A stretch of 64,000 bases of DNA, taken from a phage. The notes beneath the pieces were generated by a model. The model was not told the DNA's origin. It did not search any database and was given only the letters and a program-made list of their open reading frames with translations. The translations under genes and the position numbers were made by a program. Location of the stretch: assembly GCA_032691205.1 (NCBI GenBank), contig GCA_032691205.1_4541.1. One strand, written 5' to 3'. Shown here piece by piece: positions 1 through 64,000 of the stretch (within the stretch, counting starts at the first letter, position 1; every line of letters starts with the position of its first letter).

Positions 1-45
1 GCGAGCTTTAGTTCACTCTACCGAGGGCAATGACTGGGAAGATTA

Positions 46-249
46 ATGGCTTACAATTATTACTGCATTTATGCACATGAAAAGAAAAAAGGTGACACTG
101 GGACTAACGTTTATGCGGAGTCCGAATCTCATGCAAAAGAGATTGGTGCTATCCTTTTATCACGCTGGACTGGAAATAACTACAGTGCAGAAGATATGTT
201 TGCAGAAGTGGATTCTAGTATCCAAGAAGACAACATAACAACTACGTGA
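46..249 (+). CDS. hypothetical protein (67 aa)
   Basis: ORF track; co-oriented with downstream block; weak RBS. Confidence 0.4.
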   Translation: MAYNYYCIYAHEKKKGDTGTNVYAESESHAKEIGAILLSRWTGNNYSAEDMFAEVDSSIQEDNITTT

Positions 250-294
250 TATACTTATACTCCCTTTTCGGAGGGAGTATTTTAAGGAGGGATT

Positions 295-489
295 ATGCAG
301 AGCGGAGAAGAACTTTTAGAGAAACAATTCTCAACGCGTCAACAAGCTTTAAGTTATATGGTTTTTCTAAGCAATCTTGATGTGAATGAGATACTTTTAC
401 AGCGCGAAGGTAATTTCTGGAGCGTTAAATATCATGCAACAAGGTCTGTAATCTACCTGGAAGAGGCGGAATTCTCTTTGGTAGAATGA
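295..489 (+). CDS. hypothetical protein (64 aa)
   Basis: ORF track; RBS AAGGAGGG upstream of ATG. Confidence 0.55.
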   Translation: MQSGEELLEKQFSTRQQALSYMVFLSNLDVNEILLQREGNFWSVKYHATRSVIYLEEAEFSLVE

Positions 490-1076
490 TCCGAGGAGTA
501 GTTATGCGTTCAACTTTCACTGGCAAAATAAATGCTGGTTTGATTTTTACAGCAGTAAGCATTCTTAGCAAAAAGTTTAAAGTTGTTAACTTACCTGTGT
601 GTGTCGATTTCGATCATGTTTTTGATCCTTCGAACCCCACTCGTTGCATAGTAAGGAGTAATGTTGAAAACCCAACAGAAAATCTTTTTTATGTAACAAA
701 ACCATCTCAAAGCATACTTAACCAGGTTGAGGCGAAATTGATACCTAACGGTAAATATTACTCCTTTTTACCTTGTAAGTCGGTTGAAGTAGAGAATAGC
801 AATACTTTCGCTAATAACTTGTCTGTATTCGTTTTCTTTGTTTCACAGGAAGACGAAACAGATGAAATGGTAGCAACAGTGAGATCACTTTATGACTCTT
901 TAGGGGTTGTTTATAGTCAACAGGTGTGCGAAAATAATAAATCCTGTGTAGATTTCATTATCAACGGTATTTGTGTTTGTAGAGTAGAATCTTTTTGGCT
1001 GCACGATACATATGTGACTGTAGCAGAGGTTATATCTGAACCAAGATTTAGTCATGCGGTTTCGTTAATAATTTGA
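486..1076 (+). CDS. hypothetical protein (196 aa)
   Basis: ORF track; ATGA stop/start overlap with upstream gene. Confidence 0.55.
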   Translation: MIRGVVMRSTFTGKINAGLIFTAVSILSKKFKVVNLPVCVDFDHVFDPSNPTRCIVRSNVENPTENLFYVTKPSQSILNQVEAKLIPNGKYYSFLPCKSVEVENSNTFANNLSVFVFFVSQEDETDEMVATVRSLYDSLGVVYSQQVCENNKSCVDFIINGICVCRVESFWLHDTYVTVAEVISEPRFSHAVSLII

Positions 1077-1086
1077 GGAGGAAGGA

Positions 1087-1416
1087 ATGGAAATTACTAC
1101 AGAACAAGCCCTTATCGACGAGGGTCGTAAAATCTTAGAAAAGTATTTAGAGGAGATTCATAAAACCCCTGGCTATTTGGGTTGGAGAATTGTTGAAGCT
1201 GTAGATTTCCTTCCTCGTAACAGTAAAAGCGTCGAAATGCGATCTCTTTTCTTATTAGTAAAGGTGGATGGGGATACACCTTTTAAAGATGCCGCAGAAC
1301 ATATTGAAAAAGTTGAAGAGAAAGCTTATGCAGAATTTGCCGATCTTGTTTTAGAACAAGAGATTGAAGGAAAGGTGAATATTTTTATTTTCTTAGATTT
1401 TGAGGAGGATAAGTGA
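1087..1416 (+). CDS. hypothetical protein (109 aa)
   Basis: ORF track; RBS GAGGAGG upstream. Confidence 0.6.
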   Translation: MEITTEQALIDEGRKILEKYLEEIHKTPGYLGWRIVEAVDFLPRNSKSVEMRSLFLLVKVDGDTPFKDAAEHIEKVEEKAYAEFADLVLEQEIEGKVNIFIFLDFEEDK

Positions 1417-2156
1417 TCATACACAGAGAAATTACTGTTAAAAGCGATCAAGATCTTTTTATAATTGGAGATCTACACGGTTGTTATAATTTGTATGAAA
1501 AAGGAAAGGCAAAGTTAGGTATCCGAGATACAGATGTGGTTGTATCTCTAGGAGATCTTACTGACCGTGGAAAGCAAAACTTTCGTTGTGTTTTAGAATT
1601 TACTCGTAAACACAATCGCTACGCTATTCGTGGCAATCATGAAGACATGATGATTAAAGGTATGCTGGAAGGAGATCGTAGCTACTACGAGTGTTGGTAT
1701 CAAAATGGAGGATATACGGTCTTTGAAGAATGTGGTGAAGAAGGAGCTACAGCCTTAGCAATGATGACAGAAGATTTACCTGTTGTTCTCATTGTTAACT
1801 ACAGAGGCATGAAACTTGCGTTTATTCATGGTGGGTATCCATCTTCTTTGGAATATCTCCCTGTAACAGATATTCCAGAATACATTTCGAAGATGACAAA
1901 AACACAGGAAAACCGTTTTGCTGAAGCACTTATGTGGGACAGAGATATGGTAGACTGTGCTAAAGAGGGAATGAAACTTCCTGTTGTGATGGGTGTGGAT
2001 TATGTGTTTCATGGACACTCTTATGTAAAAACACCTATTATCAATGCGAATCGTGTTTATATGGATACTGGATCTGTGTTCAATAATAACTTAACATTTG
2101 CTTATTTCGATATGGACGGTGGTCTTCAATTTTATTCAACTCTTGAGGAGGATTAA
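1413..2156 (+). CDS. PPP-family metallophosphatase (Ser/Thr phosphatase or ApaH-like)
   Basis: Motifs GDLHG, GDLTDRG, GNHE in canonical order in the translation. Confidence 0.8.
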   Translation: MIIHREITVKSDQDLFIIGDLHGCYNLYEKGKAKLGIRDTDVVVSLGDLTDRGKQNFRCVLEFTRKHNRYAIRGNHEDMMIKGMLEGDRSYYECWYQNGGYTVFEECGEEGATALAMMTEDLPVVLIVNYRGMKLAFIHGGYPSSLEYLPVTDIPEYISKMTKTQENRFAEALMWDRDMVDCAKEGMKLPVVMGVDYVFHGHSYVKTPIINANRVYMDTGSVFNNNLTFAYFDMDGGLQFYSTLEED

Positions 2157-2464
2157 TGTATAAGATTACAATTATTCAAAGTGTAGGTAATATCCGTAAA
2201 GAAGTTATCTTAGAAACAGAAGATGTTAATCTTGTTCGTAAGATTGTTCTTAAGGAAGATAACCTGCAAGCTGTAGAATCAGATGCACCGAATCTTATGG
2301 TGGATCAAGAATATTCTGAACTTCGTCGTATTTTTGAAGAGATTCAGAAGAAAGAAACACAACCGACCATAAAACCTTTTGGTCCTTATGATCCGAGCAA
2401 TCCTAGCAGTCCTTGGATCATGAGAAATACGGAACCGTATACACCTTTTGAAATTACTTGTTGA
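2156..2464 (+). CDS. hypothetical protein (102 aa)
   Basis: ORF track; start overlaps upstream stop. Confidence 0.55.
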   Translation: MYKITIIQSVGNIRKEVILETEDVNLVRKIVLKEDNLQAVESDAPNLMVDQEYSELRRIFEEIQKKETQPTIKPFGPYDPSNPSSPWIMRNTEPYTPFEITC

Positions 2465-2471
2465 GGTGATT

Positions 2472-3053
2472 ATGGCAGAACTGTTCTATACGGGAGTTGG
2501 AAGTAGAGACATATCCGAAGAAGAGTGGGCTTTGATGGTAGGCATAGGGAAATGGCTTTCAAACCTTGGGTTTAAATTAAGGTCTGGGAAGGCAGAGGGT
2601 AGTGATTCTGCTTTTGAAACAGGTGTCCAAGAGTCTGAAAATCCTACTAACAAGGAGATTTATGTTCCTTGGGAAAATTTCAAAGGTAATCAGATTCCAG
2701 GGGATGTTATTGTTCTTGCAAAACCAGATACAATGAACTATGCTATCTCTGTGCAATGGATCAAAGATGTTCACCCAGCCTATGAAAAGCTTAAGCAGGG
2801 TGCTAGAAAATTGCACCAACGTAATGTGCATCAAGTGTTAGGTAGAGATTTGGAGAATCCTGCTCCATCATGTTTCTTGTTGGCTTGTGCTAATACTGAT
2901 AAACATGGAGATGCAAAAGGTGGAACAGCTACGGCTTGGAAGATAGCTAAAGCCAATAATGTTCCTTGTTTAAACATTCGTGGGAAAACAAAACAAGAGA
3001 TTTACGATTTTCTACGACCTTTGGTAATGAGGGCAATAACAAGTGATTCCTAA
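2472..3053 (+). CDS. SLOG/DprA-like Rossmann-fold protein (putative)
   Basis: Start moved to ATG 2472 (RBS GAGGTGA); motif GVGSR ... SGKAEGSD resembles DprA/LOG-type nucleotide-binding loop. Confidence 0.5.
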   Translation: MAELFYTGVGSRDISEEEWALMVGIGKWLSNLGFKLRSGKAEGSDSAFETGVQESENPTNKEIYVPWENFKGNQIPGDVIVLAKPDTMNYAISVQWIKDVHPAYEKLKQGARKLHQRNVHQVLGRDLENPAPSCFLLACANTDKHGDAKGGTATAWKIAKANNVPCLNIRGKTKQEIYDFLRPLVMRAITSDS

Positions 3054-3555
3054 ACGTAAACGTGGTGAACAAAGAACAAACTTGGCAGAAATCTTAGATT
3101 ACAACATGGTTAATGATGTGACAAAAGAAATTCTGCCTGTTGTAGAAAATATTCTTCAAAGAGGGTTACGATTCTGCTCGGATCGGGTGCATTTCATGTG
3201 GACACATAAAAGTGACTCCGCTTTGAATTTCTATCCTTTGGACTATACTCTGAACAATACGGAGATGAAAGATATCAACAAATACTTAATGGGATATAAA
3301 GATATAACAGAAACTGTTCTTGGAGAATTGGCAGAGATCTTGGCTAATGATATCCTTAGAAATATTAATAAGGCTCTTGACAGAAGTCCAGCAGGAGTAG
3401 TAGTATCTTTTGCTGTGCCAGATATGGTTAAATATGAGTCTACAATACCTAATAAAGCTTATGCCTTTCTTCGGAGAGACGTTCGTGGAAATGTGTTGGA
3501 GATGGAGTCAAACTACAAGATTGAGGAGGTTTTATGGCAGAGTTCGGATCAGTAA
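3043..3555 (+). CDS. hypothetical protein (170 aa)
   Basis: ORF track; GTG start. Confidence 0.5.
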   Translation: MIPKRKRGEQRTNLAEILDYNMVNDVTKEILPVVENILQRGLRFCSDRVHFMWTHKSDSALNFYPLDYTLNNTEMKDINKYLMGYKDITETVLGELAEILANDILRNINKALDRSPAGVVVSFAVPDMVKYESTIPNKAYAFLRRDVRGNVLEMESNYKIEEVLWQSSDQ

Positions 3556-3824
3556 CAAGTTTTGAAAGTAACTTCGTTACCGCTTGGGAAGCTTGGGATG
3601 AAATGGGTGTTGGGGAACTTTATTTTTACAATGTAACACTACGTCCAGAGTATGCTTACCTGGTACCAGAAGGAACAGTTCAAATTGGCATGTATTTGTC
3701 TTCTCAAGACGGTGTTGTTCAATTTGAGTTTTATTCTAACACAACGGACAACGAATTTACATACCGCGCATTTCATGTCAACATGTCTTTAGGAGAGGAG
3801 AAATTTTATGACGACCAAGTTTAA
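3534..3824 (+). CDS. hypothetical protein (96 aa)
   Basis: ORF track. Confidence 0.5.
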   Translation: MAEFGSVTSFESNFVTAWEAWDEMGVGELYFYNVTLRPEYAYLVPEGTVQIGMYLSSQDGVVQFEFYSNTTDNEFTYRAFHVNMSLGEEKFYDDQV

Positions 3825-4005
3825 AACAGTAGAAGAAGCCGTAAAAGCAGCTTATGAGGCTTTAGCGGAAGCAGAGCAGTTAGCAGATGAGACTGGTAAA
3901 GGTTTCCGTTTCTCCCCTGAATATGGGATGGGTGGTTATTATGATCCAGAAGACGAAAATGAGAACACTGGAACAAATTGGCATCCATCTTCTTTAAGTT
4001 GTTAA
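3808..4005 (+). CDS. hypothetical protein (65 aa)
   Basis: ORF track; RBS GGAGAGGAG upstream. Confidence 0.45.
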   Translation: MTTKFKTVEEAVKAAYEALAEAEQLADETGKGFRFSPEYGMGGYYDPEDENENTGTNWHPSSLSC

Positions 4006-4016
4006 TAGGAGGTAAA

Positions 4017-4286
4017 GTGGGAATCGAAGATATCAAAGGTTATAAACCGCATACCGATGACAAAATTGGTAAAGTGAATGCTATTAAAGATGCTGAAGTT
4101 CGATTAGGATTAATCTTTGATGCTCTAATGTCTGAATTGTGGGCTGAACTGGATGATTGTGAAGATTTGGAAGAGTCTACCAATATATCCACCCGCCTTG
4201 ACCAAATTTCAATAGCAAAGACTAAGTTGAAAGAAGCTTCTATGTGGGCCTGTCGTTCCGTTTTCCAACCAGAGGAGAAATACTAA
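4017..4286 (+). CDS. hypothetical protein (89 aa)
   Basis: Track ORF 3978-4286 trimmed to in-frame GTG 4017 preceded by AGGAGG. Confidence 0.5.
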   Translation: MGIEDIKGYKPHTDDKIGKVNAIKDAEVRLGLIFDALMSELWAELDDCEDLEESTNISTRLDQISIAKTKLKEASMWACRSVFQPEEKY

Positions 4287-4504
4287 TGAGTGATCGTAAT
4301 GTTGAAGAATTAACTGAAAAAGCCCAAGCTATTATGGCTTTAGTGGACGAACTTACAAAAGAAGCTGAAGATGCTGGTTTTGGTCTTAGTTTAGAAAATG
4401 ACGCAATCTGTTTTGAAGATTGGCAATCCTCTTCTTGTTATGGTGAAGGTGATGATGGTTTCGTCGTTAATTCTCAAGGCGTTTGGCACAGTAGTAGCTG
4501 TTAA
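4286..4504 (+). CDS. hypothetical protein (72 aa)
   Basis: Track ORF 4244-4504 trimmed to ATG 4286 (RBS GAGGAG; TAATG overlap). Confidence 0.5.
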   Translation: MSDRNVEELTEKAQAIMALVDELTKEAEDAGFGLSLENDAICFEDWQSSSCYGEGDDGFVVNSQGVWHSSSC

Positions 4505-4513
4505 GGAGAGATT

Positions 4514-4786
4514 GTGGAGTCTGAAGGCGAACTGCTGATAAAAAAGAAAGTTAAAGAGATGGAACAAGCACAAAGAAAGTTTCGTAAGGAGATTGAAGAA
4601 CTTTGTGAACAGTTTCAGGAACAAGCTTGGATAGGTGACTACGGTAACGGAGAAACTTATTACCCTACAGGAACGCCAGCCGCAGATCACTATATTGATT
4701 TCATTTGTGAAGATTATGGTGTAGAGTTGGATGAAAATGGTTTAACCACAAGAGGTGTTTGGATCTCTTCTTCCTCAATGTGTTAG
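4514..4786 (+). CDS. hypothetical protein (90 aa)
   Basis: ORF track; GTG start after AAGGAGAG. Confidence 0.5.
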   Translation: MESEGELLIKKKVKEMEQAQRKFRKEIEELCEQFQEQAWIGDYGNGETYYPTGTPAADHYIDFICEDYGVELDENGLTTRGVWISSSSMC

Positions 4787-4796
4787 TAAATAATAA

Positions 4797-4817
4797 CCCG
4801 CTTCGGCGGGTTTTTTA
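4797..4817 (+). terminator. rho-independent terminator
   Basis: cccgcttcggcggg hairpin followed by T7 tract. Confidence 0.7.
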
Positions 4818-4876
4818 TTGACAGGAATCTGGAAGCTTGATAAACTTAACCTATCAACCAATAGAGGAGAAATATT

Positions 4877-5818
4877 ATGGTGTTAATTGGTAGCCGTGCA
4901 TTGCAAATTCATGCTATGGACATGGGAAAAGACTTGTATCGCCCTTGTGTAGATTTAGATTACCTGTGTACAGAACAAGAGTGGGAAGAATTATCAAAAA
5001 TGTTCTCTCAAGACGAGTTTGTTGAACTTGTAGAACGTAAAGGGAACAAAGGCCATGTCAAAATGATAGCTGGCGCACATTTGGAATACGATATTGCTTC
5101 TCAAGGAGATAGCACAGAAGCTTTGATTAGTTATTGTGAAGATTCTGATGATGTTCGTCGAACTTACGCTGGACATGTTGTTGCTCCTTTAGATGTGCTC
5201 TACCTTCTTAAAATGAGTCATCGTTTTAAAAAGGATAGTCCTCACTTCTTTAAAACTATGAAAGATATTCATTTCATGCGGTCACTGGGCGCAAAGATCC
5301 CAGAAAATCTTAAGAGTATTTATGAGTTGCGTGAGAAAGAAACATACACTTACTCTCATCCGAACTTAAACGTAAAAAGTAAAGACTTCTTTAAAGGTGA
5401 TGAGGTTCCGTATGTTTATGATCATGATTCTATCCATGAAGCAATCGCGGTAATGGATGCTCCAGCATATAAATCTTATATGAAAGATGGAAGTGAAGTT
5501 ATGACCAGCAAAGAAAAGTTTTTTGCTCAACCAAAACATGTGCGCCTGTTAGGTGTTTATGAAGAAGCGTGTGTTTTGGCTTTGGAACGTTCACAAATTC
5601 CTTTCGGTGAAGAGATCGGAGGTCCAACCCCTAAGCAAAGTTTTATAATGGCTTTATCTAAAGTCTGCACATCCATCACTAGTGGTTGGTTTAGGGAATA
5701 TGCTTGGGAAAACCTTTATGTTGTTATTAAGCTATATGAAAACATGGGCGAAAACGACTATGTTGAACGTTTTAAAGCTAATCAACATGTAGTAAAGCCT
5801 TTTGAAGGAGGTTATTAA
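4877..5818 (+). CDS. putative nucleotidyltransferase-fold protein (313 aa)
   Basis: RBS GAGGAG; N-terminal GSRA...DLDY resembles Pol-beta-type NTase G[SG]-x-D-x-D motif (weak). Confidence 0.55.
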   Translation: MVLIGSRALQIHAMDMGKDLYRPCVDLDYLCTEQEWEELSKMFSQDEFVELVERKGNKGHVKMIAGAHLEYDIASQGDSTEALISYCEDSDDVRRTYAGHVVAPLDVLYLLKMSHRFKKDSPHFFKTMKDIHFMRSLGAKIPENLKSIYELREKETYTYSHPNLNVKSKDFFKGDEVPYVYDHDSIHEAIAVMDAPAYKSYMKDGSEVMTSKEKFFAQPKHVRLLGVYEEACVLALERSQIPFGEEIGGPTPKQSFIMALSKVCTSITSGWFREYAWENLYVVIKLYENMGENDYVERFKANQHVVKPFEGGY

Positions 5819-5819
5819 T

Positions 5820-6215
5820 ATGTGTGGATATCTTTCAGAAAGTTATTTCAAAGTGACGCATGAGGATTTAGAAAAAGCACGATTGAAACTGACAGCTATT
5901 ATTGAACACTCTAATACTGTTGATCACAGATTAAAGACTACTAAAGTATCTGTTCCTTGTTGGTTAGGTTTACGGCATAAAATAATGTCTCAACATGCCC
6001 ATGTTGTTCGAGAGATGCATGGTTGGTGTTGGTTTCACGATGTGGCTCTGCATTTTGGTTATATTACAGAAGAAGAGCATAGATTCTGTGAACTAACATA
6101 TCGTATTCCAACCCTTCACGATTTAGATTTGTGGAAGAAAGCAAACGAGATTTTTCTTACAGAAAGTGATTGGCGTAAAGTTATGGCTTGTCTTGAATGG
6201 AGGGGTAATGAGTAA
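5820..6215 (+). CDS. hypothetical protein (131 aa)
   Basis: Track ORF trimmed to ATG 5820 after GGAGG. Confidence 0.5.
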   Translation: MCGYLSESYFKVTHEDLEKARLKLTAIIEHSNTVDHRLKTTKVSVPCWLGLRHKIMSQHAHVVREMHGWCWFHDVALHFGYITEEEHRFCELTYRIPTLHDLDLWKKANEIFLTESDWRKVMACLEWRGNE

Positions 6216-6891
6216 AACAGTTTTGTCTATGTTTGACGGATCTGGGATCATGGTGTTACGTTATGCCGAAGCAGGTCACAAGTGTTTTTGTGTAAACGCT
6301 GATGAAGGGGATCACGGTAAATACGAGGTTAGGATGGAGCACCCAAACATAACCTATGTGAATGCCTGGATAGATTCTACATTCAACCCTGAAGATCATG
6401 GGATACCTAAACCCGATATTATTTTTGGATTTCCACCTTGCACTATGTTAGCAGGTAGTGGTAGCAAACACGAACGTAGCACAGAGGAATTAGATGAAGC
6501 TTTAGCTAATATTCGTGTAGTGGAAGCTTTGGGTAACAAATATAATGTTCCTTGGATGATTGAAAACCCAGTAGGTAAACTTTCAACCTTATGGCGTAAA
6601 CCCGATTTTTACTTTGATCCTTATGAGTATGGTGGGTATTTGTTTGAAGAGGAAGGAAGCTTTCATCCTAAAATGCCTACCCGTGATGGGTATACAAAGA
6701 AAACTTGTATTTGGCACGGCAATGGTTTTGTTCAACCAGTGAAGAAACCAGTAGATCATATAGGCTGCTTCTGGGGTTGGAAAAGCTTAGGCGGAGCTAG
6801 TGCAAAAACAAAACAACTCAGATCACTAACCGCACGTGGTTTTGCTCGTGCAGTGTTTTTGTCTAACAATCTTCTAGATAAGGAGAAATAA
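6208..6891 (+). CDS. C5-cytosine DNA methyltransferase-like protein (putative)
   Basis: Start ATG 6208 after GGAGGGG; motifs FDGSG, GFPPCT (PC-type) and ENP (ENV-like). Confidence 0.5.
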   Translation: MSKTVLSMFDGSGIMVLRYAEAGHKCFCVNADEGDHGKYEVRMEHPNITYVNAWIDSTFNPEDHGIPKPDIIFGFPPCTMLAGSGSKHERSTEELDEALANIRVVEALGNKYNVPWMIENPVGKLSTLWRKPDFYFDPYEYGGYLFEEEGSFHPKMPTRDGYTKKTCIWHGNGFVQPVKKPVDHIGCFWGWKSLGGASAKTKQLRSLTARGFARAVFLSNNLLDKEK

Positions 6892-7508
6892 TGTCAAATT
6901 CAAAACCAGTAGTTGCTTATCAAGTAGATCGTAATGATGGTGAAGGTAGTGTTGTAGTTTTTGATACACATGGTCTTGCAGCAAGACGCAAAGGTGCTTG
7001 TCTACTGGACATTGGTGGTGAAGATGAATACTGCACTGTACGTAGAGTAAAAGAATTTGATCAATATGCTGAAAAAGGTTTTGTACCCGTGAAAGCACTA
7101 TTAGAAGCTGGATGGTGGATACCTAGTGCACATGATTATGATATTTTGGAAGATACAGATGAATTCAACAGTGAAGATTTTGTTTTTTCTCTGGATGAAA
7201 AATGCGTTTGGAAGGACTGGGATGAAATGGAACGCCATGCTTATTTTATAAACGAAGCATTAGATCGTAAAACTTGGTTTGAGAATACAGTTAAAGCAGC
7301 GTATCCTCAATTTACTTTTACACAGTTTTGGGGTGGCCCACATCATATTACTCATACAGCATATTTCGAGTTCCCAGGCTCACGTTATAAAGGTACTGTT
7401 TATTGGGATTGGGACGAGGACAAAGAACCTTCTGCTCAAGACTTCCGTTGCTATGTTTGTCAAGGTGATCAAGAAGCCCTTGACAAATACCTACAAAGTC
7501 TGGTATAG
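6891..7508 (+). CDS. hypothetical protein (205 aa)
   Basis: ORF track; RBS AAGGAGA. Confidence 0.6.
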   Translation: MSNSKPVVAYQVDRNDGEGSVVVFDTHGLAARRKGACLLDIGGEDEYCTVRRVKEFDQYAEKGFVPVKALLEAGWWIPSAHDYDILEDTDEFNSEDFVFSLDEKCVWKDWDEMERHAYFINEALDRKTWFENTVKAAYPQFTFTQFWGGPHHITHTAYFEFPGSRYKGTVYWDWDEDKEPSAQDFRCYVCQGDQEALDKYLQSLV

Positions 7509-7525
7509 TGCCAACATCTGAACAA

Positions 7526-7556
7526 AGCCTCCTGTTTCAGGGGGCTTTTCTTTTAT
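7526..7556 (+). terminator. rho-independent terminator (imperfect stem)
   Basis: gcctcctg/cagggggc hairpin followed by T-rich tract. Confidence 0.5.
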
Positions 7557-7566
7557 AGGAGGGAAT

Positions 7567-8052
7567 ATGTTTCAAGTAAATGTCAATGTGCATAATAGTT
7601 ACTCTGATTGTGAAACGTGTGGCTATAATTCATCTAATGTTATTCGTATTAGTGGCGATTTAGGAGAAGCTTCTTTTGGAGAAGAAGCAAGTTGCTTTAG
7701 TGGTATGGATGCAGAATGGAATGATATTGCACATTGGTTAGTGAGCAAACTAAAAGAAAAAGAGAAACCATTTCCTACTCTGCTTGATCGTTCTCTTGTG
7801 GAAGATGCAGGTAAAGCATATGCAGACTATGCGTATGCAGACGGGAAATATTTGGAAGATGATAAGGCTAACCATTTGCTTTATGTTTATTATGAAGCTG
7901 AATCTGCCTACGATAATTATTACAGCATGTCTAACATCCTACGTCTGTTTGCAGAGTTTGATATTTATTTCGAAGTAGAATTTTCAGAAGATGATGTTTA
8001 TGAATATGATTCTTATGATCCATTTGAGGAGGAAGAATGCCAAGACGAGTGA
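7567..8052 (+). CDS. acidic hypothetical protein (161 aa)
   Basis: ORF track; RBS AGGAGGG. Confidence 0.55.
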   Translation: MFQVNVNVHNSYSDCETCGYNSSNVIRISGDLGEASFGEEASCFSGMDAEWNDIAHWLVSKLKEKEKPFPTLLDRSLVEDAGKAYADYAYADGKYLEDDKANHLLYVYYEAESAYDNYYSMSNILRLFAEFDIYFEVEFSEDDVYEYDSYDPFEEEECQDE

Positions 8053-8852
8053 TTTTTGTAAGTGGCGCAGGACTATCTGTGGATAGCGGTATCCCAGCTT
8101 TTAGAACAGATACTTCTTCAGGGGAGGCGTTATGGTCTTCTTATAATCTTTCTGAAGTCTGTGACATTTTCAACTTCCGTGACGGGTATCAGCAAGAACA
8201 AGGTATTCTTGATGCTATGGGCGGTTTAGATGCGGAAGGATATAACCTCTACCGTAAAACTCACGACTTTTACAATAAACGTCGCGCGGAATTAGAGAAA
8301 GTTGACCCGAATCCGGCACATCTTCAGATTGGGGAATGGTTCAAAAAACATGGTGCAGAAAAGATTATTAACATCACTACTAACGTTGATGACCTCCTTG
8401 AACGAGCAGGAGTAGATAGGGAAGAAGTGCTACATGTGCATGGTTTTCTTCCTGAAATTACTTTTCAAAGAAAAGCTGGACAACCTACAATTGTAAAAGA
8501 TGTTGGTTATCAAGCCATAGATGTAGATGACTACCATTATGTAAAACCTAATGTAATCTTCTTTGGGGAAGCTGCTCCACTTTACACAGATATGTATCAT
8601 ATTTTTGATACACTGACGGCTCAAGATATGGTTATCGTTGTAGGCTGCTCTAACCAAGTAATCAACTTCAACTGGGAACTCTTCCCTGCCCTGAATATTG
8701 GGGTTAAGATGGTTGTAGTTAACCCAGGTTTGAATTTTGTAGAACAAACTCTCTACGAAGAACGTGGAGTGCTTGTCTACCGAGAGAAAGCAGGAACAGT
8801 CTTCAGTGATGAAGGCTTTATCAAAATGGTTGAAGACCATTTAAACAAATAA
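8037..8852 (+). CDS. SIR2-family (sirtuin-like) protein lacking zinc ribbon
   Basis: Motifs GAGLSVDSGIPAFR, TTNVDDL..HVHG, IFFGE, VVGCS; no Cys pairs. Confidence 0.75.
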   Translation: MPRRVIFVSGAGLSVDSGIPAFRTDTSSGEALWSSYNLSEVCDIFNFRDGYQQEQGILDAMGGLDAEGYNLYRKTHDFYNKRRAELEKVDPNPAHLQIGEWFKKHGAEKIINITTNVDDLLERAGVDREEVLHVHGFLPEITFQRKAGQPTIVKDVGYQAIDVDDYHYVKPNVIFFGEAAPLYTDMYHIFDTLTAQDMVIVVGCSNQVINFNWELFPALNIGVKMVVVNPGLNFVEQTLYEERGVLVYREKAGTVFSDEGFIKMVEDHLNK

Positions 8853-8860
8853 ACCACTCA

Positions 8861-8883
8861 AGGGGCTTCGGCCCCTTTCTTAT
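8861..8883 (+). terminator. rho-independent terminator (weak T tract)
   Basis: aggggcttcggcccct hairpin then ttctt. Confidence 0.45.
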
Positions 8884-8895
8884 TAGGAGAACAAA

Positions 8896-9168
8896 ATGAC
8901 TGAAGAAATCCGTGATTACTACCTTGCACATTACGTTTACTACTTTGCTAATGCTACACAAAAAGGGGAAGGTAATCTTTACTTGGCAACAGGGCATGGA
9001 ACAGGTGTTAGGAAATCAAATATTGATAATGCCTTGGCTCAAGTGGCTGCTGGGCTAGAAGATAAACTTCAAATACCTGTAGTTGTAGTGATGCAAAACA
9101 TAAGTTACCTAGCAAGTTGTACTGAAACCGAATTTAACGCGTCTGAAACGCAATCTAACGAAGAATAA
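8896..9168 (+). CDS. hypothetical protein (90 aa)
   Basis: ORF track; RBS AGGAGA. Confidence 0.55.
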   Translation: MTEEIRDYYLAHYVYYFANATQKGEGNLYLATGHGTGVRKSNIDNALAQVAAGLEDKLQIPVVVVMQNISYLASCTETEFNASETQSNEE

Positions 9169-9171
9169 AAT

Positions 9172-9204
9172 AAAGGCACCCACTTGGGTGCCTTTTCTAT
9201 TTTA
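9172..9204. terminator. terminator hairpin at convergence of plus and minus blocks
   Basis: aaaggcaccc..gggtgccttt stem with flanking A/T tracts. Confidence 0.6.
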
Positions 9205-9237
9205 GAGCGTCTCTGTTCGATTTAGGTGGGTTCTAGC

Positions 9238-9468
9238 TTACTTGTGTAGTGCTCTCTCGTATAACTCAATGATCAATTCATCCTCTACTGTAATACGCGC
9301 CATTTGATCCGTCTTAAGTATTGTTGGTTGGTAGTGGTGCATTTCACTATTGATACTACAATCCCATTCGTCATAACCTAAATACTCTCCTACATGGACC
9401 TTAACCATAAAGGGAAACGGGTTATCTACCAAAAATGCCATACAACCTTCTTCGATTTTATTTAACAC
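9238..9468 (-). CDS. hypothetical protein (76 aa)
   Basis: ORF track. Confidence 0.5.
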   Translation of the reverse strand: MLNKIEEGCMAFLVDNPFPFMVKVHVGEYLGYDEWDCSINSEMHHYQPTILKTDQMARITVEDELIIELYERALHK

Positions 9469-9493
9469 ACGACCTCCTATTGCTATAGATATG

Positions 9494-9515
9494 AAAAAAC
9501 CCGCCGAAGCGGGTT
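9494..9515 (-). terminator. rho-independent terminator (minus strand)
   Basis: acccgccgaagcgggt hairpin; U6 tract on minus strand. Confidence 0.65.
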
Positions 9516-9559
9516 CTATTGCTACGATAGGATCACTATCCTATAGTATTGTTTCTGTG

Positions 9560-9841
9560 TCAAGCCTTAGCGTAGAAAAACTTCTCATATTCAGATTTTG
9601 TTACGATTGTGGGGCAACCTTTTGTTCCATCCTCGATAACAGGGGCTTCTACCATTCTGGTGTTGAATAAGCAATAAGTTCCACGCATGTAAATACCCAG
9701 TTTTGTTTCTACGATGTGCTCTTTACTTACGCTTGAAAACTTAATCTCACCATCGGAGTCTCTTATAGCAATAAGTGCATGTTCGGGCCAATCTTTTCCT
9801 TTTGCTCCTAAAGCATTATACAATTCTTGAACGAGTTCCAT
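9560..9841 (-). CDS. hypothetical protein (93 aa)
   Basis: ORF track. Confidence 0.55.
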   Translation of the reverse strand: MELVQELYNALGAKGKDWPEHALIAIRDSDGEIKFSSVSKEHIVETKLGIYMRGTYCLFNTRMVEAPVIEDGTKGCPTIVTKSEYEKFFYAKA

Positions 9842-9853
9842 ATGACCTCCTTA

Positions 9854-10027
9854 TTAAATAACAAATTTTTCTTCTTCTGGCTTATCGTAATCTGGAGAAT
9901 AAACATGTGCGGGATTAAAACCTTTAAAATTTCCGCGACCTTTACGTGGACAGTTGAATGTGCGAGCTTGATGATCCCCAAAAGATTTCCCACAATGCAT
10001 ACATTTAAAATCAGTGCGTTTAGTCAT
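9854..10027 (-). CDS. small Cys-rich (zinc-ribbon-like) protein
   Basis: Track ORF trimmed to ATG 10027 after AGGAG; CxxC...C pattern. Confidence 0.5.
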   Translation of the reverse strand: MTKRTDFKCMHCGKSFGDHQARTFNCPRKGRGNFKGFNPAHVYSPDYDKPEEEKFVI

Positions 10028-10190
10028 GCCATATCTCCTTTTAAAAGGCTGCACCTATTGAAGATGCAGCTTTGATAGATTATTTAGATGAGTCTAAAAT
10101 GTCTTTTACTTTTGCCGTGATAACGTCTTGATATTTGTTAATAAGATAGCCTACAACTACACCTACGATAAATGAAACCATTATTTCTCC

Positions 10191-10799
10191 TTATTTAAGT
10201 GGTGAGAGAACAATCTCTCGGTTTTTTAAGAACCAAAGCATGTCATCTTGATCATAGTCTGATCCCTCTGTAGTAGAATTTTTGATAGAATCAAAAAACC
10301 AACGAGGTATACCAAAACAACTTCCAGATGACTGTATGTCTTTCTGCGACATTTTAAATGTGATTGGAAAATCACAATTATCAATCTCTCGGATATCTGC
10401 TGAAGATAAGATTGTAACTTCAACCAGTTCGTCGTTAGATGTAGTATCGTTGTCTTCCTGAATAATGTCAAATGCTTTTTGCACATCTTTTGCATCTAAT
10501 GTTAAACCTGTGGCTTTCTGAAAAGCCGAAACAAAAATTAGAGCTTCTTCAGAGCAAGGGGCTTCCAGCAAATGAGCCATAATAGGTGACAAGCAAATGT
10601 TAAGATCTTTGTCATACCAACGAACAATCCATACAGGCGTTGCTCCGTTTTGTTTGTCACGAGCCAAAATTGTAACGTGCTGACCTTCTTCTGGTATATG
10701 ATACAAACCAGAAAAACCAGGGCCTGTAGTAGATTTTTTGACACGTGCTACGTGTCCAACTTCTAAAGGATCTTTACCATCCCAAATCTTCTCTTCCAT
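10191..10799 (-). CDS. hypothetical protein (202 aa)
   Basis: ORF track. Confidence 0.6.
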   Translation of the reverse strand: MEEKIWDGKDPLEVGHVARVKKSTTGPGFSGLYHIPEEGQHVTILARDKQNGATPVWIVRWYDKDLNICLSPIMAHLLEAPCSEEALIFVSAFQKATGLTLDAKDVQKAFDIIQEDNDTTSNDELVEVTILSSADIREIDNCDFPITFKMSQKDIQSSGSCFGIPRWFFDSIKNSTTEGSDYDQDDMLWFLKNREIVLSPLK

Positions 10800-10807
10800 A
10801 TAACCTC

Positions 10808-11071
10808 CTAAATAACATCTTTGAAATAGTGAATCACTTCAATATTATGGTACAAAGTGCTTCGCTCTTTTGTGTACTCTGTTTTAGTAACAAACACTTT
10901 TGCAATACCGTACTTATGTGCTGGTAGGTTTGGATTGGTTTGCATAATTTCTTTCACTACACTTATAGTTTCGTGCTCGGATTCCCAATAAGTGAAGTAA
11001 CCCTCACTATCAACGATTAAAGACTCGTTTTCAAGATCTACAAAACAGAAAAATATTGACGGATGGCTCAT
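10808..11071 (-). CDS. hypothetical protein (87 aa)
   Basis: ORF track. Confidence 0.55.
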   Translation of the reverse strand: MSHPSIFFCFVDLENESLIVDSEGYFTYWESEHETISVVKEIMQTNPNLPAHKYGIAKVFVTKTEYTKERSTLYHNIEVIHYFKDVI

Positions 11072-11232
11072 TCTTTTTCTTCAACCTTCCTCAAAGCTTT
11101 TTGATCGAATATGGCGTGTTGCAATTCCCCGTTTTCATCGAACCAAGTTACTTTACAGGATTCACCATAACTTTCTATTACTGTCATTTGTTTGTTTGCA
11201 CCTTTAAGGCAAACCACATCACCTACTTGCAT
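11068..11232 (-). CDS. small protein (53 aa), not in ORF track
   Basis: Own translation MQVGDVVCLKGANKQMTVIE...; ATGA overlaps at both ends. Confidence 0.45.
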   Translation of the reverse strand: MQVGDVVCLKGANKQMTVIESYGESCKVTWFDENGELQHAIFDQKALRKVEEKE

Positions 11233-11681
11233 CATGATTGAGTTCCTTTTTGTTTTTCAATAGCTGCACGAATTTCTGCTAAAGGTTCTGCTACCAAATC
11301 TTCAACTTCTTGGATTTGTTCATTCATCACATCACGAACCATTTGAATCCGCTCTTCAAGGGAAACAGCAAGTTCATCTGCATAAGCCATATTAAGAACG
11401 TGGTAGAAATTTTCTTGTGCACTTAAAGCACCAGATAACAAATAATCCTGATCTTCCTCTGGTAAAAGCATGTGTTGCTCATATTCAGCAAAAGTGTTTT
11501 TGTTAATCTCAAGCAAAGCACCCATCATAACATCATACTGATAATCTTTATGACCAGGATTGTTTAAAATAACATCTTCAAAGATATTAAGAAGAATCTT
11601 AGTAACAAAAGCATTGTTTTCGGCACCTTCCATCTGACGGATTACCGTGATTACTTCTTTTTCTTTAACGTTTTGGCTCAT
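11232..11681 (-). CDS. hypothetical protein (149 aa)
   Basis: ORF track. Confidence 0.6.
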   Translation of the reverse strand: MSQNVKEKEVITVIRQMEGAENNAFVTKILLNIFEDVILNNPGHKDYQYDVMMGALLEINKNTFAEYEQHMLLPEEDQDYLLSGALSAQENFYHVLNMAYADELAVSLEERIQMVRDVMNEQIQEVEDLVAEPLAEIRAAIEKQKGTQS

Positions 11682-11871
11682 AGTATTTCTCCTCTGACTC
11701 TGCTTGGATATAACCCGTGGTTTTGCACGGATTACACTCGTAGATTTGACCTACATCCGCCATAACATACCCTGCACCACCACAATAGGGGCAAGGCATA
11801 GGAGGACAAGGTATGGACGTAGTGATTGTTACGACATTATCAATTTTCAACATTTTCGCCATTATTACCAT
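11665..11871 (-). CDS. small Cys-rich protein (68 aa)
   Basis: ORF track; CPPMPCPYCGG and CNPC motifs. Confidence 0.5.
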   Translation of the reverse strand: MVIMAKMLKIDNVVTITTSIPCPPMPCPYCGGAGYVMADVGQIYECNPCKTTGYIQAESEEKYYEPKR

Positions 11872-12113
11872 TCCGCTATTAACGTCAAACCAAGTGCATC
11901 GTTAAAACGCTCAACATTTGAGTATAGGTATGGAGGGGTTATTTGCTCTAAAATTTGTGCTGCTTCCACTTGGTGCTCTATGTTTTGAGAAGTTCGGGCA
12001 TAAACTAAGACACCCATTTTATTCAAAATAAAAACAGAATCAGACCCATCCAGCTTATCAACGGCTGCATACATTTTAGTCATATCTTCTCCTGGATTAC
12101 CATTCAGCAACAA
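11865..12113 (-). CDS. hypothetical protein (82 aa)
   Basis: ORF track. Confidence 0.5.
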   Translation of the reverse strand: MLLNGNPGEDMTKMYAAVDKLDGSDSVFILNKMGVLVYARTSQNIEHQVEAAQILEQITPPYLYSNVERFNDALGLTLIAEW

Positions 12114-12312
12114 GACTAGGATTCATAGCAAAAGCTTTGAAATTTGTTATGTCATGACTAACATTAAAACTAACACCTTTTACTTTCTCTAGTATTTGAA
12201 CTTTTGTCTCTCCGTCCCACGGTAGGATGATAACACCATCTCCTGTGATCAACCACCAATGGTTCTCTCCATCTCGTGAATCTTTTGCTTTGTATAGAAA
12301 ATTGGAACTCAT
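12097..12312 (-). CDS. hypothetical protein (71 aa)
   Basis: ORF track; RBS GGAGGAAG. Confidence 0.5.
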   Translation of the reverse strand: MSSNFLYKAKDSRDGENHWWLITGDGVIILPWDGETKVQILEKVKGVSFNVSHDITNFKAFAMNPSLVAEW

Positions 12313-12349
12313 TCTTCCTCCTGTTCGGTATTATTCACCTGTGAGACAC

Positions 12350-12379
12350 AATGTAACACAAGCTTTGTGAGTTTGTCAA
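12350..12379 (-). promoter_or_regulatory. sigma70-like promoter (TTGACA N18 TACATT)
   Basis: Read on minus strand upstream of gene 12097-12312. Confidence 0.5.
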
Positions 12380-12513
12380 GGATCTAATTACATTCTACAG
12401 AAGAAGAGGGTTAATAACTATAGGAATAGTCTTACTATAGGTGCAATACTAGTTAAGACTTAGATTGATAGGTAAGACTTATCTTAAACAGATAATTGAT
12501 AGGTGAATCAGCA

Positions 12514-12571
12514 TTGACTTTTTCAAAAAAATATGGTACCCTAAACATATGTTTACGAGCGATAGCGAGTA
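12514..12571 (+). promoter_or_regulatory. conserved promoter-leader element, copy A
   Basis: TTGACT N17 (TG)TACCCT then 14 nt then GAGCGATAGCGAGTA; near-identical to copy at 48479. Confidence 0.45.
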
Positions 12572-12672
12572 GTAGATTTCTATATAATAATGTTTCATGT
12601 TACTCACGATAGTGAGGTATGAAACGTAAGTGAAGGTAGATAAACTATGATCATCTATCTACCATCTATTAA

Positions 12673-12882
12673 TCAGTATAGATCCAATGTTAGACTAACA
12701 GTTATCCAACAAACAATAACAGTCCATATAACAAGTAATGATCTACAAACTACATCCCATTCAAATACATTGTATGTTAACCATTCTCCCATCACAACAC
12801 AAGAACCTAACCAACATCCAACAATAACTATAATCCAATAAAAGAATCCTACAGTAGAGTATATAGCAAAAGCTTTTAACAT
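12673..12882 (-). CDS. small hydrophobic membrane protein (69 aa)
   Basis: ORF track; strong RBS GGAGGAAAG; hydrophobic translation. Confidence 0.5.
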   Translation of the reverse strand: MLKAFAIYSTVGFFYWIIVIVGCWLGSCVVMGEWLTYNVFEWDVVCRSLLVIWTVIVCWITVSLTLDLY

Positions 12883-13295
12883 CTTTCCTCCAGAAGTTGT
12901 TCAACAGTTTGACGAGTATGATTGTCCCAGTAAACCTTAGTGAAGTCAAGAGTCCCTTGTTCGTTTCTCTTAGTTTCGAAGAAGTATCCGCCTTCTCTTT
13001 CTACTCTGTCTCTAATGTGCTCTATAAGGTGCTTTTTACAAGATGCTGATAAACAATAGTCATACTCCCCACGAAGCAATGCTATAGCTGCAAGCCTGTT
13101 ATCACCAACTTGAGATATTGTCCAAGAAAGCATACTACCTTTTATACCTAAAGGTGTTTGTCGAATGGAATATCCACCATGCCGACTGATAGAAATTATG
13201 GCAAGTGGTTCTCCTGTTAGGGATCTTCCTAATGCACCTTCTGTTGGACTTCCTTCAATAACACGTTTGAAAAAAGCTTTGATCTTACCTAACAT
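12876..13295 (-). CDS. hypothetical protein (139 aa)
   Basis: ORF track. Confidence 0.6.
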   Translation of the reverse strand: MLGKIKAFFKRVIEGSPTEGALGRSLTGEPLAIISISRHGGYSIRQTPLGIKGSMLSWTISQVGDNRLAAIALLRGEYDYCLSASCKKHLIEHIRDRVEREGGYFFETKRNEQGTLDFTKVYWDNHTRQTVEQLLEERC

Positions 13296-13312
13296 AAGTC
13301 CCCCTTAAAAAC

Positions 13313-13447
13313 TTACTTGTTTAAAGTATCTCTTACTTGTTCTGCTTGACGTTTAGTAATAAAAGTCCCAACCGAAACGTTAAATTCATTGACTACAGAG
13401 AACGATCCATCACGATTCTCACGAATATTAAACAATTTCTTACTCAT
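13313..13447 (-). CDS. small protein (44 aa), not in ORF track
   Basis: Own translation MSKKLFNIRENRDGSF...; RBS AAGGAGGT. Confidence 0.45.
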   Translation of the reverse strand: MSKKLFNIRENRDGSFSVVNEFNVSVGTFITKRQAEQVRDTLNK

Positions 13448-13643
13448 TTCTACCTCCTTCGATGCTTTGTGCCGTACCATCCCAAGCCATTAGAATATTT
13501 GCCAATAGTTCACGAGGCTCTTTAAACCAAACTTCCATTTCATCAAGAATCTCGTCCGTGTCGTAAGTATAACCTGGAACACCAAGTTCGCATTTCTTAA
13601 GATAGCTTTCTAACCAGCGGTGATAATTCTTAACCCCATTCAT
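13440..13643 (-). CDS. hypothetical protein (67 aa)
   Basis: ORF track. Confidence 0.5.
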   Translation of the reverse strand: MNGVKNYHRWLESYLKKCELGVPGYTYDTDEILDEMEVWFKEPRELLANILMAWDGTAQSIEGGRNE

Positions 13644-14016
13644 ACTGTGCTACCTTTTCTTTTACCCAATCTACACGATCTTTATCATAATGTTGAGTGC
13701 CAAGGAAAAGACCATTGTGGAAACTTTCCTCACCGAAAGGATAAATCGGATCTAAACCATCTTCTTCAAATAACATTTTTAGTCTCTGTGATGTAGATTT
13801 CTTAGTCTCTGAGTTGTAGTTTGTGGTTATAAGCCAATCTTCCAAACAACGACACAAACCTTGACGAGAATCCCAAGGAAAAACACAATCTCCAACAGGA
13901 GCTTTTTCCGCCCATTCCAACCAGCCTTTAAAAAAGTTATACAATATGTAGTCTTCAGTGTAATACATTAGCGCCTCCTTTACGTATACAATAACACCCC
14001 GAAGAACGGGGTGCAA
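13630..14016 (-). CDS. paralog family A member (FY..W / GLC / PF / WVxDR)
   Basis: ORF track; shared motifs with 5 other ORFs. Confidence 0.6.
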   Translation of the reverse strand: MHPVLRGVIVYVKEALMYYTEDYILYNFFKGWLEWAEKAPVGDCVFPWDSRQGLCRCLEDWLITTNYNSETKKSTSQRLKMLFEEDGLDPIYPFGEESFHNGLFLGTQHYDKDRVDWVKEKVAQYEWG

Positions 14017-14019
14017 CTG

Positions 14020-14631
14020 TTATTTAATCTGTTTGAAAATTTCGTTTGGAACGGTACCGTTTAAAATACCTTCTACGATCTCCTGTGCAGACGTGTAAGA
14101 GAGTCCAAAAGAAGCTACGCCTAAAATTGCCTCCTTCAAAGGATCTGGCAGGGGTTCAAAATTACCTGCAACAAAGCCACCTGCACAAGCAGCGCCTTCA
14201 TCATCCCAGAAAACAACTGCTACATCGTTACCATGCGAAGTTGTGCGATGTGCAATAACTTCAACTTCTGTTCCTTCTTTAGGAACAGAATAAGAACTGT
14301 CCCAAGAATATCTTTCCAAATCAGGAACAAAGATAACCTTTTCACCTACTGGCGGCAGTTCACAACGATAATACCAAGAATTTTTTTCGTTCATTGTTTT
14401 ATTTTCCTCCACGTCTTCAAAAGTAACGATCCAATCGTAGCCGTAAGAAAACGGATATTTTAGATCTAAAGAATAAGTTTGACCTAGATCGTCCTCAACA
14501 AGAACCATCCTGTCAAAGTTTGCGATGTTAGGATTATGTTTAATGATAGGGTATGTTTCCCCTACAGTAAATTGCCCCAAATGGTAAAGTTCATCTCTCC
14601 AAGTAATTTGGATATGAGTGCATTGAATCAT
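14020..14631 (-). CDS. hypothetical protein (203 aa)
   Basis: ORF track. Confidence 0.6.
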   Translation of the reverse strand: MIQCTHIQITWRDELYHLGQFTVGETYPIIKHNPNIANFDRMVLVEDDLGQTYSLDLKYPFSYGYDWIVTFEDVEENKTMNEKNSWYYRCELPPVGEKVIFVPDLERYSWDSSYSVPKEGTEVEVIAHRTTSHGNDVAVVFWDDEGAACAGGFVAGNFEPLPDPLKEAILGVASFGLSYTSAQEIVEGILNGTVPNEIFKQIK

Positions 14632-14635
14632 AAAA

Positions 14636-14908
14636 TCACCCCCAAGAAATATTTATATATCTTACAATGTTTGCACTGTCTAAAGCCATGTTTGCACCAC
14701 ACCCACGCTCGCGCCAGTAACTAACAATACCTTCACAGATACTCTCTTGTATCTTCTTATCACTTGGCATTTCTAGTATAAGACTTGGGTTGTGGATGTT
14801 TATGTTATAATATCCTTCCTCTGCGGCTTGAGCTACCAATTTACTTACTTTTTCAAAGTACGGGGAATTAGTGGCATCTGCCATTGTTTTTAAGGTTTGT
14901 CTATCCAT
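14636..14908 (-). CDS. hypothetical protein (90 aa)
   Basis: ORF track. Confidence 0.55.
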   Translation of the reverse strand: MDRQTLKTMADATNSPYFEKVSKLVAQAAEEGYYNINIHNPSLILEMPSDKKIQESICEGIVSYWRERGCGANMALDSANIVRYINISWG

Positions 14909-15273
14909 TATTCTGCCTCATCATAGAAGAAATCCAACTCTTGTTCCAGTTGTTTAACTCGATCCTTAACCCACTGTACACGTTTTTCATTAAACATGCA
15001 ACGTTTTTCCTTACACTCTTGCTCAAAAGATTTTGCTGTGTTAAACGGGAAAGTTGTATCTAAACCAGCATTTTCAAAACTGGCTAATTGCATACCATAA
15101 ACAGAATATGCTAAAGAATGATCGGCTCGAAATTCATCACTTATATACATACGTAGACCTCGGCATAAGCCAACATCAGCGTAACCACTTTCTCGTGGAA
15201 AGAGACGGAGGTGTTCTAACCAATTATTATAGAAATCTAAAAGAATCCTCTTACACTTCAAATCAATTGTCAT
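14908..15273 (-). CDS. paralog family A member
   Basis: Track ORF trimmed to ATG 15273 after AAGGAG; GLC, PFN, WVKDR motifs. Confidence 0.6.
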   Translation of the reverse strand: MTIDLKCKRILLDFYNNWLEHLRLFPRESGYADVGLCRGLRMYISDEFRADHSLAYSVYGMQLASFENAGLDTTFPFNTAKSFEQECKEKRCMFNEKRVQWVKDRVKQLEQELDFFYDEAE

Positions 15274-15673
15274 AAAAAGTTTCTCCTTCATCGAACAAGT
15301 TGGCAAGATTGTTCACCGCAATTTGGGTGGAAAGAAGACAACTGTTTGCAGACACATAAGCACGGGCTATTTTGTAAACATAAGCTTTCGTATTGCAATC
15401 TTCTAAAATCGGAAGACTTTCATCGATAGCATCTATAACACTAAACATCACATCTAAAACTTTAATGGTGAGTGTTGTATTTGTATCTTCGTAACCTTTT
15501 TCAATCCGACCTGAATAGAAAGTATAGTCCTCAACAGTTCGTCGTTTAAATTGGCGCATAAAATCAGAACCATCTGTAGCAGAATTGAACAAATTTTCAA
15601 AAAATACCTCCCATCCGGCAAAAAGGGCTGACAGCATGATTAAGTGATCTACAGATTCATTTTCTTGTTTCAT
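15263..15673 (-). CDS. hypothetical protein (136 aa)
   Basis: ORF track. Confidence 0.55.
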   Translation of the reverse strand: MKQENESVDHLIMLSALFAGWEVFFENLFNSATDGSDFMRQFKRRTVEDYTFYSGRIEKGYEDTNTTLTIKVLDVMFSVIDAIDESLPILEDCNTKAYVYKIARAYVSANSCLLSTQIAVNNLANLFDEGETFYDN

Positions 15674-15681
15674 ATCCTCTC

Positions 15682-16359
15682 CTATTTAATGTTCAATCTA
15701 GCACACAAGCGAGAAACAGTTTTAGCATCCCACTTACCACCACGTGCTGTTGCGATTTTCTTACTATTGAATTTTTCAGCAATAGTTTTGTAAGGTGTAT
15801 TTAAATCTCTAAGGATCTCCAAGCGTTCACGGAATGTCTCTGCAAAAGCGTCTGCTTTAACAGAATTGTATTCCATTTTTCCTTTTCTACGTGCAGCGGC
15901 AGTTTTAGGATTAGCACTGCCTAATAAAACACCTTTGCTTTTTGCTACAGCAAGACCCTTTTTAATACGATCAGCAATACCTCTGACTTCTTGTTCAGCC
16001 AGAACAGACAGAAGCTGTATAACCATTTTATCTGCATCTGGCATGATGGCTATCTTAACATCGATCATTTCTAGAAGAGTTGCTACGGAGGCGTTGTTAC
16101 GACCCAAGCGGTCAACTTTAGCTACCAATAAAGTTGCTCCGGTAGCTTTACACATTTCAACCGCTTTGACCAGTTCCTTACGTTGCTTCCAATCGCCCTT
16201 ACCCGAATAGTATTCAGAAAATTGACCAATAACTTCAGCATCAGGCACAGAGTCTAAGAAGTAACGGATATCGTTCTCTTGGCTCTCCATACCATATTGT
16301 GCCTCACCTTTTTTCTGTTTAGAAAGACGACTGTAAACAACAAACTTTTTCATAACCAC
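15682..16359 (-). CDS. small serine recombinase (resolvase/invertase family)
   Basis: N-terminal VYSRLSKQ..GMESQ and RLGRN motifs; C-terminal HTH-like region. Confidence 0.75.
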   Translation of the reverse strand: MVMKKFVVYSRLSKQKKGEAQYGMESQENDIRYFLDSVPDAEVIGQFSEYYSGKGDWKQRKELVKAVEMCKATGATLLVAKVDRLGRNNASVATLLEMIDVKIAIMPDADKMVIQLLSVLAEQEVRGIADRIKKGLAVAKSKGVLLGSANPKTAAARRKGKMEYNSVKADAFAETFRERLEILRDLNTPYKTIAEKFNSKKIATARGGKWDAKTVSRLCARLNIK

Positions 16360-16423
16360 TCCTAAACCATTGCTGTATTCTCACTTTACAAAACGAATAA
16401 ACACTTGTCAAGGTATTTATTAT

Positions 16424-16636
16424 TTACAGCCATTCTACTTTTAAGCAGTATTCTTCGACATGTTGTTTACGCTTGTTTTTGTCTATGTAAGTGTATTCAA
16501 CAAATGTCCCAAGATAATCCTTGTCCACATTGTGTTGGCTATTAATTGGACATTTAGTACGACAAACCCGTTGCCACTGACGAAGAATTACGGTTTTGTT
16601 TTTAGGATCAAAGGGATGAGGGTAATGTGCCTTCAT
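16424..16636 (-). CDS. hypothetical protein (70 aa)
   Basis: ORF track. Confidence 0.5.
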   Translation of the reverse strand: MKAHYPHPFDPKNKTVILRQWQRVCRTKCPINSQHNVDKDYLGTFVEYTYIDKNKRKQHVEEYCLKVEWL

Positions 16637-16960
16637 TCATGCCTCCTGTTTTAGTCGAAAAATATTTTGAATAACGAGAGATGTATAGTTATCACTTAGT
16701 CCCATAAGTTCTACTTCCAAGTTTCGAATATCTTCCACCGTAGGAGGATATGTTGGTAAAAATGCTTGAGCATTACCAGATCCAACCTCATTGCTGTAAG
16801 CAGTTGTAAAATTGTAAGATACAAAACATGAAACACCTTTTTGTCGGTACCCGATTAATCGACGAATACACCAGATAAGAGCCAAACCTATGAGAACACC
16901 TCCTAAACCAGCTAACAAGAAGGATAAGTTCATAATAGCTTCGTTAACAACTGCTTGCAT
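16637..16960 (-). CDS. membrane protein (107 aa, one TM helix)
   Basis: ORF track; hydrophobic stretch LSFLLAGLGGVLIGLALIW. Confidence 0.55.
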   Translation of the reverse strand: MQAVVNEAIMNLSFLLAGLGGVLIGLALIWCIRRLIGYRQKGVSCFVSYNFTTAYSNEVGSGNAQAFLPTYPPTVEDIRNLEVELMGLSDNYTSLVIQNIFRLKQEA

Positions 16961-16970
16961 TCTTTTCTCC

Positions 16971-17270
16971 TTAGTTATGTAAACCCAAATGTGCTACAAC
17001 TTCTCTACGATAAGATAACTGCATAGCGATTTTATAGCCAGGATGAAAACCATTTACATCAATGTCATCAAACCAAACCTCAAATGAACCGTGTTTAAGA
17101 GTCATTAAGTTAATATACCATTCAATAGTATAATGATCGTTAGCAATACCTTCGATGTAAAATTCTCGACAACAGTGAGATAAATCTTCACTTGTTTCAC
17201 GTTTCCAGTCTTTGATAGCACCCTTCTCTTTGGCTTTATTCAGAATGTGGATCAGGTCTTCAACTTGCAT
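16971..17270 (-). CDS. hypothetical protein (99 aa)
   Basis: Track ORF trimmed to ATG 17270 after AGGAGAG. Confidence 0.5.
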   Translation of the reverse strand: MQVEDLIHILNKAKEKGAIKDWKRETSEDLSHCCREFYIEGIANDHYTIEWYINLMTLKHGSFEVWFDDIDVNGFHPGYKIAMQLSYRREVVAHLGLHN

Positions 17271-17280
17271 ATTCTCTCCT

Positions 17281-17835
17281 TTAGTTCCAACTAATAATGA
17301 TGTGTTTGATAATCCCAAAAATACTGTGCTCTGCGGTTGCCAATGTTACATCCAAACCTTTTGCACGTAGTATTGTAGCTACAACATTTGCCCCTCTTTT
17401 CTGTTCACTTATCTGTTCATAAGAAGAAGGGTTATTGCACAAACCAAAACTGGAAGGTTCAAAGTATTTTTCAAACTTCCCTTGTTCCGCACAATCTTCA
17501 ATCTCTAATAGAACGGCGTCTACCATTTCAGTAAAATGGGAATTTGCTTGCAGTGCTTTATTACGCAGTTTATCACGTAAACTTCCCGTAGATTCTTCCT
17601 GCTCTTCTGTCTGTCCCTCTTCACAGAAAGGATGAAGTTCAGCCCAGTCCCAAGCATCTCCTTCTAAAGCAAATGGAGTGTTGTAATTGAAGAAAGTGCA
17701 GCGCGGATATTCCCCGTTGAAAGAATCTTTCAGCAGAATATATTTCTTACCATTTGCATGGAAGAGTTCTCCTTTGATAACCTTACCTACAAGGATATCG
17801 CTGTTAGTGGAACGGGTGCAAATAAACTTTTTCAT
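17281..17835 (-). CDS. hypothetical protein (184 aa)
   Basis: ORF track. Confidence 0.55.
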   Translation of the reverse strand: MKKFICTRSTNSDILVGKVIKGELFHANGKKYILLKDSFNGEYPRCTFFNYNTPFALEGDAWDWAELHPFCEEGQTEEQEESTGSLRDKLRNKALQANSHFTEMVDAVLLEIEDCAEQGKFEKYFEPSSFGLCNNPSSYEQISEQKRGANVVATILRAKGLDVTLATAEHSIFGIIKHIIISWN

Positions 17836-17897
17836 GATTTTCTCCTCTTTGTTTCGATGAGATGATTATGACAAAGACAAATCCTTCTGTCAACGAT

Positions 17898-18119
17898 TTA
17901 TTTCCATTCCCCTTGGTGTTCTTTGATTTCATAAGAGTAGTATTCGAACATGCTCATACAAACCACACCAGACATTTCTAAACAAAGAGGTTTACTATTA
18001 TAAAAGGCACTTATCATTCTTCCAGCTTTATCTGCTGACTCTTTAGTATCACATCCGCAAACTGTTCTCACCCAAGGATCAGGGCCATCATATTTAAGAC
18101 GTACAATCCACATGATCAT
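17898..18119 (-). CDS. hypothetical protein (73 aa)
   Basis: Track ORF trimmed to ATG 18119 overlapping upstream TGA. Confidence 0.45.
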   Translation of the reverse strand: MIMWIVRLKYDGPDPWVRTVCGCDTKESADKAGRMISAFYNSKPLCLEMSGVVCMSMFEYYSYEIKEHQGEWK

Positions 18120-18343
18120 TCTTCCATCTCGAACCATTCAGGGAACACTTTGTGGAAGACACGTGTTGTTTCTAAGAGAAATTCCAACTCTTTTTCCAAG
18201 TCTGGGTTCCAACCATTTATTTTAACACGGATTGCCAATGTACTTGCACGGCGACTCAATTCTTGACAGATTGGATCACGCAGAACTATTGAATCATAAA
18301 ACTGACAAACAGCTTCAAGTTCATACCAGTTATAATCCGACAT
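18116..18343 (-). CDS. hypothetical protein (75 aa)
   Basis: ORF track. Confidence 0.5.
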   Translation of the reverse strand: MSDYNWYELEAVCQFYDSIVLRDPICQELSRRASTLAIRVKINGWNPDLEKELEFLLETTRVFHKVFPEWFEMEE

Positions 18344-18669
18344 TATTCATCCTCCTCTGCAATACGATCTCTTACCCAATTAATTCTGTCCACGTTCAGG
18401 TGACAGGCATCTGTATCTGACTCTAAGACATATGCATCGTAGTTCTCATTGAAAGGGAGTCCTTGATTCAACCCTTTATGGTAAAACTGTGCGTGCATTT
18501 CATCTGACAAGGTTGTTATAATGGGGTTGTAATTACCTCTGTGCACATAATCGAACAAGTTGGCACACAAACCACAATCCCGCCGAAAAGGTTTACCATC
18601 AGGAGCACCAACATCAATCCATGCTAGATAAATTTTATAAAACTCCATCAAATCTTTACTTGTTTTCAT
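18343..18669 (-). CDS. paralog family A member
   Basis: ORF track; FY..W, GLC, PFN, WVRDR motifs. Confidence 0.6.
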   Translation of the reverse strand: MKTSKDLMEFYKIYLAWIDVGAPDGKPFRRDCGLCANLFDYVHRGNYNPIITTLSDEMHAQFYHKGLNQGLPFNENYDAYVLESDTDACHLNVDRINWVRDRIAEEDE

Positions 18670-19013
18670 TATTTTACCTCGATCACGTTGATAAATACAT
18701 CTTCACGACAATCTTTATCGTCCCCGTAGATTTGACCTAATCGTACACATGCGTTAAAGGCGGATTTTGCGGGAATTTGATATTTACGGACAGGACCATT
18801 GTCTTTTGTGTAGGAAACCTCAAAGAGACGAATAGTGTCATCCTCAATTACATGAAACCGACCACAATCCATAATCAAAGAGATACACAGGGTATCCCCT
18901 TCTTCGTCTGTAATATAAAACAAACCTGGATTATCTATAACTTGGGAAGCTAGATACTGCTTACCCTCTTTAAGGAACTCGACAGAAGACTCTGCACATA
19001 AAAGTTTAATCAT
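18669..19013 (-). CDS. hypothetical protein (114 aa)
   Basis: ORF track. Confidence 0.55.
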   Translation of the reverse strand: MIKLLCAESSVEFLKEGKQYLASQVIDNPGLFYITDEEGDTLCISLIMDCGRFHVIEDDTIRLFEVSYTKDNGPVRKYQIPAKSAFNACVRLGQIYGDDKDCREDVFINVIEVK

Positions 19014-19074
19014 TTTTCTCTCCTTATCTGTGTTGATAATGTATGTATACCATACATAAAAGAAATGTCAAGGT

Positions 19075-19275
19075 TTATCGACACAGATAGTTGTAACGAT
19101 CCGCTTTATCCTCTGCTTCAGCAAAGTCAGCAATCAAGGAAGTTTTGAGTTCTTCCAACTCTTTCACCCAAGAGTCGTAATCGTTCTGTGTTTCTCCAAT
19201 AGTTTGGAGAAAACAATCGTCGTAGCCAATAGACATGGCTAACTCGATAATACGTTCCAGTTTTTCTTCCATCAC
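19075..19275 (-). CDS. hypothetical protein (66 aa)
   Basis: ORF track. Confidence 0.5.
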   Translation of the reverse strand: MMEEKLERIIELAMSIGYDDCFLQTIGETQNDYDSWVKELEELKTSLIADFAEAEDKADRYNYLCR

Positions 19276-19634
19276 TTCTCTCCTTCTACAGACTTCTGTT
19301 TAACATAAAAGTAAGCACCACGAGCAAGATACAAATCATGTTCAATATCGCTCACAGGAAAACCATCTGGATTTTTAAAACCGTCTTCTACAGCCAAAAT
19401 GAGAGATCGTAAACTGATAGCTAACAACTCCATTTGATCTTGTAGTTTTCTATTTTCTGCATAAAGGTTTTTGCATTTTTGTTCTGCATTTTTCCATTGT
19501 TCTAATGCATGATCATAGTTTCGCATAAGGATAGCTTTTTCTTGTTCACGTTTAAAAGTTTCTTCACAAATGAAACCCGTGCCTAAACCAGTTTCTTCAT
19601 CTTTGACAAATACTTCAACAAAATCTTTAGACAT
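19272..19634 (-). CDS. hypothetical protein (120 aa)
   Basis: Track ORF 19272-19754 trimmed to ATG 19634 (RBS AGGAG) to avoid overlap with 19636-19899. Confidence 0.5.
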   Translation of the reverse strand: MSKDFVEVFVKDEETGLGTGFICEETFKREQEKAILMRNYDHALEQWKNAEQKCKNLYAENRKLQDQMELLAISLRSLILAVEDGFKNPDGFPVSDIEHDLYLARGAYFYVKQKSVEGEK

Positions 19635-19635
19635 A

Positions 19636-19899
19636 TTATCTCCTATTTGCTTTTGGATACTCCCAGCCCTCTGGGAGATCTTCTTTACACATCCACTCAA
19701 AAGGCCAGCGACAATAACTGTGCCACTTCCCATCGAGATACAAGCAATCTTCATCTACTGGTCCACAAGGATTGATAACTACAACACACCCTTTTGCTCG
19801 CCAATACTGAACTATTTCGGGGTAAAAGCAAGAAACGTCGGTCCACTCCCAAATACGTTCATCATTCAAACGATATGCTGCTGGCAATGTTTCTTTCAT
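19636..19899 (-). CDS. hypothetical Cys/Trp-rich protein (87 aa)
   Basis: ORF track. Confidence 0.5.
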   Translation of the reverse strand: MKETLPAAYRLNDERIWEWTDVSCFYPEIVQYWRAKGCVVVINPCGPVDEDCLYLDGKWHSYCRWPFEWMCKEDLPEGWEYPKANRR

Positions 19900-19903
19900 A
19901 TTG

Positions 19904-20362
19904 TTAAACCTGAATCAAAGAGTCACGCCAATTACGGCTGTCTCCTTCTCCTAAATACCAACAATCTGCAACATTGATTACTTCATAAGGAATACGCCAA
20001 GCATGAACGAAATCTGGAATCTCTGGCTTATGACTGTAACCATAACGATCACCACTTGAATCTGTTGTAATATAATTAACAAATTCAGGAACATCTAGAG
20101 TTTCACCTTGATATTGCACACGCTTAAACCCTTCTTCTACCTCCTTTGGCAAACCTTCTACTAGACAAGCAAGAAGTTGAATGTGAGGACAAGTGAAGTC
20201 TTGTCCTGGATAACGTGAACGAATATCGTCTAACAATGCGATCACAGCATCTAATAATTCTTTATAATCCTCGTATCTTACAAATGTCCCTTCTGTAGGG
20301 TCATCTTTACATAGAGGCCAAGCATCACTCCAATTTACACCATAATGTTTAACTTTAGACAT
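19904..20362 (-). CDS. hypothetical protein (152 aa)
   Basis: ORF track. Confidence 0.6.
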   Translation of the reverse strand: MSKVKHYGVNWSDAWPLCKDDPTEGTFVRYEDYKELLDAVIALLDDIRSRYPGQDFTCPHIQLLACLVEGLPKEVEEGFKRVQYQGETLDVPEFVNYITTDSSGDRYGYSHKPEIPDFVHAWRIPYEVINVADCWYLGEGDSRNWRDSLIQV

Positions 20363-20449
20363 TTAAACTCCTATTCATAAACTAAGCTACCTAAAAGAAA
20401 TATACACACAGTGAAAAATATGATTTCGAACATCTTACGGTGAACTCTC

Positions 20450-20848
20450 TTAGTGTTGAGTACAATCAGCTTCTAGAGTAAGAACATTTGTTATTGTTTT
20501 ATCATTTTTAAGAAATGCAAACCAAGCTAAAGTGTCCCGATATTCTGTGCGTAGCATAACCACTTCAGTAGTGCCAATAAATTGTTGTGAACCGTACATA
20601 GCACTACCATCTTTACTTTTTTCTCCTGTGTATTGCAGAATGCCACTCATCAAAGCACCACCTGAATTTTTAAGGATAAAGGAGTTATCTTTATTAATGA
20701 CAACAGAAGCCATTTTCTTAGGACCAGAAATCACTTCACCTTTCAGATTTTTAACAACCACATCTGACACACACTCATAAACTTGAGACGCATTTGCTGT
20801 TCCAAGTGATGCAATGAGTAACAAGAAACCTACGATGATCTTTTTCAT
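20450..20848 (-). CDS. secreted/periplasmic protein with signal peptide (132 aa)
   Basis: N-terminus MKKIIVGFLLLIASLGTANA. Confidence 0.6.
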   Translation of the reverse strand: MKKIIVGFLLLIASLGTANASQVYECVSDVVVKNLKGEVISGPKKMASVVINKDNSFILKNSGGALMSGILQYTGEKSKDGSAMYGSQQFIGTTEVVMLRTEYRDTLAWFAFLKNDKTITNVLTLEADCTQH

Positions 20849-20943
20849 ATAAACTCTCCTCTTTATTTACCCGACGCGCCCCTGTTGGGCGGAAAGGGTT
20901 GTACGCAAAATTTTTAGCTCCAATCGTCGGGTGTCCCGACTCC

Positions 20944-21150
20944 TTACGCTTTTAATGTTTTAACAGAATGACAAGCTTTGCAAACAATAACCGGAACAAG
21001 TTCATCTCCATTATCCGCATAAATCACTGTTTTCTTCATTTCGCCACCGCATGAACAATACTCTGTATGATCCGCAGGAATATTAAATATTCCGTAATCA
21101 CTTTCATACTGTTTCTTACATATGGACACTGCTTTCGTAAAACAAGACAT
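20944..21150 (-). CDS. small Cys-rich protein (68 aa)
   Basis: ORF track; CSCGG and CKACH. Confidence 0.5.
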   Translation of the reverse strand: MSCFTKAVSICKKQYESDYGIFNIPADHTEYCSCGGEMKKTVIYADNGDELVPVIVCKACHSVKTLKA

Positions 21151-21152
21151 GC

Positions 21153-21374
21153 CTACTCCGCAAGAACATTCACTTCGTCAGAGAAGAATACGTAATCACA
21201 ACCTTCCCAAACATCTTCTTCAAACCACTCCCATCCCTCAACTTTGGACATTTCTTCTATCGTAACAAAGAATGTTGTCATATCATCGCTAACAAGATGT
21301 GCTTCAACAACAAAAGGAATCTGAACATTCTCAAAACCAACATAACCCAATACATCACAAACTCTAATTTTCAT
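21153..21374 (-). CDS. paralog family B member (EWFxE...DYVFF)
   Basis: ORF track; similar to 25461-25691. Confidence 0.5.
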   Translation of the reverse strand: MKIRVCDVLGYVGFENVQIPFVVEAHLVSDDMTTFFVTIEEMSKVEGWEWFEEDVWEGCDYVFFSDEVNVLAE

Positions 21375-21375
21375 A

Positions 21376-21576
21376 TTATGCTCCTTTGTAGATTATGTTG
21401 GTGCGTTCACACTCTGCTACCAGCAAGCGATTAGCAATGTTGTCCATAGGAACATCAATCTCTACGCTCCAGGCATTGATATACACTTCTTCAATCTTTG
21501 CTCCAAGCATTTGTGCGATCAAAGCAACAGCCCCAGCATATTCAAGTTTAATCTCAATTACCATTTTGCACCTCAA
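21376..21576 (-). CDS. hypothetical protein (66 aa)
   Basis: ORF track. Confidence 0.5.
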   Translation of the reverse strand: MRCKMVIEIKLEYAGAVALIAQMLGAKIEEVYINAWSVEIDVPMDNIANRLLVAECERTNIIYKGA

Positions 21577-21578
21577 GG

Positions 21579-21779
21579 TTATTTATCTTGCTTGTATCTT
21601 ACAAGGCGATCACACTCCAGGTCAAGAAATTTCTCCGCATTTCGTTCATGTTTGAGCACAATACATTGTTCTTTCCAGTCTGTAGCTCTTTGCTGCGCTG
21701 CTCCTGGGTCAAAATCCCAAAGCCATGCCGCGAAAAGAACAACCATAACAATTACCAAGAAACTAAACACTATTGGCAT
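21579..21779 (-). CDS. small membrane protein (66 aa)
   Basis: Track ORF trimmed to ATG 21779 after AGGAGG; one hydrophobic helix. Confidence 0.5.
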   Translation of the reverse strand: MPIVFSFLVIVMVVLFAAWLWDFDPGAAQQRATDWKEQCIVLKHERNAEKFLDLECDRLVRYKQDK

Positions 21780-22084
21780 TGCACATCCTCCTGTGTAGCA
21801 TGATCTTTTACCCATTTTATACGGGCAGCATTCAAATGCAATAGCCCGTTTCTTTGTGCAAAATCATATTTAAACCAGTCTCCGTCATCAAACGGGTATT
21901 CTTCAGACAACCCTGCTTCGCGGAATTGCATTTGCATTTCATAATTTAGATCATCATAGCCACCAGACCAAAGATAGAGGCAACTGCACAAACCTTTATC
22001 ATGCCAGAAAGGATTATTATCTGGAGCACCAGCTAACAGCCAATTATGATAGGCTTGATAAAATTCTTTAAGTTCCTCTGACAT
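21770..22084 (-). CDS. paralog family A member
   Basis: ORF track; FY..W, GLC, PF, WVKD motifs. Confidence 0.6.
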   Translation of the reverse strand: MSEELKEFYQAYHNWLLAGAPDNNPFWHDKGLCSCLYLWSGGYDDLNYEMQMQFREAGLSEEYPFDDGDWFKYDFAQRNGLLHLNAARIKWVKDHATQEDVQCQ

Positions 22085-22282
22085 TTAGCCTCCCGTATGC
22101 AGTGTTGAAAGATACACAGCAAAAGCATTCTCGGCTGTTTTCACCTCCTCTTCAAGATCTTCACGCTCTGCTGGCGTTAGCGCATTTCGCACAGCAGCGT
22201 CTGCTTCTCGGATTTTTCTTACTAAACGTGAAACATCTTTCAGTTGTTGAAAAGTAGCCATAATCTTTCTCCTTTTAGTCAA
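22085..22282 (-). CDS. hypothetical protein (65 aa)
   Basis: ORF track. Confidence 0.5.
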   Translation of the reverse strand: MTKRRKIMATFQQLKDVSRLVRKIREADAAVRNALTPAEREDLEEEVKTAENAFAVYLSTLHTGG

Positions 22283-22508
22283 ACCAGTTGTATTCAGAAG
22301 GGTAACGAGCGTAGTTTGGCTTGTACCCCAGCCTTTTCATCTTAACAGACATACGAGTGAAGCCAAAGGTTGTTTTGCCCTTAGACATAAACTTCTTCCC
22401 ACTCTTCATTGGCTTCTTAGGATTTTTGATCGTCTGGTGTAACGCTCGCGCAAGCCACAAAGTGTATGCACTCGGTACCTGATTAACTTTCATCTTGTTA
22501 CCTTTCAT
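22275..22508 (-). CDS. basic hypothetical protein (77 aa)
   Basis: Track ORF trimmed to ATG 22508 after AAGGAGGT. Confidence 0.5.
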   Translation of the reverse strand: MKGNKMKVNQVPSAYTLWLARALHQTIKNPKKPMKSGKKFMSKGKTTFGFTRMSVKMKRLGYKPNYARYPSEYNWFD

Positions 22509-22518
22509 CGATACCTCC

Positions 22519-22746
22519 TTAGTGAACTTCGTGCCAAGTGCCAAACTCTTCTGCTGATACTTTAGGAACGGCATGAGTTTCTCGGTATTTGTTTAAAGCT
22601 TTCTCAACGGCTGTAGCAAAAATATCTTGAGATTTGTGAGGCATATAATAAGCGCGTCCCATATATGCCAGTGCATCACGTAATTCTTCTGCTTGCTCTT
22701 GTGTAACTGTCAATGTGATAGTAACCATTATTTCACCTCCGACCAA
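22519..22746 (-). CDS. hypothetical protein (75 aa)
   Basis: ORF track. Confidence 0.5.
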   Translation of the reverse strand: MVGGEIMVTITLTVTQEQAEELRDALAYMGRAYYMPHKSQDIFATAVEKALNKYRETHAVPKVSAEEFGTWHEVH

Positions 22747-23027
22747 TCAATAGTGATCCACTCGTATGCCCCGTTCAAATCCATTTCTTTATAAACAATA
22801 AGCCCACGCTCACGAAGAATTGCTACTGCTTCATCCATCCATTTCACCTGATTGTAGATTTCCCCTGGGTGGGTAGGGGAATTATCCAGACCAAAATCAG
22901 ATGGCGTGAAATTTCTTGAAGAGTTTCCCGCTCGTGCTTCAGCAAAACATGTCTCGATCACTTCTTCAACAGGGAAGTTGAAGGAAGCTTCTTTTGCAAT
23001 ACGGCGTAACTGTTCGGTCAGATTCAT
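22728..23027 (-). CDS. hypothetical protein (99 aa)
   Basis: ORF track. Confidence 0.55.
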   Translation of the reverse strand: MNLTEQLRRIAKEASFNFPVEEVIETCFAEARAGNSSRNFTPSDFGLDNSPTHPGEIYNQVKWMDEAVAILRERGLIVYKEMDLNGAYEWITIDWSEVK

Positions 23028-23054
23028 TTTATTCTCCTTTCGATGTGCGAAACA

Positions 23055-23492
23055 TTATAACAGATCTAATGCTTTCAACTCTTCTTTCAATGATTCAGGC
23101 AGGTCACATTCAATGTCAATCAGAGATAACAAGTGACCAACAATGCCTTCCAGATGTTGATACTCACTATAACTTATAAATTCAGAATTGTAAACAGAAA
23201 CATCCTTAGTTTCTTTCACAACTTCCCCCGCAGACACGCACATAAAAAAGTTACGCTCTCCGCGAGCTAACAATATCTCCCAACTCCTGAACGGATACTG
23301 TCCAGCTTCAATAATATCCCCGCTGTCCAATAAAGTCAATGAGCAAACAGACCCTGATTCACTAACATCTTCGACGCGGAAACAAGACCCTTCAATCAAA
23401 GCTGCCATTTTGAAATTTTCATCAGAGATCATAGAGAAAGCTTCACATGCAGCTTTGCTTTTGAAACAGTAAACAGCATTAACTTTGAACAT
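23055..23492 (-). CDS. paralog family C member (MFKV..VY.F N-terminus)
   Basis: ORF track; tandem with two related ORFs. Confidence 0.6.
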   Translation of the reverse strand: MFKVNAVYCFKSKAACEAFSMISDENFKMAALIEGSCFRVEDVSESGSVCSLTLLDSGDIIEAGQYPFRSWEILLARGERNFFMCVSAGEVVKETKDVSVYNSEFISYSEYQHLEGIVGHLLSLIDIECDLPESLKEELKALDLL

Positions 23493-23501
23493 AATAGCTC
23501 C

Positions 23502-24287
23502 TTATTTTATTACCGCAGTAGGCTCAATACTAACAACACCAATACGCTCATAGATCTCAACAGTAGAAATTGGGTATTCTTCCTTCATCTTTTTTGCTTC
23601 TGTGGCGATCTCTTCGTAAGAATGTGACACCAGTTGGACATTCATACCTTTAACAATAGCATAGTGTTTAAAATTCTCTGCGGGTTCCTCTTGTTTAGGC
23701 TCAACAGCATCTTTAATATTTTTAAAGTAAGGGTTATCGCTTTTGATTAGCAGTGCACAAGCTTCCTTGAACCAGCCTTCACCTGCTACATGATTTGTAT
23801 TACATACAAGCCTACGGATTGCTGTTACATCTTGTCCAACCATCTTTGTGATCACGAAAGGATCATCGCCAATAAGATCGGAAATTTTTCGGTTTACATT
23901 GTTTGTCGTTTGTCCGCCGTCAATATAATTGGCGAAAAGCTTACGATCTTGTTCACTTGCAAACTTATAGACACCACCTTCTACAAAGACACAGCCTCCT
24001 GTAGGAGAATCTTCATAATCTTCAGGAGTATGTTCTTCAAAACGAGTATAATCCATACAACTTACAAGCTTATAACCTTCAGGGAAAAGCCCAGAACCAG
24101 CTTCGATGATTTTATTTGTGTCTAATACCTTCACCTTAGATACAGAACCAAGAAAATCAACATCCAAAACTTTAAACTTGCTATCTTGAATGCAACCTAC
24201 AAAGAAAGCGTTACCAATACTAGCTTTACCAAAATTCTTTTTGGTATCTTCCGATTTGAAATTATAAACAAAACCTACTTTAAACAT
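23502..24287 (-). CDS. paralog family C member (261 aa)
   Basis: ORF track; N- and C-terminal similarity to 24300-24758. Confidence 0.6.
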   Translation of the reverse strand: MFKVGFVYNFKSEDTKKNFGKASIGNAFFVGCIQDSKFKVLDVDFLGSVSKVKVLDTNKIIEAGSGLFPEGYKLVSCMDYTRFEEHTPEDYEDSPTGGCVFVEGGVYKFASEQDRKLFANYIDGGQTTNNVNRKISDLIGDDPFVITKMVGQDVTAIRRLVCNTNHVAGEGWFKEACALLIKSDNPYFKNIKDAVEPKQEEPAENFKHYAIVKGMNVQLVSHSYEEIATEAKKMKEEYPISTVEIYERIGVVSIEPTAVIK

Positions 24288-24299
24288 AACATTCTCCTT

Positions 24300-24758
24300 T
24301 TAAACAAAAGATACACCGATGGTAGCAACAACCATACGTTTATAAACTTCAACCTCTTCTGTAGGATTAGCCATTTTATGCTCTGCGGCTTCTTTCAAAG
24401 CTTCTTCATAACTTTCAAATCCAGAAATACAGGTGTCATCAGTCATTACAACATACCACTCTTCTTTTGTTGTATCAACAGGTTCTTCTTGGGGTTTTCC
24501 ACGACCACCACGAACACCACCGTCAACAAAATAATCTATATGAGCAGAATTGATTATGTAACGATCCCCTTCACCAGCAGTGATAATACCATCTCTCATA
24601 CCTATTACAACCATTGACAAGATATTACCATTTGCATCAGTGCTCAACACCTCGAAAAAATTCTCTCCAATGATAGCCGCAATACTGCTATCAAAGGTAG
24701 AATATAGTCGCATATAATCCTCATCCTGGAAACGGTAGACATGACCTTCTTTAAACAT
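24300..24758 (-). CDS. paralog family C member (152 aa)
   Basis: ORF track. Confidence 0.6.
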   Translation of the reverse strand: MFKEGHVYRFQDEDYMRLYSTFDSSIAAIIGENFFEVLSTDANGNILSMVVIGMRDGIITAGEGDRYIINSAHIDYFVDGGVRGGRGKPQEEPVDTTKEEWYVVMTDDTCISGFESYEEALKEAAEHKMANPTEEVEVYKRMVVATIGVSFV

Positions 24759-25212
24759 TGCTCTCTCCTCCTAACTCATCATACCATTTCAAAGCGTCTT
24801 TTGGAAGCATACCAAAATCTTCTTTTAGTTCTTTTTCAATCTCTTCTTGCATTTCCATCAGCGTTTTCAGTTGACGGACTTTTTTGTGCATAGCCACATT
24901 CCTTTCATTAAGGTTTGTCACTACATTATTTGTACGACTCGGTGGAAATGACAAAGGTTTCACGGGAAGATAATCTTCGATATTATCTAGTGCGTTACGA
25001 AAATTATGATCCAAGAAACGCACATCTACACGATTGTAATCAGCAGCTACAACAGTGAACACTTTAAACGGCACATTGGATAAAGTATGTTGCACACAGA
25101 CAGTACCCATATTACCTTCAATTTTACTGGTAACTTCCAGCAAACCTGTATGAGCACTAACATAATCGTGAACACATTGCACATAAGCTGCCAGTATAGT
25201 GAATTGTCTCAT
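24751..25212 (-). CDS. hypothetical protein (153 aa)
   Basis: ORF track. Confidence 0.55.
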   Translation of the reverse strand: MRQFTILAAYVQCVHDYVSAHTGLLEVTSKIEGNMGTVCVQHTLSNVPFKVFTVVAADYNRVDVRFLDHNFRNALDNIEDYLPVKPLSFPPSRTNNVVTNLNERNVAMHKKVRQLKTLMEMQEEIEKELKEDFGMLPKDALKWYDELGGESNV

Positions 25213-25457
25213 TTTCTACCTCCCCATAATGCTAACATTTTATTGAAAATGGAAACGCGTCGTGCGCGAGATGCCATATCATAATTCATTCTTTCCGTCT
25301 CTGCAAGAAATTGATCTACTGTAATCAACGCTTCTGTCTTCTCTTTCAGAGTTTGCATATTCATCCATTCACATTCAGAGTACCAATTATCGAAATACAA
25401 ACTATCGAGAAGATCCATTGCTGCTTCATTCTGTTGTGGTGTGATCATTGCACACAA
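25209..25457 (-). CDS. hypothetical protein (82 aa)
   Basis: ORF track. Confidence 0.5.
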   Translation of the reverse strand: MCAMITPQQNEAAMDLLDSLYFDNWYSECEWMNMQTLKEKTEALITVDQFLAETERMNYDMASRARRVSIFNKMLALWGGRK

Positions 25458-25460
25458 CCT

Positions 25461-25691
25461 TTAATAGACAATTTCATATTCGTGAGGAAAGAAAACATAA
25501 TCTTCCCCTTCTCGTGCATCTATCTCGTCCCAAAACCATTCCTGCACTTCCATCATCTTCGAGAATCGCACATGAGCAAGCCCACTGTATTCCACAGTAG
25601 CTTCCAACACAAGTGGAAATTTTGCATGTGCCAATCCTTTATAACCACCATCATTCTCAATACGAATTTTCATGCGTTTCATGTTATGCAT
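25461..25691 (-). CDS. paralog family B member
   Basis: ORF track; EWFWDE..DYVFF. Confidence 0.5.
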   Translation of the reverse strand: MHNMKRMKIRIENDGGYKGLAHAKFPLVLEATVEYSGLAHVRFSKMMEVQEWFWDEIDAREGEDYVFFPHEYEIVY

Positions 25692-25893
25692 CCTTCAGAC
25701 CCTTAATAAAGTAACGACCAACCGGATTCCCTCGGAAGTATTCGTTAATGAAATCGATAACACACGTTTCACTGCCTGTCACAACGGACGGCTTAAAGTT
25801 TTGGAATTCTACAACTACACGGCTGGCTTTAGCCAGTGCTTGCACACGTGTAGGATCAGTCAAGAACATTGTGACAGTTTTCAAATTCTTCAT
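25684..25893 (-). CDS. hypothetical protein (69 aa)
   Basis: ORF track. Confidence 0.5.
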   Translation of the reverse strand: MKNLKTVTMFLTDPTRVQALAKASRVVVEFQNFKPSVVTGSETCVIDFINEYFRGNPVGRYFIKGLKDA

Positions 25894-25942
25894 TTCATCT
25901 CCTCATTGGCTATCTGTTATGTCATCCATTATACAAACATCT

Positions 25943-26311
25943 TTATTCAATGCAAGCATTATTTGCATCTTCAATCCGATCTTTCACCCACTGAAGACGT
26001 AACGTGTTGGTATGACACGCCAAGTTTATACACTCTGAAAGGTAATCCATGCAATCCACATTGAACGGAAGATTGTAGTCCAGCCCTGCACATGTAAATT
26101 GTTTCCTCATTTCATATTTCAAACGGTCCAACAAATGATCACGCCATTTTCTATCTTCTTCTCTAGGTGTATCACCAACAAAATCATCTACATAATCTAC
26201 CAGACAACCACATAAGCCACTCGTTGTGCGATTCATTGCAGGATAGTTGGCAATCCATGCTTTATAGAAGCGAAGCAATGTTGCACTGCTCAACGGAATA
26301 CTATTTGTCAT
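25943..26311 (-). CDS. paralog family A member
   Basis: Track ORF trimmed to ATG 26311 after AAGGAGAG; GLC, PFN, WVKDR. Confidence 0.6.
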   Translation of the reverse strand: MTNSIPLSSATLLRFYKAWIANYPAMNRTTSGLCGCLVDYVDDFVGDTPREEDRKWRDHLLDRLKYEMRKQFTCAGLDYNLPFNVDCMDYLSECINLACHTNTLRLQWVKDRIEDANNACIE

Positions 26312-26645
26312 CTTTCTCTCCTTCATAATCTTGAATTCTATCTAGCACCCATTGTATACGATGTTTGTTTTTATGGCAAATATGTTTTTTATGTTCAAAG
26401 GTGTATTCCTCATAACCACCTTCATTAAACGGGAAATTGTAATCCAATCCTGCACCAATAAACTGTGATTTCATCTCCTGTTGTAGACGAGGTAACAGTT
26501 CATCAGGATATGTTCCCTCTACATACTTAATCAAACATATGCACAAGCCACTCGTTGTGTGACCTTCTACCTCACCAGCAAGCCAAGCTTTGTAAAACTT
26601 CATTAGACGTAAACTACTTAACGGAACATTTTTACTCTCTTGCAT
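26301..26645 (-). CDS. paralog family A member
   Basis: ORF track; FYKAW, GLC, PFN, WVLDR. Confidence 0.6.
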   Translation of the reverse strand: MQESKNVPLSSLRLMKFYKAWLAGEVEGHTTSGLCICLIKYVEGTYPDELLPRLQQEMKSQFIGAGLDYNFPFNEGGYEEYTFEHKKHICHKNKHRIQWVLDRIQDYEGEKDDK

Positions 26646-26985
26646 GACAATCTCCTCTCATCGTTAGCCATCTTTCATGGCAATCATCAATCACCAACAT
26701 CATACGATCAATCTTAAGGAATTACAATCGAATTATCATAGGGGATTCCTATCAATTATCCCATATATACCGATTATTTTTGACACCCCCACTCTTGTAT
26801 AAAAAGTAACCCAAAATATCTACGGGGAGAGATTATTTCGACACACCCTGTTTCATGGCAATCATGGCAAGAATATCTAATAGAATCAATATGATATGGC
26901 AAAAATCATGGCGCATACGTAAGAAGTGCTTAACGCGAATTTTCGGGCCGTCAGGTCCACGCAGCGACAATTCCCAAATATCATG

Positions 26986-27008
26986 CGAATGAGAATAATT
27001 ATCATTCG
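26986..27008. promoter_or_regulatory. Fur-box-like palindrome (candidate operator)
   Basis: cgaatgagaataattatcattcg, near-palindromic. Confidence 0.3.
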
Positions 27009-27338
27009 TATTCAATGACTTATGCAAGGCTCATGCCAACATAGCGACAAGGTGGGCCACCTGATTATAAATCACACAAACACTTATTTATCAATGGCTT
27101 GGCAACTTCATCATATGACGGAACAATGTCAACTGATCCCGCTCATGACAAGCAGACTATTATTTATATGAGAATGATTATTATTTAAACGTTTATTAAC
27201 ATAAAAACTAAAATAAATCAAGATTATTCTGATTTTATTTACGTTTAAGAGAAGGTGCTCAACATATCGCGTAGCGATAGTATTCGCCCCCAAAATTATT
27301 GACTTTTATTCTATTATGTGCATAGTGTGCAATGTATC

Positions 27339-27357
27339 GGAATGATGATAATCATCC
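27339..27357. promoter_or_regulatory. Fur-box-like palindrome (candidate operator)
   Basis: ggaatgatgataatcatcc. Confidence 0.3.
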
Positions 27358-27400
27358 TCCCATTGCCCCCATAATTATTGCCATGCTAATTGTTTCCTTA

Positions 27401-27423
27401 CATAATCATTACAATGATTATTG
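27401..27423. promoter_or_regulatory. inverted repeat ATAATCATT/AATGATTAT
   Basis: cataatcattacaatgattattg. Confidence 0.3.
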
Positions 27424-27901
27424 TTATTGCGCTAATGTTATGATCTTGGTAATTACATATAATGCTAATAATAAGCCAGCGCAATAAGTGTAAGCGTCAT
27501 TACGCTTGCAATTATTGCAAGCTACGCAGTAACAAGAAATAACCGTCACCGATGGTTATGATTGTTGGGGTGTAGTTGGCTTATTATTAGCTCGCTATGT
27601 GTCCGGCATAGCGTGCTAATGATGACTCTGTGAATGATTCGTTTTGTAATGATTTCATTCAGGCACTATTTTGCTAATAGTTATTATTTTAATGGTTTCG
27701 TTTGTTATTGTTCGTTAGTTGGTTGTTTTGTCGTGTTATCGTTATCTTGCTTAGTATTCATCATGGTTCGATTGTTTGTCGTTATCAATCATCTTGCTAT
27801 TATTCCTTTGATTATGATTAGTTTGCTTATTGTTTTATGTTGTTTGTTGGTTAGTTGTTGCGAACTATTATCAACATTATAATTATGCGCTTATATTGCA
27901 T

Positions 27902-27937
27902 AGATAATCATGGGTAGATGATAATGGTTATCATTGC
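27902..27937. promoter_or_regulatory. tandem Fur-box-like sites
   Basis: agataatcatgggtagatgataatggttatcattgc. Confidence 0.3.
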
Positions 27938-28142
27938 ACTAGAAAGGAGGTAAAAGGGTGTTTTTGATGGTTTGTTGTTGGTTGTTGATCGATTTTAACC
28001 GCTCTAAATGGCTCTCTAACAGCCTGTAACCCTGGGAGGTATGGTTATTCGTTTGCTGGTTGATTAGCTCGATACCGCAATTTATTCAGTTTTGTTCTGT
28101 GTCGGTTTTCCATAGGCGGAATCTATCAACATTGTTCGGGGC

Positions 28143-28169
28143 AAAAAGAAAGGGCGCTCGGTGCGCCCC
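28143..28169 (-). terminator. rho-independent terminator (minus strand)
   Basis: gggcgctcggtgcgccc hairpin; U-rich tract on minus strand. Confidence 0.6.
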
Positions 28170-28184
28170 TTGTTTTGTTGTCGA

Positions 28185-28604
28185 TTATAACGCTTCATAG
28201 ATTGAGTAGATCCGGTTTGCCAGGTCATTACGAAAGCGGAATTTTTCATCACGTTTAATCATCAGATCCTTAAAACCGTATTCTTTCAATGCTTCATTAA
28301 CTTTATGGCGGCAAACGTTCATATTATCCTGCGCGTCACCAATAAACTTATTACTGTGATGCATTGCTTTGATCTCTTCCTCTAATACCAGGGCAACTAC
28401 ACGGATCGGATCAAGCTGATATGCGGTAACATCCATGCGGCATTGTAAACGGCTTTTAACATCGTTTACCGGATACACTGCAACCTCTTCCCCGTCAACG
28501 TTCACGATAACCAATTTACCATCAATTTCGAAGCCTTTGGCGGCGCTACCGTGACAAAAAGCGTTATCGAAGGAGTAAGCTGGATTATTTGATTTAATGT
28601 TCAT
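28185..28604 (-). CDS. hypothetical protein (139 aa)
   Basis: ORF track; RBS AAGGA. Confidence 0.6.
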   Translation of the reverse strand: MNIKSNNPAYSFDNAFCHGSAAKGFEIDGKLVIVNVDGEEVAVYPVNDVKSRLQCRMDVTAYQLDPIRVVALVLEEEIKAMHHSNKFIGDAQDNMNVCRHKVNEALKEYGFKDLMIKRDEKFRFRNDLANRIYSIYEAL

Positions 28605-28639
28605 GGTGTTGTCCTTTGTTTCGTTTCGTTGTTTGCTGC

Positions 28640-28672
28640 CAGTGAGTTAAATATAATATAACGCCGATCCCC
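28640..28672 (-). promoter_or_regulatory. promoter with -35 inside a hairpin (TTGACA ... TATTAT)
   Basis: Minus-strand read cccctaTTGACAgggg...TATTAT upstream of 28185-28604. Confidence 0.45.
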
Positions 28673-28715
28673 TGTCAATAGGGGATAGCGCATTATTTAC
28701 ATTTCTTTACGTTAA

Positions 28716-28732
28716 AGGGCGCTTAGTGCGCC
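28716..28732 (-). terminator. GC hairpin downstream of 28746 gene (possible terminator)
   Basis: gggcgcttagtgcgccc. Confidence 0.4.
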
Positions 28733-28745
28733 CCCTTGTATAATC

Positions 28746-29114
28746 TTACTTTGTGCGGTTGTGAACGTTATCGCGTTCAACCATCAGGGCAAGGCGGATC
28801 AGTTGATCAGTTGTATCGCGTAAATTGTCGGGCCATGTTTTACTGTTCCAGCTATCCAGGTTTGATTGTATATAGGTTTCAATGGCTTGATCCATACTAT
28901 CAAACAAGTTTTCCTCCAAGCTCTCGGCTGTTTCACACTGGAAAGCATTAGCGACACTGTTAATCAATAAGCAAGCCAGTAAATCAGCATTACGCCAATT
29001 TTTACGGATAGTTTCATCTGTCAGATAACAAACGAGATTAACCTTTGCGCCAGTGGTTGACGTTGCGATCACTTCTTGTGCTTTTTCAAGTGCTTTAATT
29101 GCTGATTTGCTCAT
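28746..29114 (-). CDS. hypothetical protein (122 aa)
   Basis: Track ORF trimmed to ATG 29114 (RBS AGAGGA) so that it begins downstream of the promoter cassette. Confidence 0.55.
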   Translation of the reverse strand: MSKSAIKALEKAQEVIATSTTGAKVNLVCYLTDETIRKNWRNADLLACLLINSVANAFQCETAESLEENLFDSMDQAIETYIQSNLDSWNSKTWPDNLRDTTDQLIRLALMVERDNVHNRTK

Positions 29115-29131
29115 TTTATTTTCCTCTTTGT

Positions 29132-29192
29132 GGGCTTGCTGTATTGCTCGCCCTACGTGATAAATAATAATGTAAGCGTGATCCGGTGTCAA
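29132..29192 (-). promoter_or_regulatory. PeSL-like cassette (degenerate hairpin + TTGACA promoter)
   Basis: -35 tgtcaa at 29187-29192 (plus-strand spelling); gccctacgtg box. Confidence 0.45.
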
Positions 29193-29321
29193 TAGGTAGG
29201 ATTGTAAAGATTTGATAGTTTATCTCTTTGATGTTTTGTTGTTTGATAGGTATTAGCTATCGATATATAGCGGGATCTTCCGGTGATTATCTTCCCCTGC
29301 TCCCAGGTGCCGCCCGTTCAA

Positions 29322-29355
29322 TAAGTATAACAAAAAACAGGACAAAAACAAGCCC
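29322..29355 (-). terminator. rho-independent terminator (minus strand)
   Basis: aacaggg...ccctgtt hairpin; T-rich after it on minus strand. Confidence 0.45.
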
Positions 29356-29367
29356 TGTTTATTTATC

Positions 29368-29502
29368 TTAAAACCAGGTGCCAACCGTTTCCAATAGGTC
29401 GCTGACTACTAGGACAACATTGATCAGCACATGTTCAACCATGAAGGGGATAAGCGCCAGCGTTGCTACTACGATCCCCATTGTGATGATTACCTTTCTC
29501 AT
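29368..29502 (-). CDS. small membrane peptide (44 aa), not in ORF track
   Basis: Own translation MRKVIITMGIVVATLALIPF...; ATGA overlap with upstream gene. Confidence 0.4.
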   Translation of the reverse strand: MRKVIITMGIVVATLALIPFMVEHVLINVVLVVSDLLETVGTWF

Positions 29503-29789
29503 TGTTGGCGGTTTACGTAAGCTTTACCGTTTACGGTCATCGGTATGGCCTCAAGGTCTGGATCTCCCTTAAGGTCGCGTGCAAGCTCACCGCAGCGGGT
29601 ACCCTCGAATCCGTAGTACTCTGTTGTGCCGTCCTGGAAAGTTTTAGCGGCAAGGCATAGGCGATAATTAACGCCGATCCGGTTTATTGCGTTGATATCG
29701 GTTAGCGCGATGGATTCTGGCAACTCATTAGCCAGTACAGGCGCGTTAATACCAACAACCAGGGCAACTACTGCGATCATCTTTTTCAT
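29499..29789 (-). CDS. small secreted protein with signal peptide (96 aa)
   Basis: N-terminus MKKMIAVVALVVGINAPVLA. Confidence 0.55.
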   Translation of the reverse strand: MKKMIAVVALVVGINAPVLANELPESIALTDINAINRIGVNYRLCLAAKTFQDGTTEYYGFEGTRCGELARDLKGDPDLEAIPMTVNGKAYVNRQQ

Positions 29790-29843
29790 GCGTCTATCCT
29801 CTTCCTATTGCGTTTAATGGGGTGTTACCGCCCCGCTTATGGT

Positions 29844-30080
29844 TTATTGATTGATGTTATGATGAAAGTTATTTTCTTCAATAGCTTTTAAAATAAAAGC
29901 CGTGATCGCTTTCGTGTCTACTTGTTCGAACGTATCAGAATAAGCCCAATAATAATCATCCCCTACTTTCGGCGGGTAAACCTGGACAAGGAGATCGCCA
30001 CCTGGTTGATCTATAAGCTCAACATGCAAGCCGGATGATTCAGCGGTTTTAACGGCGTTTAATACTGTTGCAATACTCAT
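29844..30080 (-). CDS. hypothetical protein (78 aa)
   Basis: ORF track; GC hairpin in 5' leader. Confidence 0.55.
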   Translation of the reverse strand: MSIATVLNAVKTAESSGLHVELIDQPGGDLLVQVYPPKVGDDYYWAYSDTFEQVDTKAITAFILKAIEENNFHHNINQ

Positions 30081-30124
30081 AATCTTTTCCTTTCTGATGT
30101 GGGGCGTTGCCGCCCCTTTGTTGA

Positions 30125-30424
30125 TTAGATCGCTGTTTCCAGTAGTTCGGCTAACGTCTTACCGCCTGATAGTTGGTCTAACGTTTGCTCTTCTGGCAAG
30201 AAATTAGCTGATATTAAACCAACTTGATTTCCTTTGTGCCAGTTAGCCTGGCGGATGATTCCATCCTTTAAAGATTTTACCGCCATTGTGCAACCGTCGC
30301 CAAATGATTCATTTTTATGGTCCATCACTTCATAAGCGCCCAGTTTGCTGCTGTTAGGCACCATTAACGCGAACACATCACCAACAACCAGTTTTTCTAC
30401 GGTAACAATAGCGATAGTTTCCAT
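30125..30424 (-). CDS. hypothetical protein (99 aa)
   Basis: ORF track; RBS GAGGAAAG. Confidence 0.55.
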   Translation of the reverse strand: METIAIVTVEKLVVGDVFALMVPNSSKLGAYEVMDHKNESFGDGCTMAVKSLKDGIIRQANWHKGNQVGLISANFLPEEQTLDQLSGGKTLAELLETAI

Positions 30425-30442
30425 TTTACTTTCCTCATTATC

Positions 30443-30498
30443 GGCGGCACCATTGCCGCCCTACGTGGTAAATATTAGCACACTGCCGATCTGTGTCA
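30443..30498 (-). promoter_or_regulatory. PeSL-like cassette: TTGACA N17 TAATAT promoter + stem-loop ggcggcaccattgccgcc
   Basis: Hairpin 30443-30460; -35 at 30493-30498. Confidence 0.6.
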
Positions 30499-30505
30499 AT
30501 ACTTT

Positions 30506-30892
30506 TTATTCAATATAAATCAAATTATCTTCACCAATGTAAGCCGACACGTTCGGCATAAACTTAGCTGCATTTGTTAGGCGGTTGGCTGTGTTAGTGG
30601 TGTATATTTCAGGGCGATCCCAAAAGCCTACGCCGTGACTGTTACGGGTAAAATGTAAATCATTCCCGATCTGGTTGGCTGTTGCGCCGTCGCTCATTGC
30701 CTCAGAGATAGCGGCAAGATTAGCATTAATAAAGGCTGTTACATCCTGGGCGATCCGTTCGTCCGCGCTAGGAGAAAAATCATAATCAGTCATGTCATCT
30801 ATAAAATTACCTTCATGATCCCTTGCGGATTCAGCAAAAATAAAGGCTTCTTTATAACCGTTGATGATTTCAATAATGATTTCTGTTTTCAT
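30506..30892 (-). CDS. hypothetical protein (128 aa)
   Basis: ORF track. Confidence 0.6.
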   Translation of the reverse strand: MKTEIIIEIINGYKEAFIFAESARDHEGNFIDDMTDYDFSPSADERIAQDVTAFINANLAAISEAMSDGATANQIGNDLHFTRNSHGVGFWDRPEIYTTNTANRLTNAAKFMPNVSAYIGEDNLIYIE

Positions 30893-31104
30893 GCTGTACG
30901 CTCGACAATAATAATAGTTTGCGGGATCTCATTTTCTACTACTAACAAGGCTTTTTTCTGCGTAATAGATATTTTAACACGTTGTAACGTGGCGGTAAAG
31001 TCTTTCATCTCATTATGCGCGGATTTAGTGCAATGCCAGATCTCAGGCTTACCTATTTGCAAGCCGCGTAAAAATTCTGTTTTACCTGTCTTATTCGTGA
31101 TCAT
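30889..31104 (-). CDS. hypothetical protein (71 aa)
   Basis: Track ORF (TTG start) trimmed to ATG 31104 after AAGGTG. Confidence 0.5.
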   Translation of the reverse strand: MITNKTGKTEFLRGLQIGKPEIWHCTKSAHNEMKDFTATLQRVKISITQKKALLVVENEIPQTIIIVERTA

Positions 31105-31114
31105 TTGATTCACC

Positions 31115-31219
31115 TTAACCAATACCGTGGGAAGATAGGATCATATTAGCCATAGTTGCAACCAATCCAACCGATAACGCCAGGCCAACTATTACAACCG
31201 TGAAAATTTTCTCTAACAT
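31115..31219 (-). CDS. small hydrophobic peptide (34 aa), not in ORF track
   Basis: Own translation MLEKIFTVVIVGLALSVGLVATMANMILSSHGIG. Confidence 0.35.
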   Translation of the reverse strand: MLEKIFTVVIVGLALSVGLVATMANMILSSHGIG

Positions 31220-31237
31220 GATTCTACCCTCATTAAT

Positions 31238-31299
31238 GGGCGTTGCCTTATTGCCCCGCCCTACGAAATACATTCTATCAGATAACAAATTATCGTCAA
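31238..31299 (-). promoter_or_regulatory. PeSL-like cassette (variant hairpin gggcgttgcc..gccccgccc)
   Basis: -35 cgtcaa at 31294-31299. Confidence 0.5.
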
Positions 31300-31442
31300 G
31301 ATTTATTTTTTACTTCCCAAACGGAAAATTCGCTGCCTGTTGGGATCATCTTTTTAATCTTGTTTGCTGCCGCTACCAGGTCAACGGCTTGCACTGTAAT
31401 AATATAACCAATTGTCGAGGCTGTTGCGTTGAAAGTTTTCAT
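31296..31442 (-). CDS. small protein (48 aa), not in ORF track
   Basis: Own translation MKTFNATASTIGYIITVQAVDL...; stop lies within the downstream -35. Confidence 0.4.
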   Translation of the reverse strand: MKTFNATASTIGYIITVQAVDLVAAANKIKKMIPTGSEFSVWEVKNKS

Positions 31443-31486
31443 TATATTATCCTTTAATACAGGCGGGATTAATCCCGCCTTATTAA

Positions 31487-31657
31487 TTACTCTTCATCGT
31501 CGCCGTTATAGTATTCAATGCCGTTTTCATCGGTTACAGTGATGTTAACGCCACCGATAGCAACACGATCACGGGCAAACGTCATAGCTTCATTTAAATC
31601 TTCAGACCAAAAAATATTGTGACCTTTGCGCGATACATAAAACATAGTCGGGATCAT
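31487..31657 (-). CDS. hypothetical protein (56 aa)
   Basis: Track ORF trimmed to ATG 31657 because the cassette hairpin lies inside the track ORF. Confidence 0.45.
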   Translation of the reverse strand: MIPTMFYVSRKGHNIFWSEDLNEAMTFARDRVAIGGVNITVTDENGIEYYNGDDEE

Positions 31658-31680
31658 GATTTGTTTCTCTTCTGTTGTGA

Positions 31681-31741
31681 GCGGTGGACCATTCCGCCGC
31701 CCTATGTGGTAAACTTTACTACGTTGTTTGCGTGCTGTCAA
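31681..31741 (-). promoter_or_regulatory. PeSL-like cassette (hairpin gcggtggaccattccgccgc)
   Basis: -35 tgtcaa at 31736-31741. Confidence 0.55.
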
Positions 31742-31742
31742 A

Positions 31743-32078
31743 TTATTTTTTAATGTTTTGCCCTACAAAATTAATCATTTCCTTAAGCTGTCTCTCTGTC
31801 ATGATCGTACCTGGTAACTCTTCTTTAATTTCTTCCGGTAAATAAATATTACCGCGCCAGGTTAACAAACAACCGTTTTGATCTTCGCAGATAGAATAGG
31901 AAAACATCCACTCGCAATCATTTTCAAGCTCCCAAAAACACAAAAAGTCTTCTTTCCCTAAGTTTTCAACGGTTAAACATAATCCGCGACGTGCTGCATA
32001 ATTAGTTAGGCTTTTTGTGATTTTCATGATTTTTCTCTCTTCTTGTGAGCGGCACCATTGCCGCCCTACAAGATACAT
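31743..32078 (-). CDS. hypothetical protein (111 aa)
   Basis: ORF track. Confidence 0.55.
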   Translation of the reverse strand: MYLVGRQWCRSQEERKIMKITKSLTNYAARRGLCLTVENLGKEDFLCFWELENDCEWMFSYSICEDQNGCLLTWRGNIYLPEEIKEELPGTIMTERQLKEMINFVGQNIKK

Positions 32079-32104
32079 ATTACCAGACTAAGCCGACTTG
32101 TCAA
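32049..32104 (-). promoter_or_regulatory. PeSL-like cassette (hairpin gcggcaccattgccgcc)
   Basis: -35 tgtcaa at 32099-32104. Confidence 0.55.
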
Positions 32105-32105
32105 A

Positions 32106-32216
32106 CTATTTTTTCTTTTTCTTTGCTTCCAACCGTCTAAGGTTACGGCTTGACTTATTGCGCAAGGCGCTTAGATCGTCGTACCCTTTCCATGCTTGCA
32201 TATCTTTCGGATTCAT
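32106..32216 (-). CDS. small basic protein (36 aa), not in ORF track
   Basis: Own translation MNPKDMQAWKGYDDLSALRNKSSRNLRRLEAKKKKK; RBS AAGGGG. Confidence 0.35.
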   Translation of the reverse strand: MNPKDMQAWKGYDDLSALRNKSSRNLRRLEAKKKKK

Positions 32217-32225
32217 GTTATCCCC

Positions 32226-32387
32226 TTACTTGTTAGCCGGATTATATGCCAGGACCGCGCCGCTTGCTTTCACGCTTTCCGCTTCATAGTTGCGCAGATC
32301 GTTTTCTGTAAGGTTGAGCGCGATCACTTCCTCGATCTCAACGTCAGCGGCAAGGGCGATCTCTTTGATAATGTCTGTTGTTTTCAT
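32226..32387 (-). CDS. small protein (53 aa), not in ORF track
   Basis: Own translation MKTTDIIKEIALAADVEIEEVIALNL... Confidence 0.4.
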   Translation of the reverse strand: MKTTDIIKEIALAADVEIEEVIALNLTENDLRNYEAESVKASGAVLAYNPANK

Positions 32388-32397
32388 AGTACGCACC

Positions 32398-32517
32398 TTA
32401 TAAGATGATTGATAAGATAGTGATAACGAAAGCGATTATACTGATGGCAAATGTCATCTTTTTACCTTCGGATACTGCCGGATTCTCTACCGTGTATTCT
32501 ACTGTGTACTTGCTCAT
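32398..32517 (-). CDS. small membrane peptide (39 aa), not in ORF track
   Basis: Own translation MSKYTVEYTVENPAVSEGKKMTFAISIIAFVITILSIIL. Confidence 0.4.
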   Translation of the reverse strand: MSKYTVEYTVENPAVSEGKKMTFAISIIAFVITILSIIL

Positions 32518-32537
32518 CGTGTAATCCTCTCGTTTGC

Positions 32538-32597
32538 TTTGGGAACTATTCCCGCCGCCCTATGAATTAAATATACACTATCTCAAAATGATTGCAA
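32538..32597 (-). promoter_or_regulatory. PeSL-like cassette (hairpin gggaactattccc; -35 TTGCAA)
   Basis: -35 at 32592-32597. Confidence 0.5.
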
Positions 32598-32613
32598 GCC
32601 TTTTTCTAAATTT

Positions 32614-32928
32614 TTATGCAGTAAACAAACCATCATTTACAACGGCGGCGATGATCTCCCGCGCCATTGATTCAGGGAAAGGGGCGCTATAGTCCTGGCT
32701 TGTCTCATCGGTATCAGTGATCCAATGATAAGCTAACGAGTAAAAGCCTTTACTAACTGTTTTCAGTGAGATGACGATCACTCGGTCAAGCTTATTGGTG
32801 AATGTTGCCGTTAATGTGTTACCCTCCTGCGTCATGTTGGACAAGTAAGCGGGATCATTAATCAGGGAAAACATTAGCACGGTGTTAGCTTTACTCATGA
32901 TTGCATCCTCAAAGGGGCGCGGCACCAT
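32614..32928 (-). CDS. hypothetical protein (104 aa)
   Basis: ORF track. Confidence 0.55.
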   Translation of the reverse strand: MVPRPFEDAIMSKANTVLMFSLINDPAYLSNMTQEGNTLTATFTNKLDRVIVISLKTVSKGFYSLAYHWITDTDETSQDYSAPFPESMAREIIAAVVNDGLFTA

Positions 32929-32974
32929 TGCCGCCCTACACGATAACTATAACACAATGTAAAACAGGATCAAC
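32917..32974 (-). promoter_or_regulatory. PeSL-like cassette (hairpin gcggcaccattgccgcc; -35 TTGATC)
   Basis: Hairpin about 32919-32935. Confidence 0.45.
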
Positions 32975-33176
32975 CTTTATTTTTCCACGGTGTCAGCTTG
33001 TTAATCATTGGTGATAAATAGCGTTTACCAACGTAAAACAGCACGCCAACTGATGCAACGGCGGCGATCTCATGCATAGCCGACGGGAAACGGGTATCAT
33101 AATAAGATCCAATAATAGCAATAGCGGCAACGGCTGCAACGTCGATAATGATTTTTTCTTGTTTTGCGGTGATCAT
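32970..33176 (-). CDS. small membrane protein (68 aa)
   Basis: Track ORF trimmed to ATG 33176; two hydrophobic segments. Confidence 0.45.
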   Translation of the reverse strand: MITAKQEKIIIDVAAVAAIAIIGSYYDTRFPSAMHEIAAVASVGVLFYVGKRYLSPMINKLTPWKNKG

Positions 33177-33196
33177 AATATTTACCTTTTTGTATG

Positions 33197-33256
33197 GTGG
33201 GGGAACTATTCCCCGCCTGATGTAATACAGTTTAACAGGTCCGGTTATGGTGTCAA
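33197..33256 (-). promoter_or_regulatory. PeSL-like cassette (hairpin gggggaactattcccc)
   Basis: -35 tgtcaa at 33251-33256. Confidence 0.55.
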
Positions 33257-33262
33257 CCACTT

Positions 33263-33448
33263 TTAAAGATATTTTATACTGATAACGTTTTCCGGTTTAA
33301 CCTTGTTGTGATGTGCATCAACATAGATCAAACCATCGTCAGAAAAGCCCAGGATCACGCCCTGCGCAATAAAACCGTATTCGTCACGGTAACGCACGGC
33401 TATTTTTAACGTTGCGTTGTAGGCTGTTTTAAGCTCGCTTAAAGTCAT
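33263..33448 (-). CDS. hypothetical protein (61 aa)
   Basis: ORF track. Confidence 0.5.
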   Translation of the reverse strand: MTLSELKTAYNATLKIAVRYRDEYGFIAQGVILGFSDDGLIYVDAHHNKVKPENVISIKYL

Positions 33449-33465
33449 CTTTGTTTATCCTCTAC

Positions 33466-33496
33466 ATGTAAAAAGAAAGGGCGCTTGGTGCGCCCC
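33466..33496 (-). terminator. rho-independent terminator (minus strand)
   Basis: gggcgcttggtgcgccc hairpin; U tract on minus strand. Confidence 0.6.
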
Positions 33497-33504
33497 TTAT
33501 TATG

Positions 33505-33651
33505 TTAATCCTCTAAATCCATCCAATTATATTTGTCACTCTTCCCGCGCTTTGTTTTATTGCGCTTGTCGCCTTTGCGGATCACTTCCTCGTTCCAGGC
33601 CTTGCGGATCTTGGAAGATTGAATTTTTTCTGCGCGATTAGATGTATTCAT
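33505..33651 (-). CDS. small basic protein (48 aa), not in ORF track
   Basis: Own translation MNTSNRAEKIQSSKIRKAWNEEVIRKGDKRNKTKRGK... Confidence 0.4.
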   Translation of the reverse strand: MNTSNRAEKIQSSKIRKAWNEEVIRKGDKRNKTKRGKSDKYNWMDLED

Positions 33652-33671
33652 TTTGTTTCCTCTTCATATGA

Positions 33672-33724
33672 GCGGCACCATTGCCGCTATATTGTTAATT
33701 TAAGCTGTTTTGTAAAATTGTCAA
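33672..33724 (-). promoter_or_regulatory. PeSL-like cassette (hairpin gcggcaccattgccgc)
   Basis: -35 tgtcaa at 33719-33724. Confidence 0.55.
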
Positions 33725-33730
33725 GGTTTA

Positions 33731-34084
33731 TCATTCATAAGAGCAAGCAAGGATCACGCCTGCAATATAAAGCCAATAATTTTCCCTTTCTCGTTGGATT
33801 TTATCATCGCTGCTATTCTCTTTAATGTATCCCCAGGATGTTAACAAGCGATCAATTTCCCAATATTCGAAAGCGATATTGATATCTGATGGCAAACCTT
33901 GTAACCATGATGCAAGTGCTTTAACAATACTATAATTAAAACGTGATTGGTTATCAGGGTACCAGTACTCGGAATTAAAACGGCGCATCAATTCCGCGAT
34001 CTTCTCTTTTTCGGTTGTAATACCGTAATCATTAAAATCGATAGCGGCAAGTATGTACTCTTTAATTGCATTTTGTGCTTTCAT
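33731..34084 (-). CDS. hypothetical protein (117 aa)
   Basis: ORF track. Confidence 0.55.
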   Translation of the reverse strand: MKAQNAIKEYILAAIDFNDYGITTEKEKIAELMRRFNSEYWYPDNQSRFNYSIVKALASWLQGLPSDINIAFEYWEIDRLLTSWGYIKENSSDDKIQRERENYWLYIAGVILACSYE

Positions 34085-34103
34085 GGTCTTTCTCTCTTTT
34101 TGA

Positions 34104-34160
34104 GCGGGAACTATTCCCGCCCTACGTGTAACAGTTTACTAAAAATTAAATCGGTGTCAA
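34104..34160 (-). promoter_or_regulatory. PeSL-like cassette (hairpin gcgggaactattcccgc)
   Basis: -35 tgtcaa at 34155-34160. Confidence 0.6.
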
Positions 34161-34163
34161 GCT

Positions 34164-34385
34164 TTATTTTGTTACTACCATTTGGTACCCTGTTTCAATG
34201 TTAGTAAATACTGTTATTCCGTCCTGGCGTTCACTCATTAGCATACAAGGCGCTAACATCCTTTCTACTGCCTTGCACTCATTGTAAACGGCGGTTATGT
34301 CTCCTGCGGCCTTGTCTTCTGTGGTGAATGTATCGTTTACGTAAACCTGACCAGCGACAACGGCGACAATAGCGAAAGTGATCAT
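34164..34385 (-). CDS. hypothetical protein (73 aa)
   Basis: ORF track; begins ATGATCACTTT like the next ORF. Confidence 0.5.
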   Translation of the reverse strand: MITFAIVAVVAGQVYVNDTFTTEDKAAGDITAVYNECKAVERMLAPCMLMSERQDGITVFTNIETGYQMVVTK

Positions 34386-34459
34386 GATGTTTCCTTGTTA
34401 GTAGTGGTTTCTCTTCTCTATAGCGCCCATTATAAGGCGCTATAACGAAAAGTCAACGA

Positions 34460-34627
34460 TTATTTTTTAAGGCTTAAAGTACCTAACTTGTCAGCATGAC
34501 GCAGACCAGGGAAGATCCATTTTCCTGATTCATCTTTTACAGGGGCTTTAAGCGTAGCGCCCAGGTTGGCGGCGTTAACTTTACGGGCAACGTTGCGAGC
34601 GGCTTCACGGGTAGTAAAAGTGATCAT
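34460..34627 (-). CDS. small protein (55 aa), not in ORF track
   Basis: Own translation MITFTTREAARNVARKVNAANLGATLKAPVK... Confidence 0.4.
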   Translation of the reverse strand: MITFTTREAARNVARKVNAANLGATLKAPVKDESGKWIFPGLRHADKLGTLSLKK

Positions 34628-34651
34628 GATGTTTTCCTCTTCTCTTTGTTA

Positions 34652-34713
34652 GGCGGTGGACCATTCCGCCGCCTTGATGTAATACAGTTTACTTTATTTT
34701 TGCAGTATTGCAA
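34652..34713 (-). promoter_or_regulatory. PeSL-like cassette (hairpin ggcggtggaccattccgccgcc; -35 TTGCAA)
   Basis: -35 at 34708-34713. Confidence 0.55.
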
Positions 34714-34718
34714 GCGTT

Positions 34719-34931
34719 TTATGAAATAATCGTCAAAGTAAAATTGTAATCACCTGATTGGTACAATACTTTATCACCGAACGTTCCAACACGTTTAACA
34801 TTGCAATATATACCCATAACACTTTTTACATCTTTGATATTCTTCACGCCTGTAATATCTTTATTAAAATGATCGTGATCAGAAAATAAAACTTGACTTG
34901 CATTTTTTAACAGTGTGCGGATATTAGCCAT
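34719..34931 (-). CDS. hypothetical protein (70 aa)
   Basis: ORF track. Confidence 0.5.
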   Translation of the reverse strand: MANIRTLLKNASQVLFSDHDHFNKDITGVKNIKDVKSVMGIYCNVKRVGTFGDKVLYQSGDYNFTLTIIS

Positions 34932-34956
34932 CGTGATAATCTCTCTTCTGTTGTGA

Positions 34957-35012
34957 GCGGCACTATTGCCGCCCTACGTAATACAGTTTACTCTTTTTCT
35001 TTCCCGTGTCAA
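34957..35012 (-). promoter_or_regulatory. PeSL-like cassette (hairpin gcggcactattgccgcc)
   Basis: -35 tgtcaa at 35007-35012. Confidence 0.6.
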
Positions 35013-35021
35013 CAATCTTTT

Positions 35022-35249
35022 TCAGATTAATTCATCCAGGCATAACAGGCGATCAACGTTGAGATCGGTCAGGCTGATGGTTGGCACCTGGTAGGATTCG
35101 ATGTACTCGACGCTTGCATATTCCCCAAAATTAGCAATAGCCCACTTATTCAAGATCTCACATACATCATTAATCTTTTTGTTTGTTACAACTGCAATAA
35201 CCTGGGAAGTGCCAACGGTGCCGGATACGCGAACAATATTGATAGCCAT
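35022..35249 (-). CDS. hypothetical protein (75 aa)
   Basis: ORF track. Confidence 0.5.
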   Translation of the reverse strand: MAINIVRVSGTVGTSQVIAVVTNKKINDVCEILNKWAIANFGEYASVEYIESYQVPTISLTDLNVDRLLCLDELI

Positions 35250-35270
35250 AATCTTTAATCTCTCTGTTGT

Positions 35271-35330
35271 TGGCGGGAAACCACTTCCCGCCCTATGTGA
35301 TACATCTTACACTAATTTTAAACGTTGTCA
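35271..35330 (-). promoter_or_regulatory. PeSL-like cassette (hairpin ggcgggaaaccacttcccgcc)
   Basis: -35 tgtcaa at 35325-35330. Confidence 0.6.
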
Positions 35331-35340
35331 ACTGTTTTTA

Positions 35341-35580
35341 TTACATTCCAACCATCGCGGCGCGGATCGCAGTTTTACTATACTTAAAGCCGTCTGGCGT
35401 TGTAGTGATTCCATCCTGTTTCAAACGGTAGCACATTAAATCAGCCGCCTGATCTTTATTACCGCACTCATTGATCAATCCCAATGCAAACCGATACAAT
35501 CCCTCATCGTTATTAATCCACAGGCTTACATTCCAATGAGTTTTGTTTTTGTGACCGTTGTACATTTTAGATTTAGCCAT
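35341..35580 (-). CDS. hypothetical protein (79 aa)
   Basis: ORF track. Confidence 0.5.
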   Translation of the reverse strand: MAKSKMYNGHKNKTHWNVSLWINNDEGLYRFALGLINECGNKDQAADLMCYRLKQDGITTTPDGFKYSKTAIRAAMVGM

Positions 35581-35604
35581 GATTTTTCTCTCTTTTTCAG
35601 TGAG

Positions 35605-35663
35605 GCGGGAAGTGTTCCCGCTCTCTATGTAATACAGTTTACTCTTTTTATTCGTGCTGTCAA
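35605..35663 (-). promoter_or_regulatory. PeSL-like cassette (hairpin gcgggaagtgttcccgc)
   Basis: -35 tgtcaa at 35658-35663. Confidence 0.6.
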
Positions 35664-35669
35664 TGCTTT

Positions 35670-36023
35670 TTATAAATCTTTTTTACGTTTTACATCGCTT
35701 GCATGACTGTATACAGCGATCCCATTATCACGACAAAAACGGGTAAGGTATGATCCGCGTGAAAACTCTTTCCCTTCCAGGTCAACAACCTTGCTAAATT
35801 CTTCCAGGGCAACGGTATCAAAATGATCACCATAACCATATTGAAACGGCACGTTAACAACTTCAATCAATTTACCGCCGATCTCAACGTCCACGCTTAA
35901 AGAAAAATATGTGTTACCGTAGGACTGTTGAAACCAGCGACGGGCGCTAATGTGAACGGCTTCAATCTCACCAATTTTAAATTGAGTGTTACCCAGGATC
36001 GCAACGTTGATATTTTTAGCCAT
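35670..36023 (-). CDS. hypothetical protein (117 aa)
   Basis: ORF track. Confidence 0.55.
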   Translation of the reverse strand: MAKNINVAILGNTQFKIGEIEAVHISARRWFQQSYGNTYFSLSVDVEIGGKLIEVVNVPFQYGYGDHFDTVALEEFSKVVDLEGKEFSRGSYLTRFCRDNGIAVYSHASDVKRKKDL

Positions 36024-36048
36024 GATTTTTTCTCTCTTTTTGGTTAGT

Positions 36049-36100
36049 GGGAAGTGTTCCCGATAAAAGTTATTATGCTTATACTATCGTTTTTTGTCAA
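36049..36100 (-). promoter_or_regulatory. PeSL-like cassette (short hairpin gggaagtgttccc)
   Basis: -35 tgtcaa at 36095-36100. Confidence 0.5.
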
Positions 36101-36119
36101 TAGTATAAGACTAAAACTT

Positions 36120-36299
36120 TTAACGATAATCGTCGTAGGCTTTATTAACCTGGCGAATATAACATTCGAAAGCGAGATCAATAGAATCATATTCCCGCAC
36201 ATAATCCCCGTAAGAAACTACATACACACCTTTTTGATCCTCAAACGTCATGATGATAGAATCCAGGCCGATGATTTCAGTTTTAGCGATGATAGTCAT
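36120..36299 (-). CDS. small protein (59 aa), not in ORF track
   Basis: Own translation MTIIAKTEIIGLDSIIMTFEDQKGVYVVSYG... Confidence 0.45.
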   Translation of the reverse strand: MTIIAKTEIIGLDSIIMTFEDQKGVYVVSYGDYVREYDSIDLAFECYIRQVNKAYDDYR

Positions 36300-36320
36300 A
36301 ATAATAACCTTTTTATTGTT

Positions 36321-36377
36321 GGCGGCACCATTGCCGCCCTACGTGATAAACTATACCAGAATTTTAAACAGTGTCAA
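36321..36377 (-). promoter_or_regulatory. PeSL-like cassette (hairpin ggcggcaccattgccgcc)
   Basis: -35 tgtcaa at 36372-36377; -10 TATAGT. Confidence 0.6.
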
Positions 36378-36387
36378 ACGTTTTTTC

Positions 36388-36633
36388 TTAGTTTGCGAAA
36401 TATGGCGCGGCGGCTGATGCCGTTAATCTCCAAGTGATTTGGCTATCGATCAAGTATTCTTCATTCTTGATCCGCACGGTATCAATCGAGAAGTTACTGA
36501 AAGGCTTGCTCTTGATTTTACGAACAACCGTTACACGACGGTTATTTTTCATCTCTTTTAACTGAATCCAGGCGTAACCTTTTTCATTGACAAATATTTC
36601 ATTGTGATTGGTGATAGATGATAAGTGTTTCAT
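36388..36633 (-). CDS. hypothetical protein (81 aa)
   Basis: ORF track. Confidence 0.5.
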   Translation of the reverse strand: MKHLSSITNHNEIFVNEKGYAWIQLKEMKNNRRVTVVRKIKSKPFSNFSIDTVRIKNEEYLIDSQITWRLTASAAAPYFAN

Positions 36634-36654
36634 GATTTGTTTCTCTTCTGTTTT

Positions 36655-36714
36655 GAGCGGTGGACCATTCCGCCGCCCTATGTGTTACATCTTACTACTT
36701 TTTTAAACATTGTC
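36655..36714 (-). promoter_or_regulatory. PeSL-like cassette (hairpin gcggtggaccattccgccgc)
   Basis: -35 tgtcaa at 36709-36714. Confidence 0.6.
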
Positions 36715-36724
36715 AAGGATATTT

Positions 36725-37006
36725 TTAACTATATGATCCACATCGTTCGCAGTAGTGATCATCGTCGTCATCTGCTACCTGGCTGATAAAATGATCTACC
36801 TTTGCTTTCAAATTATTATAATTGCTTTCTACTTCCTGTAGTCGTCGTTGGTAGTATTCCAGGGCTTGCACATAGGCCATTTGTTCGGTTTTAGCTTGCA
36901 CAGCTAAATTCATGCCGCGCGTTTCATCGTATAACCAATAACCATCATTACATTCACTAATAGATAGTGTAGGGCTTAGTTTTTCGTGACGGATAACCTT
37001 GCTCAT
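36725..37006 (-). CDS. hypothetical protein (93 aa)
   Basis: ORF track; C-terminal CERCGS. Confidence 0.55.
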   Translation of the reverse strand: MSKVIRHEKLSPTLSISECNDGYWLYDETRGMNLAVQAKTEQMAYVQALEYYQRRLQEVESNYNNLKAKVDHFISQVADDDDDHYCERCGSYS

Positions 37007-37016
37007 GGTGTGCCCC

Positions 37017-37124
37017 TTACTTCAAAATGATTGTTGTGATAACTGCTACGGTGATCCAAAATGGAACGGCTAGAATGATAGCGTTAATCGTTCCAACCGT
37101 CAAACTATTTCCTTTATTAATCAT
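37017..37124 (-). CDS. small membrane peptide (35 aa), not in ORF track
   Basis: Own translation MINKGNSLTVGTINAIILAVPFWITVAVITTIILK; RBS AAGAGG. Confidence 0.4.
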   Translation of the reverse strand: MINKGNSLTVGTINAIILAVPFWITVAVITTIILK

Positions 37125-37153
37125 TGTAAGCCTCTTGCATAATTTCACTATGA

Positions 37154-37210
37154 GCGGCACCATTGCCGCCCTACGTGGTAAATATTATGCCAGTGGCGGC
37201 GATATGTCAA
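37154..37210 (-). promoter_or_regulatory. PeSL-like cassette (hairpin gcggcaccattgccgcc)
   Basis: -35 tgtcaa at 37205-37210 overlaps stop of upstream gene. Confidence 0.6.
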
Positions 37211-37773
37211 AGACTATTTTCAAAGTTTTCTAGTGCGATCCTTTTTTCTTCCTCTGTCGGCTGATAATCAGGAAAAGCATCAACACACAACAACGGCGGG
37301 ATCTCTTCGTACTCTTCCTCTTCCGTTGTCTCCTCGTCTTCCTCCTGGGCTATGGCTGCAATTTTGGCTAATTTTCTTTCAGCTTGAATCAATTTACCAT
37401 CAAGTACGTTTTTTGCCATGTTGTAAGCGGTCCAGGTGATGCGCTTACTTTCCAGGGCCTGATCGAGCGCCGCTATCTTGCTGGGGTATTCATCCAGGAC
37501 ACGAAAAGCCGGATCAACTTTGTACAAAGGATTATCTTTCGCGCCGTCGCTCGCATCTTCCGCACTGGATAAATCAGCGTTACCATTTGCCAGCCAGCCA
37601 GGGCGCACATAACGCGCTTTTACGTTGCCGTTACTACGTGCTAATCTGTTACCTATTTGCTCACCGCTATATCCCGTGGATTCATCGATAAGATGATCGG
37701 GAATGATGCGCGGATCATCTGCTTCATGTTTTACCCAAGACTGGATCACATATTCGCGGCCCATATTAACCAC
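37207..37773 (-). CDS. hypothetical protein (188 aa), acidic C-terminus
   Basis: ORF track. Confidence 0.6.
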   Translation of the reverse strand: MVNMGREYVIQSWVKHEADDPRIIPDHLIDESTGYSGEQIGNRLARSNGNVKARYVRPGWLANGNADLSSAEDASDGAKDNPLYKVDPAFRVLDEYPSKIAALDQALESKRITWTAYNMAKNVLDGKLIQAERKLAKIAAIAQEEDEETTEEEEYEEIPPLLCVDAFPDYQPTEEEKRIALENFENSL

Positions 37774-38023
37774 CTTTTTTCAACAATTGGCATACTTTAA
37801 AAAGACTTGCTGAATCCTTGCAAGGGTAGAAAGATGTACGATAATCACGTACGCCAACCTTGCGGATCTCGATGTTCTCGCATGTTGTTTGATCAAAGAT
37901 ATTTATTTCATCACGCCCCCTTATATAAACATAGTGGGGATGTATTAACGCATATTTTGCTAATCTGTAAAAAGCGTTATCTTTGAACGCGATCACGTGA
38001 CCTTTTAATTTGATGTAAAACAT
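37766..38023 (-). CDS. hypothetical protein (85 aa)
   Basis: ORF track. Confidence 0.5.
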   Translation of the reverse strand: MFYIKLKGHVIAFKDNAFYRLAKYALIHPHYVYIRGRDEINIFDQTTCENIEIRKVGVRDYRTSFYPCKDSASLFKVCQLLKKGG

Positions 38024-38041
38024 TCTACCACCTTACAAATA

Positions 38042-38096
38042 GCGGGAACTATTCCCGCTTTATGTAACATATTAACAAATTATTCGTTAATGTCAA
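38042..38096 (-). promoter_or_regulatory. PeSL-like cassette (hairpin gcgggaactattcccgc)
   Basis: -35 tgtcaa at 38091-38096. Confidence 0.6.
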
Positions 38097-38099
38097 GCC

Positions 38100-38372
38100 T
38101 TAAAGCAAAAACGCTACATCTTGCGCTTTTAGTGTAGTATCAACCATTTTCGGGCTTTTATAATCAACAAAGCGCGCGGTTTTTTCAATAGCGAAACCGA
38201 GATAATCTTGCTTGTTGAAATTACATTCTTTCTTAAATGTTTCCCGTGCAATGGCAATCGCTGCGTCCAGGGATAAACGCCCGTCAATATTGATATTAGC
38301 GAAAGATCCGCCACCGCTCATAGGTTTACCAGTTGTGCCAGCTACGATCATTGTTGCGCTATATGATGCCAT
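38100..38372 (-). CDS. hypothetical protein (90 aa)
   Basis: ORF track. Confidence 0.5.
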   Translation of the reverse strand: MASYSATMIVAGTTGKPMSGGGSFANINIDGRLSLDAAIAIARETFKKECNFNKQDYLGFAIEKTARFVDYKSPKMVDTTLKAQDVAFLL

Positions 38373-38407
38373 GATGATAATCTCTCTTCTGTTACGAGCG
38401 GGAAACC

Positions 38408-38466
38408 ACTTCCCGCCCTATGTGATACATCTTATCAGGTTGTTGTTTGTTGTCAATACTTTTTAT
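38408..38466 (-). promoter_or_regulatory. PeSL-like cassette (hairpin gcgggaaaccacttcccgc)
   Basis: -35 tgtcaa at 38461-38466 overlaps stop of upstream gene. Confidence 0.6.
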
Positions 38467-38660
38467 TCTATCCCTGCAATTTGATTAACGCGCTTGCATT
38501 TTGTAGCGTGCTGGTCTTCTGTAATGACTCCCATTTCTAACAGGGAATCAATGAAAGATAAAACCGTTTCATGATCATCCTGGGGATGACTGAACTCAGT
38601 AAAACCGTTTACTATTACGTTGATTTGTCCAGCTTTCGCCACAATGTGCAATGTTGCCAT
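38463..38660 (-). CDS. hypothetical protein (65 aa)
   Basis: Track ORF trimmed to ATG 38660 (RBS GGAG) because the cassette hairpin lies inside the track ORF. Confidence 0.45.
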   Translation of the reverse strand: MATLHIVAKAGQINVIVNGFTEFSHPQDDHETVLSFIDSLLEMGVITEDQHATKCKRVNQIAGIE

Positions 38661-38681
38661 GATCTTAACTCCAAATAGTGA

Positions 38682-38738
38682 GCGGCACCATTGCCGCGCT
38701 ACGTGGTAAATATTATGCCGCCACCTGGCGAACGTCAA
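38682..38738 (-). promoter_or_regulatory. PeSL-like cassette (hairpin gcggcaccattgccgc; TTGACG N17 TAATAT)
   Basis: -35 at 38733-38738. Confidence 0.6.
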
Positions 38739-38847
38739 CCACTTTTTCAATCTTTTTTATTTTCTTTTTGCTTGCTATATATAAAGGAAAGGGTTATCAT
38801 CTTTCTACCGCGCCAACCAGGGCGCACAACAAAGAAAGGGCGACACC

Positions 38848-39114
38848 ATGACAAATACTACATTACATCTTATGCACTCATTGGGCTGGCAAGGCGGCAC
38901 GGTGCACCAGGTAGCAAGCGCAACGGGCTTAAAGGTTGAAACCGTTCTCAACCTATCAGATTATAAGGTCGAGGATAGTTATCAATTACAAAGTTACACG
39001 GGCGGTTTTACCTGGGCGCGTGAAGGTGGGAAAGAAAGCAATATACCACATTGGGGAAAAGGTGATATTCATTTTTGGCTAGGTGTCCTGACCTGGCAAG
39101 AAAACAAAAAATAA
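38848..39114 (+). CDS. hypothetical protein (88 aa)
   Basis: ORF track; RBS AAGGG; isolated plus-strand ORF between minus blocks. Confidence 0.4.
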   Translation: MTNTTLHLMHSLGWQGGTVHQVASATGLKVETVLNLSDYKVEDSYQLQSYTGGFTWAREGGKESNIPHWGKGDIHFWLGVLTWQENKK

Positions 39115-39116
39115 TC

Positions 39117-39145
39117 TTGACAAGCCCAGGGATAGGGCTTATACT
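39117..39145 (+). promoter_or_regulatory. consensus sigma70 promoter TTGACA N17 TATACT
   Basis: Exact -35 hexamer; 17-nt spacer; -10 TATACT. Confidence 0.6.
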
Positions 39146-39151
39146 GTTTTA

Positions 39152-39370
39152 CATACAGAAGAGGAAGCGCCACCCCACGGCGTAAAGGCGGGGCTAACAT
39201 ACCAGGGGCACTGGTTGGAAGGTTGATCGCCGGTAGGCTGGGCGCTATATATTTGTAAAGAAATGTAAAGATAAAATAATCGCTTGCTTTCCTGGCTGGA
39301 TCTGTTATTCTTATTACATGGCGAGGGGACACGGGAGCGCGAGACAAACACCGCCCCTGCGCGTCATTCT
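39152..39370 (+). ncRNA. candidate structured small RNA (GC-rich island downstream of promoter)
   Basis: GC-rich self-complementary segments (gcgccacc..ggcgc; gaggggac..cgcccctgcgcg) with no convincing ORF. Confidence 0.3.
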
Positions 39371-39394
39371 CTAAATGAGAATGATTATCATTTA
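39365..39394. promoter_or_regulatory. palindrome CATTCTC-taaa-TGAGAATG plus Fur-box-like AATGATTATCATT
   Basis: 16 of 19 positions match the Fur-box consensus as I recall it. Confidence 0.3.
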
Positions 39395-39434
39395 CCTTAT
39401 CAAATAAGAATAAATCTCATTTATAAACTTAAAT

Positions 39435-39478
39435 GCGAATCATTATCATTTGCATTTCCATATGAGAACTCTTCTCAT
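39435..39478. promoter_or_regulatory. Fur-box-like site and ATGAGAA-ctc-TTCTCAT palindrome
   Basis: gcgaatcattatcatttgc ... atgagaactcttctcat. Confidence 0.3.
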
Positions 39479-39501
39479 TCTCACCTGCATAAAAATTTTT
39501 G

Positions 39502-39544
39502 TAAACTTTAAATTTTGCTTTTGTACTTTCATTTTTGTAAAAGC
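39502..39544. repeat. direct repeat copy 1 (about 43 bp)
   Basis: taaactttaaattttgcttttgtactttcatttttgtaaaagc. Confidence 0.55.
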
Positions 39545-39639
39545 AAAAAAACTTTAAATACTGTGGGCGCGCAAAATTTTTAAAATTTTCCTTGACTTTT
39601 GAGTTTTGTTTTGTATCTAACATTTTAAGATAATTTTCC

Positions 39640-39679
39640 TAAACTTTAAATTTTGGTTTTCAACTTTCACTTTTGTAAA
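39640..39679. repeat. direct repeat copy 2
   Basis: taaactttaaattttggttttcaactttcacttttgtaaa. Confidence 0.55.
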
Positions 39680-39921
39680 TTCTTAAAAAGTTTAAATAAT
39701 TTGAGGGATTTTTGAGATAATGGATAGTGGGAATTTGATATAACCTTTAATCTTATTAGTAGACCTTCAGGAACCCACCTAGATCGAATCCTAGTGATGC
39801 AAACTGAAAAAGATAAGTGTTTGTATAGGACAAAATAACAGGCTCTCTACGGTGCTGTAGGAGCCTTATTTCTGTGCTACAAAGTGACACCTTTGTTCTA
39901 AAAATGAAAAAAGTTAAAATA

Positions 39922-40464
39922 TCACAAATATCGTCTTTGCGGTATTTTGTCTGGGAAAAGTATTTCGATCAGTTTATTATGATATTTGCCTAAAAGATTC
40001 TGCCCTTTCCAGGTGGCAGGGTTTAGCACCCCTGGTTCATACATCCCCATTCCAATTCCGTAAACCTTATCGTAGGGGCTTGCTTCAACAAACGTTTTGT
40101 ATTGGTAAAGGTGTAAGTCTGCATACAAATCTGGATTCTGTACATATTTCAAGCATAAACCTCGCATAACAATACGCTCACGGTTCTCTTCCCATACATT
40201 GTTATCAAAATCCGACACTGCCCTACCCATACGTTTGTAATAAGCTTGGATCTTCTCATCTTTCCGTATCAAACTATGAGTCAGAATAGCCTGTGCAGTG
40301 TTGTGGTCATTAAAAAGCAAAGCTTTACGCCACATCATATATTGTTCGACACAATTAAATGTCTGATTGTAACCTGGTTCGGTTTCTGTAAAGGGTGCAA
40401 TATACCAATTACTAAAAACATCTTTATGTGAAAAGAAGAATACATAATCATCAGTTATTCGCAT
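39922..40464 (-). CDS. NADAR/YbiA-like (DUF1768) domain protein
   Basis: FFFSHKDVFSNWY, EQYMMWRKALLF, KRMGRAVSDFDNNVWE and EASPYDKVYGIG match the NADAR pattern as I recall it. Confidence 0.65.
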   Translation of the reverse strand: MRITDDYVFFFSHKDVFSNWYIAPFTETEPGYNQTFNCVEQYMMWRKALLFNDHNTAQAILTHSLIRKDEKIQAYYKRMGRAVSDFDNNVWEENRERIVMRGLCLKYVQNPDLYADLHLYQYKTFVEASPYDKVYGIGMGMYEPGVLNPATWKGQNLLGKYHNKLIEILFPDKIPQRRYL

Positions 40465-40675
40465 TTTTCATGCCTTCTAAAACTTTAGCTTGCCCGTCTT
40501 GAAAAGCTTTCATCAGAACTATCTTAAGATTGATTTCCAAACGTTCTTCATCCTCTCTATAACAATCCAACACTGCTTTAAGTTCATCATAGTGGTTCAG
40601 AATAGGTTTAAAGATTTCATGGTCTGCTAAACGTGCCATAGTTTCTCCTTTGTTAATCCATCCACCAGTAGCCAT
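40451..40675 (-). CDS. hypothetical protein (74 aa)
   Basis: ORF track. Confidence 0.5.
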   Translation of the reverse strand: MATGGWINKGETMARLADHEIFKPILNHYDELKAVLDCYREDEERLEINLKIVLMKAFQDGQAKVLEGMKNANN

Positions 40676-41018
40676 AAACTGCGTCTGCGTCGATGAGTTT
40701 GTGTTTGTTGTTCCGCATGTAGTCTAAGATAAGTAGACGTTTATTGTATCTGGAGAGATTATGACCCTCTTTTCCGCCATAGTCAAAATATTTTGCAAGA
40801 TCTTTACACTCAAACAAAATCAGTTCGGGAGTTTCTTCACACTGGTCTGTCTGGTACACTTGACGAATGATCATGTATACATCGTCGTCTTCCGCTAAAT
40901 GCTCTACTGGTCCACATCCAGCAGGAACAAATTCATAGTCCCATCTGATCAGATGTTTCTCTACTGCTTCAAAGAAGTCCATTCTTTCGTTGCGCATAAT
41001 TTGAACGTCAACTAACAT
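40653..41018 (-). CDS. hypothetical protein (121 aa)
   Basis: ORF track. Confidence 0.55.
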   Translation of the reverse strand: MLVDVQIMRNERMDFFEAVEKHLIRWDYEFVPAGCGPVEHLAEDDDVYMIIRQVYQTDQCEETPELILFECKDLAKYFDYGGKEGHNLSRYNKRLLILDYMRNNKHKLIDADAVYGYWWMD

Positions 41019-42472
41019 GTTTCCTCCTCTCTCATTATTCCACCTGCTTGGTTGATAGCACTTAAGACGATAGCCAAATCCTCGCGCAGGAAGGTTTCAC
41101 TATGACCATCTTTCATGTGCAAGCGTTCTACACAGCCAATAGACGGTAGAATCTGATCAGTCTTAGACTTTAGCTTACTCTCTAACGCCCTGCAAGCTTG
41201 GTAGGACGGCAGATCGAACAATGCTATACGGCGCATAGAGTAATTGTTGTTTGCATTCTGCCCTTTGATCCTGATATCACTGTCCTTTGCAATCCCCAAC
41301 TTGTAAGCTCCCGTGTCTTCTCCGTACTCATCAAGAATAATATTGATGTAAAATTCTTGCATATTTCTGTTCTTACAGCCTGGACAACCTTTCCCATTGA
41401 GATAATCGGTAGGTGTGATCGTTTGCTCTCCATGCTCCCTACATAGATATTTAAACTTGCTGTTATTGCTTACCTTATCAATGAATCCTATAAATTGATC
41501 CCCTCGTTCCTGGCAAGCTTTGGTCATACGGTAGGCCCATTGTTCAGGAGTGTAATGATAATATTTAGAACAACGGCAAGGAAGGCCACCCCTTTTCAAA
41601 TGACTCATCTTCATCTCAAATTTATTATCGCATAAGCCTTCTTTACAATAATCATCCTCTGCACATATAGGACATTCTACAGTCCAGTAAACCTGACGAC
41701 CTAATCTATCTACTCTATCGCTACGATAATATTTACGCTCTACATTATCAGGACAAGCTTTTATAAAATCTTCAACATGTTGTTTATCCTCCATTGTATT
41801 CCTTTGTTTCGTCATTTCTCTTTGACAACTGTAGCATCCAGTCCCTTGTTTAGCACTGTTTACAGTGGTAGTGCACCATTGACCATGAACCTTACACTCA
41901 CAAATCAACTTAGTGCGGGAACCGTTCCACGGTTCCACATAGCCTCTAACAATCCAGGGTTTTTCTTTATAAGCTTCTTCTACTTCTTCTTTATGTTTCT
42001 CCCATGCAATCGATGTTCTTTCTCTGTTTGCTTCTCCCATACACTTCCTGCATCCACTCCCGTTTTTCGCAGAAGATATAGAAGTAGACCTCCACTCCCC
42101 ATGTAAAGCACAACAACAAACCAGTTTAGTATTCCATCCTTTCCATTCTCCGTGCCATCCTGTAACAGTCCAAAACTTACCTGCCTGATTGTAAGTGGTT
42201 TGCACTTCTTCTTTATATTGCTCCCAGGTTTTTGATTTGTTTATAGATACTGCTTTACTTATAATCTCCCTACCGCATTCTGGACAACCCCTCCCTAGTT
42301 TAGCGGTATTTATGCTTGTTGTTTTCCATTCTCCATGCAGAGCACAGATGCATCTAAGTTTAGTTTTATTGCCGTTCCACGGCTCAATATAATCTACAAC
42401 AGTCCAAGACTTACCTTGATAAGCTTGTTTTATATCTGTTTTATATTGTTCCCAAGTGACTATTTTTGGCAC
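41012..42472 (-). CDS. zinc-ribbon tandem-repeat protein with C-terminal T5orf172/GIY-YIG-like domain (putative)
   Basis: Three-plus repeats of W.V..Y.EPWNG..TKL.C.C..HGEW.TT....AK.G.GC..C; C-terminus FYINIILDEYGEDTGAYKLGIAKDSDIR. Confidence 0.6.
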   Translation of the reverse strand: MPKIVTWEQYKTDIKQAYQGKSWTVVDYIEPWNGNKTKLRCICALHGEWKTTSINTAKLGRGCPECGREIISKAVSINKSKTWEQYKEEVQTTYNQAGKFWTVTGWHGEWKGWNTKLVCCCALHGEWRSTSISSAKNGSGCRKCMGEANRERTSIAWEKHKEEVEEAYKEKPWIVRGYVEPWNGSRTKLICECKVHGQWCTTTVNSAKQGTGCYSCQREMTKQRNTMEDKQHVEDFIKACPDNVERKYYRSDRVDRLGRQVYWTVECPICAEDDYCKEGLCDNKFEMKMSHLKRGGLPCRCSKYYHYTPEQWAYRMTKACQERGDQFIGFIDKVSNNSKFKYLCREHGEQTITPTDYLNGKGCPGCKNRNMQEFYINIILDEYGEDTGAYKLGIAKDSDIRIKGQNANNNYSMRRIALFDLPSYQACRALESKLKSKTDQILPSIGCVERLHMKDGHSETFLREDLAIVLSAINQAGGIMREEETC

Positions 42473-42527
42473 ACCTCCCCCTTTAGCTATTAGTGCGAGC
42501 CTACAACAAAAGAATAACTAAAATCCC

Positions 42528-42554
42528 TCCATAACAAATGCCCCTTGCGGGGCA
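42528..42554 (-). terminator. possible terminator hairpin (minus strand)
   Basis: atgccccttgcggggcat. Confidence 0.45.
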
Positions 42555-42560
42555 TCTTTA

Positions 42561-43700
42561 TTAGAACACGCTACCAAGTGTAGTGGAACGTTGTGTTACA
42601 GGCTCCAGCACCACTCGCAGAGTGTTTCCTGGTGTAGTGCTCATCACCAGAATCTTACCACCTTCAATCAGATCACAAGTTAGACCATCAGCAGTTGCAC
42701 ATAGATCAATATGTGGATCGCCATCTTCGTCTAGGATAACATAACTGTTGGTTTCCATTGCTTCCACTTCATCATCTTTCAAGCTTTGCAGATAGATGTT
42801 CAGGGAACAAGCACCCGACAAAAACTTAGTAGGGGTGAAGTCGTGCCAGTTATTGATCCAATTCACCTTCAAGGTTTTGCCATTAGCTACGATAGAAGCC
42901 ACATTCCATTTAGCATCGTTGCCTAAAGAAATACCCATCATTTCAAGACATTCTTTAAAAGTCATTTTTGGATAGAAATTCAATTCTTCTACAATGCCTT
43001 GAATAACATCGAAAGACAACTCTGTGCTAACATCCCATAAACGTTGGAAGTTATCTACGTGCTTTTTATTTACCAAGTTCTTATCCAAGTAATCTAACAT
43101 GGTTTCACTAGACAGTTTATCGTAATTGAAACTGTAATAGATACGACTAGGACGGTTTACAAAATATTCCGAGATATAGCCACTATTTTTAGTGAGGATG
43201 TAAAGTTTATTCCCACTTCCTGTTCCATCCAACAAGGTCAACAGTGCTTCCTGATCTTCTTTTTTAGCGTACACTTTATCAAATTCGTCAAATAAAACAA
43301 CAGCACGATCTGTAATTTTACTCATAAATTCTAAGAATCCAGCATCTGTGTAAGGTTGTGTAACCAAAATGGTTGGAATACCTAAACCTTCTGTGGACAT
43401 TAAAGACATGCTAATCAGTTTAGCTAACATCGTCTTACCACTGCCCTTTGTCCCTGTCAGTAACACCCCAGTATTTTTACCTTCTTTACTACGACGAGCA
43501 AATGTTTTAATAACATGTGCGGCGCGGTCTTTAGTTTCCCCATAAAGAGTGTTCGGAAGAGAGAAACTTTCGCCACGCACTAAAGAGTAGTTACCGTGCG
43601 GATCGCAGTTGACAACCCAAACTCCAGCAGGAAGTTTATTAGCTTCAACGCCATATTCCTTATTTACAACAGCCACATCTCCAAAAATAGTGTATTTCAT
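42561..43700 (-). CDS. P-loop NTPase (AAA-like ATPase)
   Basis: Walker A GTKGSGKT; Walker B-like VVLFDEFD. Confidence 0.7.
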   Translation of the reverse strand: MKYTIFGDVAVVNKEYGVEANKLPAGVWVVNCDPHGNYSLVRGESFSLPNTLYGETKDRAAHVIKTFARRSKEGKNTGVLLTGTKGSGKTMLAKLISMSLMSTEGLGIPTILVTQPYTDAGFLEFMSKITDRAVVLFDEFDKVYAKKEDQEALLTLLDGTGSGNKLYILTKNSGYISEYFVNRPSRIYYSFNYDKLSSETMLDYLDKNLVNKKHVDNFQRLWDVSTELSFDVIQGIVEELNFYPKMTFKECLEMMGISLGNDAKWNVASIVANGKTLKVNWINNWHDFTPTKFLSGACSLNIYLQSLKDDEVEAMETNSYVILDEDGDPHIDLCATADGLTCDLIEGGKILVMSTTPGNTLRVVLEPVTQRSTTLGSVF

Positions 43701-44086
43701 TAGAACGTTTCTCCTTTTAAAATAATTACTGTAAACTTTGCAGTTTTTTCACTCTTAATATTCTTGATTAATAAGTATTCTCCTCCAGGGGCATCTTTAT
43801 ATTGTTTAATAGCTACTATTTCATTTTTGCAAGTGGCTATAATCGAATAAAAAGGACGTTCCGTGTTATCTTCTTTTCCTGTATATGCCTCAACATCTTT
43901 ACACTCTTCTAGAACACCATTTCCAGGTGTATAGTAAAATTTGTTGCCTGTGATCACAACATCTTTACCAATATCCGTTTTAACTGCTACAAATTTTTGA
44001 GCGTAAGTGGTGAAGCTTACGGTAGCCAGCAATGTGGCTAAGATTAATTTTTTCATAAACTTCCCTCCTATTCCCACAACATACAA
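43700..44086 (-). CDS. secreted/periplasmic protein with signal peptide (128 aa)
   Basis: N-terminus MKKLILATLLATVSFTTYA; RBS AGGAGGGAAG. Confidence 0.6.
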   Translation of the reverse strand: MYVVGIGGKFMKKLILATLLATVSFTTYAQKFVAVKTDIGKDVVITGNKFYYTPGNGVLEECKDVEAYTGKEDNTERPFYSIIATCKNEIVAIKQYKDAPGGEYLLIKNIKSEKTAKFTVIILKGETF

Positions 44087-44232
44087 ATCGCAGCGACAAA
44101 CATATTAGCAATAGCCGCACCAAGAACTATAAACATCGCCAGTTCTGAACAATATTCACCAACCAGAGGGGATACTATTGCACAAAGTAGTCCCAATGTC
44201 AAACACAAATTGATGATGAAGTTTAAAATCAT
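44068..44232 (-). CDS. possible small membrane peptide (54 aa), not in ORF track
   Basis: Own translation MILNFIINLCLTLGLLCAIVSPLVGEY...; overlaps next gene by 19 nt. Confidence 0.3.
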   Translation of the reverse strand: MILNFIINLCLTLGLLCAIVSPLVGEYCSELAMFIVLGAAIANMFVAAICMLWE

Positions 44233-44241
44233 ATTCTCTCC

Positions 44242-44433
44242 TTACAACCAACCCTTTGCCCGGTAGCCTTTAGAAAATCCATCTTCCCATTCTTCGAATT
44301 CCTTTTTGTGTGTCTTTGGACAATATGGATTTACTTTATTAAACATACCAAACTTGAACCCTGCGGTATACCCTTTCTTAAAAGCTATTGATTCTAAAGA
44401 GATCATATTCTTTCTCCTCTTAGAACTCGACAA
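44242..44433 (-). CDS. hypothetical protein (63 aa)
   Basis: ORF track. Confidence 0.5.
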   Translation of the reverse strand: MSSSKRRKNMISLESIAFKKGYTAGFKFGMFNKVNPYCPKTHKKEFEEWEDGFSKGYRAKGWL

Positions 44434-44671
44434 TGATTTTGTCTAAGTGTTCTGCTTCAACTTGGGATAATGTTAACACCTGCACCAAACCTCTGTCAAT
44501 GCCTAATTTGATCACTTGCAAATAATCACCGAAAAGATCAGAGATTTCAATCTGGTGTTCAGTAACCACCACGACCTCGTTACCCTTGGTATACTCTCTC
44601 CAGATTCGTCCACACTTGTAAATGAAATCTTTCTGGTCTTCACTGATCATCTTAGGCTTAACGCTTAACAT
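44420..44671 (-). CDS. hypothetical protein (83 aa)
   Basis: ORF track. Confidence 0.5.
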   Translation of the reverse strand: MLSVKPKMISEDQKDFIYKCGRIWREYTKGNEVVVVTEHQIEISDLFGDYLQVIKLGIDRGLVQVLTLSQVEAEHLDKIIVEF

Positions 44672-45027
44672 TACATACTCCCGTATTCTGGTTCAATATT
44701 ATGTTTACGACAAATGGTATCCCAACGTTCATTACCAAAACTTCTTCCATGTAGAGCGTTAAATGCGAAATGCTCTGCCAACCACAATACTACATCATCA
44801 GGATCTGTGTCAAGAGGAATTCTAAACTCTCGATCATAACGCATACGCAGAATAAAATCCTTATCATCTTCAAGGAGATACATGTGACTTTTAGCCCGTG
44901 ATGCCAAATCAAAGAAAGGAGGCTCATCTTTCCAAACGTGACGCTCAACTTCAACACCATGATCAACTACCAGAGTAGCAATCACCTCTCTCATTTCTTT
45001 ACTAAACATATTACCTCCATTAACCAA
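44671..45027 (-). CDS. hypothetical protein (118 aa)
   Basis: ORF track. Confidence 0.55.
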   Translation of the reverse strand: MVNGGNMFSKEMREVIATLVVDHGVEVERHVWKDEPPFFDLASRAKSHMYLLEDDKDFILRMRYDREFRIPLDTDPDDVVLWLAEHFAFNALHGRSFGNERWDTICRKHNIEPEYGSM

Positions 45028-45208
45028 TTAGTTCAACCGATTTGCAAATGTAAATCCAAACTGGAGTGAGCATAAGAGCTATACCGAATACACAATTCCA
45101 CTTAATTCCCATTTCCTCTATTAGAGACATGATTAAGCCAACAGCACTAATAATCAGATAGATCCCTAAGAAAGCCATTGTGAAGAATTCAGACATATTT
45201 AGCTCCAA
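45020..45208 (-). CDS. small membrane protein (62 aa)
   Basis: ORF track; two hydrophobic segments. Confidence 0.5.
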   Translation of the reverse strand: MELNMSEFFTMAFLGIYLIISAVGLIMSLIEEMGIKWNCVFGIALMLTPVWIYICKSVELIG

Positions 45209-45555
45209 AGATTATCAAAATAACTAGCGAATAAAAGACGGCCCTCTAATCGTGCCTTCCTTTGATCTTCAGCATACACGATTTCTGGATTACCACTATC
45301 AATAAAAGCATTCTCCATCTTTTCTAAAATATTTAACCACTCTCTTCTACCTGTCTCCTCTTCTTCATCTGTATACGGCGCACTTCTATTTGGATACAAA
45401 ACACGCATCAGTTTAGTGGGGATCATGACAAACGTGCTATTGTTTGCCTTCTCACGGAAGGCTTTAATTCCTGCATAGATTACCTTCCCCAAAGCTGCAT
45501 CCAAATCCATCAGGTCACTTTCTTCTATTTGAATTTCATCGTGTACAATTTTCAT
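45199..45555 (-). CDS. hypothetical protein (118 aa)
   Basis: ORF track. Confidence 0.55.
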   Translation of the reverse strand: MKIVHDEIQIEESDLMDLDAALGKVIYAGIKAFREKANNSTFVMIPTKLMRVLYPNRSAPYTDEEEETGRREWLNILEKMENAFIDSGNPEIVYAEDQRKARLEGRLLFASYFDNLWS

Positions 45556-45839
45556 CGTGCCTTCTCCCGATCTGCATCTAATTTCAACAAGAAAGCTGTA
45601 TACTCTTCCGAACCTTGGTGTAAAAACATGCGATAAGAGCTTACCAGTTTCTTCGTTGTCGTATAACGTTCCATTTCCCCAACAACACCTCCACCTAGTG
45701 TGTAGAGCACAATACCTTCAACTCCAACATAGGTTACTACTTCAACCAAATCTGTGTTATCCCAATAGTAGTTAGGTGACACAATAAGATCGCCCACTGC
45801 CAGTTTAATGTTTGCTACTTCATCTTGTGAATAATACAT
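45552..45839 (-). CDS. hypothetical protein (95 aa)
   Basis: Track ORF trimmed to ATG 45839 after GAGGAG. Confidence 0.5.
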   Translation of the reverse strand: MYYSQDEVANIKLAVGDLIVSPNYYWDNTDLVEVVTYVGVEGIVLYTLGGGVVGEMERYTTTKKLVSSYRMFLHQGSEEYTAFLLKLDADREKAR

Positions 45840-45876
45840 TTGGTTCTCCTCTCTTAATTGATGGAAATAGTATACC

Positions 45877-46368
45877 TTACCACATAATCTCGCGCAACTC
45901 TTTTTCTTCTTTAAAATTACGCAAGTTTTCCAGTGCACGGTTTAGGTCTTCTTCCGTCTCTGCTTTCTGGACTTTTTCCATCATTTTTGCAACAATATTT
46001 TTCTTAACTTGCAAATCTGGAACAGGCATACGTTTTTCCATTTCATAAACTTCTCGTTTATGGCGTTCCTCCATCTCTGCTTTTTCTTTTACCCAATCCG
46101 CCTCGTCCATTGCACCTTTGCAGACACAAGTGTAACCTTTAATAGTATAATCACCATGTTCAATACCAGGTTGAAGAGCTAAGGCTTCATTACCACAATA
46201 CGCGCACAACGGACGACCTGGCATTTTCAAAGTTTTGGTAGCCTTAGCGCCACATTGACTATCCCAGCTTGTTTTATAACTGGAACCGTTGTCTCCGTGA
46301 GAACGACCAACCAAGAAGTTACGGAAGAAACCCATAGCACGTTCGTCAATGTAATCAGGGTAAGCCAT
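45877..46368 (-). CDS. Cys-rich hypothetical protein (163 aa)
   Basis: ORF track; CAYCG and CVCKG motifs. Confidence 0.55.
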   Translation of the reverse strand: MAYPDYIDERAMGFFRNFLVGRSHGDNGSSYKTSWDSQCGAKATKTLKMPGRPLCAYCGNEALALQPGIEHGDYTIKGYTCVCKGAMDEADWVKEKAEMEERHKREVYEMEKRMPVPDLQVKKNIVAKMMEKVQKAETEEDLNRALENLRNFKEEKELREIMW

Positions 46369-46380
46369 TATATTCTCCTT

Positions 46381-46674
46381 TCACATTAAGACACGTTTTG
46401 TGTCGATGGGTGCATTATCAAACATGTTAAGAACATTGTCAAGCAGTTTTACTAATTCGTTTGTAATTTGTTCCTTTGAACGGGAGGAAGTGAGCACTTT
46501 GCTTTCACCAACAATATGCATAACTTTTATAGGAGCGTCTAAAATGATGTTGTGCTGACGATCCTCTTCAAAAGAAGCCAACCATTTCTCATTGTTACCG
46601 TGCAAGGCTACAATCACACCAAAACCGTTAATTGTTTCAGAAATATTCTTAGTTGCTAAAGTAATGTTCATCAT
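46381..46674 (-). CDS. hypothetical protein (97 aa)
   Basis: ORF track. Confidence 0.55.
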   Translation of the reverse strand: MMNITLATKNISETINGFGVIVALHGNNEKWLASFEEDRQHNIILDAPIKVMHIVGESKVLTSSRSKEQITNELVKLLDNVLNMFDNAPIDTKRVLM

Positions 46675-46729
46675 CTACCTCTCTTGTTAATGTTCATACA
46701 TGATACCTGAAAATAATTTCAGATCAAGT

Positions 46730-46757
46730 ATTGACATACTTTTTAATCTTGTTAAGA
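46730..46757 (+). promoter_or_regulatory. sigma70-like promoter TTGACA N16 TAAGAT in divergent region
   Basis: Upstream of the plus-strand block starting at 46789. Confidence 0.55.
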
Positions 46758-46788
46758 TCAACTCCTACCAAACAAAAGGAGAAAACAA

Positions 46789-47232
46789 ATGCAAAACATC
46801 CAAAACATCAAACTGACTTGGCCCGAAGCTAAAGAAGCAATGAAGGAAGGTAGACGTGTTGAGCACCGCCATTTTTGTGGTGGCGAATGGTTTGAGATGC
46901 GAGATGGTGTTATTCTCGACGAACAAGGTTATAACATGGAAACTTGGTTCAGAGGGGAAGCTTGGCAGGAAGAGGGTTGGTCTGTAATTGAAAAAGAGGA
47001 CAGTAAGGAAGAAGGCGTGTTGTCTAATGTAGAACGCGAGGTGAGGGAAACAAAGACACCTGTTTTGGATTTTGTATACCTGGAAGAACTTGTGGCAGCA
47101 TCTTTTGTAGCAGGAAACCTTTGGAATACACCTGTTAGCCGACTGGAGAACCAAAATAACCCGTCTGCTCGTAATCACAAGCTTTATAAGGGTAAAGGTC
47201 ACAACAAATTAAAGAAAGGAAAGAAGAAATGA
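46789..47232 (+). CDS. hypothetical protein (147 aa)
   Basis: ORF track; RBS AAAAGGAGAA. Confidence 0.6.
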   Translation: MQNIQNIKLTWPEAKEAMKEGRRVEHRHFCGGEWFEMRDGVILDEQGYNMETWFRGEAWQEEGWSVIEKEDSKEEGVLSNVEREVRETKTPVLDFVYLEELVAASFVAGNLWNTPVSRLENQNNPSARNHKLYKGKGHNKLKKGKKK

Positions 47233-47375
47233 TCTACAAAAACAAGTTCACTGGTTGTCTCCGTAAATTTATCGATAAGAAAGGGTTTGTTTCTCTTGAC
47301 AACGGGGTTACATGGACAGAGAATGGCACTTCAGAACAGTTAATCAAAGCTTTGCCTTACTACGAGGAGGTTTAA
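47229..47375 (+). CDS. small protein (48 aa), not in ORF track
   Basis: Own translation MIYKNKFTGCLRKFIDKKGFVSLDNGVTW...; ATGA and TAAATG overlaps. Confidence 0.45.
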   Translation: MIYKNKFTGCLRKFIDKKGFVSLDNGVTWTENGTSEQLIKALPYYEEV

Positions 47376-47699
47376 ATGTCAAACAGTCTGTTTAGCGTGT
47401 CAATTGCACCACGTGTCAATATCCGTTGTCAGTTTGTTACTTTACCTGGTGTAACGCATATCACATTAGAATACGATCCTCGCTCACGAGACAACCCAAT
47501 CACAGGGAAAATTGATTGTGCTTATGGTGATTTTGTTATGGATCACCAAACCATCTTATGCTGTGTGCAACGCTTACAGGCAGGATCTTTATACATCTTT
47601 AAGAAAACTGTGTTCCAAGAGATTGCTCAAGCAGTTGAAAGTGGTATGGAGACTCTTAACGCTATGATTGAAGCAGCCAACAAGAAGGAGGTTTTATGA
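47376..47699 (+). CDS. hypothetical protein (107 aa)
   Basis: ORF track; RBS GAGGAGG. Confidence 0.55.
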   Translation: MSNSLFSVSIAPRVNIRCQFVTLPGVTHITLEYDPRSRDNPITGKIDCAYGDFVMDHQTILCCVQRLQAGSLYIFKKTVFQEIAQAVESGMETLNAMIEAANKKEVL

Positions 47700-47956
47700 C
47701 ACTTTATCACGTAACTACAGAAGGCGACTGTGAAGGCCGCACTACAAAAGATTTGGGGTATGTTGAAGCAGATTCACCTGAACATGCTATCAAATACCTG
47801 CATTCCATCGGGAAGTATGCGGGTTATGAGTATACTATCTACGAGGTTGAAATTATTAACCTTATACAAGTGGCAACTCCTATGGCAGAGTTGAAACATC
47901 TTAAGGCAAAAGTAAGACCTGGTATAGTGTCCGATTACAAAGGGGAAGTAAAGTGA
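47696..47956 (+). CDS. hypothetical protein (86 aa)
   Basis: ORF track; RBS AAGGAGG. Confidence 0.55.
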   Translation: MTLYHVTTEGDCEGRTTKDLGYVEADSPEHAIKYLHSIGKYAGYEYTIYEVEIINLIQVATPMAELKHLKAKVRPGIVSDYKGEVK

Positions 47957-48165
47957 GTGGATGGATTAAAGTATCTGGTACTGAGGATGTTCCTATCGGA
48001 GAGTGGCTTGTAATCATGGCAAACGGCAAGAAGGGATTCTGTGAAGTTAACAAAACACGCAATGGCACGATAGCTGTTATCAATGGTCATTTTTATTTTG
48101 ACTTGGCACCTGTGATCGCATACCATGAACTACCAACATATGAAGAGGAGATTAACAATGGCTAA
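47953..48165 (+). CDS. hypothetical protein (70 aa)
   Basis: ORF track; GTG start. Confidence 0.5.
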   Translation: MSGWIKVSGTEDVPIGEWLVIMANGKKGFCEVNKTRNGTIAVINGHFYFDLAPVIAYHELPTYEEEINNG

Positions 48166-48475
48166 CAAAGAACCACATGTATATACTGCACTGGTAAAAC
48201 ATTTGAACAAAGAACGTAACAGGATCATTGCAGATTATCGTAAATTTAAACGTAGTAGTCTAAATCGTAAATACATGCCACATGCAGCTTTTGACGCTAC
48301 ACGTGCAGTGTTTCGTGCAAAGATTGCGGAAATGGATAATCTGCTTAAGCTTGCACGATTATCTATTCAGGCATCCAAAGTAACAGGGGTCACTCACTTC
48401 TTTGACTTCGATACTAAAGCACTATATGCACCAGAAGCAGGTGAACAATTGATTTATCTACTTACCAAAAAATAA
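48158..48475 (+). CDS. hypothetical protein (105 aa)
   Basis: Track ORF trimmed to ATG 48158 after GAGGAG. Confidence 0.55.
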   Translation: MANKEPHVYTALVKHLNKERNRIIADYRKFKRSSLNRKYMPHAAFDATRAVFRAKIAEMDNLLKLARLSIQASKVTGVTHFFDFDTKALYAPEAGEQLIYLLTKK

Positions 48476-48478
48476 GTG

Positions 48479-48536
48479 TTGACTTTTTTCAAAAAATATG
48501 CTACCCTAACCCCGAAGGGTCGAGCGATAGCGAGTA
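48479..48536 (+). promoter_or_regulatory. conserved promoter-leader element, copy B
   Basis: TTGACT N17 (TG)TACCCT then 14 nt then GAGCGATAGCGAGTA; same spacing as copy A. Confidence 0.5.
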
Positions 48537-48651
48537 TAGATTATGTAATAGATTAATCTCTATCGTTAGATGTTCGAAGAACAGAGATTTAAGTACTTGT
48601 TCTTATCGGTAGATGATCGTAAGATCAAGAACAATAATAGGAGAGTGTGTT

Positions 48652-48849
48652 ATGTTAGTCAGTGAAATACTACCTGACTCTAATGGTAATCAGATCACTA
48701 TTGATTGGTTTCCTGGTACTGGTACGCTAGATCTAACTGCTGAATGGTCTGGTGATATTTATGGAGAAGGTGTATTATCATTGTCTACAGAACAAATGAT
48801 CATCCTTCGTGACTTCTTAATTAGTTTAGATCTAGGAGAAAACAAATGA
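48652..48849 (+). CDS. hypothetical protein (65 aa)
   Basis: Track ORF trimmed to ATG 48652 after AGGAGAG. Confidence 0.5.
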   Translation: MLVSEILPDSNGNQITIDWFPGTGTLDLTAEWSGDIYGEGVLSLSTEQMIILRDFLISLDLGENK

Positions 48850-49115
48850 GTAAAACTTCTGTTGAGTTTATCGAGAAATCCCCTGTTCCAAAGTTATACC
48901 GTTTATCTGAAATTGAACCTATGTCTGTTTTCTACTATTACATTGCAGAAGTAGATGAACAAGAACGGGAATACTATTTGGCTACAGATACAGGTGCAGT
49001 GTGCTTAACAGGTTCTCGTGCAGGAGAATACATTGTGAATAGTCGTTTTAATGAAGCAGACTCCTGTTGGGCTAAGGTTGAAACTAAGATTGTCATCAAC
49101 ATCACCAATCATTAA
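48846..49115 (+). CDS. hypothetical protein (89 aa)
   Basis: ORF track. Confidence 0.55.
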   Translation: MSKTSVEFIEKSPVPKLYRLSEIEPMSVFYYYIAEVDEQEREYYLATDTGAVCLTGSRAGEYIVNSRFNEADSCWAKVETKIVINITNH

Positions 49116-49197
49116 GACTAATCTGACAAAGAGTTACTTGACATGTGCAAAGCTCTTTGTGTAGAATAAAGATTCACTTACTAAGGAGATTTTATAA

Positions 49198-49395
49198 ATG
49201 GCTACAAAGAAACAGAAAATGAAATGTCTTACTCTCACTGAACTGGGTCAAGCTTCCAACTGCGTTACTGTTGGTAAGATTTATTCTACAGTTCTTGATA
49301 AAGACAACAACAGTTTTACTTTCAAAGATGATAACGGAAACCCTCAAGTTGGAATCTACCCTTCCTGTGCTTTTGGTACTTGGGAAAAAGTTTAA
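49198..49395 (+). CDS. hypothetical protein (65 aa)
   Basis: ORF track; RBS AAGGAG. Confidence 0.55.
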   Translation: MATKKQKMKCLTLTELGQASNCVTVGKIYSTVLDKDNNSFTFKDDNGNPQVGIYPSCAFGTWEKV

Positions 49396-49414
49396 TTAAC
49401 TGATCGGAGGGAGT

Positions 49415-49588
49415 ATGCAAGACAAGAAAAACAATGTTCGTTATGCTTTGTACGGACGTATGGGCGTAGATTGTGAATGGAGACTTCTGTTACAGCGTAT
49501 TCCCTCTTATCAAGAAGCTATGACGAAGCGAGAACATTATAAGAAGACGTGGAGACACGTTGTTTGCAAACATTACGAGGAGGCATAA
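49415..49588 (+). CDS. small protein (57 aa), not in ORF track
   Basis: Own translation MQDKKNNVRYALYGRMGVDCEWRLLLQ...; RBS GGAGGGAG. Confidence 0.45.
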   Translation: MQDKKNNVRYALYGRMGVDCEWRLLLQRIPSYQEAMTKREHYKKTWRHVVCKHYEEA

Positions 49589-49896
49589 TGAGCACATTAT
49601 CAACAGCAGTCAAGTTCCACCAAGATTATGAAGAAGCTGTCAAAGATGCTGACAATCCTTCCTCATTAGTGTTTGAGGATCGTACAGGTTTGAAGTGGGT
49701 TAAATCTTTCGATGAGATCTATTTCTGGTATCCGCAGGGAGCCACAAGCGATAGTTCTCTGTATAGCTACGAACTGGAATACCGTGGCCCTGTAGACGAA
49801 GATGAAAACTTTATCATGTATTTCGTAAATAATGGTTGCGGTGAAACGTTTAATGTTGTATTCTCTAAAGCAGATGAGTCTGACGAGGAGGTGTAA
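49588..49896 (+). CDS. paralog family D member
   Basis: Track ORF trimmed to ATG 49588; FIMYFVNNGCGETFNVVF similar to next gene. Confidence 0.55.
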   Translation: MSTLSTAVKFHQDYEEAVKDADNPSSLVFEDRTGLKWVKSFDEIYFWYPQGATSDSSLYSYELEYRGPVDEDENFIMYFVNNGCGETFNVVFSKADESDEEV

Positions 49897-50201
49897 TGTT
49901 GTATAACCCGACTTTAAGCTTGGCAGTTGCAGCCCACATGCTGTACAATGATTCTGTGAAGGATGAGTTGTCGCCTGTGAGTTTAGCTTTCTATCTGATA
50001 GACAGGGATTGGATGTTCTCTGGCGAGGATGAAATCTACTACGTAAATTCACGCGGTTTTATTGAAAGTTTTGAACTTGAACATCGCGCACCAACAGCAG
50101 AAGATGATCGTTTTATTATGTTCTGTGTAAATGATGGTTACGGAGAGGTATATGACGTAGTATTCTTCAAAAACCGACAGAAGACTGAAGAGGAATTCTA
50201 A
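49896..50201 (+). CDS. paralog family D member
   Basis: ORF track; FIMFCVNDGYGEVYDVVF. Confidence 0.55.
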   Translation: MLYNPTLSLAVAAHMLYNDSVKDELSPVSLAFYLIDRDWMFSGEDEIYYVNSRGFIESFELEHRAPTAEDDRFIMFCVNDGYGEVYDVVFFKNRQKTEEEF

Positions 50202-50564
50202 ATGAAAAGGCTACTTTGTGTCCTGATGTTGATGATTGCCACCAATGCTACAGCCGCCCGTGATGGTTTCAAGATTGGGGTGGAAGGTAGCCAATTCTTC
50301 ACTTGGTATGGTGGGGAGGCTGTCTACCAAGTGGATGATAAAAAGTATAACTGCAAGTTTGATCGTATAGATCGTGGAGTGGATAATTGGGGTGACGCTT
50401 ACAAAGCCACAGGTTTCTATTGCACAAAAGATTTATATATTACAGTCAAAGAACCACAAGACAACAGAAAGGTGTTGTTCATTGTGGTAAACCCTGCTAA
50501 ATTTGAAGAACGTAAAGCTTACTATGCAGATATGTTCATTGAATACAAAAAGGAGGAAAAATGA
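50202..50564 (+). CDS. secreted protein with signal peptide (120 aa)
   Basis: N-terminus MKRLLCVLMLMIATNATA. Confidence 0.6.
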   Translation: MKRLLCVLMLMIATNATAARDGFKIGVEGSQFFTWYGGEAVYQVDDKKYNCKFDRIDRGVDNWGDAYKATGFYCTKDLYITVKEPQDNRKVLFIVVNPAKFEERKAYYADMFIEYKKEEK

Positions 50565-50923
50565 GAGAAACAATCGTAGATGTTGTTATTAATGGTCAAC
50601 GTTATGTGCCTGTTGTAGAGAAAGCTGAACCAGATGCTTTAGATGTTGTTTTTGAAGACGATGATCTTGGCACTGTTACTGTGCGTGAATATTTCAGACG
50701 ACTGCTCTCTACGCTTTGGGAAGAAGAAGATAGTTTCAGTGGAAAACGCCCTTTCGGTAACTCTTGCTGGCAGTTCGATTTGATTATTGGTTTGATCGAT
50801 GCTGGGTACCTGGAAGGTAAAGTTTATCGTGACGAAGATGGTGGTATAGAAGATACCGACTATGATCGTGAAGAAGCAGATAAACTCATCCAGGGTCTGA
50901 TCGCACGTATGTGTTTAGGTTAA
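50561..50923 (+). CDS. acidic hypothetical protein (120 aa)
   Basis: ORF track. Confidence 0.55.
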   Translation: MRETIVDVVINGQRYVPVVEKAEPDALDVVFEDDDLGTVTVREYFRRLLSTLWEEEDSFSGKRPFGNSCWQFDLIIGLIDAGYLEGKVYRDEDGGIEDTDYDREEADKLIQGLIARMCLG

Positions 50924-50924
50924 T

Positions 50925-51293
50925 ATGAAGGTATTAAACTTTTACCATTTAGGCAAAACAATCCCAGAAGGTGCTGTTTATATTGGTAGAGCAATGCCAC
51001 ACATGGGGCTAAAAGCCTCCAAGTTTGCAAACCCTTTTAAGTTAAAAGATGATGAACCACGAGGATCAACTATACAAAGGTATAAAGAGTGGTTGTGGGA
51101 GCAAATTCGTTGTGGTAAGATCACTCTTGAAGATTTATTAGGGTTAGAAGGGAAAGATTTAGTTTGTTTCTGCTCACCTCAACCTTGTCATGGAGATGTA
51201 TTGGTAGCAGCCGTAGCTTGGGCTAGAAAAGAGTGGGACAAAAGGCATCCTACTTATGTAGACAATTATTGGATTTGGGAGGAGAATTTTTGA
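50925..51293 (+). CDS. DUF4326-like protein (putative; CFCSPQPCHGDVL motif)
   Basis: ORF track; motifs YIGR, SKFANPF, CFCSPQPCHGDVL. Confidence 0.5.
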   Translation: MKVLNFYHLGKTIPEGAVYIGRAMPHMGLKASKFANPFKLKDDEPRGSTIQRYKEWLWEQIRCGKITLEDLLGLEGKDLVCFCSPQPCHGDVLVAAVAWARKEWDKRHPTYVDNYWIWEENF

Positions 51294-51643
51294 AAAATAT
51301 TATTGATGTGGATGTGTTTGGTATCACAACACTACAAGACAAACAAGCAACATTGTATTATCATAAAAAAGAGGACCAAGCTTACATCTACATCGGGGCA
51401 GAAAAGTTTGGTGTCGGAGATATGGTTTTAAATGTTGAAGGAGATCTTCCTTTAGAACAAAAGTTGAAAGTTTTTCGTTTCACAGGAGATGTTAAACTAG
51501 ATGGCGTTATCGCAATCCTACAAGAAGACCATTATTATATGGTAACTTTCGTTACTCCTGCTTTCTCTGGCCTTAATGGAGAAGAAGCTCTTAATGATGT
51601 TATTATCTTAAAGATTGGTAATGCTCTAAACGATGTAAACTAA
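51290..51643 (+). CDS. hypothetical protein (117 aa)
   Basis: Track ORF trimmed to TTG 51290 after GGAGGAG. Confidence 0.45.
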   Translation: MKNIIDVDVFGITTLQDKQATLYYHKKEDQAYIYIGAEKFGVGDMVLNVEGDLPLEQKLKVFRFTGDVKLDGVIAILQEDHYYMVTFVTPAFSGLNGEEALNDVIILKIGNALNDVN

Positions 51644-51650
51644 AGGGGGA

Positions 51651-52166
51651 GTGAGTATGTTCTTTGATGCAAATTCTCTTTTTGTATCTACAGCAGGGCA
51701 GTCTGCTGTTAATGCAGAATTTGAGGAAAGAGAAGAATGGATTGATAATCACAACTACGATCCAAGTAATTTAAACTGGTGCAGTTTGGATGTTGGTAAT
51801 CTTAGTAGAGATAATGCACTTAGAGCATACTACTCTGTATATACTGTTGACAATCTTTATCAATACTACGTGTTTCGTAGTCTTATTGTTAATCTTAATT
51901 TAGCTGGACGTTTAAAGAACAATAAGGCATTCACATTGGGACATTATATTCCCTTCCGTAAAGGTGGTGTGCATTTTCCATGCAATTGGATTATTCAAAC
52001 ACGAAAAGAAAACAGTTTAGCAGGAGACACCATGCCAAGATTTAAAGATAAGTGGACATGGGAAAAACAAATGGGGTACATTAATGCACATTTGCCACCT
52101 AATCTAAAAGAACCTTACGCCAGCAGAGCTAAGGAAATGATGAGGATTGTCAAGAGTTTTTATTAA
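51651..52166 (+). CDS. HNH-type nuclease-like protein (putative)
   Basis: HYIPFRKGGVHFPCNWIIQTRKEN resembles the His-Me finger pattern. Confidence 0.5.
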   Translation: MSMFFDANSLFVSTAGQSAVNAEFEEREEWIDNHNYDPSNLNWCSLDVGNLSRDNALRAYYSVYTVDNLYQYYVFRSLIVNLNLAGRLKNNKAFTLGHYIPFRKGGVHFPCNWIIQTRKENSLAGDTMPRFKDKWTWEKQMGYINAHLPPNLKEPYASRAKEMMRIVKSFY

Positions 52167-52180
52167 GAGAGGAGAAATAC

Positions 52181-54811
52181 GTGTCTACACAATTGAGTTT
52201 TACACCTACTGATGAACAATACGCTATTGAAAGCGGGTATAAAGAAAATCGTTTCGTTACAATTCAAGCTAAATCTGGATCAGGTAAAACGTCAACACTG
52301 TATATGTTGGCTAATGGCACAAATGATAGTATTCTATATTTGGCATTTAACAAAAGTATGGCAGAGGAAGCTCGACGTAAAATGCCGCCCAATGTTATGT
52401 GCCGAACGCTACATTCAATCTGTTACCAACGTCTTCCACAAAACCTTCGACACAAATTGTCTCGTCCAGAAGGTCAATATGTTAACGTAGCTGGAACTGG
52501 TAGTGAGATTGCCAAAAAATTCAAGATTCAGAATTTGATTGATAAGAATGGTAAAGTGCTACTGACTCGTGCAATGATCGGGTTAATGGTAAAACAAACT
52601 TTAGCTAAATATGAGTTTTCTGACGATGAACATATTGGACATAAACATTTTCCTAAAGTGCATATGTCAGATCTTAAACGTAAGAACATCAACGAACAAA
52701 AACTTATTAACGAAGTTGTTAAATATGCGAAGCAACTTTGGCGTGAGCGTATTGATCCTAAATCAGAAACCATTATGACTCATGACACCTATGTGAAACT
52801 CTTTGAATTGAGTAAAGAAGATTTAGGATACGATATTATTTTTGGAGATGAATTCCAGGATGTTAACCCTGCATTCCTGTCTATCCTTCGCAATGCTAAA
52901 TCGGCTAAACGTATTGTTGTTGTGGGTGATGAGTTTCAGTGTGTGTCTGAGAACACTTTGCTTAACACTGAACAAGGGAAAGTTTTAATGAAAGATCTTC
53001 AGGTCGGGGATAAAGTAGAGTCTTACTTAAACGGTAAAGTGGTGTTTAAAACAGTCACAAACAAAACTTTATCTACTCGAACAGAAGGCAGAAACATTAT
53101 TACATCCAAAGGGAATACGTTAGACATGACTCACAATCATCGCATATGGGCTTCTTCTTACACTTTAAAAGAAGACCAAATGATTGTTTACCTTATGTGG
53201 AGAAAAGATTTAGGCTTTCGTGTAGGAATTACTAACAAATTCGATGATAAAGAAGGTTTTTCTAAACTGGGGCAACGTACACGTTCTGAAAAAGCACAGA
53301 AATTGTGGGTGTTGGATATTGTTGAAAACCGTGAAGCTGCTATGGAAAAAGAAATGGCATACAGTTTACAATATGGCATTCCTACTTGTGTATTTGAAGC
53401 AAGTTCACGCAGTATTAATCAAGAAAGGGTCAATAACATTTTTGAACAATTCGGACAAAACGGTTTTAAACTTTTAGAGGATAAAGATTATCATTTTGAC
53501 TATCCTCATTGGCACAGTATTAACTCTTCAACAGAGAATCGCAAAATGCTTACTGTCTCACTGCGTGCTCAAGGTAAGAAAGGGACTGAGGTGCACTTTG
53601 AATGGACAGAAGAAGAGATGCAGATTTTCGATACTTTGGTAGAGGCAGGTGTTAAGATAAGTAATGCTAAAAATGCAGGTCGTTTCCGTGTTCGTAAGTA
53701 TTTTGCATCTTATAGTGAAGCTTTAACTTTCGCAGAAGAAATTTTAACTATTATTCCTTTCGCCTCTTTGAAAGAGTCTATGGCATCTGTAGATGGTGTA
53801 AAGTATAACTTAATACCTGCCGCAGGATTGTTTAAAGGAATGTCTGTGCTTGTTAAAAACGGGGATACTGTTGTTGCTGAAGAGATTGTAGAGATTGAAG
53901 ATACTCAAGGTTTCTACTATGATGTAGAGATTGAAGATACTGCAAACTTCTTTGGGAATAACATTTTAAGTCATAATTGTATCTACCAGTTCCGAGGTAG
54001 TTCTAATATGATGGTTGAGACTGCCACATATGGGGTTGAGTTGCCTCTGACAGCTTGTTTTCGCTTTGGTCCTAAAGTTGCGGACATTGCTAATGCGATC
54101 CTTTCTGATCGCTCACCTCTGAAGCATCCGCTGGTAGGGAAAGGTTATGATACTGTCACTGGAAGTTTTCATTCTGATGTGGTAGATTATAGTAAACCTT
54201 ACACCATTATTTTCCGTAAGAATTTGACCCTGTTGCTCGAAGCTATGGATCGAATCGCTAACGGAGAAGAGATTATTATTAACGTAGATACCAAAGATTT
54301 CATTTCTATGGTTGATAGTGTTAATGCTTTACGTAGAGGTGATTTGGACAAAGTTAAGCATGAGACAGTTCTACCTTACACTTCTTGGGAAGAATTTGTA
54401 GAGTGTGCAGAATCAGATCCTGATGCAAAACGACTTTTAAACATCGTTGTTTCTGGTAAAGCTAATAATATTGCATACACTTTACGTATGCACCGTAACT
54501 CTCCAACGGCTAAAGTTACTTTAACTACAGCCCACAAATCAAAAGGTTTGGAATGGGATCAGGTTATTGTTGCAAATGACTTCCCTTCTAATTATGATAA
54601 GAAGGGTGAGTGGGTAGGTCTTGAAGAATCAGAACGAAATCTTCTGTATGTTGCACATACACGTTGTATTAAATGTCTGCAATGGAACCGAACTGTTCAA
54701 GAGATTTTAGACATGCATCGTTTAGGTAAGAGCACGGCTCCTGTATCTGAAGAAGATAAGCTTATAGCTGCCCTTGCTCGTAAGATTAATCAAATCAGAG
54801 AGGATCGTTAA
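52181..54811 (+). CDS. UvrD/Rep-like SF1 helicase interrupted by an intein
   Basis: Walker A SGSGKTST; VVGDEFQ then intein then CIYQFRGSS (motif III); TAHKSKGLEWD; YVAHTRC. Confidence 0.8.
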   Translation: MSTQLSFTPTDEQYAIESGYKENRFVTIQAKSGSGKTSTLYMLANGTNDSILYLAFNKSMAEEARRKMPPNVMCRTLHSICYQRLPQNLRHKLSRPEGQYVNVAGTGSEIAKKFKIQNLIDKNGKVLLTRAMIGLMVKQTLAKYEFSDDEHIGHKHFPKVHMSDLKRKNINEQKLINEVVKYAKQLWRERIDPKSETIMTHDTYVKLFELSKEDLGYDIIFGDEFQDVNPAFLSILRNAKSAKRIVVVGDEFQCVSENTLLNTEQGKVLMKDLQVGDKVESYLNGKVVFKTVTNKTLSTRTEGRNIITSKGNTLDMTHNHRIWASSYTLKEDQMIVYLMWRKDLGFRVGITNKFDDKEGFSKLGQRTRSEKAQKLWVLDIVENREAAMEKEMAYSLQYGIPTCVFEASSRSINQERVNNIFEQFGQNGFKLLEDKDYHFDYPHWHSINSSTENRKMLTVSLRAQGKKGTEVHFEWTEEEMQIFDTLVEAGVKISNAKNAGRFRVRKYFASYSEALTFAEEILTIIPFASLKESMASVDGVKYNLIPAAGLFKGMSVLVKNGDTVVAEEIVEIEDTQGFYYDVEIEDTANFFGNNILSHNCIYQFRGSSNMMVETATYGVELPLTACFRFGPKVADIANAILSDRSPLKHPLVGKGYDTVTGSFHSDVVDYSKPYTIIFRKNLTLLLEAMDRIANGEEIIINVDTKDFISMVDSVNALRRGDLDKVKHETVLPYTSWEEFVECAESDPDAKRLLNIVVSGKANNIAYTLRMHRNSPTAKVTLTTAHKSKGLEWDQVIVANDFPSNYDKKGEWVGLEESERNLLYVAHTRCIKCLQWNRTVQEILDMHRLGKSTAPVSEEDKLIAALARKINQIREDR
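52940..53977 (+). other. intein (346 aa) within helicase motif III, possibly with a homing-endonuclease domain
   Basis: Starts Cys (CVSENTLL), internal TLDMTHNH block, ends ...NNILSHN followed by Cys. Confidence 0.7.
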
Positions 54812-55063
54812 ATGGCAGGGTATCACATAACAGACATTAAGAAACAATCTTACGGAAGCATAGAAAAGATTAAAGAGGAAGTGGAAGAACTTTTCGATGC
54901 TGTTGAACAGGATTGCAAAATAATGCAACTTGTTGAACTATCTGATATTATAGGTGCTGTCGAGGGAGTGTTAGAACAACAGTTCCCAGGTACGACTTTA
55001 CAAGATTTGATCATTATGTCAAACATTACTAAACGTGCGTTTCGCACAGGAGGAAGGTCATGA
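54812..55063 (+). CDS. MazG/HisE-like NTP pyrophosphohydrolase (putative, 83 aa)
   Basis: EE/ExxD-rich helices IEKIKEEVEELFDAVEQD ... VELSDIIGAVEGV. Confidence 0.45.
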   Translation: MAGYHITDIKKQSYGSIEKIKEEVEELFDAVEQDCKIMQLVELSDIIGAVEGVLEQQFPGTTLQDLIIMSNITKRAFRTGGRS

Positions 55064-55617
55064 ACACAGGTGTGATTGCCGAAGCCATCCAGAGTTATGG
55101 ACGCTTTGCTGAAATGTTAGATGTTCCTTATTTAGTGGATGCAGATATTTTGGCATTCACACTGCCACCTGGCAAAGAAGATGCTCCTTTGGGGCATCCT
55201 AATGGGAAGTTTTATGTTGCCAGTGCCGAGCAATCATTCTTGCAAATGGAAAAGGATGGCTACGAGTTTATCGCTGGTCATCCCTACATGGCCCTGACAC
55301 CATGTTACCGCACAGAGGAAGTGTTGGATGATTCTCACTTCAACATCTTCTTGAAGCTGGAGTTGATTGAGTTCTATCCCAGCTTTGGTGAAGTGAAAGA
55401 GTATGCCGAAGAAATGCGATACTTCTTCTGGACCTACTACAAAGTCCAAACAAGAATTGTAGAAACAGAAATAGGGCTTGACGTGGAAGACATGAATGGT
55501 TTAGAATTAGGGTCATTCGGAACAAGATTGTCCCCACAAGGTCATCCATATATTTATGCAACAGCCATAGCCGAACCTCGTGCATCTATGGCAATTAACA
55601 GGAGGAATCATGATTAA
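55060..55617 (+). CDS. hypothetical protein (185 aa)
   Basis: ORF track. Confidence 0.55.
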   Translation: MNTGVIAEAIQSYGRFAEMLDVPYLVDADILAFTLPPGKEDAPLGHPNGKFYVASAEQSFLQMEKDGYEFIAGHPYMALTPCYRTEEVLDDSHFNIFLKLELIEFYPSFGEVKEYAEEMRYFFWTYYKVQTRIVETEIGLDVEDMNGLELGSFGTRLSPQGHPYIYATAIAEPRASMAINRRNHD

Positions 55618-56995
55618 TAAATTTGCCCGTAAACAGGAAGTTGCTGAAGCAGCACGTCGCGCTGGTGTGTATGACAAATTGTGTGAAGGTATTGTGAAGG
55701 TGTATGGCTGGGAGGGAGAAGATGATCCAACCTGTTCAGGTGATTTTGCAATGAACGATATGACCTTCCCATATATTTCCTACAATGCCTCCACTGGTGA
55801 AATAAACGGTGTAACCAGCACCAGTGTTGATCGTTATCCAGACGCAGAACAAACCACAGGAGGTTACATGTTAGATCTGATTCTTAAGAAATCAGGGTTA
55901 TTGGGAATCGAAGACGTTTTCGTAGATGCAGATAGTTTATCATTAGGAGATGTTGTTAAACTACTGGTAGACTTTAGATTTGCAACAGGTAAAAGCTTCT
56001 GGAAGCCAGAAGATGCTGAACGTTTGAAGACAATCGATCCAAGTATGTATGAACTGCCACAATATAAAGATAAACAATTCCGCAAGGTTATCTTCTTTGA
56101 TCGTCAAGCAGGCTTAGATGCAATGCATATTGAAGTTGGGGATTTACCACGCCCACACTCTGCTGCTACTGGTGATCGCGGCCTTGTAGAAGTCACGGCT
56201 CAAGAATTTAAAAATATGTTTGCTGCGAAATACGATGAAGCTGCGCCTGTGCCAAGTATTGAAGAGCAAGAGGAAGAACAGTTTGTAGCGGAAGATACTG
56301 CATTTGAATATCTGCCGAACACAGGTGTTATGCCTTCAGAAGATTTCGTGCAGGTTCGCTTCAACAATGGTCAAACAGATGTTGCTAAGGGAACAGTATT
56401 CACTTGGAATATCGACAATCTGGAAGAGTGGGCGATTAAAGAATACTTCATTCTCCCGCGCACGGCAAAATACAACTATAATAATGGTGGACACCGCCCT
56501 TGTGGTGGTCACGTAGAAGTTCTCTTTCGTGACGGAACTACGGATAGTGGATCGGCTACGCATTTCACTTGGGGTCATGTTGGATATGATCGGGATATTG
56601 TTGGTTGGCTTCCAACTAACAACCCTAAACCACGTTACCGTAAGCCTCGTAAGAAGCCTCCGGTAGGTAAGAAGAGTGTCGTTCGTGTCCTCTACACTAC
56701 GCAACAGACCTACACATTTAAAAATGTGGTAGACGTGCAAGTAACCGAGGAGCGAGTTTATATCCAATATGATCGTGAAGTTACAGAGGGTATCAAAGAA
56801 TCGGTTACTACCGAAATTGAAAATAAGCTTGTTATGGCAATCATTGTGGAAGAAAGTAAAGTAGAGAACGGTAAAGCCTATACTGTTCGTGATAGCTTCT
56901 TGCGTAATATCGATGGAACCTGGGATTACAATGGACACGATGGGACCGCTGTGAAGAACGGTAAGATCATGGGAAGACAATTCCTCTCCAAATGA
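55610..56995 (+). CDS. hypothetical protein (461 aa)
   Basis: Track ORF trimmed to ATG 55610 after AGGAGGAA. Confidence 0.6.
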   Translation: MINKFARKQEVAEAARRAGVYDKLCEGIVKVYGWEGEDDPTCSGDFAMNDMTFPYISYNASTGEINGVTSTSVDRYPDAEQTTGGYMLDLILKKSGLLGIEDVFVDADSLSLGDVVKLLVDFRFATGKSFWKPEDAERLKTIDPSMYELPQYKDKQFRKVIFFDRQAGLDAMHIEVGDLPRPHSAATGDRGLVEVTAQEFKNMFAAKYDEAAPVPSIEEQEEEQFVAEDTAFEYLPNTGVMPSEDFVQVRFNNGQTDVAKGTVFTWNIDNLEEWAIKEYFILPRTAKYNYNNGGHRPCGGHVEVLFRDGTTDSGSATHFTWGHVGYDRDIVGWLPTNNPKPRYRKPRKKPPVGKKSVVRVLYTTQQTYTFKNVVDVQVTEERVYIQYDREVTEGIKESVTTEIENKLVMAIIVEESKVENGKAYTVRDSFLRNIDGTWDYNGHDGTAVKNGKIMGRQFLSK

Positions 56996-57004
56996 TAAAA
57001 CTTA

Positions 57005-57028
57005 AAGGCGCACTTTGCGCCTTTTTTG
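57005..57028 (+). terminator. rho-independent terminator
   Basis: aaggcgcactttgcgcctt hairpin followed by T6. Confidence 0.7.
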
Positions 57029-57098
57029 ATTTCCCTCAAAGCTTTTTTCGGTTGAAAGAGGTAGAATAATAGTTCTACTCACAAAATAAGGATTAATA

Positions 57099-57971
57099 AT
57101 GAAAGATTTGTACCAAGATGTTTTTTCTTTTTTAGATCGCACTTCAGAAACATACACTAGAGAGAATGCAAACAAACCTTCCCACCTTGTTAACACGCAC
57201 AGGGATCTCTTGGCGGGGATTTTAAGCAAACATATGGCAATGACACAGATACTGCCAAAAAACTTGTCAGAGTGGCATACAGAAGGTTTTGGACATATTC
57301 ACGACTTGGATTATCTGCTCTCTCCTCTTACAAACTGTTGTCTTGTTAATTATCAAGATATGTTAGAGAATGGTTTTAAGATCGGTGCTGCACAGATAGA
57401 AAAACCAAAATCTATTGGAGTAGCTACTACAGTGCTAACTCAAATCATCCAAGCTGTTGCCTCCAGTCAGTATGGAGGTCAGACGTGTGCTCACATTGAT
57501 AAAGGTCTTAGTCCTTATGTTGAAGCCAGTTTCCTTAAAAACATGGAGATAACCAAACGTCGCTACGGTTGTTATGCAAGGAAAGAAGCCCTAGAAATGA
57601 CCGAACAAGATGTATATGACGCTATGCAAACTCTCTTGTATCAGGTTAACACTTTAATGAGTGTTAATGGACAATCTCCTTTTATTACAATCAGTATGGG
57701 TCTGGATACCTCTGTTTTTGGCAGAATGATCACAGCTAACTATCTTAAAGTGCATAGTAACGGTCTAGGCAAAGATCATGTAACGCCTGTATTCCCTAAA
57801 GTTATTTTCTTTTTACAAGAAGGTGTTAACATGAAACCTAGTGATCCTAACTACGACCTTAAGCAACAAGCTTTGGCATGTTGTGCTGATCGTATTTATC
57901 CAGATTTTATTTCTGTTCCTTTGAACAAAGAAGTTACGGGATCAGCAGATGGTACCGTTACGAGTATGGGT
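57099..57971 (+). CDS. nrdD: anaerobic ribonucleoside-triphosphate reductase, exon 1
   Basis: NrdD-like N-terminal translation; exon ends at ...VTSMG (codon ggt ending in T) before the in-frame stop. Confidence 0.8.
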
Positions 57972-58740
57972 AAACTATAACTGCTCATGTAAAATCTGCC
58001 TAAACGGGGGAACTCTCAACGAGACAATCCCGTGCTAAACGTAACAGAACTCCCAACACAGAAGAAGGGGGTACTGATATGAGAAAACAAATTCGTGATT
58101 TTGAAGGGTATGAAATTGACGAGCTTGGAAATGTTTATTGTACCAGGTATAAGGATGAAAGAATCCTTCGCTCGTGGGAAGAAATAAACACAGGATACCA
58201 ACTTGTCAGAATACGTAAAAACAAGAAAACTGTTTGCTTTCGGGTGCACAGACTTGTAGCTGAAGCGTTTTTACCCAATCCAGACAATTTACCTTATGTG
58301 AAGCATAAAGGTGACAATAGGAAAGACAACAGTGTATACAATCTTGAGTGGGGATCTTGTCCAGACAACACGCAAGAGGGTTACGATAATAACTGTTATG
58401 CTTTCTATACAAGGTGTCACAGTGTAAAAGCTACTCATAAGGCTACTGGTGAAGTTTTTTACTTTAAAAGTCTGAGATGTTGTGCTGACGCTTTAGGGTT
58501 GGACAGAAAAAGAATATCTGCAATCTTAAAGCGAGGAGCACCAAATAATTATGATTATGAGTTCTGTTACGAAATGCCTAACGACTAGCTGTGATGAATG
58601 TAGCAGCGTAGGGTGTAAGCCTATGACACCCCAAATGGTAGACATGCTTTAAGCATGAAGATATAGTCTGATCTGCATGGTGACATGCAGCAGCACGTAA
58701 TGGTGCGGGAGCGGCCTTGCGAGCCACTTTGAACATAATG
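57972..58740 (+). mobile_element. group I intron in nrdD (boundaries inferred)
   Basis: Splits the conserved ...TSMG/CRSFL... junction; ends in G; contains an HNH endonuclease ORF. Confidence 0.6.
58079..58588 (+). CDS. intron-encoded HNH homing endonuclease
   Basis: YEIDELGNVY (NUMOD4-like) and HRLVAEAF..VKHKGDNRKDN..NLEW (HNH_3-like). Confidence 0.8.
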   Translation: MRKQIRDFEGYEIDELGNVYCTRYKDERILRSWEEINTGYQLVRIRKNKKTVCFRVHRLVAEAFLPNPDNLPYVKHKGDNRKDNSVYNLEWGSCPDNTQEGYDNNCYAFYTRCHSVKATHKATGEVFYFKSLRCCADALGLDRKRISAILKRGAPNNYDYEFCYEMPND

Positions 58741-59682
58741 TGTAGAAGTTTCTTGTCGTACTATGCCACCGAACAAGGAGAAAAATATGATGGACGATTC
58801 AACCTTGGAGTAGTTTCTATCAACTTGCCTCTGATTGCTGCGGAAGCGAGAAGTAAAGGAGAATCTTTCACCGATCTTCTTAATAAACATATGGAGATAG
58901 CCTACGATGCTCACATGTTACGTGTAAACCGTATCAGACATACCAAAGCATCGGAAAACCCTATTCTTTTCATGGAAGGGGCTTTAGCGCGTTTAAATGC
59001 CAACGATGAAATTGGTGCTTTGTTTGAAGGTGGTTATGCTTCTATTAGTATTGGTTATGTAGGTCTTGCCGAAGCTTTGGAAATCCTTTATCCAGAGGAA
59101 AAAGATAAAAAGGAACTAGGTAAAAACATTCTGCAACATATGAAAGATGTGTGTGCTGTGTTTAAAGAACGATCTAAGTTGGCATTTAGTCTTTATGGAA
59201 CTCCAGCAGAATCCTTGTGCTATAAATTTGCAACAGCTTTAAATGAAAAATATCCAGGTCTGGTAGAAAGAGACTATCTTACTAATTCTTTTCATCAACC
59301 TGTAGGGTTGGTAACAAATCCTTTTGAAAAATGGGATTATGAAGCAGGTTTTGCACAGATTAGCAATGGTGGTAACATAAGTTATGTCGAAACACCAAAC
59401 TTAAAGAATAACTTAGAAGCTTTGGAGACTTTAGTAGACTACGCTTATGAACATATTCACTATTTTGGTATTAATCAGCCCGTGGATCAATGCTTTAAGT
59501 GTGGTTTTCATGGAGAATTTAAGGCAACGGCTAAAGGGTTTGAGTGTCCTGATTGTGGCAACCATGAAGAAGAAACTATTTCTGTAGTTAGACGTGTATC
59601 AGGGTATCTTTCTGCCCCTAATTCACGGCCTTATAACAAAGGTAAAATGCAGGAAGTTTTGCAAAGGGAGAAACATCTTTGA
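58741..59682 (+). CDS. nrdD: anaerobic ribonucleoside-triphosphate reductase, exon 2
   Basis: C-terminal Cys cluster CFKCGFHG..CPDCG and glycyl-radical motif RVSGYL. Confidence 0.8.
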   Translation, partial: CRSFLSYYATEQGEKYDGRFNLGVVSINLPLIAAEARSKGESFTDLLNKHMEIAYDAHMLRVNRIRHTKASENPILFMEGALARLNANDEIGALFEGGYASISIGYVGLAEALEILYPEEKDKKELGKNILQHMKDVCAVFKERSKLAFSLYGTPAESLCYKFATALNEKYPGLVERDYLTNSFHQPVGLVTNPFEKWDYEAGFAQISNGGNISYVETPNLKNNLEALETLVDYAYEHIHYFGINQPVDQCFKCGFHGEFKATAKGFECPDCGNHEEETISVVRRVSGYLSAPNSRPYNKGKMQEVLQREKHL

Positions 59683-60149
59683 ATTTTGCAGGATATGAAC
59701 CTGTAGATCTTATTAATGGTGAGGGAGTTAGGTGCTCCCTCTGGGTTAGTGGTTGTAGCCACGGTTGTCGTGGCTGTTTTAACCAGAAAGCCTGGTCTTA
59801 TTCTTATGGGAAACCGTTCACTAACGAAAATGTAGAGCAAGTTTTAAAAGATTTGTCAAGACCATTTGTAAAAGGTTTAACAATTTTAGGAGGAGAACCA
59901 TTAGATCCGCAGAATATTTACAATGTTAAAAACCTTATAGAAAAGGTTAGAGACGTTTATGGGTCAAGCAAAGATATAATGGTGTATACAGGATATACTT
60001 TTGAGGAAGTGCCTTTGTATATTAAAAATCTTGTTGACATTATTGTAGACGGAAAGTATGAAATAAACAATCCAACCACAAAACCTTTCAGAGGGTCAGA
60101 TAATCAAAGATTATGGACCAAAACGGCAAGTGGTTGGCAATCAGATTAA
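59679..60149 (+). CDS. nrdG: anaerobic RNR activating protein (radical SAM)
   Basis: CSLWVSGCSHGCRGC motif; immediately downstream of nrdD. Confidence 0.8.
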   Translation: MNFAGYEPVDLINGEGVRCSLWVSGCSHGCRGCFNQKAWSYSYGKPFTNENVEQVLKDLSRPFVKGLTILGGEPLDPQNIYNVKNLIEKVRDVYGSSKDIMVYTGYTFEEVPLYIKNLVDIIVDGKYEINNPTTKPFRGSDNQRLWTKTASGWQSD

Positions 60150-60162
60150 CTTAGGAGGTTTC

Positions 60163-60354
60163 ATGGTTACATATTTTGCTGTAGGAGATAGAGTAGGGAC
60201 GGCAGGAGAACTTTTGAAGAACAGTGATCGGGACGTTAAGGACATTCTTGCAACCCTTGCGGATATTTTACAAAGAAAAGAGTTGCTTTCTGATCGAGAT
60301 GTTGCTAAATTACTTGATATCGGAGGAGATGAACTTCAAAGACTTCCATTTTAA
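60163..60354 (+). CDS. hypothetical protein (63 aa)
   Basis: Track ORF trimmed to ATG 60163 after AGGAGG. Confidence 0.45.
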   Translation: MVTYFAVGDRVGTAGELLKNSDRDVKDILATLADILQRKELLSDRDVAKLLDIGGDELQRLPF

Positions 60355-60369
60355 GTGAGGAGATAAGTA

Positions 60370-60975
60370 ATGCAACATAGTGTAGTAGTCAATATGCCGA
60401 ATAGTGGGGATAAATCTTTTGGTGTCCCTGCTAAAAAAGTGTGGAAAGCCCATTTTCATCTTACTTTATCTAACGTTAGTTCTGAAGAGTTGATGAAAGC
60501 AGCTAAGATTATTGGTGCCAAATGCACAACAATTGATTTACATCGGGATACAAAGTCTCAACGTGATCGTATGTTAACAAAGTATCAAAGCGATCTCGAC
60601 ACTACTTTAATGTTGCAGTGTGTAGAAAAACTTGAGAATGCAGGTTTCAATGTTGTTCGTTACAAACTGGAACGAATGTTTAAACATGTTGCCTGTGTTC
60701 TTTTCATGGATCTAAGTAAAGAAAATTATGGAGAAGTTCACATTAAGACTTCAGCAAGTGATCCCGAAGTAGAAACAAACTTCTTCCGTATTTCTTCTAA
60801 TGCTGAAGAAATTGATTACCGATTTTATAATGCTCGCTTATATTCCGCAGAAGATAAGTTGCGTTTCAATGAAGCGTATGATATGCTCTTGAACAGTGGG
60901 ATACAGATAAAAGGCTACCACATAGAACAAGTTGTGGTAGACAGTAACTTAAATCTTGATGCGTGGTGGGCCTAG
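60370..60975 (+). CDS. hypothetical protein (201 aa); one HxTx motif
   Basis: RBS GAGGAG; FHLTL resembles a 2H-phosphoesterase motif but no clear second copy. Confidence 0.55.
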   Translation: MQHSVVVNMPNSGDKSFGVPAKKVWKAHFHLTLSNVSSEELMKAAKIIGAKCTTIDLHRDTKSQRDRMLTKYQSDLDTTLMLQCVEKLENAGFNVVRYKLERMFKHVACVLFMDLSKENYGEVHIKTSASDPEVETNFFRISSNAEEIDYRFYNARLYSAEDKLRFNEAYDMLLNSGIQIKGYHIEQVVVDSNLNLDAWWA

Positions 60976-60976
60976 T

Positions 60977-61633
60977 ATGACAATAAAACATATTTCTTTT
61001 GATGTATGGAATACTCTTATTTCTGCCAATCAAAACTATGCAGATGCACGTACGCACACTATTGCTACATATGGTAGAATGTCTGAACGTGCGGCAAAAG
61101 AAGCATATAAAGATGCCAAAGAAATTATGGATAATGCTGCACTAAATGGGTGTGCAGAAGGTGTAGCATATGCATGGAATATGTTGGGAAGAAAGATAGG
61201 TTTAACCCCTGTAGAATCTGCACAAATGCGTTTTGAGTGTGAGCAATGGTTTCTTAAATTTCCTCCACATATCGCTTTAGATTTGCCAGTTTGTTTGCTA
61301 TACTTGTCTGGTAAATATGATCTTAGTATTAAAAGCAATACTAATTTTATATCTGGGGATATTTTGCGTCGTGCTTGTATGTTCGACAGTTGGAATTGTT
61401 TTGAATTTATGCATTTTTCAGACGAACATCTGTTATGTAAACCAGATCCTAGATTCTTTGTTAGGACCGCCACATATTCAAGCATTCCTTTGAAGGCTGA
61501 AGAGATTTTACATGTTGGGGACAGCGAAGAATTTGATGGTAAATGTGTTGACATAGGGATTAACTTCTGTCATATTAAGAACCCTAACGATTTACTAGAG
61601 AAACTTAAAAGAGGAGAAATTGTAAATGCGTAA
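60977..61633 (+). CDS. HAD-like hydrolase with non-canonical motif I
   Basis: FDVWNTL (second Asp replaced by Trp), KPDP, GDS. Confidence 0.55.
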   Translation: MTIKHISFDVWNTLISANQNYADARTHTIATYGRMSERAAKEAYKDAKEIMDNAALNGCAEGVAYAWNMLGRKIGLTPVESAQMRFECEQWFLKFPPHIALDLPVCLLYLSGKYDLSIKSNTNFISGDILRRACMFDSWNCFEFMHFSDEHLLCKPDPRFFVRTATYSSIPLKAEEILHVGDSEEFDGKCVDIGINFCHIKNPNDLLEKLKRGEIVNA

Positions 61634-62453
61634 TCAAACTCAAATTTTTGCAAATAAATTTGATGACCTGGAAACTGCTACTTTTGATATCAAAGACTAT
61701 TCAAAATTGAAATTTGGTTGTAACCAAGCTGCGCGTCGTATGGGTAAAGAATTGGCACTTCAGTTTTTTGCTCAAGTGGCAATGAAACATATTGGGGAAC
61801 AATTTGTTATCATCCCTTCTCCTTATAACCATGTGCACAATGCTGCAACAATGATGACAGATCATTTTATTAATTACTTTAATATGTTGCAAGCACAATA
61901 TGATCAAGGTCGTTCAGCAGAACTGGATATTATTCATCGTAAAGTTAGCTATATCAACGATTATGGTTTCTTGGATAAAGCTAGTCGTAAGAAACTTATT
62001 GATGGGGATACATTCTACTGCAACAAAGAATTCTGGGGTGATAAGAAGCTTGTGTTCATTGATGATGTAAATATCACCGGAACTCATGAAGACAAACTGA
62101 TTGAGATTCTTGATGAAAATCAAGTTAAAAATGATGTTTACTTCTTGTATTTTGCAAAATATGAAGGTAATCAAGCAGATACTGAAGCTAAACTGAATTT
62201 TAACTACATCAATACACCAGAAGCGTTTGTTAAAATGATTAATGAAGAACGTGATGCACAGTGTCTTGTTCGTCCTATTAAGTATCTTATGGGCCAAAAT
62301 CACGAAGACTTCAAAATCATTCTTAGCCAATTGCCACACTACTATGTAGAGCAACTTTTCTTCGGATGTTTGGGAGAAGGTTACAACCGAATTTCAAAGT
62401 ATGCTGAAAACTTTGAATTCTTGGATCGTTACACAAAACAACACATTCTGTAA
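61626..62453 (+). CDS. type I phosphoribosyltransferase-fold protein (putative)
   Basis: KKLVFIDDVNITGTHEDKL resembles the PRPP-binding loop. Confidence 0.55.
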   Translation: MRNQTQIFANKFDDLETATFDIKDYSKLKFGCNQAARRMGKELALQFFAQVAMKHIGEQFVIIPSPYNHVHNAATMMTDHFINYFNMLQAQYDQGRSAELDIIHRKVSYINDYGFLDKASRKKLIDGDTFYCNKEFWGDKKLVFIDDVNITGTHEDKLIEILDENQVKNDVYFLYFAKYEGNQADTEAKLNFNYINTPEAFVKMINEERDAQCLVRPIKYLMGQNHEDFKIILSQLPHYYVEQLFFGCLGEGYNRISKYAENFEFLDRYTKQHIL

Positions 62454-62466
62454 TAAGGAGCTAAAA

Positions 62467-62940
62467 ATGCTTAAAATGAAAACAGGTAATCTTATTGATG
62501 CCGCTAAAGCAGGTGAAGTAACTGTTATTGCTCATTGTTGCAATTGTATGTGTAATATGGGAGCAGGAATTGCTCCGCAAATTAAACGAGCATTCCCTTA
62601 TGCATATGCGGCAGATTTAGACACAATGGCTGGTGATCAAAGTAAGTTAGGTTCTTTTAGTTTAGGGGTGCCAGACGAACAATCAGACCCTTTGGTATAT
62701 AATCTATACGGGCAATACCGTTACGGATACAATGCTAAAGGTCGTCAGTTGGACTATGATGCACTTTACGATGCACTAATAGCTATGGCTAATGATTTGC
62801 TTCTCCGTGACCAAAAATGTAAGATAGGTTTACCTATGATTGGAGCGGGACATGCCGGAGGTAATTGGGCTATCATCCAAGTGATGATTGAAGAAACTTT
62901 AGTAAAAACAGGTCACGATGTGACTATTTATAAACTTTAA
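62467..62940 (+). CDS. macro domain protein (ADP-ribose binding/processing)
   Basis: Start ATG 62467 after AAGGAG; VIAHCCNCMCNMGAGIA and GLPMIGAGHAGG. Confidence 0.7.
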   Translation: MLKMKTGNLIDAAKAGEVTVIAHCCNCMCNMGAGIAPQIKRAFPYAYAADLDTMAGDQSKLGSFSLGVPDEQSDPLVYNLYGQYRYGYNAKGRQLDYDALYDALIAMANDLLLRDQKCKIGLPMIGAGHAGGNWAIIQVMIEETLVKTGHDVTIYKL

Positions 62941-62952
62941 GAGGAGATTAGT

Positions 62953-63174
62953 ATGGGTGTTTTTGCAGGTATTGTTGCAGTGGTAAGCTTTTTTGTTATT
63001 GCTTTTATGCTTAGTTTGATTCCAGCTTGGTTACTGTTGCTGGCTTACAACTATGTTGCTGAAGTTATGGGTCATGCAGATATCACTGTCCCAGTAACCT
63101 TCTGGACCGTGGTTTGTGTTTCGTTTATTTTGGCGGTATTACGAGGAATCTTTTCCTCTCATTCAACAAAATAA
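62953..63174 (+). CDS. small membrane protein (73 aa, two TM)
   Basis: ORF track; RBS AAGAGGAG. Confidence 0.55.
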   Translation: MGVFAGIVAVVSFFVIAFMLSLIPAWLLLLAYNYVAEVMGHADITVPVTFWTVVCVSFILAVLRGIFSSHSTK

Positions 63175-63177
63175 GTG

Positions 63178-63236
63178 TTGACATAGTTCTTAAAAAGAGT
63201 AAGATATATCACATGAAGCGGGGAATAGTTCCCCGC
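63178..63236 (+). promoter_or_regulatory. PeSL-like cassette on plus strand: TTGACA N16 TAAGAT + stem-loop gcggggaatagttccccgc
   Basis: Hairpin 63218-63236 is the same family as the minus-strand cassettes (reverse complement of gcgggaactattcccgc type). Confidence 0.55.
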
Positions 63237-63252
63237 AAAGAGAGGAGAAAAG

Positions 63253-64000
63253 AATGCAACTCGGTTTCCCAATTATTGATGTAGTTGTTTTAGTTGGTAT
63301 TTTAGCATTGTCTATTGGTATCGATTTCTTTGGTCATAAAGAGAATAAAGAAATTGGAATTAAATCTGCTTTGCTTTGGTCTGTTTTTTGGATTGCTTTA
63401 GCTTTAGGGTATTACGCATTCATTTGGGTAGAACATGGTAAAGAGTTTGCCGCGCTTTTCCTAAGTGGCTATGTGTTGGAAAAGAGTCTTTCTGTAGATA
63501 ACCTAATGGTGTTCATGGCAATTTTTGCAAGCTTTGGAATTAAGAGCACACATCTCCAACATAAGATTCTACTTTGGGGGATTGCAGGAGCCATTGTCTT
63601 CCGAGGTATTTTTGTTGCAGCAGGGACCGCTTTGTTTAACCTTCATTGGTCGGTCCAAGTGTTGTTCGGTTTGATTGTAGCTTGGTCTGCCGTGGCTATC
63701 ATCAAAGGTGGTGACGAAGAAGAGGATATTGATTACTCTAAACATTGGGCTGTTCGTTTAGTAGGTAAAGTTCTGCCTGTGCACAATGCACTGGATGGTG
63801 AAAAGTTCATCACCATTAAGAATGGTATTAAATATGCAACTCCTGCTCTTCTTTGTGTGTTTGTTATTGAGCTTACAGATATTGTCTTCTCTTTTGATTC
63901 AGTTCCGGCTGTGATCGGTGTGACACAAGAACCTCTGCTAGTTTATTCTGCAATGCTGATGGCTGTTCTTGGTTTACGTGCACTTTTCTTTGTGTTAAGT
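63253..64000 (+). CDS. TerC-family integral membrane protein (partial, runs off window end)
   Basis: Own translation from ATG 63253 (RBS AGAGGAGAA): multiple TM helices; not in ORF track because no stop. Confidence 0.6.

Follow-up and report, generated by a model that had tools for sequence, protein, structure and literature searches.

A rare predicted promoter-hairpin cassette conserved among Stephanstirmvirinae phages, with one copy antisense to early genes

Within the 64,000 nucleotides of phage DNA analysed here (the window), two plus-strand elements, sites A and B, share a promoter sequence and, at the same distance behind it, a short block that is predicted to fold into a hairpin (Table 1). 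With confidence that is about evenly balanced, we read them as paralogous two-part cassettes, each composed of an extended -10 promoter for the host sigma-70 polymerase and a hairpin at a fixed distance from it that would be recognized on the RNA. A conserved, functional-looking promoter-leader cassette is supported by the comparisons described below, and the interpretation of site A as an antisense, non-coding unit rests on conserved synteny. Temporal control of transcription is essentially unmapped in the phAPEC8-, phi92- and rV5-like phages, which are widely used in therapy cocktails; literature searches for transcriptomes or start-site data of Phapecoctavirus or Justusliebigvirus found none, and a search for sequence strings of the element gave one irrelevant match only. 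A rare class of promoters with a conserved transcript tag, one copy of which is antisense to early genes, would be a testable handle on the switching of the programme in these phages.

The two sites and their predicted promoters

The 1.5 kb around site A matched about 70 phage records at 95–99.9% identity, nearly all of them Escherichia phages of the genus Phapecoctavirus, and on sequence grounds the window is assigned to a phAPEC8-like E. coli myophage of this genus (subfamily Stephanstirmvirinae). The genomes of the genus are about 150 kb in size. Genes in the window are oriented on the plus strand up to about 9.2 kb, on the minus strand from 9.2 to 47.2 kb, where they form a long run of small ORFs, and on the plus strand again from 47.4 kb on; the last block carries a UvrD-like helicase with an intein, plus a split anaerobic ribonucleotide reductase gene. 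No tRNA or tmRNA was found in a scan of the window, and no Rfam family matched any part of it at gathering thresholds; around site A, with E-values up to 10 allowed, the best matches were unrelated snoRNA models with E-values of about 10.

Table 1. Features at and around sites A and B (window coordinates).
Feature	Position	Strand	Description	Basis
Site A promoter	12514–12542	+	-35 TTGACT 12514–12519; 17-bp spacer, TG 12534–12535; -10 TACCCT 12537–12542	Read directly
Palindrome AAACATATGTTT	12543–12554	+	Spans predicted start (expected near 12549–12551)	Read directly
Site A hairpin	12553–12572	+	TAC/GTA flank pairs, C-G, G.A/A.G, G-C, C-G, GATA loop; core CGAGCGATAGCGAG 12556–12569	Predicted
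Divergent promoter	12350–12379	-	TTGACA-N18-TACATT (with TG); for ORF 12097–12312	Consensus scan, 10/12
Direct repeats	12417–12504	+	ACTATAGG x2, TAGKTAAGACTTA x2, ATTGATAGGT x2 (31 bp apart); between divergent promoters	
Site A downstream hairpin 1	12592–12625	+	GTTTCAT...ATGAAAC around CTCAC-GATA-GTGAG	Predicted
Site A downstream hairpin 2	12635–12663	+	GGTAGATA...TATCTACC, inverted repeat I1	Predicted
Site B promoter	48479–48507	+	-35 TTGACT 48479–48484; 17-bp spacer, TG 48499–48500; -10 TACCCT 48502–48507	
Palindrome ACCCCGAAGGGT	48509–48520	+	Spans predicted start site of site B	
Site B hairpin	48521–48536	+	Core CGAGCGATAGCGAG + TA; flanks add nothing to stem	Predicted
Site B leader hairpin 1	48555–48589	+	AATCTCT/AGAGATT outer stem, 5' bulge ATCGTTAGAT, apical GTTC-GAA-GAAC	Read directly
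Site B leader hairpin 2	48597–48634	+	TTGTTCTT/AAGAACAA outer stem, 5' bulge ATCGGTAGAT, apical GATC-GTAA-GATC	Predicted

Direct reading of the sequence bore out the coordinates, the plus strand and the identical spacing that a preliminary description of this DNA had given for both sites. Its term "near-identical" holds for two parts of the element, namely, the promoter block, in which 26 of 29 positions agree, and a 16-nt block, CGAGCGATAGCGAGTA, which agrees at all 16, but it is overstated for the whole, since only 45 of the 58 positions (12514–12571 against 48479–48536) are identical and only three of the 13 nt between the two blocks match. These 13 nt hold a different small palindrome at each site, AAACATATGTTT at A and ACCCCGAAGGGT at B, and the promoter spacers end in TGG and TGC, respectively. 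The exact 15-mer GAGCGATAGCGAGTA occurs in the window only at 12557–12571 and 48522–48536, 14 nt past TACCCT in both cases, and exact TTGACT-N17-TACCCT is likewise restricted to the two sites; when three or fewer mismatches to the 15-mer were accepted, shuffled sequences gave 0.68 matches on average. Chance evidently cannot explain the likeness of sites A and B. Beyond the 16-nt hairpin block, their predicted transcripts share nothing.

Both sites conform to the extended -10 pattern of sigma-70, with TTGACT (5/6), a spacing of 17 bp, TGG or TGC, and a TACCCT hexamer that has T1, A2 and T6. TACCCT matches the -10 consensus at three positions, and a consensus promoter scan did not include the TACCCT promoter in its list. 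In divergent relatives the spacer sequence itself drifts, but TTGACT at -35, a spacer length of 17 bp, the TG at -15/-14 and two bases of the -10 hexamer (A-11 and T-7) are unchanged; the positions fixed are those that sigma-70 reads, a comparison that backs the earlier reading of both sites as probable promoters. The IMG/VR scan used to collect distant copies demanded TACCCTAA, so that the -10 sequence of the loci it found was set by the search itself; a lineage found via the 15-mer alone has TAAGCT in place of TACCCT. Across copies the pattern runs TTGACT, 17-bp spacing, TG, TACCCT, AA, a variable 12–16 nt, and CGAGCG-N(1-2)-AGCGAG, and a loose GATTnT follows 3–5 nt past the hairpin in the copies compared.

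Copies in relatives and pairing of the hairpin

The search for further copies that the preliminary description had proposed revealed none in the window beyond the two. With 71 nt around each site as BLAST queries, exactly two places per genome were found in about 70 Phapecoctavirus records, and two or three places, at about 82% identity, in Justusliebigvirus (phi92-like); the intergenic DNA around them does not align between the genera. Judging from these comparisons, the element is real and under selection. The whole genome of Justusliebigvirus alia contains three copies: one like site B, which has the direction of its genes and about 100 nt of leader before an ORF; one like site A, which opposes the minus-strand early block from within one of its gaps; and a third between divergent genes, with a repeat tract very rich in A+T behind it. 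The counterpart of this third copy in Klebsiella phage KP2025 lies upstream of a baseplate wedge gene. The left-hand neighbouring genes of site A and of the antisense alia copy are homologues (35% identity, E = 3e-9), which makes these two copies orthologous, and the antisense, ORF-free arrangement was also recognized in phiWec190 and Klebsiella phage phi1_175008.

Together, the IMG/VR scan and the fetched records yielded about a dozen distinct copies. In the distant ones (IMG/VR loci L067, L068, L071 and L072, Klebsiella phages L075 and L076, and phiWec190, L077) the spacer has another sequence but still 17 bp, and the -35, TGn, TA...T and core of the hairpin are kept. No start codon occurs in the first 90 nt or more behind any copy. 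In short, the comparisons indicate that the cassette is conserved across the Stephanstirmvirinae, with two copies in Phapecoctavirus and three in Justusliebigvirus. This subfamily-wide occurrence and the third copy in the sister genus had escaped the preliminary description, as had some 20 other promoter-plus-hairpin cassettes in the window (see below).

We propose that the 15-mer is a strand-specific hairpin, in which C-G, tandem G.A, G-C and C-G pairs are closed by a GNA or GNNA loop (core layout C / GA / GC / loop / GC / GA / G). The G.A pairs are possible on the plus strand only, the complement giving pyrimidine mismatches, and every copy sits on the strand of its promoter. At site A the hairpin is the predicted RNA minimum-free-energy fold, and at site B this fold retains only the two apical pairs. 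For most copies the proposed hairpin is the minimum-free-energy structure of the RNA, with energies of only -5 to -8 kcal/mol. The loops observed are GATA, GAA, GCA and GGGA, three different loops (with a 1-nt change of length) occurring within one genome; the flank bases vary by copy, yet usually contribute one to four pairs. In an alignment of 22 hairpins, three single ones of which were picked because they visibly pair, 84% of the cells pair, as against 28–44% with the partners slid, seven of the eight pairs have changes on both sides, and none of 500 shuffles reached the covariation score seen. Hairpins of other phages have A-U in place of the inner G-C pair, and U-A in place of the closing C-G pair. 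That the 15-mer may be a hairpin rather than a linear leader is an addition to the preliminary description.

Across the genera and in the distant relatives the core of the hairpin does not vary, in contrast to its flanks and loop and to the promoter spacer. It begins 12–16 nt past the -10 hexamer and does not precede a T run. Because its sequence is invariant and its predicted stability low, a recognition site is the most likely interpretation; invariance, low stability and G.A pairs, combined with a fixed distance from the start, suggest that it is recognized specifically. The G-U pairs that occur in the flanks of the 22-hairpin alignment, together with the predicted RNA folds, fit a role of the hairpin in RNA.

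Surroundings of the two sites

Site A was correctly described as lying on the plus strand within a minus-strand block, in a 360-bp gap; this gap (12313–12672) separates the minus-strand ORFs 12097–12312 and 12673–12882, both of which are annotated in relatives. The same gap holds a good minus-strand promoter, and site A is therefore probably one arm of a divergent promoter pair, a feature that had also gone unremarked. Among the direct repeats between the two promoters, those of ATTGATAGG recur in phiWec190, and Justusliebigvirus alia has them inverted. We rejected the two ACTATAGG copies upstream of site A as T7-like promoters, since the window has only three copies, which is the chance level.

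Of the two hairpins predicted downstream of site A, the second lies directly past the stop codon of the minus-strand ORF 12673–12882 and could serve either strand. The imperfect hairpins that the preliminary description had placed 3' of both sites are indeed predicted, but their single-sequence energies go only modestly beyond those of shuffled sequences (z = -2.3 and -1.5). A scan for plus-strand T-run terminators 3' of site A found none. The plus-strand ORF 12647–12841 was rejected as a gene: on the opposite strand, relatives have an annotated gene for a plausible small membrane protein, and the ORF has no counterpart at the copies in Justusliebigvirus or the Klebsiella phages. Site A appears to make a non-coding antisense RNA, as had been suggested from its position. 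The proposal of an antisense or small RNA is backed by the conserved arrangement, antisense and ORF-free in four lineages, and by the first downstream hairpin, two pairs of which are kept between the window and phiWec190 through compensatory changes on both sides. A search of the window for complementary trans targets of the site A RNA or the site B leader gave only 12–13-mers at chance level.

Site B heads the nucleotide-metabolism/replication block, with a leader of about 140 nt that is predicted to be structured. Its two hairpins are alike in build, each having a 10-nt 5' bulge AUCG(U/G)UAGAU and a small apical hairpin, and past the second of them come a ribosome-binding site, GGAG (48640–48643), and the ATG (48652). 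By eye, two outer-stem pairs of the first leader hairpin are changed on both sides in phiWec190 (AGTTTCT/AGAAACT), and a similar bulged hairpin is found in the Justusliebigvirus leader; automatic alignment did not recover this stem, and an automatic consensus fold of the B-type leaders across genera failed because of indels. The outer stem of the second, UGUUC/GAACA, is kept in all four aligned sequences. TAGAT occurs four times in 117 nt of the leader, against 0.16 expected in a post hoc test. A terminator scan flagged the element at site B as a possible minus-strand terminator; this reading was rejected, as no minus-strand gene ends there and the equivalent pairing is missing at site A.

A scan for strong promoters brought up about 20 further promoter-plus-5'-hairpin cassettes (class I) on the minus strand at 29.1–38.7 kb, and one more on the plus strand at 63178; the array also exists in Justusliebigvirus. 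Their layout consists of an A-tract, TTGACA, 16–17 bp, TAAnnT, GTAtCAC, and (A/G)TAGGGCGG, which opens a G+C-rich hairpin, followed by a purine-rich ribosome-binding site and, with its ATG, a small ORF. Their stems are G+C-rich and covary freely, and their leaders are 30–40 nt long. A promoter plus 5' hairpin seems to be the normal design for early genes here, sites A and B being a second, rare class. In contrast to class I, the rare class combines a poor -10 hexamer of the extended type with a weak, invariant hairpin that contains non-Watson-Crick pairs; its untranslated downstream region is at least 90 nt long, and it has only two or three copies, one of which is gene-less.

Possible roles of the hairpin

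From the sequence, conservation, copy number, orientation and pairing pattern of the element, we infer a course of events in which the transcription start, the action on the RNA, the binding factor and its effect are all putative. Host polymerase with sigma-70 would start about 7 nt past TACCCT, and the first 30 nt or so of the RNA would fold into the hairpin, which would occupy roughly +6 to +22. This structure would most likely be a recognition site, on nascent or 5'-proximal RNA, for a putative factor that sets the fate of transcripts opening with long untranslated stretches, shielding them from 5'-end-dependent decay and/or premature termination. Site B would thereby launch its structured leader of about 140 nt ahead of the nucleotide-metabolism/replication block. 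Site A, which is divergent to the promoter of the early operon next to it, would yield a structured non-coding RNA of about 110–130 nt; if extended, this RNA would be antisense to the upstream early operon, entering it at its 3' end.

Some features speak against the view of an RNA element: the -10 hexamer is poor, and the flanks would not extend the stem at site B. The small palindromes straddle the predicted start and would not be whole in an RNA begun there; most other copies have another small palindrome in this slot, often of the C-GAA-G type. These start-straddling palindromes count against the preferred explanation, and suggest that the feature belongs to the DNA or that transcription starts elsewhere. 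A bolder version of this explanation, which we regard as doubtful, is that the hairpin UAC-GA-GC-GNNA-GC-GA-GUA is a dedicated module for the putative factor and defines a very small regulon, composed of two or three "master" promoters, in the Stephanstirmvirinae, one of which would drive a protected antisense RNA for early-gene shut-off. If this is true, the other promoters would turn on DNA-metabolism genes and, in Justusliebigvirus, baseplate genes; candidates for the module are an anti-Rho/antitermination device or a replication-priming device.

A loading site for processive antitermination, in the style of lambda nut, HK022 put or ops/RfaH, would be a specific sub-case of the preferred explanation, through which the untranslated leaders and the antisense transcript of site A could be extended; we consider it unlikely. 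Behind every copy lies a long untranslated stretch, a prime target for Rho, and the copies are few and at a fixed promoter distance, as are nutL/nutR and putL/putR. In lambda nut, a boxA (CGCTCTTA-like) lies beside boxB, a hairpin whose G...A loop has 5 nt, and in HK022 put, two specific stem-loops (about 70 nt) act on the polymerase without protein factors. Like nut and put, which act in cis on the transcribing polymerase, the element exists in two copies per genome, just past the promoters of long transcription units, and has a small hairpin with a G...A-closed loop. However, its loops are of 3–4 nt, it has no sequence similarity to boxB, its hairpin is much closer to the start site, and, at variance with both nut and put, one phage copy points antisense into an operon instead of heading one. 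No boxA-like sequence was found within 120 nt downstream of either site, and we know of no N-like protein in this phage group. Downstream of site B, 8.5 kb pass before the first strong intrinsic terminator, so that no nearby target for read-through is evident.

The likeness to ops is closer in sequence. The ops consensus is GGCGGTAGCGTG, in which G5, T6, G8 and T11 are required; ops likewise forms a GCGNNAGC-type hairpin, the loop bases of which are read by RfaH, recruitment in vitro is lost with G5A, and few defects in vivo are as strong as that of T11G (Zuber et al. 2018, PMC5995543). The phage core AGCGATAGCGAG matches this consensus at 9 of 12 positions, can form a C-G / G.A mini-hairpin with T in the loop, and is placed in the leader of a long operon. 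Nevertheless, it has A at both position 5 and position 11, where changes abolish or strongly reduce RfaH action (PMC5995543); the length and bases of the loop vary between copies of one genome, some 3-nt loops lacking T6; and the hairpin, with its extra G.A pairs and flanking stem, exceeds the transcription bubble and the non-template strand exposed in the elongation complex. Membership in the ops/RfaH system was rejected on the basis of the two changed required positions, and a mechanism of this general kind may operate nonetheless. A tblastn search of Stephanstirmvirinae with E. coli RfaH (E up to 0.01) gave no match to an RfaH/NusG homologue, a search that remote homologues could escape; RfaH of the host exists.

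Quite unlikely is the alternative that the cassette is a plain one, similar to the PeSLs of T4-type phages, with a generic 5' structure whose copies are alike through duplication or recombination and not through selection on sequence. PeSLs are repeated, recombining intergenic modules of a promoter and a stem-loop, the latter usually located between -35 and -10 or over the -10, rich in G/C tracts, and terminating upstream transcription (Arbiol et al. 2010, PMC2839356). Sites A and B share with them a sigma-70-type early promoter and an adjacent stem-loop in one conserved intergenic module of a large lytic coliphage, and conceptually belong with these known promoter/stem-loop cassettes, as a rare variant; the class-I array, present in both genera, resembles PeSLs in its many copies before small ORFs and speaks for a plain cassette. 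The hairpins of sites A and B, however, are located in the transcribed region, downstream of the -10 (by 12–16 nt) and without a T run or U tract, so that no terminator within the promoter was recognized, and they are weak. In place of the many copies that, in PeSLs, flank small orphan ORFs of hyperplastic regions and mediate recombination, there are two copies 36 kb apart, or three in the sister genus, one of them preceding no gene. Their G.A sequence is invariant across genera while flanks, spacer and loop drift, their predicted stability is far below what a generic protective hairpin needs, and recombination between the two directly oriented copies would delete the early region. If there is no specific partner, sites A and B would be just two more promoter cassettes in a cassette-rich genome.

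In a T4-type R-loop origin, a promoter is combined with a DNA-unwinding element, and the transcript stays hybridised and primes synthesis. A replication origin or priming site of the oriF/oriG kind is improbable here; it would require a persistent RNA-DNA hybrid from the promoter, with the displaced plus strand folding into C-GAA-G and GCGNNAGC mini-hairpins that hold the loop open or mark a site for primase or helicase loading. GCGNAGC and GCGNNAGC sequences follow the rule of the unusually stable DNA mini-hairpins, in which G-C and C-G pairs close a G-N(1-2)-A loop, and natural examples exist in the G4 and RSF1010 priming sites and the N4 virion-polymerase promoters (PMC13037366). All cores (GCGATAGC, GCGAAGC, GCGCAGC and GCGGGAGC) and many of the preceding small palindromes obey this rule, in a region where phage transcription is predicted to start, and palindromes that straddle the start make more sense in DNA. 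The known mini-hairpins differ in that they act in single-stranded DNA and are read by phage RNA polymerase or primases, whereas the present element is downstream of an ordinary host-type promoter; to our knowledge, this phage group has no such reader. Because the cores fit the rule and C-GAA-G palindromes straddle the start, the hairpin may have a role in single-stranded DNA, for example, at an R-loop origin.

The setting of the sites offers further points for an origin. Site A is ORF-less, with short direct repeats upstream and A+T-rich DNA downstream; site B is 1.2 kb from the point at which gene orientation and the sign of the GC skew switch; and the third copy of Justusliebigvirus precedes its A+T-rich repeat tract in a divergent region. 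A promoter is predicted at each site and the 30 nt downstream are A+T-rich, but so is the genome (62% A+T). GC skew merely follows gene orientation in the window, as noted also for rV5 (PMC3606486), and for this reason is uninformative as an origin marker. With standard DNA parameters, which do not model the special stability of the motif, the predicted energies of the hairpin are negligible (-1 to -3.7 kcal/mol). G-T pairs, as the flanks would form, are poorly tolerated in DNA, and in another phage lineage similar hairpins lie directly on ribosome-binding sites, which argues for a role in RNA.

A double-stranded DNA operator, at which a repressor on the direct repeat AGCGA-N-AGCGA, shortly past the start site, would block these two or three promoters, is highly improbable: the tandem AGCGA does occupy a fixed position relative to the promoter, but within one genome the two repeats are spaced 1 bp further apart in some copies than in others (AGCGATAGCGA and AGCGAAGCGA), one copy has AGCGC, and the flank bases covary as pairs, which a duplex-binding protein does not need.

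Hairpins of the same sequence exist outside this group of phages, and a specific partner, if there is one, would give a function to the motif of other phages and of bacterial arrays; the apical hairpin shared with 5' leaders of uncultured phages and with Gut-1-like arrays would then be a widespread, undescribed nucleic-acid module. In unrelated, uncultured low-G+C phages, the 18-mer TACGAGCGATAGCGAGTA occurs three or four times per locus, beside sister hairpins; a BLAST comparison of these IMG/VR phages with known phages gave no close relatives, and Rfam gave no match for a multi-copy locus of another phage. The exact 18-mer was also found in 38 bacterial genome contigs, in many of them within arrays of small hairpins with a repeated linker, and the hairpin is therefore not specific to this phage family. 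One of these arrays, containing the identical 18-mer as one unit, reaches the gathering score of Gut-1 (RF01706); the phage hairpins differ from it in being single, behind a promoter and not separated by linkers, in a window without a Gut-1 match.

Sequences around the two predicted promoters

Small palindromes were found at site A (the predicted plus-strand promoter and conserved hairpin lying antisense inside the minus-strand early block) and at site B, its counterpart (see table). The relatives of this phage harbor small palindromes at the same position, and a C-GAA-G core is frequent among the palindromes that precede the conserved hairpin. Because the palindromes span the predicted start of transcription, they would be incomplete in any RNA begun there. 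Among the direct repeats that separate site A from the divergent minus-strand promoter, ATTGATAGG is kept in phiWec190 and is inverted in Justusliebigvirus alia, and this conservation makes it a possible regulator-binding site. Downstream of site B, the two bulged hairpins, in a leader that contains four copies of UAGAU, are possibly a protein-binding leader element.

The database records covering the site A region include a 495-nt contig (L106) of the Lysobacteraceae bacterium JHOS43 assembly, which matches the DNA around site A of this phage almost exactly and most likely represents phage contamination of a bacterial assembly. A short hypothetical protein is annotated over the promoter/hairpin element in a Klebsiella phage (L075, 661-780) and in several GenBank records at site A; these annotations are probably spurious.

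Features of the window and of the loci compared
Feature	Location	Strand	Remarks
Three pairs of short direct repeats	12417-12504		between divergent promoters
Small palindromes	12543-12554 and 48509-48520		between -10 hexamer and conserved hairpin
Array of ~20 near-identical cassettes	29100-38800	minus	small ORF after each
Two alike-built hairpins, site B leader	48555-48634		10-nt bulge AUCG(U/G)UAGAU in each
Further cassette of the array type	63178-63240	plus	before small ORF
IMG/VR contigs with hairpin copies	L016 1700-2800; also L005, L021, L031, L047, L054
Bacterial contigs with 18-mer hairpin arrays	L079, L083-L085, L087, L092, L095, L107, L108, L113, L115

Hairpins in unrelated phages and in bacteria

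Three or four copies per locus of the site A/B hairpin were recognized in unrelated uncultured phages, represented by IMG/VR contigs of 135-163 kb with a G+C content of about 30%. Behind each copy lies another hairpin of like design, the 3' arm of which enters a ribosome-binding site. After the hairpin pairs come mini-ORFs 7-10 codons long, together with a gene for a GIY-YIG endonuclease.

The exact 18-mer TACGAGCGATAGCGAGTA constitutes one unit within arrays of small hairpins in bacterial genome contigs, namely those of Ruminococcus, Eubacteriales, Akkermansia and Clostridia, and the hairpins are joined by a repeated linker of 7-9 nt. The linkers of one half of a bacterial array are complementary to those of the other half, a small ORF in Akkermansia is flanked by two inverted arrays, and one bacterial array, at 50.6 bits, attained the threshold of the Rfam motif Gut-1.

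Cassette array and other regions

The cassettes preceding small ORFs consist of an A-tract, TTGACA, a 16-17 bp spacer, TAAnnT and GTAtCAC, then (A/G)TAGGGCGG, which starts a covarying G+C-rich hairpin, and finally a purine-rich ribosome-binding site and the ATG of the small ORF. The cassette array exists likewise in Justusliebigvirus, and that of the present phage looks like a hyperplastic region of the PeSL type (promoter-early stem-loop cassettes of T4-type phages).

About 1.5 kb of the window (26650-28180) harbors only short ORFs of less than 85 aa; elsewhere the genome is tightly packed. A 'non-coding' region has also been reported in phage rV5 (PMC3606486). The UvrD-like helicase ORF (52181-54811) contains an intein, with Intein_splicing and Hint matches, and the anaerobic ribonucleotide reductase gene (57099-59682) is broken into two ORFs, between which a 169-aa ORF (58079-58588) is situated.

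Follow-up and report, generated by a model that had tools for sequence, protein, structure and literature searches.

A stretch of phage DNA of 64,000 nucleotides (the window) contains six small open reading frames (ORFs), which a sequence-only reading had described as a diversified and fast-evolving paralogous family of the kind seen among immunity or anti-defence proteins. The questions raised by this locus are whether the six ORFs are truly related genes, how the phage came to carry six of them, and what their products may do. The phage is a phAPEC8-like Phapecoctavirus infecting E. coli, with LR597654.1 (99% identical) as reference genome.

The six genes and their operon

All six ORFs are located on the minus strand: c1 (13630..13968; 112 aa, pI 4.65), c2 (14908..15273; 121 aa, pI 5.27), c3 (18343..18669; 108 aa, pI 4.82), c4 (21770..22084; 104 aa, pI 4.54), c5 (25943..26311; 122 aa, pI 5.13) and c6 (26301..26645; 114 aa, pI 5.94). 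These are the coordinates given at first reading, except for the start of c1, which had been placed at TTG 14016. The ATG at 13968 has an AAGGAGG Shine-Dalgarno sequence 7 nt upstream and is the start annotated in LR597654.1; the stretch upstream of it, in which TTG 14016 falls, is occupied by a terminator-like hairpin (13994-14014). Judged by these signals, c1 almost certainly starts at ATG 13968.

The proposed relationship survived pairwise alignment, each of the 15 BLASTP comparisons being significant beyond chance (E 1e-3 to 1e-32, 21-47% identity). When an HMM was built from any five copies, the sixth was recovered at E 2e-16 to 4e-29 among the 679 ORFs of the window, with no other significant match. 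Full-length alignment of the six copies gave 15 invariant columns, in which the ordered motifs noticed earlier (F..W in helix 1, GLC, PF and R..WV) were found; the FY..W motif is indeed present, but its spacing is not fixed, being FYxxW in c5 and c6 and FYxxxxxW in c3 and c4. All six copies matched phrog_2510 (E 4e-25 to 2e-32, about 105 profile positions covered). The most divergent copies are c1 and c2, c3 is nearest to the family consensus, and c5 and c6 are sisters in the tree (47% identity, E 1e-32). No seventh copy was found in the window or in the rest of LR597654.1, and the six are the full family complement of the analysed phage. On these alignments it is close to certain that the ORFs form a true paralogous family.

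Family copies are annotated as CDS in all related records; they are preceded by good Shine-Dalgarno sequences and overlap adjacent genes (-1 to -14 nt), and for these reasons the ORFs are regarded as real, translationally coupled genes. The stop of c6 and the start of c5 overlap by 11 nt, and c2 overlaps its upstream gene by 11 nt and its downstream gene by 1 nt. The notion that the shared motifs are coincidental, or the ORFs non-coding, is refuted, being contradicted by the pairwise and leave-one-out statistics, the PHROG matches and 1,854 database clusters, and likewise by the Shine-Dalgarno sites and by the confident AF2 fold and purifying selection described below.

All six copies belong to one leftward operon (10191..26645, minus strand), in which about 50 small genes overlap or follow one another closely, and which opens with c6 as gene 1 followed by c5 as gene 2. 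By gene order this is an early-type operon of accessory genes, and it is from gene order that we infer its early expression. The counterpart operon of phAPEC8 has an annotated terminator at its end, followed by convergent Sir2-like genes. Upstream of c6 is a gene-free leader of 1.5 kb (26646..28150, minus strand), presumed to act as the promoter and regulatory region of this operon. Within it are sigma-70-like hexamer pairs, the promoter calls being consensus matches only, with no enrichment over shuffled sequence, and three occurrences of a palindromic 17-mer. The leader is 91-97% conserved in Phapecoctavirus records, where it is unannotated. Rfam and tRNA scans of the 64-kb window gave no matches.

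The pI of the six proteins ranges from 4.5 to 5.9 (family median 5.6), making direct DNA binding unlikely. Acidity is not a distinguishing feature of the family, since neighbouring genes of the operon encode equally acidic products (median pI 5.2).

Distribution and evolution of the family

The family corresponds to PHROG 2510, in which function is unassigned, with PHROGs 6418, 27059 and 2176 more weakly related. Its prototype is gp3 of Escherichia phage N4 (YP_950481.1), which is 32% identical to c3, is matched by the family HMM at E 6.5e-22, and has equal length and the same motifs. N4 gp3 is located between the early genes gp1/gp2 and the RNAPII genes gp15/16 (PMC4496689). In an Autographiviridae (T7-like) Rhizobium phage the family members are genes 002 and 003 at the left end. 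As these arrangements show, the homologs of N4 and of a T7-like phage have an equivalent position, among the genes expressed first.

About 1,850 database clusters at 50% identity were found across phages of Proteobacteria, with alpha-, beta- and gamma-proteobacterial hosts, placing this among the larger protein families of completely unknown function, without a solved structural relative. The family was matched in 262 phage records and in one of 72,556 plasmids, namely a P1-type phage-plasmid, and these searches show a domain that appears to be phage-restricted. Carriers include N4-like and T7-like phages, myoviruses dependent on host RNA polymerase (RNAP) and the P1-like phage-plasmid. Long homologs consist of repeats of the same domain alone, and ten of them searched against Pfam yielded no domains.

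N4 and most other phages have one copy, or a single-domain gene together with a tandem-fused gene, whereas the analysed phage has six copies from about five subfamilies and its relatives have up to 10 or more. Most Phapecoctavirus genomes retain the six copies; the numbers among close relatives are 6, 6, 6, 7 and 9, and a metagenomic relative (L011), in which the c4 clade is expanded, has at least 10 domains within 12.6 kb. An additional c3-like copy is present about 400 nt downstream of c3 in phAPEC8, WPEC6 and phiWec188; WPEC6 lacks c6, and phiWec188 shows allelic replacement. Relatives also carry a tandem run of 7 domains and fusions of 2-3 domains, two c6/c5 chimeras (P0005 and P0008) are found in public data, and divergent alleles at the c5 locus share an identical C-terminal DRIEDANNACIE. 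Together, these comparisons show an array that expands, contracts and exchanges alleles by tandem duplication, domain fusion, unequal recombination between neighbours (as in the c6/c5 chimeras) and cassette replacement.

The description of a diversified family was borne out, with about five subfamilies and a pairwise identity of 21-47% among the six copies. A recent burst of duplication was not: the distances among the paralogs are as great as those separating them from homologs in N4, the P1-like phage-plasmid and the T7-like Rhizobium phage, and the paralogs represent about five old subfamilies. Ortholog pN/pS was 0.13, 0.04, 0.26, 0.01 and 0.24 for c1 to c5, respectively, a range (0.01-0.26) inside that of neighbouring genes (0-0.46), and each ortholog is under purifying selection. 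With no positive selection in the orthologs, there is no direct sequence-level sign of an arms race. Of the fast evolution claimed for the family, turnover of copy number (6 to at least 10) and of alleles therefore stands, and rapid or positive selection does not.

Such turnover is typical of host-interaction or counter-defence genes, and the changing copy number between related phages marks the family as a candidate for host manipulation or anti-defence. Large viruses possess multi-gene families described as a 'genomic accordion', including the poxvirus host-range genes and the MGF families of ASFV. The present family resembles them in having diversified paralogs near the genome end or early region, with gain, loss, tandem runs and chimeras among close strains, but differs in that proteins and hosts are unrelated and that no evidence of recent amplification under selection was seen, the paralogs being ancient and subject to purifying selection.

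Small helical proteins that have diversified in tandem arrays are also reminiscent of immunity-gene arrays, which would make each copy an immunity protein or antitoxin neutralising a cognate toxin. This is very unlikely: no recurrent partner family occurs beside the copies, whose neighbours differ from one to the next, no second family has a matching copy number, Pfam gave no immunity, toxin or TA-family matches, and the sole plasmid match was to a phage-plasmid. A cognate-partner gene was also rejected by all-vs-all comparison.

A role within the phage's own programme would be another explanation, the proteins being small regulators or assembly cofactors of the early-to-middle stage that modulate, for example, transcription, RNA metabolism or replication initiation, and not anti-defence proteins. 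The purifying selection on each copy and the retention of six copies in most Phapecoctavirus genomes are consistent with it, as are the GoF-like 'mRNA metabolism modulator' paralogs sharing the operon and the adjacency of N4 gp3 to the N4 RNAPII cofactors gp1 and gp2. However, the carriers use entirely different transcription strategies, which argues against a role tied to the machinery of one phage. Core regulators do not usually differ in copy number and alleles as freely as these genes do between near-identical phages, and the proteins are acidic and match no DNA-binding fold. We consider this explanation unlikely; if correct, it would assign a role as housekeeping cofactor to a long-unannotated N4 early gene.

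Predicted fold, conserved residues and possible activity

The domain is acidic, about 100 aa in length, and has a conserved hydrophobic core within five predicted helices. Structure prediction, performed on c3, gave a confident all-alpha AF2 model of five helices (pLDDT 94, pTM 0.87); a model of the two-domain fusion P0040, run to examine domain-domain packing, was too weak for interpretation (pLDDT 73, pTM 0.64). Helices 2 and 5 begin with the near-invariant elements Gly-Leu-Cys and Asn-x-x-Arg-x-x-Trp-Val, respectively, and a third such element, Pro-Phe, is located in the loop preceding helix 4. The motif set F10, Y11, W17, G33-L34-C35, F62, P72-F73, N92, R95 and W98 is found in all six copies with minor exceptions in c1, where F replaces Y11 and D replaces N92. 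Among 175 non-redundant domains from phages of diverse Proteobacteria, conservation was 100% for Arg95, 99% for Cys35, 93% for Asn92, 82% for both Glu57 and Gln61, and 71% for His90, this last position being His, Tyr or Trp across the family and Met in c2. Loop 2, where an insertion hot spot follows residue 46 and c5 carries a 12-aa insertion, had an entropy of 3.9 bits and helix 4 one of 3.3 bits, as compared with about 2.0-2.2 bits for the PF loop and helices 1 and 5. Covariation was detected for the pairs S4-E57, S4-Q61, Q61-102, N74-E83 and E83-N92. A zinc or disulfide site at C35/C37/C89/H90 was rejected, having no covariation support.

None of the copies reached the gathering threshold in Pfam, NCBIfam or PADLOC searches at curated thresholds; matches to ARMC9_LisH (16 bits against a cutoff of 27.3 bits) and PifA (E 0.022, one copy only) were at chance level. 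Sequence search of the PDB gave no significant match, a hit to caspase-3 p12 at E 0.17 being noise, and comparison with solved structures revealed no similar fold. Structure matches in BFVD were to uncharacterised phage proteins only, a word-indexed search with a diverse 60-sequence profile returned 15 proteins, none with a Pfam annotation, and the source names of ten diverse clusters were all 'hypothetical'. No functional account of the family was found in the literature on phAPEC8/Phapecoctavirus, N4 gp3 or rV5 paralog families, text matches to 'N4 gp3' being to gp30-39. The proteins do not qualify as HEPN ribonuclease domains (all-alpha, R-x(4-6)-H motif). A papain-like or other Cys-His thiol enzyme was also rejected: the 99% conserved Cys at a helix N-terminus fits such an enzyme, but only 71% of domains have His90 (Met in c2), the all-alpha fold differs from the alpha+beta fold of such enzymes, and no structural match was obtained.

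The reading that we tentatively prefer, while giving it somewhat less than an even chance, is that these small acidic early proteins bind host factors through a conserved scaffold bearing variable loops. They would be produced within minutes of the onset of infection and work stoichiometrically rather than enzymatically, each paralog binding its own host factor, or its own variant of a common one, in the service of counter-defence or host takeover. The shared scaffold, possibly with a shared docking patch, would consist of the GLC turn, the PF loop and helices 1 and 5, and target specificity would come from the hypervariable loop 2 together with helix 4 and the beginning of helix 3, so that several subfamilies per phage might allow a wider range of hosts or defence variants to be handled. 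This model is suggested by an entropy that is low in helices 1 and 5 and in the PF loop but high in loop 2 and helix 4, by the first-expressed position, phage restriction and accessory-type turnover of the family, and by the lack of any enzyme or known-fold signal.

The set of conserved polar residues is unusually rich for a pure binder, and is kept across phages of alpha-, beta- and gamma-proteobacteria. Such conservation would fit a ligand-binding or catalytic pocket, or a single very conserved target, at least as well as a pure binder.

A domain with a conserved pocket is the main rival, possible though improbable in our estimate. The pocket would be formed by Cys35, Arg95 and Asn92 together with Glu57, Gln61, Tyr80, Glu83 and His/Tyr90, and would sequester a small molecule or nucleotide, such as an immune second messenger, in the manner of a sponge or alter it chemically, or would use a thiol nucleophile to modify a host macromolecule, the paralogs differing in ligand or substrate specificity. 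A Cys in the first turn of a helix and preceded by Gly, as found here, is common for activated thiols and anion-binding sites; His, Tyr or Trp at position 90 would be compatible with base stacking, the polar residues are very highly conserved over the 175 domains, and every paralog is under purifying selection. On the other hand, no sequence or fold likeness to any enzyme or known sponge was seen, His90 is not invariant, Ser4 and Asn92 are placed as classic helix N-caps, the covarying pairs suggest structural polar networks and not one shared pocket, and covariation lends no support to a Cys/His metal site. To our knowledge, the known sponge families are not usually present at 6-10 copies per genome.

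A possible counter-defence role and nearest known systems

Going further than host-factor binding, the GLC-PF-RxxW domain might represent a widespread new class of phage counter-defence protein with an unseen fold, its 6 to 10 or more paralogs constituting an early 'toolkit' against several defence systems; we regard this as doubtful. The Cys35/Asn92/Arg95 pocket would then bind some common chemical feature, for instance an immune signal derived from nucleotides or a motif conserved in host defence proteins, with loop 2 and helix 4 tuning specificity, and N4 gp3 would be its first genetically tractable member.

In model phages and phages of therapeutic relevance, namely N4 and the phAPEC8-, rV5- and phi92-like myoviruses, the family belongs to the genes expressed first; the myoviruses are employed against APEC, ESBL and STEC E. 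coli. An expansion such as this one, to 6-10 copies that are rapidly gained, lost and fused and that exchange alleles, is a genomic signature that has repeatedly pointed to host-range and anti-defence determinants. The target of the family, once known, could explain host-range differences among near-identical therapeutic phages, and a new fold and mechanism could join the repertoire of phage-host conflict.

Small acidic early anti-defence proteins include T7 Ocr and the ArdA-type DNA mimics, as well as the nucleotide sponges Tad1, Tad2 and Acb2. Unlike these, the present family is multi-copy and has no sequence or fold similarity to solved structures, theirs included; like them, its members are small, acidic, phage-specific and, by gene order, among the first genes expressed. 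The core-binding (N-terminal SAM-like) domain of tyrosine recombinases is also counted among the nearest known systems.

Six paralogous genes in one leftward operon

Six ORFs on the minus strand, copies 1 to 6 (c1-c6; 13630-13968, 14908-15273, 18343-18669, 21770-22084, 25943-26311 and 26301-26645), can be aligned over their whole length; 15 columns are invariant, and these include the FY..W, GLC, PF(N) and R..WV(K/R)DR motifs that the sequence-only reading had taken as marks of a six-member family. All 15 pairwise BLASTP comparisons were significant (E from 1e-3 for c1/c5 to 1e-32 for c5/c6; 21-47% identity), so the motifs are not due to chance, and chance similarity of the six ORFs is excluded. 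When each copy was left out in turn, a profile of the other five recovered it with E 2e-16 to 4e-29 and scored no other ORF among the 679 six-frame ORFs of the window. PHROG 2510 was matched by all six (E about 1e-25 to 1e-32). Two family HMMs, run over the other ~100 kb of the reference genome, detected no additional member; the six therefore represent the full complement, and they form the largest paralogous family of the window. The ORF limits first read for c2-c6 were retained, but c1 should start at ATG 13968 (112 aa) and not at TTG 14016, since the extra 5' stretch overlaps a terminator-like hairpin and LR597654.1 annotates the ATG.

Over 13000-27000 the sequence shares 99.2% identity with Escherichia phage phAPEC8_ev052 (LR597654.1; Stephanstirmvirinae, Phapecoctavirus) and 96-98% with dozens of other E. 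coli myoviruses of this kinship, 150 kb in size. The six ORFs, each annotated as 'hypothetical protein' in the reference records, lie within ~50 short, close-packed genes; a Shine-Dalgarno sequence is present for every copy, and each either overlaps the adjacent genes or directly adjoins them. c6 and c5 are the first and second genes downstream of a gene-free leader, with an 11-nt overlap between the c6 stop and the c5 start. The phAPEC8 operon is ~16.7 kb long and ends at an annotated terminator, beyond which lie convergent Sir2-like genes.

Within the operon, a 114-aa gene immediately upstream of c3 (18669-19013) is missing or only a fragment in all four relatives compared, and is a strain-specific insertion adjoining a family copy. 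A serine-recombinase (resolvase/invertase)-like gene at 15682-16353 is named 'Methionine ABC transporter ATP-binding protein' in LR597654.1, probably a mis-annotation, as its counterpart is named 'resolvase', 'DNA invertase' or 'serine recombinase' in other records. Five 'Campylobacter phage' records (~146 kb, host C. jejuni) also contain this E. coli Phapecoctavirus-type region, and their host attribution looks doubtful.

Distribution and turnover of the family

Searched exhaustively with a family profile, 1.84 billion cluster representatives yielded 1,854 clusters at E <=1e-3 and 885 at E <=1e-10. Two or three tandem domain copies occur in ~10% of the retrieved proteins (three in Burkholderia phage BcepSaruman gp339), and because some members carry tandem domains the PHROG 2510 profile is 219 positions long. 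By tblastn, 262 of 50,697 phage records were matched, including Escherichia, Klebsiella, Rhizobium, Achromobacter, Salmonella, Erwinia, Ralstonia, Pseudomonas and Delftia phages, and among them N4 gp3, N4-like podoviruses, T7-like Rhizobium phages and rV5-like myoviruses; the single match among 72,556 plasmids was on a P1-type phage-plasmid. The named members are all 'hypothetical' or 'uncharacterized', and a literature search found no function assigned to N4 gp3 or its family.

In N4, gp3 comes third in the early region, between gp1/gp2 and the RNAPII genes (PMC4496689), and two members, gene 002 with one domain and gene 003 with two, lie at the left end of the Autographiviridae phage RHph_TM38. 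With the present phage, three unrelated phage architectures thus have the family where genes enter, or are expressed, first. We infer early expression in this phage; a promoter consensus scan gave no enrichment over shuffles.

Ortholog pN/pS for c1 to c6, by Nei-Gojobori counting against four relatives (few, closely related genomes), was 0.13, 0.04, 0.26, 0.01, 0.24 and 0.05, and 0-0.46 for other operon genes; each copy is therefore kept by purifying selection. The divergence of the paralogs is old: c3 is 40% identical to a Rhizobium phage protein and 32% to N4 gp3, against 25-39% to its own paralogs, and in a distance tree without support values the N4, P1-like phage-plasmid and Rhizobium phage homologs interleave with Stephanstirmvirinae clades. 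Local tandem duplication looks likely for c5/c6 only.

Copy number differs between relatives, with six copies in SKA64, six in WPEC6 (lacking c6 and with an additional c3-like copy), seven in phAPEC8 and nine in phiWec188, where DNA comparison fails to detect five of the six orthologs and divergent family members stand in their place. A metagenomic relative carries 10 or more domains within 12.6 kb, with five family genes in succession and then a two-domain fusion. Two public proteins are recombinants of the adjacent copies c5 and c6 (25943-26645), P0008 joining the N-terminal half of c6 to the C-terminal half of c5, and P0005 joining c6 residues 1-9 to c5. Many otherwise divergent alleles of the locus share an identical C-terminal DRIEDANNACIE, which indicates cassette swapping against a fixed 3' boundary and, with the chimeras, points to unequal recombination. 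The description 'fast-evolving' thus holds for copy number and alleles and not for the individual copies; the family is better described as one that diversified long ago and whose copies are each conserved, with a rapid turnover of copy number and alleles.

Predicted fold and possible function

The AlphaFold2 model of c3, run with a 40-sequence alignment, was confident (pLDDT 94, pTM 0.87) and has five helices (residues 5-19, 34-43, 50-64, 77-85 and 93-107). Foldseek against all 350,542 PDB chains gave a best E of 3 (TM <=0.32), a PDB sequence-profile search with the family gave no match below E 0.17, and BFVD matches were uncharacterised phage proteins only (same fold, TM 0.7-0.85), in many cases several per phage; the predicted fold therefore has no solved relative detectable by these tools. 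Taken together, the evidence firmly establishes that the family is real and phage-specific, occupies an early position in several copies, has a new fold and shows the dynamics of accessory genes.

Conservation was computed on 175 domains below 60% mutual identity (c3 numbering). The buried face (L7, F10, Y11, W17, L34, L38, F62, L67, W98, V99) is conserved at 75-97%, and conservation extends to a notable set of polar and special residues (G33 97%, C35 99%, P72 100%, F73 99%, N92 93%, R95 100%, E57 and Q61 82%, Y80 81%, E83 74%, H90 71%). Variability and indels cluster in loop 2 (residues 44-49; 3.9 bits), at the beginning of helix 3 and in helix 4 (3.3 bits). Insertions in loop 2 concentrate after residue 46, the point at which c5 carries 12 extra residues. 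The PF loop, helix 1 and helix 5 vary least (2.0-2.2 bits). Residue covariation suggests two polar networks, S4/Y11/E57/Q61/residue 102 and N74/E83/C89/N92. A Cys/His metal site was considered and found no covariation support. All six copies are acidic (pI 4.5-5.9).

Our tentatively favoured reading is that the proteins would bind host factors stoichiometrically, for host takeover or counter-defence, a conserved scaffold carrying variable specificity loops. In its favour are the early position in unrelated phages, the restriction to phages, the acidic pI, the absence of enzyme signals, and the way the family gains and loses copies, fuses domains and swaps alleles. The extreme conservation of Cys35, Asn92 and Arg95 across phages of distant hosts makes a ligand-binding or catalytic pocket formed by them a serious alternative and the main rival, if a rather unlikely one; the two can be combined, as a common pocket with variable specificity. 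A phage-intrinsic regulatory role is less likely and seems improbable, and an immunity or antitoxin role, also less likely, very improbable indeed.

Leader, putative operators and neighbouring genes

The leader (26646-28150), 1.5 kb of gene-free, A/C-rich sequence between a terminator hairpin and c6, is 91-97% conserved across Phapecoctavirus genomes and, in part, ~70% in other ~145-149 kb Escherichia phage genomes of Stephanstirmvirinae size and unverified genus. It is without annotation in most records and had no match in Rfam. Six intergenic sites carry the palindromic 17-mer ATGAKAATNATTATCAT (26989-27005, 27168-27184, 27918-27934, 39375-39391, 39433-39449 and 53478-53494), three of them upstream of the c6-led operon; its 12 strand matches compare with 0.29 expected, and each of 100 shuffles gave fewer than 12. 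The 17-mer has the look of an operator and could be a site for host Fur or for a phage regulator; at two of the sites it differs from the E. coli Fur-box consensus GATAATGATAATCATTATC by 3 mismatches (0.08 such sites expected).

Two GC-rich terminator-like hairpins, 90% identical (AAAGGGCGC...GCGCCCC; 28149-28169 and 28714-28734), flank a single gene (28185-28604) with a near-consensus sigma-70 promoter match (TTGACA-17-TATATT, 28678-28650); hairpins and promoter together mark it as a putative insulated one-gene unit immediately upstream of the leader. Three adjacent genes (23055-23492, 23502-24287 and 24300-24758) form a second paralogous set with a common N-terminal MFK(V/E)G..Y.F domain; two are annotated 'goF / RNA metabolism modulator' in LR597654.1, and four relatives either lack the middle one (261 aa) or have just part of it. 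Two further paralog pairs were found, 17281-17835 with 22728-23027 (35% identity, E 2e-7) and, on the plus strand, 35101-35439 with 36054-36437 (55% identity, E 2e-5).

Follow-up and report, generated by a model that had tools for sequence, protein, structure and literature searches.

A conserved small serine recombinase in the early region of a phAPEC8-like lytic phage

The serine invertases Hin and Gin serve an invertible segment that is bounded by inverted crossover sites of about 26 bp, usually beside the invertase gene, and the known sites of serine recombinases span at least 25 bp. A lone serine recombinase on a small plasmid is classically a multimer-resolution enzyme. In phage P1, a comparable task falls to the site-specific tyrosine recombinase Cre, which can cyclise the terminally redundant incoming DNA and resolve dimers. 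Why a site-specific recombinase should be retained by a lytic phage is a modest but genuine question, and it is raised by the gene described here.

The DNA analysed, a 64-kb stretch hereafter called the window, comes from a phAPEC8-like phage of the genus Phapecoctavirus (subfamily Stephanstirmvirinae). Around the recombinase gene, a stretch of 4 kb shares 99.9% identity with LR597654.1 and 97-99% with about 60 further records. An earlier sequence-only reading of the window had assumed a T4-like genome and regarded the enzyme as not a standard part of it; both statements have to be withdrawn, as the phage belongs to a different group, in which the enzyme is standard. The gene appears to be present in every Stephanstirmvirinae genome of the collection, since its matches by organism name (107 Escherichia, 5 'Campylobacter', 3 + 3 taxon-named records and 1 Shigella) equal in number those of a non-coding element that is found subfamily-wide.

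The gene is already known, being annotated in more than 100 related lytic phage genomes. Its GenBank labels include 'serine recombinase (gin)', 'resolvase', 'DNA invertase', 'recombinase family protein' and 'hypothetical protein', and some records carry the clearly wrong label 'methionine ABC transporter ATP-binding protein'. Our literature search found annotation-level remarks only and no functional study of the recombinase. One paper offers the speculation that the recombinase keeps concatemers as single genomes (PMC10282059), and another states that no recombinase is present, the gene having been overlooked there (PMC5374246). Both papers treat these phages as lytic.

The mechanically called ORF occupies 15682..16359 of the minus strand and encodes 225 aa from a GTG codon. 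The start is likely to be the ATG at 16353, two codons further inside, because the GTG falls within the ribosome-binding site and the GenBank relatives are annotated from the same ATG (Table 1). The 225-aa protein of the sequence-only reading is therefore a real ORF, to be read on the minus strand and shortened to 223 aa. The motifs named in that reading are found in the protein (VVYSRLSKQ, GMESQ and DRLGRN), and so is the promoter that it had assigned to the gene. An equivalent TTGAC-type promoter lies directly upstream of the homologue in phi92, FKP3, phiWec179, Tr1, Shewanella phage 1/4 and ICP1, so that each homologue examined is preceded by one of its own. As a class, promoter-like matches in the consensus scan are no more frequent in the region than in shuffled sequences. 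The sequence comparison indicates that the recombinase has its own host-type early promoter, and this promoter suggests early expression. In agreement with the placement proposed earlier, the gene is surrounded by about 60 small ORFs of early type and without assigned function, each block of which has host-type promoters.

Table 1. Positions of the recombinase gene, its upstream signals and the regions of its product in the window
Feature	Position	Strand	Description and basis
Serine recombinase gene	15682..16353	-	223 aa plus stop; ORF, ATG with AGGAG, annotation in relatives, PF00239, AlphaFold model
Catalytic domain and long E-helix, residues 1-145	15919..16353	-	Y7, R9, S11, Q25, R58, D81, R82, R85, E120, E122; Pfam, alignment, model
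C-terminal DNA-binding region (predicted), residues ~149-223	15685..15909	-	motif IAxxLNxxGxxTxRGxxW
Ribosome-binding site AGGAG	16359..16363	-	5 nt before the ATG; read from the sequence
Sigma-70-type promoter, TTGACA-17-TAAAGT	16383..16411	-	consensus scan, 10/12 positions

The resolvase/invertase-family assignment made from the sequence is supported by Pfam, PHROG, the catalytic residues and the fold. The Pfam Resolvase profile (PF00239) aligns over its positions 2-144 of 145 with residues 7-144 of the protein (E=5.4e-18; 65.9 bits, against a curated cut-off of 23.3 bits), and the PHROG profiles 125 'DNA invertase' and 95 'integrase' match with E-values of 1e-32 and 5e-22, respectively. Compared with known structures, the profile of the recombinase family matches Gin, gamma-delta/Tn3 resolvase and Sin at 1e-14 to 1e-17. 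Searches with PADLOC and NCBIfam returned no informative family.

In an alignment of 33 homologues with 31-78% identity, the first eight residues listed in Table 1 for the catalytic domain are invariant and the two glutamates nearly so. The catalytic set of the gamma-delta resolvase consists of R8, S10, R45, D67, R68, R71 and E118/E124; in the phage protein, the nucleophile S11 lies in a Y-x-R-x-S motif, and the equivalence of the numbering is taken from the motif pattern and a partial HMMER alignment. The Ser/Arg motifs on which the sequence-only reading relied thus pass profile alignment, and the set is kept across the homologues.

The AlphaFold model (mean pLDDT of 89) shows an alpha/beta catalytic domain, a helix at residues 109-139 that corresponds to the E-helix, and C-terminal helices at 149-172, 175-183, 188-197 and 210-219. 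Foldseek searches with this model found the catalytic domains of Sin, TP901-1 and Bxb1 with a probability of 1.0, as well as SPbeta, and the longest alignments were those with the large serine integrases Bxb1 and SPbeta. The sole Pfam signal at the C-terminus comes from the 'Recombinase' profile PF07508, with a weak match to residues 189-218 (E=0.003, below the cut-off), and precomputed PF07508 matches exist for the homologues P0073, P0074, P0076, P0082 and P0087. HTH_7 was not detected at the C-terminus at E<=0.1 in the Pfam search. Of the C-terminal HTH claimed earlier, a short helical domain at about residues 149-223 therefore stands, but its similarity is to the beginning of the large-serine-integrase 'Recombinase' domain and not to a Hin-type HTH. 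From sequence and model we conclude that the gene encodes a small serine recombinase with the features of a catalytically intact enzyme, in which an N-terminal catalytic domain is followed by an E-helix and, at the C-terminus, by a short helical domain of predicted DNA-binding function.

Each of the described systems shares part of these features. For the invertases Hin, Gin and Cin, the similarity lies in the best profile match to a PDB structure (Gin, 4m6f, E=1.4e-17), the small size and often the same label. In contrast to them, the phage system shows no invertible segment, no inverted crossover sites, no Hin-type HTH and no adjacent tail-fibre genes. Tn3/gamma-delta resolvases and Sin carry the same catalytic residues and are homologous in the catalytic domain and E-helix (profile matches of 1e-14 to 1e-15; for the catalytic domain, a Foldseek TM-score of about 0.7), at an identity of about 20-25%. 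The phage gene differs from them in that it has neither a transposon context nor a multi-subsite res upstream, and its C-terminus is not HTH_7. The large serine integrases (Bxb1, phiC31, SPbeta SprA and TP901-1) resemble the phage protein in the first helices of their 'recombinase domain', which are similar to its C-terminal motif and fold; however, they are 450-620 aa in length, whereas in the phage protein of 223 aa the remainder of that domain is missing, as are a zinc ribbon and a coiled coil.

The architecture of about 220 aa is itself a common one, represented by 3,848 clusters at E<=1e-30. The best full-length homologues outside phages align over 95-99% of the length, the C-terminal IAxxLN...RGxxW region included, with an identity of 35-40%, and each is the only recombinase on a non-mobilisable plasmid of 5.8-7.3 kb from Klebsiella, Marinovum, Synechococcus or Phaeobacter (for example, Klebsiella aerogenes pIIIF7SW-P1_2, Marinovum algicola pMaD11 and 6.4-kb plasmids of Synechococcus elongatus). 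These plasmid enzymes are like the phage protein in size, catalytic domain and C-terminal region. They are carried by small circular replicons, with about 650 bp of adjoining non-coding DNA that holds palindromes of 32-34 bp, an arrangement that fits multimer resolution; on the Klebsiella plasmid, a palindrome of 34 bp precedes the gene by 35-65 bp. The phage gene, on the other hand, belongs to a lytic replicon of 150 kb and has a spacer of 70 bp, with no comparable palindromic site found nearby. We found no experimental characterisation of the plasmid homologues.

Among 65 Phapecoctavirus records with the gene, nucleotide identity is 95-100%, mostly 97.5-98.4%, corresponding to 11-17 differences, and the protein is identical in 63 records despite a synonymous divergence of 2-3% in the DNA; the protein identity of 99.6% that is reported reflects only the GTG codon of the query. 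Between genera or species, dN/dS is 0.17 against phiWec179 and 0.08 for phi92 against FKP3. These values indicate that the recombinase has been under strong purifying selection throughout the strictly lytic Stephanstirmvirinae, as judged from sequence divergence. The Schickermooser gene has six small frameshifting indels within its first 310 nt, which are either a sequencing problem or a natural knock-out; if real, they would imply that the recombinase is dispensable for plaque formation. Homologues reach 57% identity in Justusliebigvirus, phi92 among them, while the Klebsiella phages FKP3 and FBKp34 have copies with 52-55%. Beyond the subfamily, the gene is also present in lytic marine myoviruses. 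Identity there falls to 35-38% in Shewanella phages 1/4 and 1/40 and in Vibrio myoviruses of marine origin, and a single lineage of ICP1 has a copy with 30%. The sampled tblastn matches include no homologue from the rV5-like Vequintavirinae.

The same gene neighbourhood, with PhoH and HslV on one side of the recombinase and a DprA-like gene on the other, is seen in phi92, FKP3 and Shewanella phage 1/4, and the synteny is kept in the last of these even though its recombinase is only 35% identical. On the basis of this common neighbourhood, the gene seems to have been retained vertically since ancient times. Its locus differs between Justusliebigvirus and Phapecoctavirus: in the window, the ancestral slot (250-294) holds a terminator hairpin only, and the recombinase gene is located about 15 kb from it, on the other strand, among the small early ORFs. 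The relocation fits the cassette shuffling expected in a repeat-rich early region; a terminator-plus-promoter cassette occurs in eight or nine copies at 29-39 kb. The adjacent ORF of 70 aa (DUF7202) is common to T-even phages with about 80% nucleotide identity, which shows that horizontal exchange has taken place at the recombinase locus. In ICP1, the homologue is an accessory gene of a mosaic early region, found in a single lineage (about 8 of about 85 genomes), where the ORF alone is inserted between a resident early promoter and the next gene.

The recombinase has no transposase or partner gene beside it, all neighbours being small ORFs without assigned function, and no flanking repeats were found there. 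Likewise, the cassette boundaries obtained by comparing phi92 with the window, and ICP1 from DRC with the reference ICP1, revealed no flanking repeats or att-like sites. The sequence-only reading had proposed a search for repeats that flank invertible segments; across the window and a 150-kb relative, this search returned only the early promoter/terminator cassettes and terminator hairpins.

No recombination site for the recombinase was identified on the phage genome. The spacer upstream of the gene contains the promoter only, and an imperfect palindrome over the -35 box is not kept in phiWec179 and probably arose by chance. In a genome-wide dyad scan, 12-bp arms yielded 99 matches compared with 68-91 in shuffled sequences, which is not clearly above expectation, and 16-bp arms yielded 18 compared with 1-6; the excess is due to terminators and elements of the non-coding regions, none of which is near the recombinase. 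Two groups of palindromes were considered as crossover sites and rejected. Those of 17-21 bp in two non-coding regions, which resemble Fur boxes, are too short, with half-sites no more than 8-10 bp from the centre. Those of 35-36 bp at 27482-27620 have centres that vary from 5 to about 30 nt between phages, and their arms covary with G-U intermediates, so that they represent stems of a folded single strand. Of the two matters that the sequence-only reading had put up for checking, recombination sites were not found, and the catalytic motifs pass profile alignment.

We tentatively favour the reading that the recombinase acts as a resolvase on phage DNA early in infection, rather than as an invertase or integrase, and that it monomerises or circularises replicative forms. 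A recombinase dimer would bind to a short dyad site on the phage DNA soon after infection, and two site-bound dimers would then synapse; Ser11 would cut all four strands, and rotation of the subunits would exchange them. Circular or multimeric replicative forms would be converted to monomers or, alternatively, genomes with short direct terminal repeats would be joined or circularised. The kind of role proposed is that of Cre-loxP in P1, as a functional analogy only: P1 is a temperate phage-plasmid, and its Cre, unlike the serine recombinase of this phage, belongs to the tyrosine recombinases and has a known site. Among phi92-like phages, BME3 is reported to have a direct terminal repeat of 342 bp (PMC12210895).

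The resolvase reading is consistent with the domain, motifs and fold of the protein, with the strong selection and vertical retention, with the early-type promoter, and with the lone recombinases of small plasmids as the closest relatives outside phages. Resolution of replication multimers, one of the roles suggested by the sequence-only reading, is plausible. However, the lack of a site, the promoter-only spacer and the dyad counts speak against it, and it is not obvious why a lytic phage with packaging from concatemers would have to resolve multimers. A core replicative role is also difficult to reconcile with the accessory status of the ICP1 copy and the absence of the gene from the Vequintavirinae among the sampled matches. 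The Schickermooser indels, if real, are a further point against the resolvase reading.

It is possible, though somewhat doubtful, that the target of the enzyme is not the phage genome at all. A recombinase directed at the host chromosome, or at prophages, satellites or plasmids, could contribute to host take-over or counter-defence, and we regard such a role as nearly as likely as that of a resolvase on phage DNA. It would account for the failure to find a cognate site on the phage genome and is in line with the location among small early ORFs with host-type promoters and with the change of position between genera. The distribution also favours it: the accessory occurrence in ICP1 is a pattern typical of arms-race genes, and the rV5-like sister subfamily, of similar lifestyle, apparently lacks the gene (sampled matches). 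On the other side, PADLOC gives no match to a defence family, the literature search returned no such report, and no positive sign of an external target was seen. Moreover, the complete conservation of the amino acid sequence in phages from widely differing E. coli, Shigella and Klebsiella hosts is more easily explained by a target that the phage itself carries than by host elements, which vary.

A role outside inversion, integration and the resolution of transposons or plasmids seems rather unlikely. The enzyme could, for example, act at a site near the genome end to join or circularise genomes that have short direct terminal repeats, or it could serve counter-defence by rearranging or disabling DNA of the host, of prophages or of satellites, a version that the ICP1 lineage with the accessory copy would fit.

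We consider it improbable that the protein binds or cleaves DNA without productive recombination, for instance in site-specific relaxation, nicking or transcriptional regulation. In favour of such an activity, no paired sites were found on the phage genome, and the palindromes and a structured element near the probable genome end are cis elements that await an explanation. Nothing ties the recombinase to these elements, however. The palindromes of 17-21 bp are too short and the variable centres of the long ones are incompatible with a crossover site, and every residue that strand exchange requires has been kept.

Equally, there is little reason to see the gene as selfish or a relic, that is, as the remnant of a mobile element that the sequence-only reading had envisaged, or as a hitch-hiking cassette of no use to the phage. 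The different loci in two genera, the terminator hairpin left in the ancestral slot, the ORF-only insertion in ICP1 and the horizontal exchange shown by the DUF7202 ORF could be taken in this sense. Relocation is explained equally well by the shuffling of cassettes in the early region, and the gene is accompanied by neither flanking repeats nor a transposase nor partner genes. A remnant would also hardly be expected to show an identical protein in the face of synonymous divergence, low dN/dS ratios and invariant catalytic residues, nor to be kept across a whole subfamily and in synteny with a homologue as distant as that of Shewanella phage 1/4.

An inversion switch, as in the host-range switching of tail fibres by Mu Gin or P1 Cin, is very unlikely. 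The 'DNA invertase' label of many GenBank records and of PHROG 125, the structural match to Gin, and the several tail fibres and spikes carried by these phages would all suit an invertase. Nevertheless, a repeat search of the window and a self-BLAST of a whole 150-kb relative revealed no pair of inverted repeats bracketing a segment, the only inverted pairs being terminator hairpins. When about 65 Phapecoctavirus genomes were compared with the 25-kb tail and tail-fibre module, each matched in one place and on one strand with 96-100% coverage, and 25 kb of the early region around the recombinase was also colinear; records that align there in two places are explained by record starts or ends in this region. 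The hyper-variable early region at 29-54 kb is mosaic, with no inversion seen. The WPEC1/2/4/6 records, which match in several places, owe their seeming rearrangements to chimeric assembly with junction fragments of 77 and 154 nt. Both orientations of an invertible segment would be expected among so many isolates and no inversion was seen, and together with the lack of a Hin-type HTH and of adjacent tail-fibre genes this leaves the inversion switch of the sequence-only reading unsupported.

An integrase for a cryptic lysogenic or episomal state is the least credible reading, for although more distant homologues occur in a small element with a primase and at the margin of a Pseudomonas prophage and PHROG 95 is an 'integrase' profile, the protein has neither the zinc-ribbon nor the coiled-coil domain of integrating large serine recombinases, the phages are treated as lytic in the papers cited above, matches in the plasmid database all have <60% identity, and no match to the gene was found on any chromosome or plasmid of 5,426 complete E. 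coli genomes, which rules out a prophage or stable episomal state. This bears on practice: phAPEC8- and phi92-like phages are common candidates for therapy, and in their screening the recombinase sometimes counts as a 'lysogeny or recombination' marker. The conservation across a strictly lytic subfamily, with no integrated copies in E. coli genomes and no invertible segment, argues that such a label is misleading.

Apart from the recombinase, the window contains an ORF-free region of 1.5 kb (26646-28185) that is homologous to the region carrying the terminal repeat reported for BME3 (PMC12210895), and in many GenBank records the start or end falls no more than about 1 kb away. A five-helix structure is predicted at 27463-27613 on the plus strand. 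We saw no link between this element and the recombinase, and an Rfam search of the window, the element included, matched no family. Its 53 base pairs are 99.7% maintained in seven phages of several lineages, with compensatory double changes in 15 pairs; none of 500 shuffles reached the pairing values of the element, and slid controls gave 23-52% pairing. The invariant G-U pairs indicate that it is the plus strand that folds.

The phi92-like phage BME3 is reported to carry a 342-bp direct terminal repeat (PMC12210895), and the ORF-free region 1 of the window (26646-28185) is homologous to the terminal-repeat region of this phage, with 69-79% identity between window positions 26900-27620 and the ends of the BME3 record PP239276.1. 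This homology suggests that the physical genome end of the window phage probably lies in region 1, ~11 kb from the recombinase gene. Many records begin at a point 10-12.5 kb upstream of this gene, and several GenBank records, ESCO5 and MRostami-2023b among them, have a first base that directly follows the palindrome at 26989-27005 in region 1. The BME3 record itself contains three copies of the 342-bp repeat, and the triplication is probably an assembly artefact.

The palindrome at these record starts is one of several sites of 17-21 bp, with the pattern ATGAKAAT-N-ATTMTCAT, that occur in both region 1 and the second ORF-free stretch, region 2 (~39115-39920). When one whole related genome was scanned, sites with at most two mismatches were confined to these two regions. 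In BME3, the motif is located within the annotated 342-bp terminal repeat and also at its end. The palindromes agree with the 7-1-7 consensus of the E. coli Fur box, TGATAATnATTATCA. They may serve as origin iterons, as packaging signals or as targets of the host Fur protein.

Region 1 also contains a conserved structured nucleic-acid element, in which a 14-bp outer stem encloses two hairpin arms and is followed by a fourth hairpin. Folded as single-stranded DNA, the element yields -45.7 kcal/mol (z=-7.9), and it was found in 133 phage records, which make up the whole of Stephanstirmvirinae. In an alignment of seven phages, its 53 pairs are 99.7% maintained, as compared with 23-52% in slid controls, and compensatory double changes are observed in 15 pairs; none of 500 shuffles reached these pairing and covariation values. 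The + strand is favoured as the folding strand by invariant G-U pairs; this strand is antisense to both neighbouring genes, and a promoter is predicted nearby. The element matched no family in Rfam. The element may represent an unknown small RNA or, alternatively, a DNA structure that serves replication or packaging at the end of the genome.

Features of the window and of one relative
Feature	Position	Strand	Remarks
DUF7202 ORF, 70 aa	16424-16636	-	Full-length DUF7202, E=6e-37; directly upstream of the recombinase promoter
'Empty slot' lacking the recombinase	250-294		Only content, terminator hairpin ACTCCCTTTTCGGAGGGAGT
Palindrome site, region 1	26989-27005		
Candidate promoter near the structured element	27378-27406	+	Predicted
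Structured element, ~150 nt	27463-27613	+	Within ORF-free region 1; conserved
Cassettes, ~70 nt	29149-38745	-	Eight to nine copies
Four palindrome sites, region 2	Starts 39375, 39404, 39433, 39462		Spacing exactly 29 bp
Two 72-nt direct repeats, region 2	39494 and 39632		
AT-rich region outside the window	LR597654.1 62250-62480		Between divergent gene blocks; adjoins tRNA cluster and terminase genes

Outside the window, the AT-rich region of the close relative LR597654.1 contains GTAC-rich direct repeats and an AT-only 36-bp palindrome, and may be an origin or packaging region.

The small early genes are set apart by short cassettes in which a GC-rich terminator hairpin (GCGGCACCATTGCCGCC) precedes a promoter of the TTGACA type, an arrangement similar to that of the mobile regulatory cassettes described for T4-type phages. 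Positions 29-54 kb are strongly mosaic among the relatives, with only 6 records covering at least 80% of this stretch.

As for the surroundings of the recombinase, the ORF directly upstream of its promoter shares 78-81% nucleotide identity with a gene found in T-even phages, including RB33, ATK47 and SHSML-52-1, which provides evidence that genes have been exchanged between unrelated coliphage families. The recombinase gene of phi92, FKP3 and Shewanella phage 1/4 is flanked by homologues of window ORFs 46-249 and 295-489; in the window, the corresponding slot holds a terminator hairpin and lacks the recombinase.

The WPEC1, WPEC2, WPEC4 (PV682947.1) and WPEC6 records, of 155-161 kb, give the appearance of rearrangement and contain 5 kb of joined 77- and 154-nt fragments drawn from six genome junction points. 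We rejected them as evidence of rearrangement, since such fragment chains are a signature of mis-scaffolded short-read assembly. The recombinase is labelled 'methionine ABC transporter ATP-binding protein' in several records of relatives, among them LR597654.1 (18798-19469), MT496970.1 and OR062524.1, a label contradicted by Pfam, PHROG and structural evidence.

The copy in Schickermooser (NC_048196.1 11303-11955) has deletions of 1, 1, 7, 1, 2 and 7 nt, all clustered in the first ~310 nt of the gene, with the remainder and the promoter intact, and is annotated for the C-terminal 128 aa only; it is either a natural pseudogene or the product of a local sequencing error. Among ICP1-like genomes, only ~8 of ~85 have a homologue, which is 30% identical. 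Comparison of the 2017 DRC isolates of ICP1 with the reference ICP1 reveals an insertion of the ORF only, between gp39 and its resident upstream promoter, and the ICP1 homologue is embedded in a mosaic block with further lineage-specific genes.
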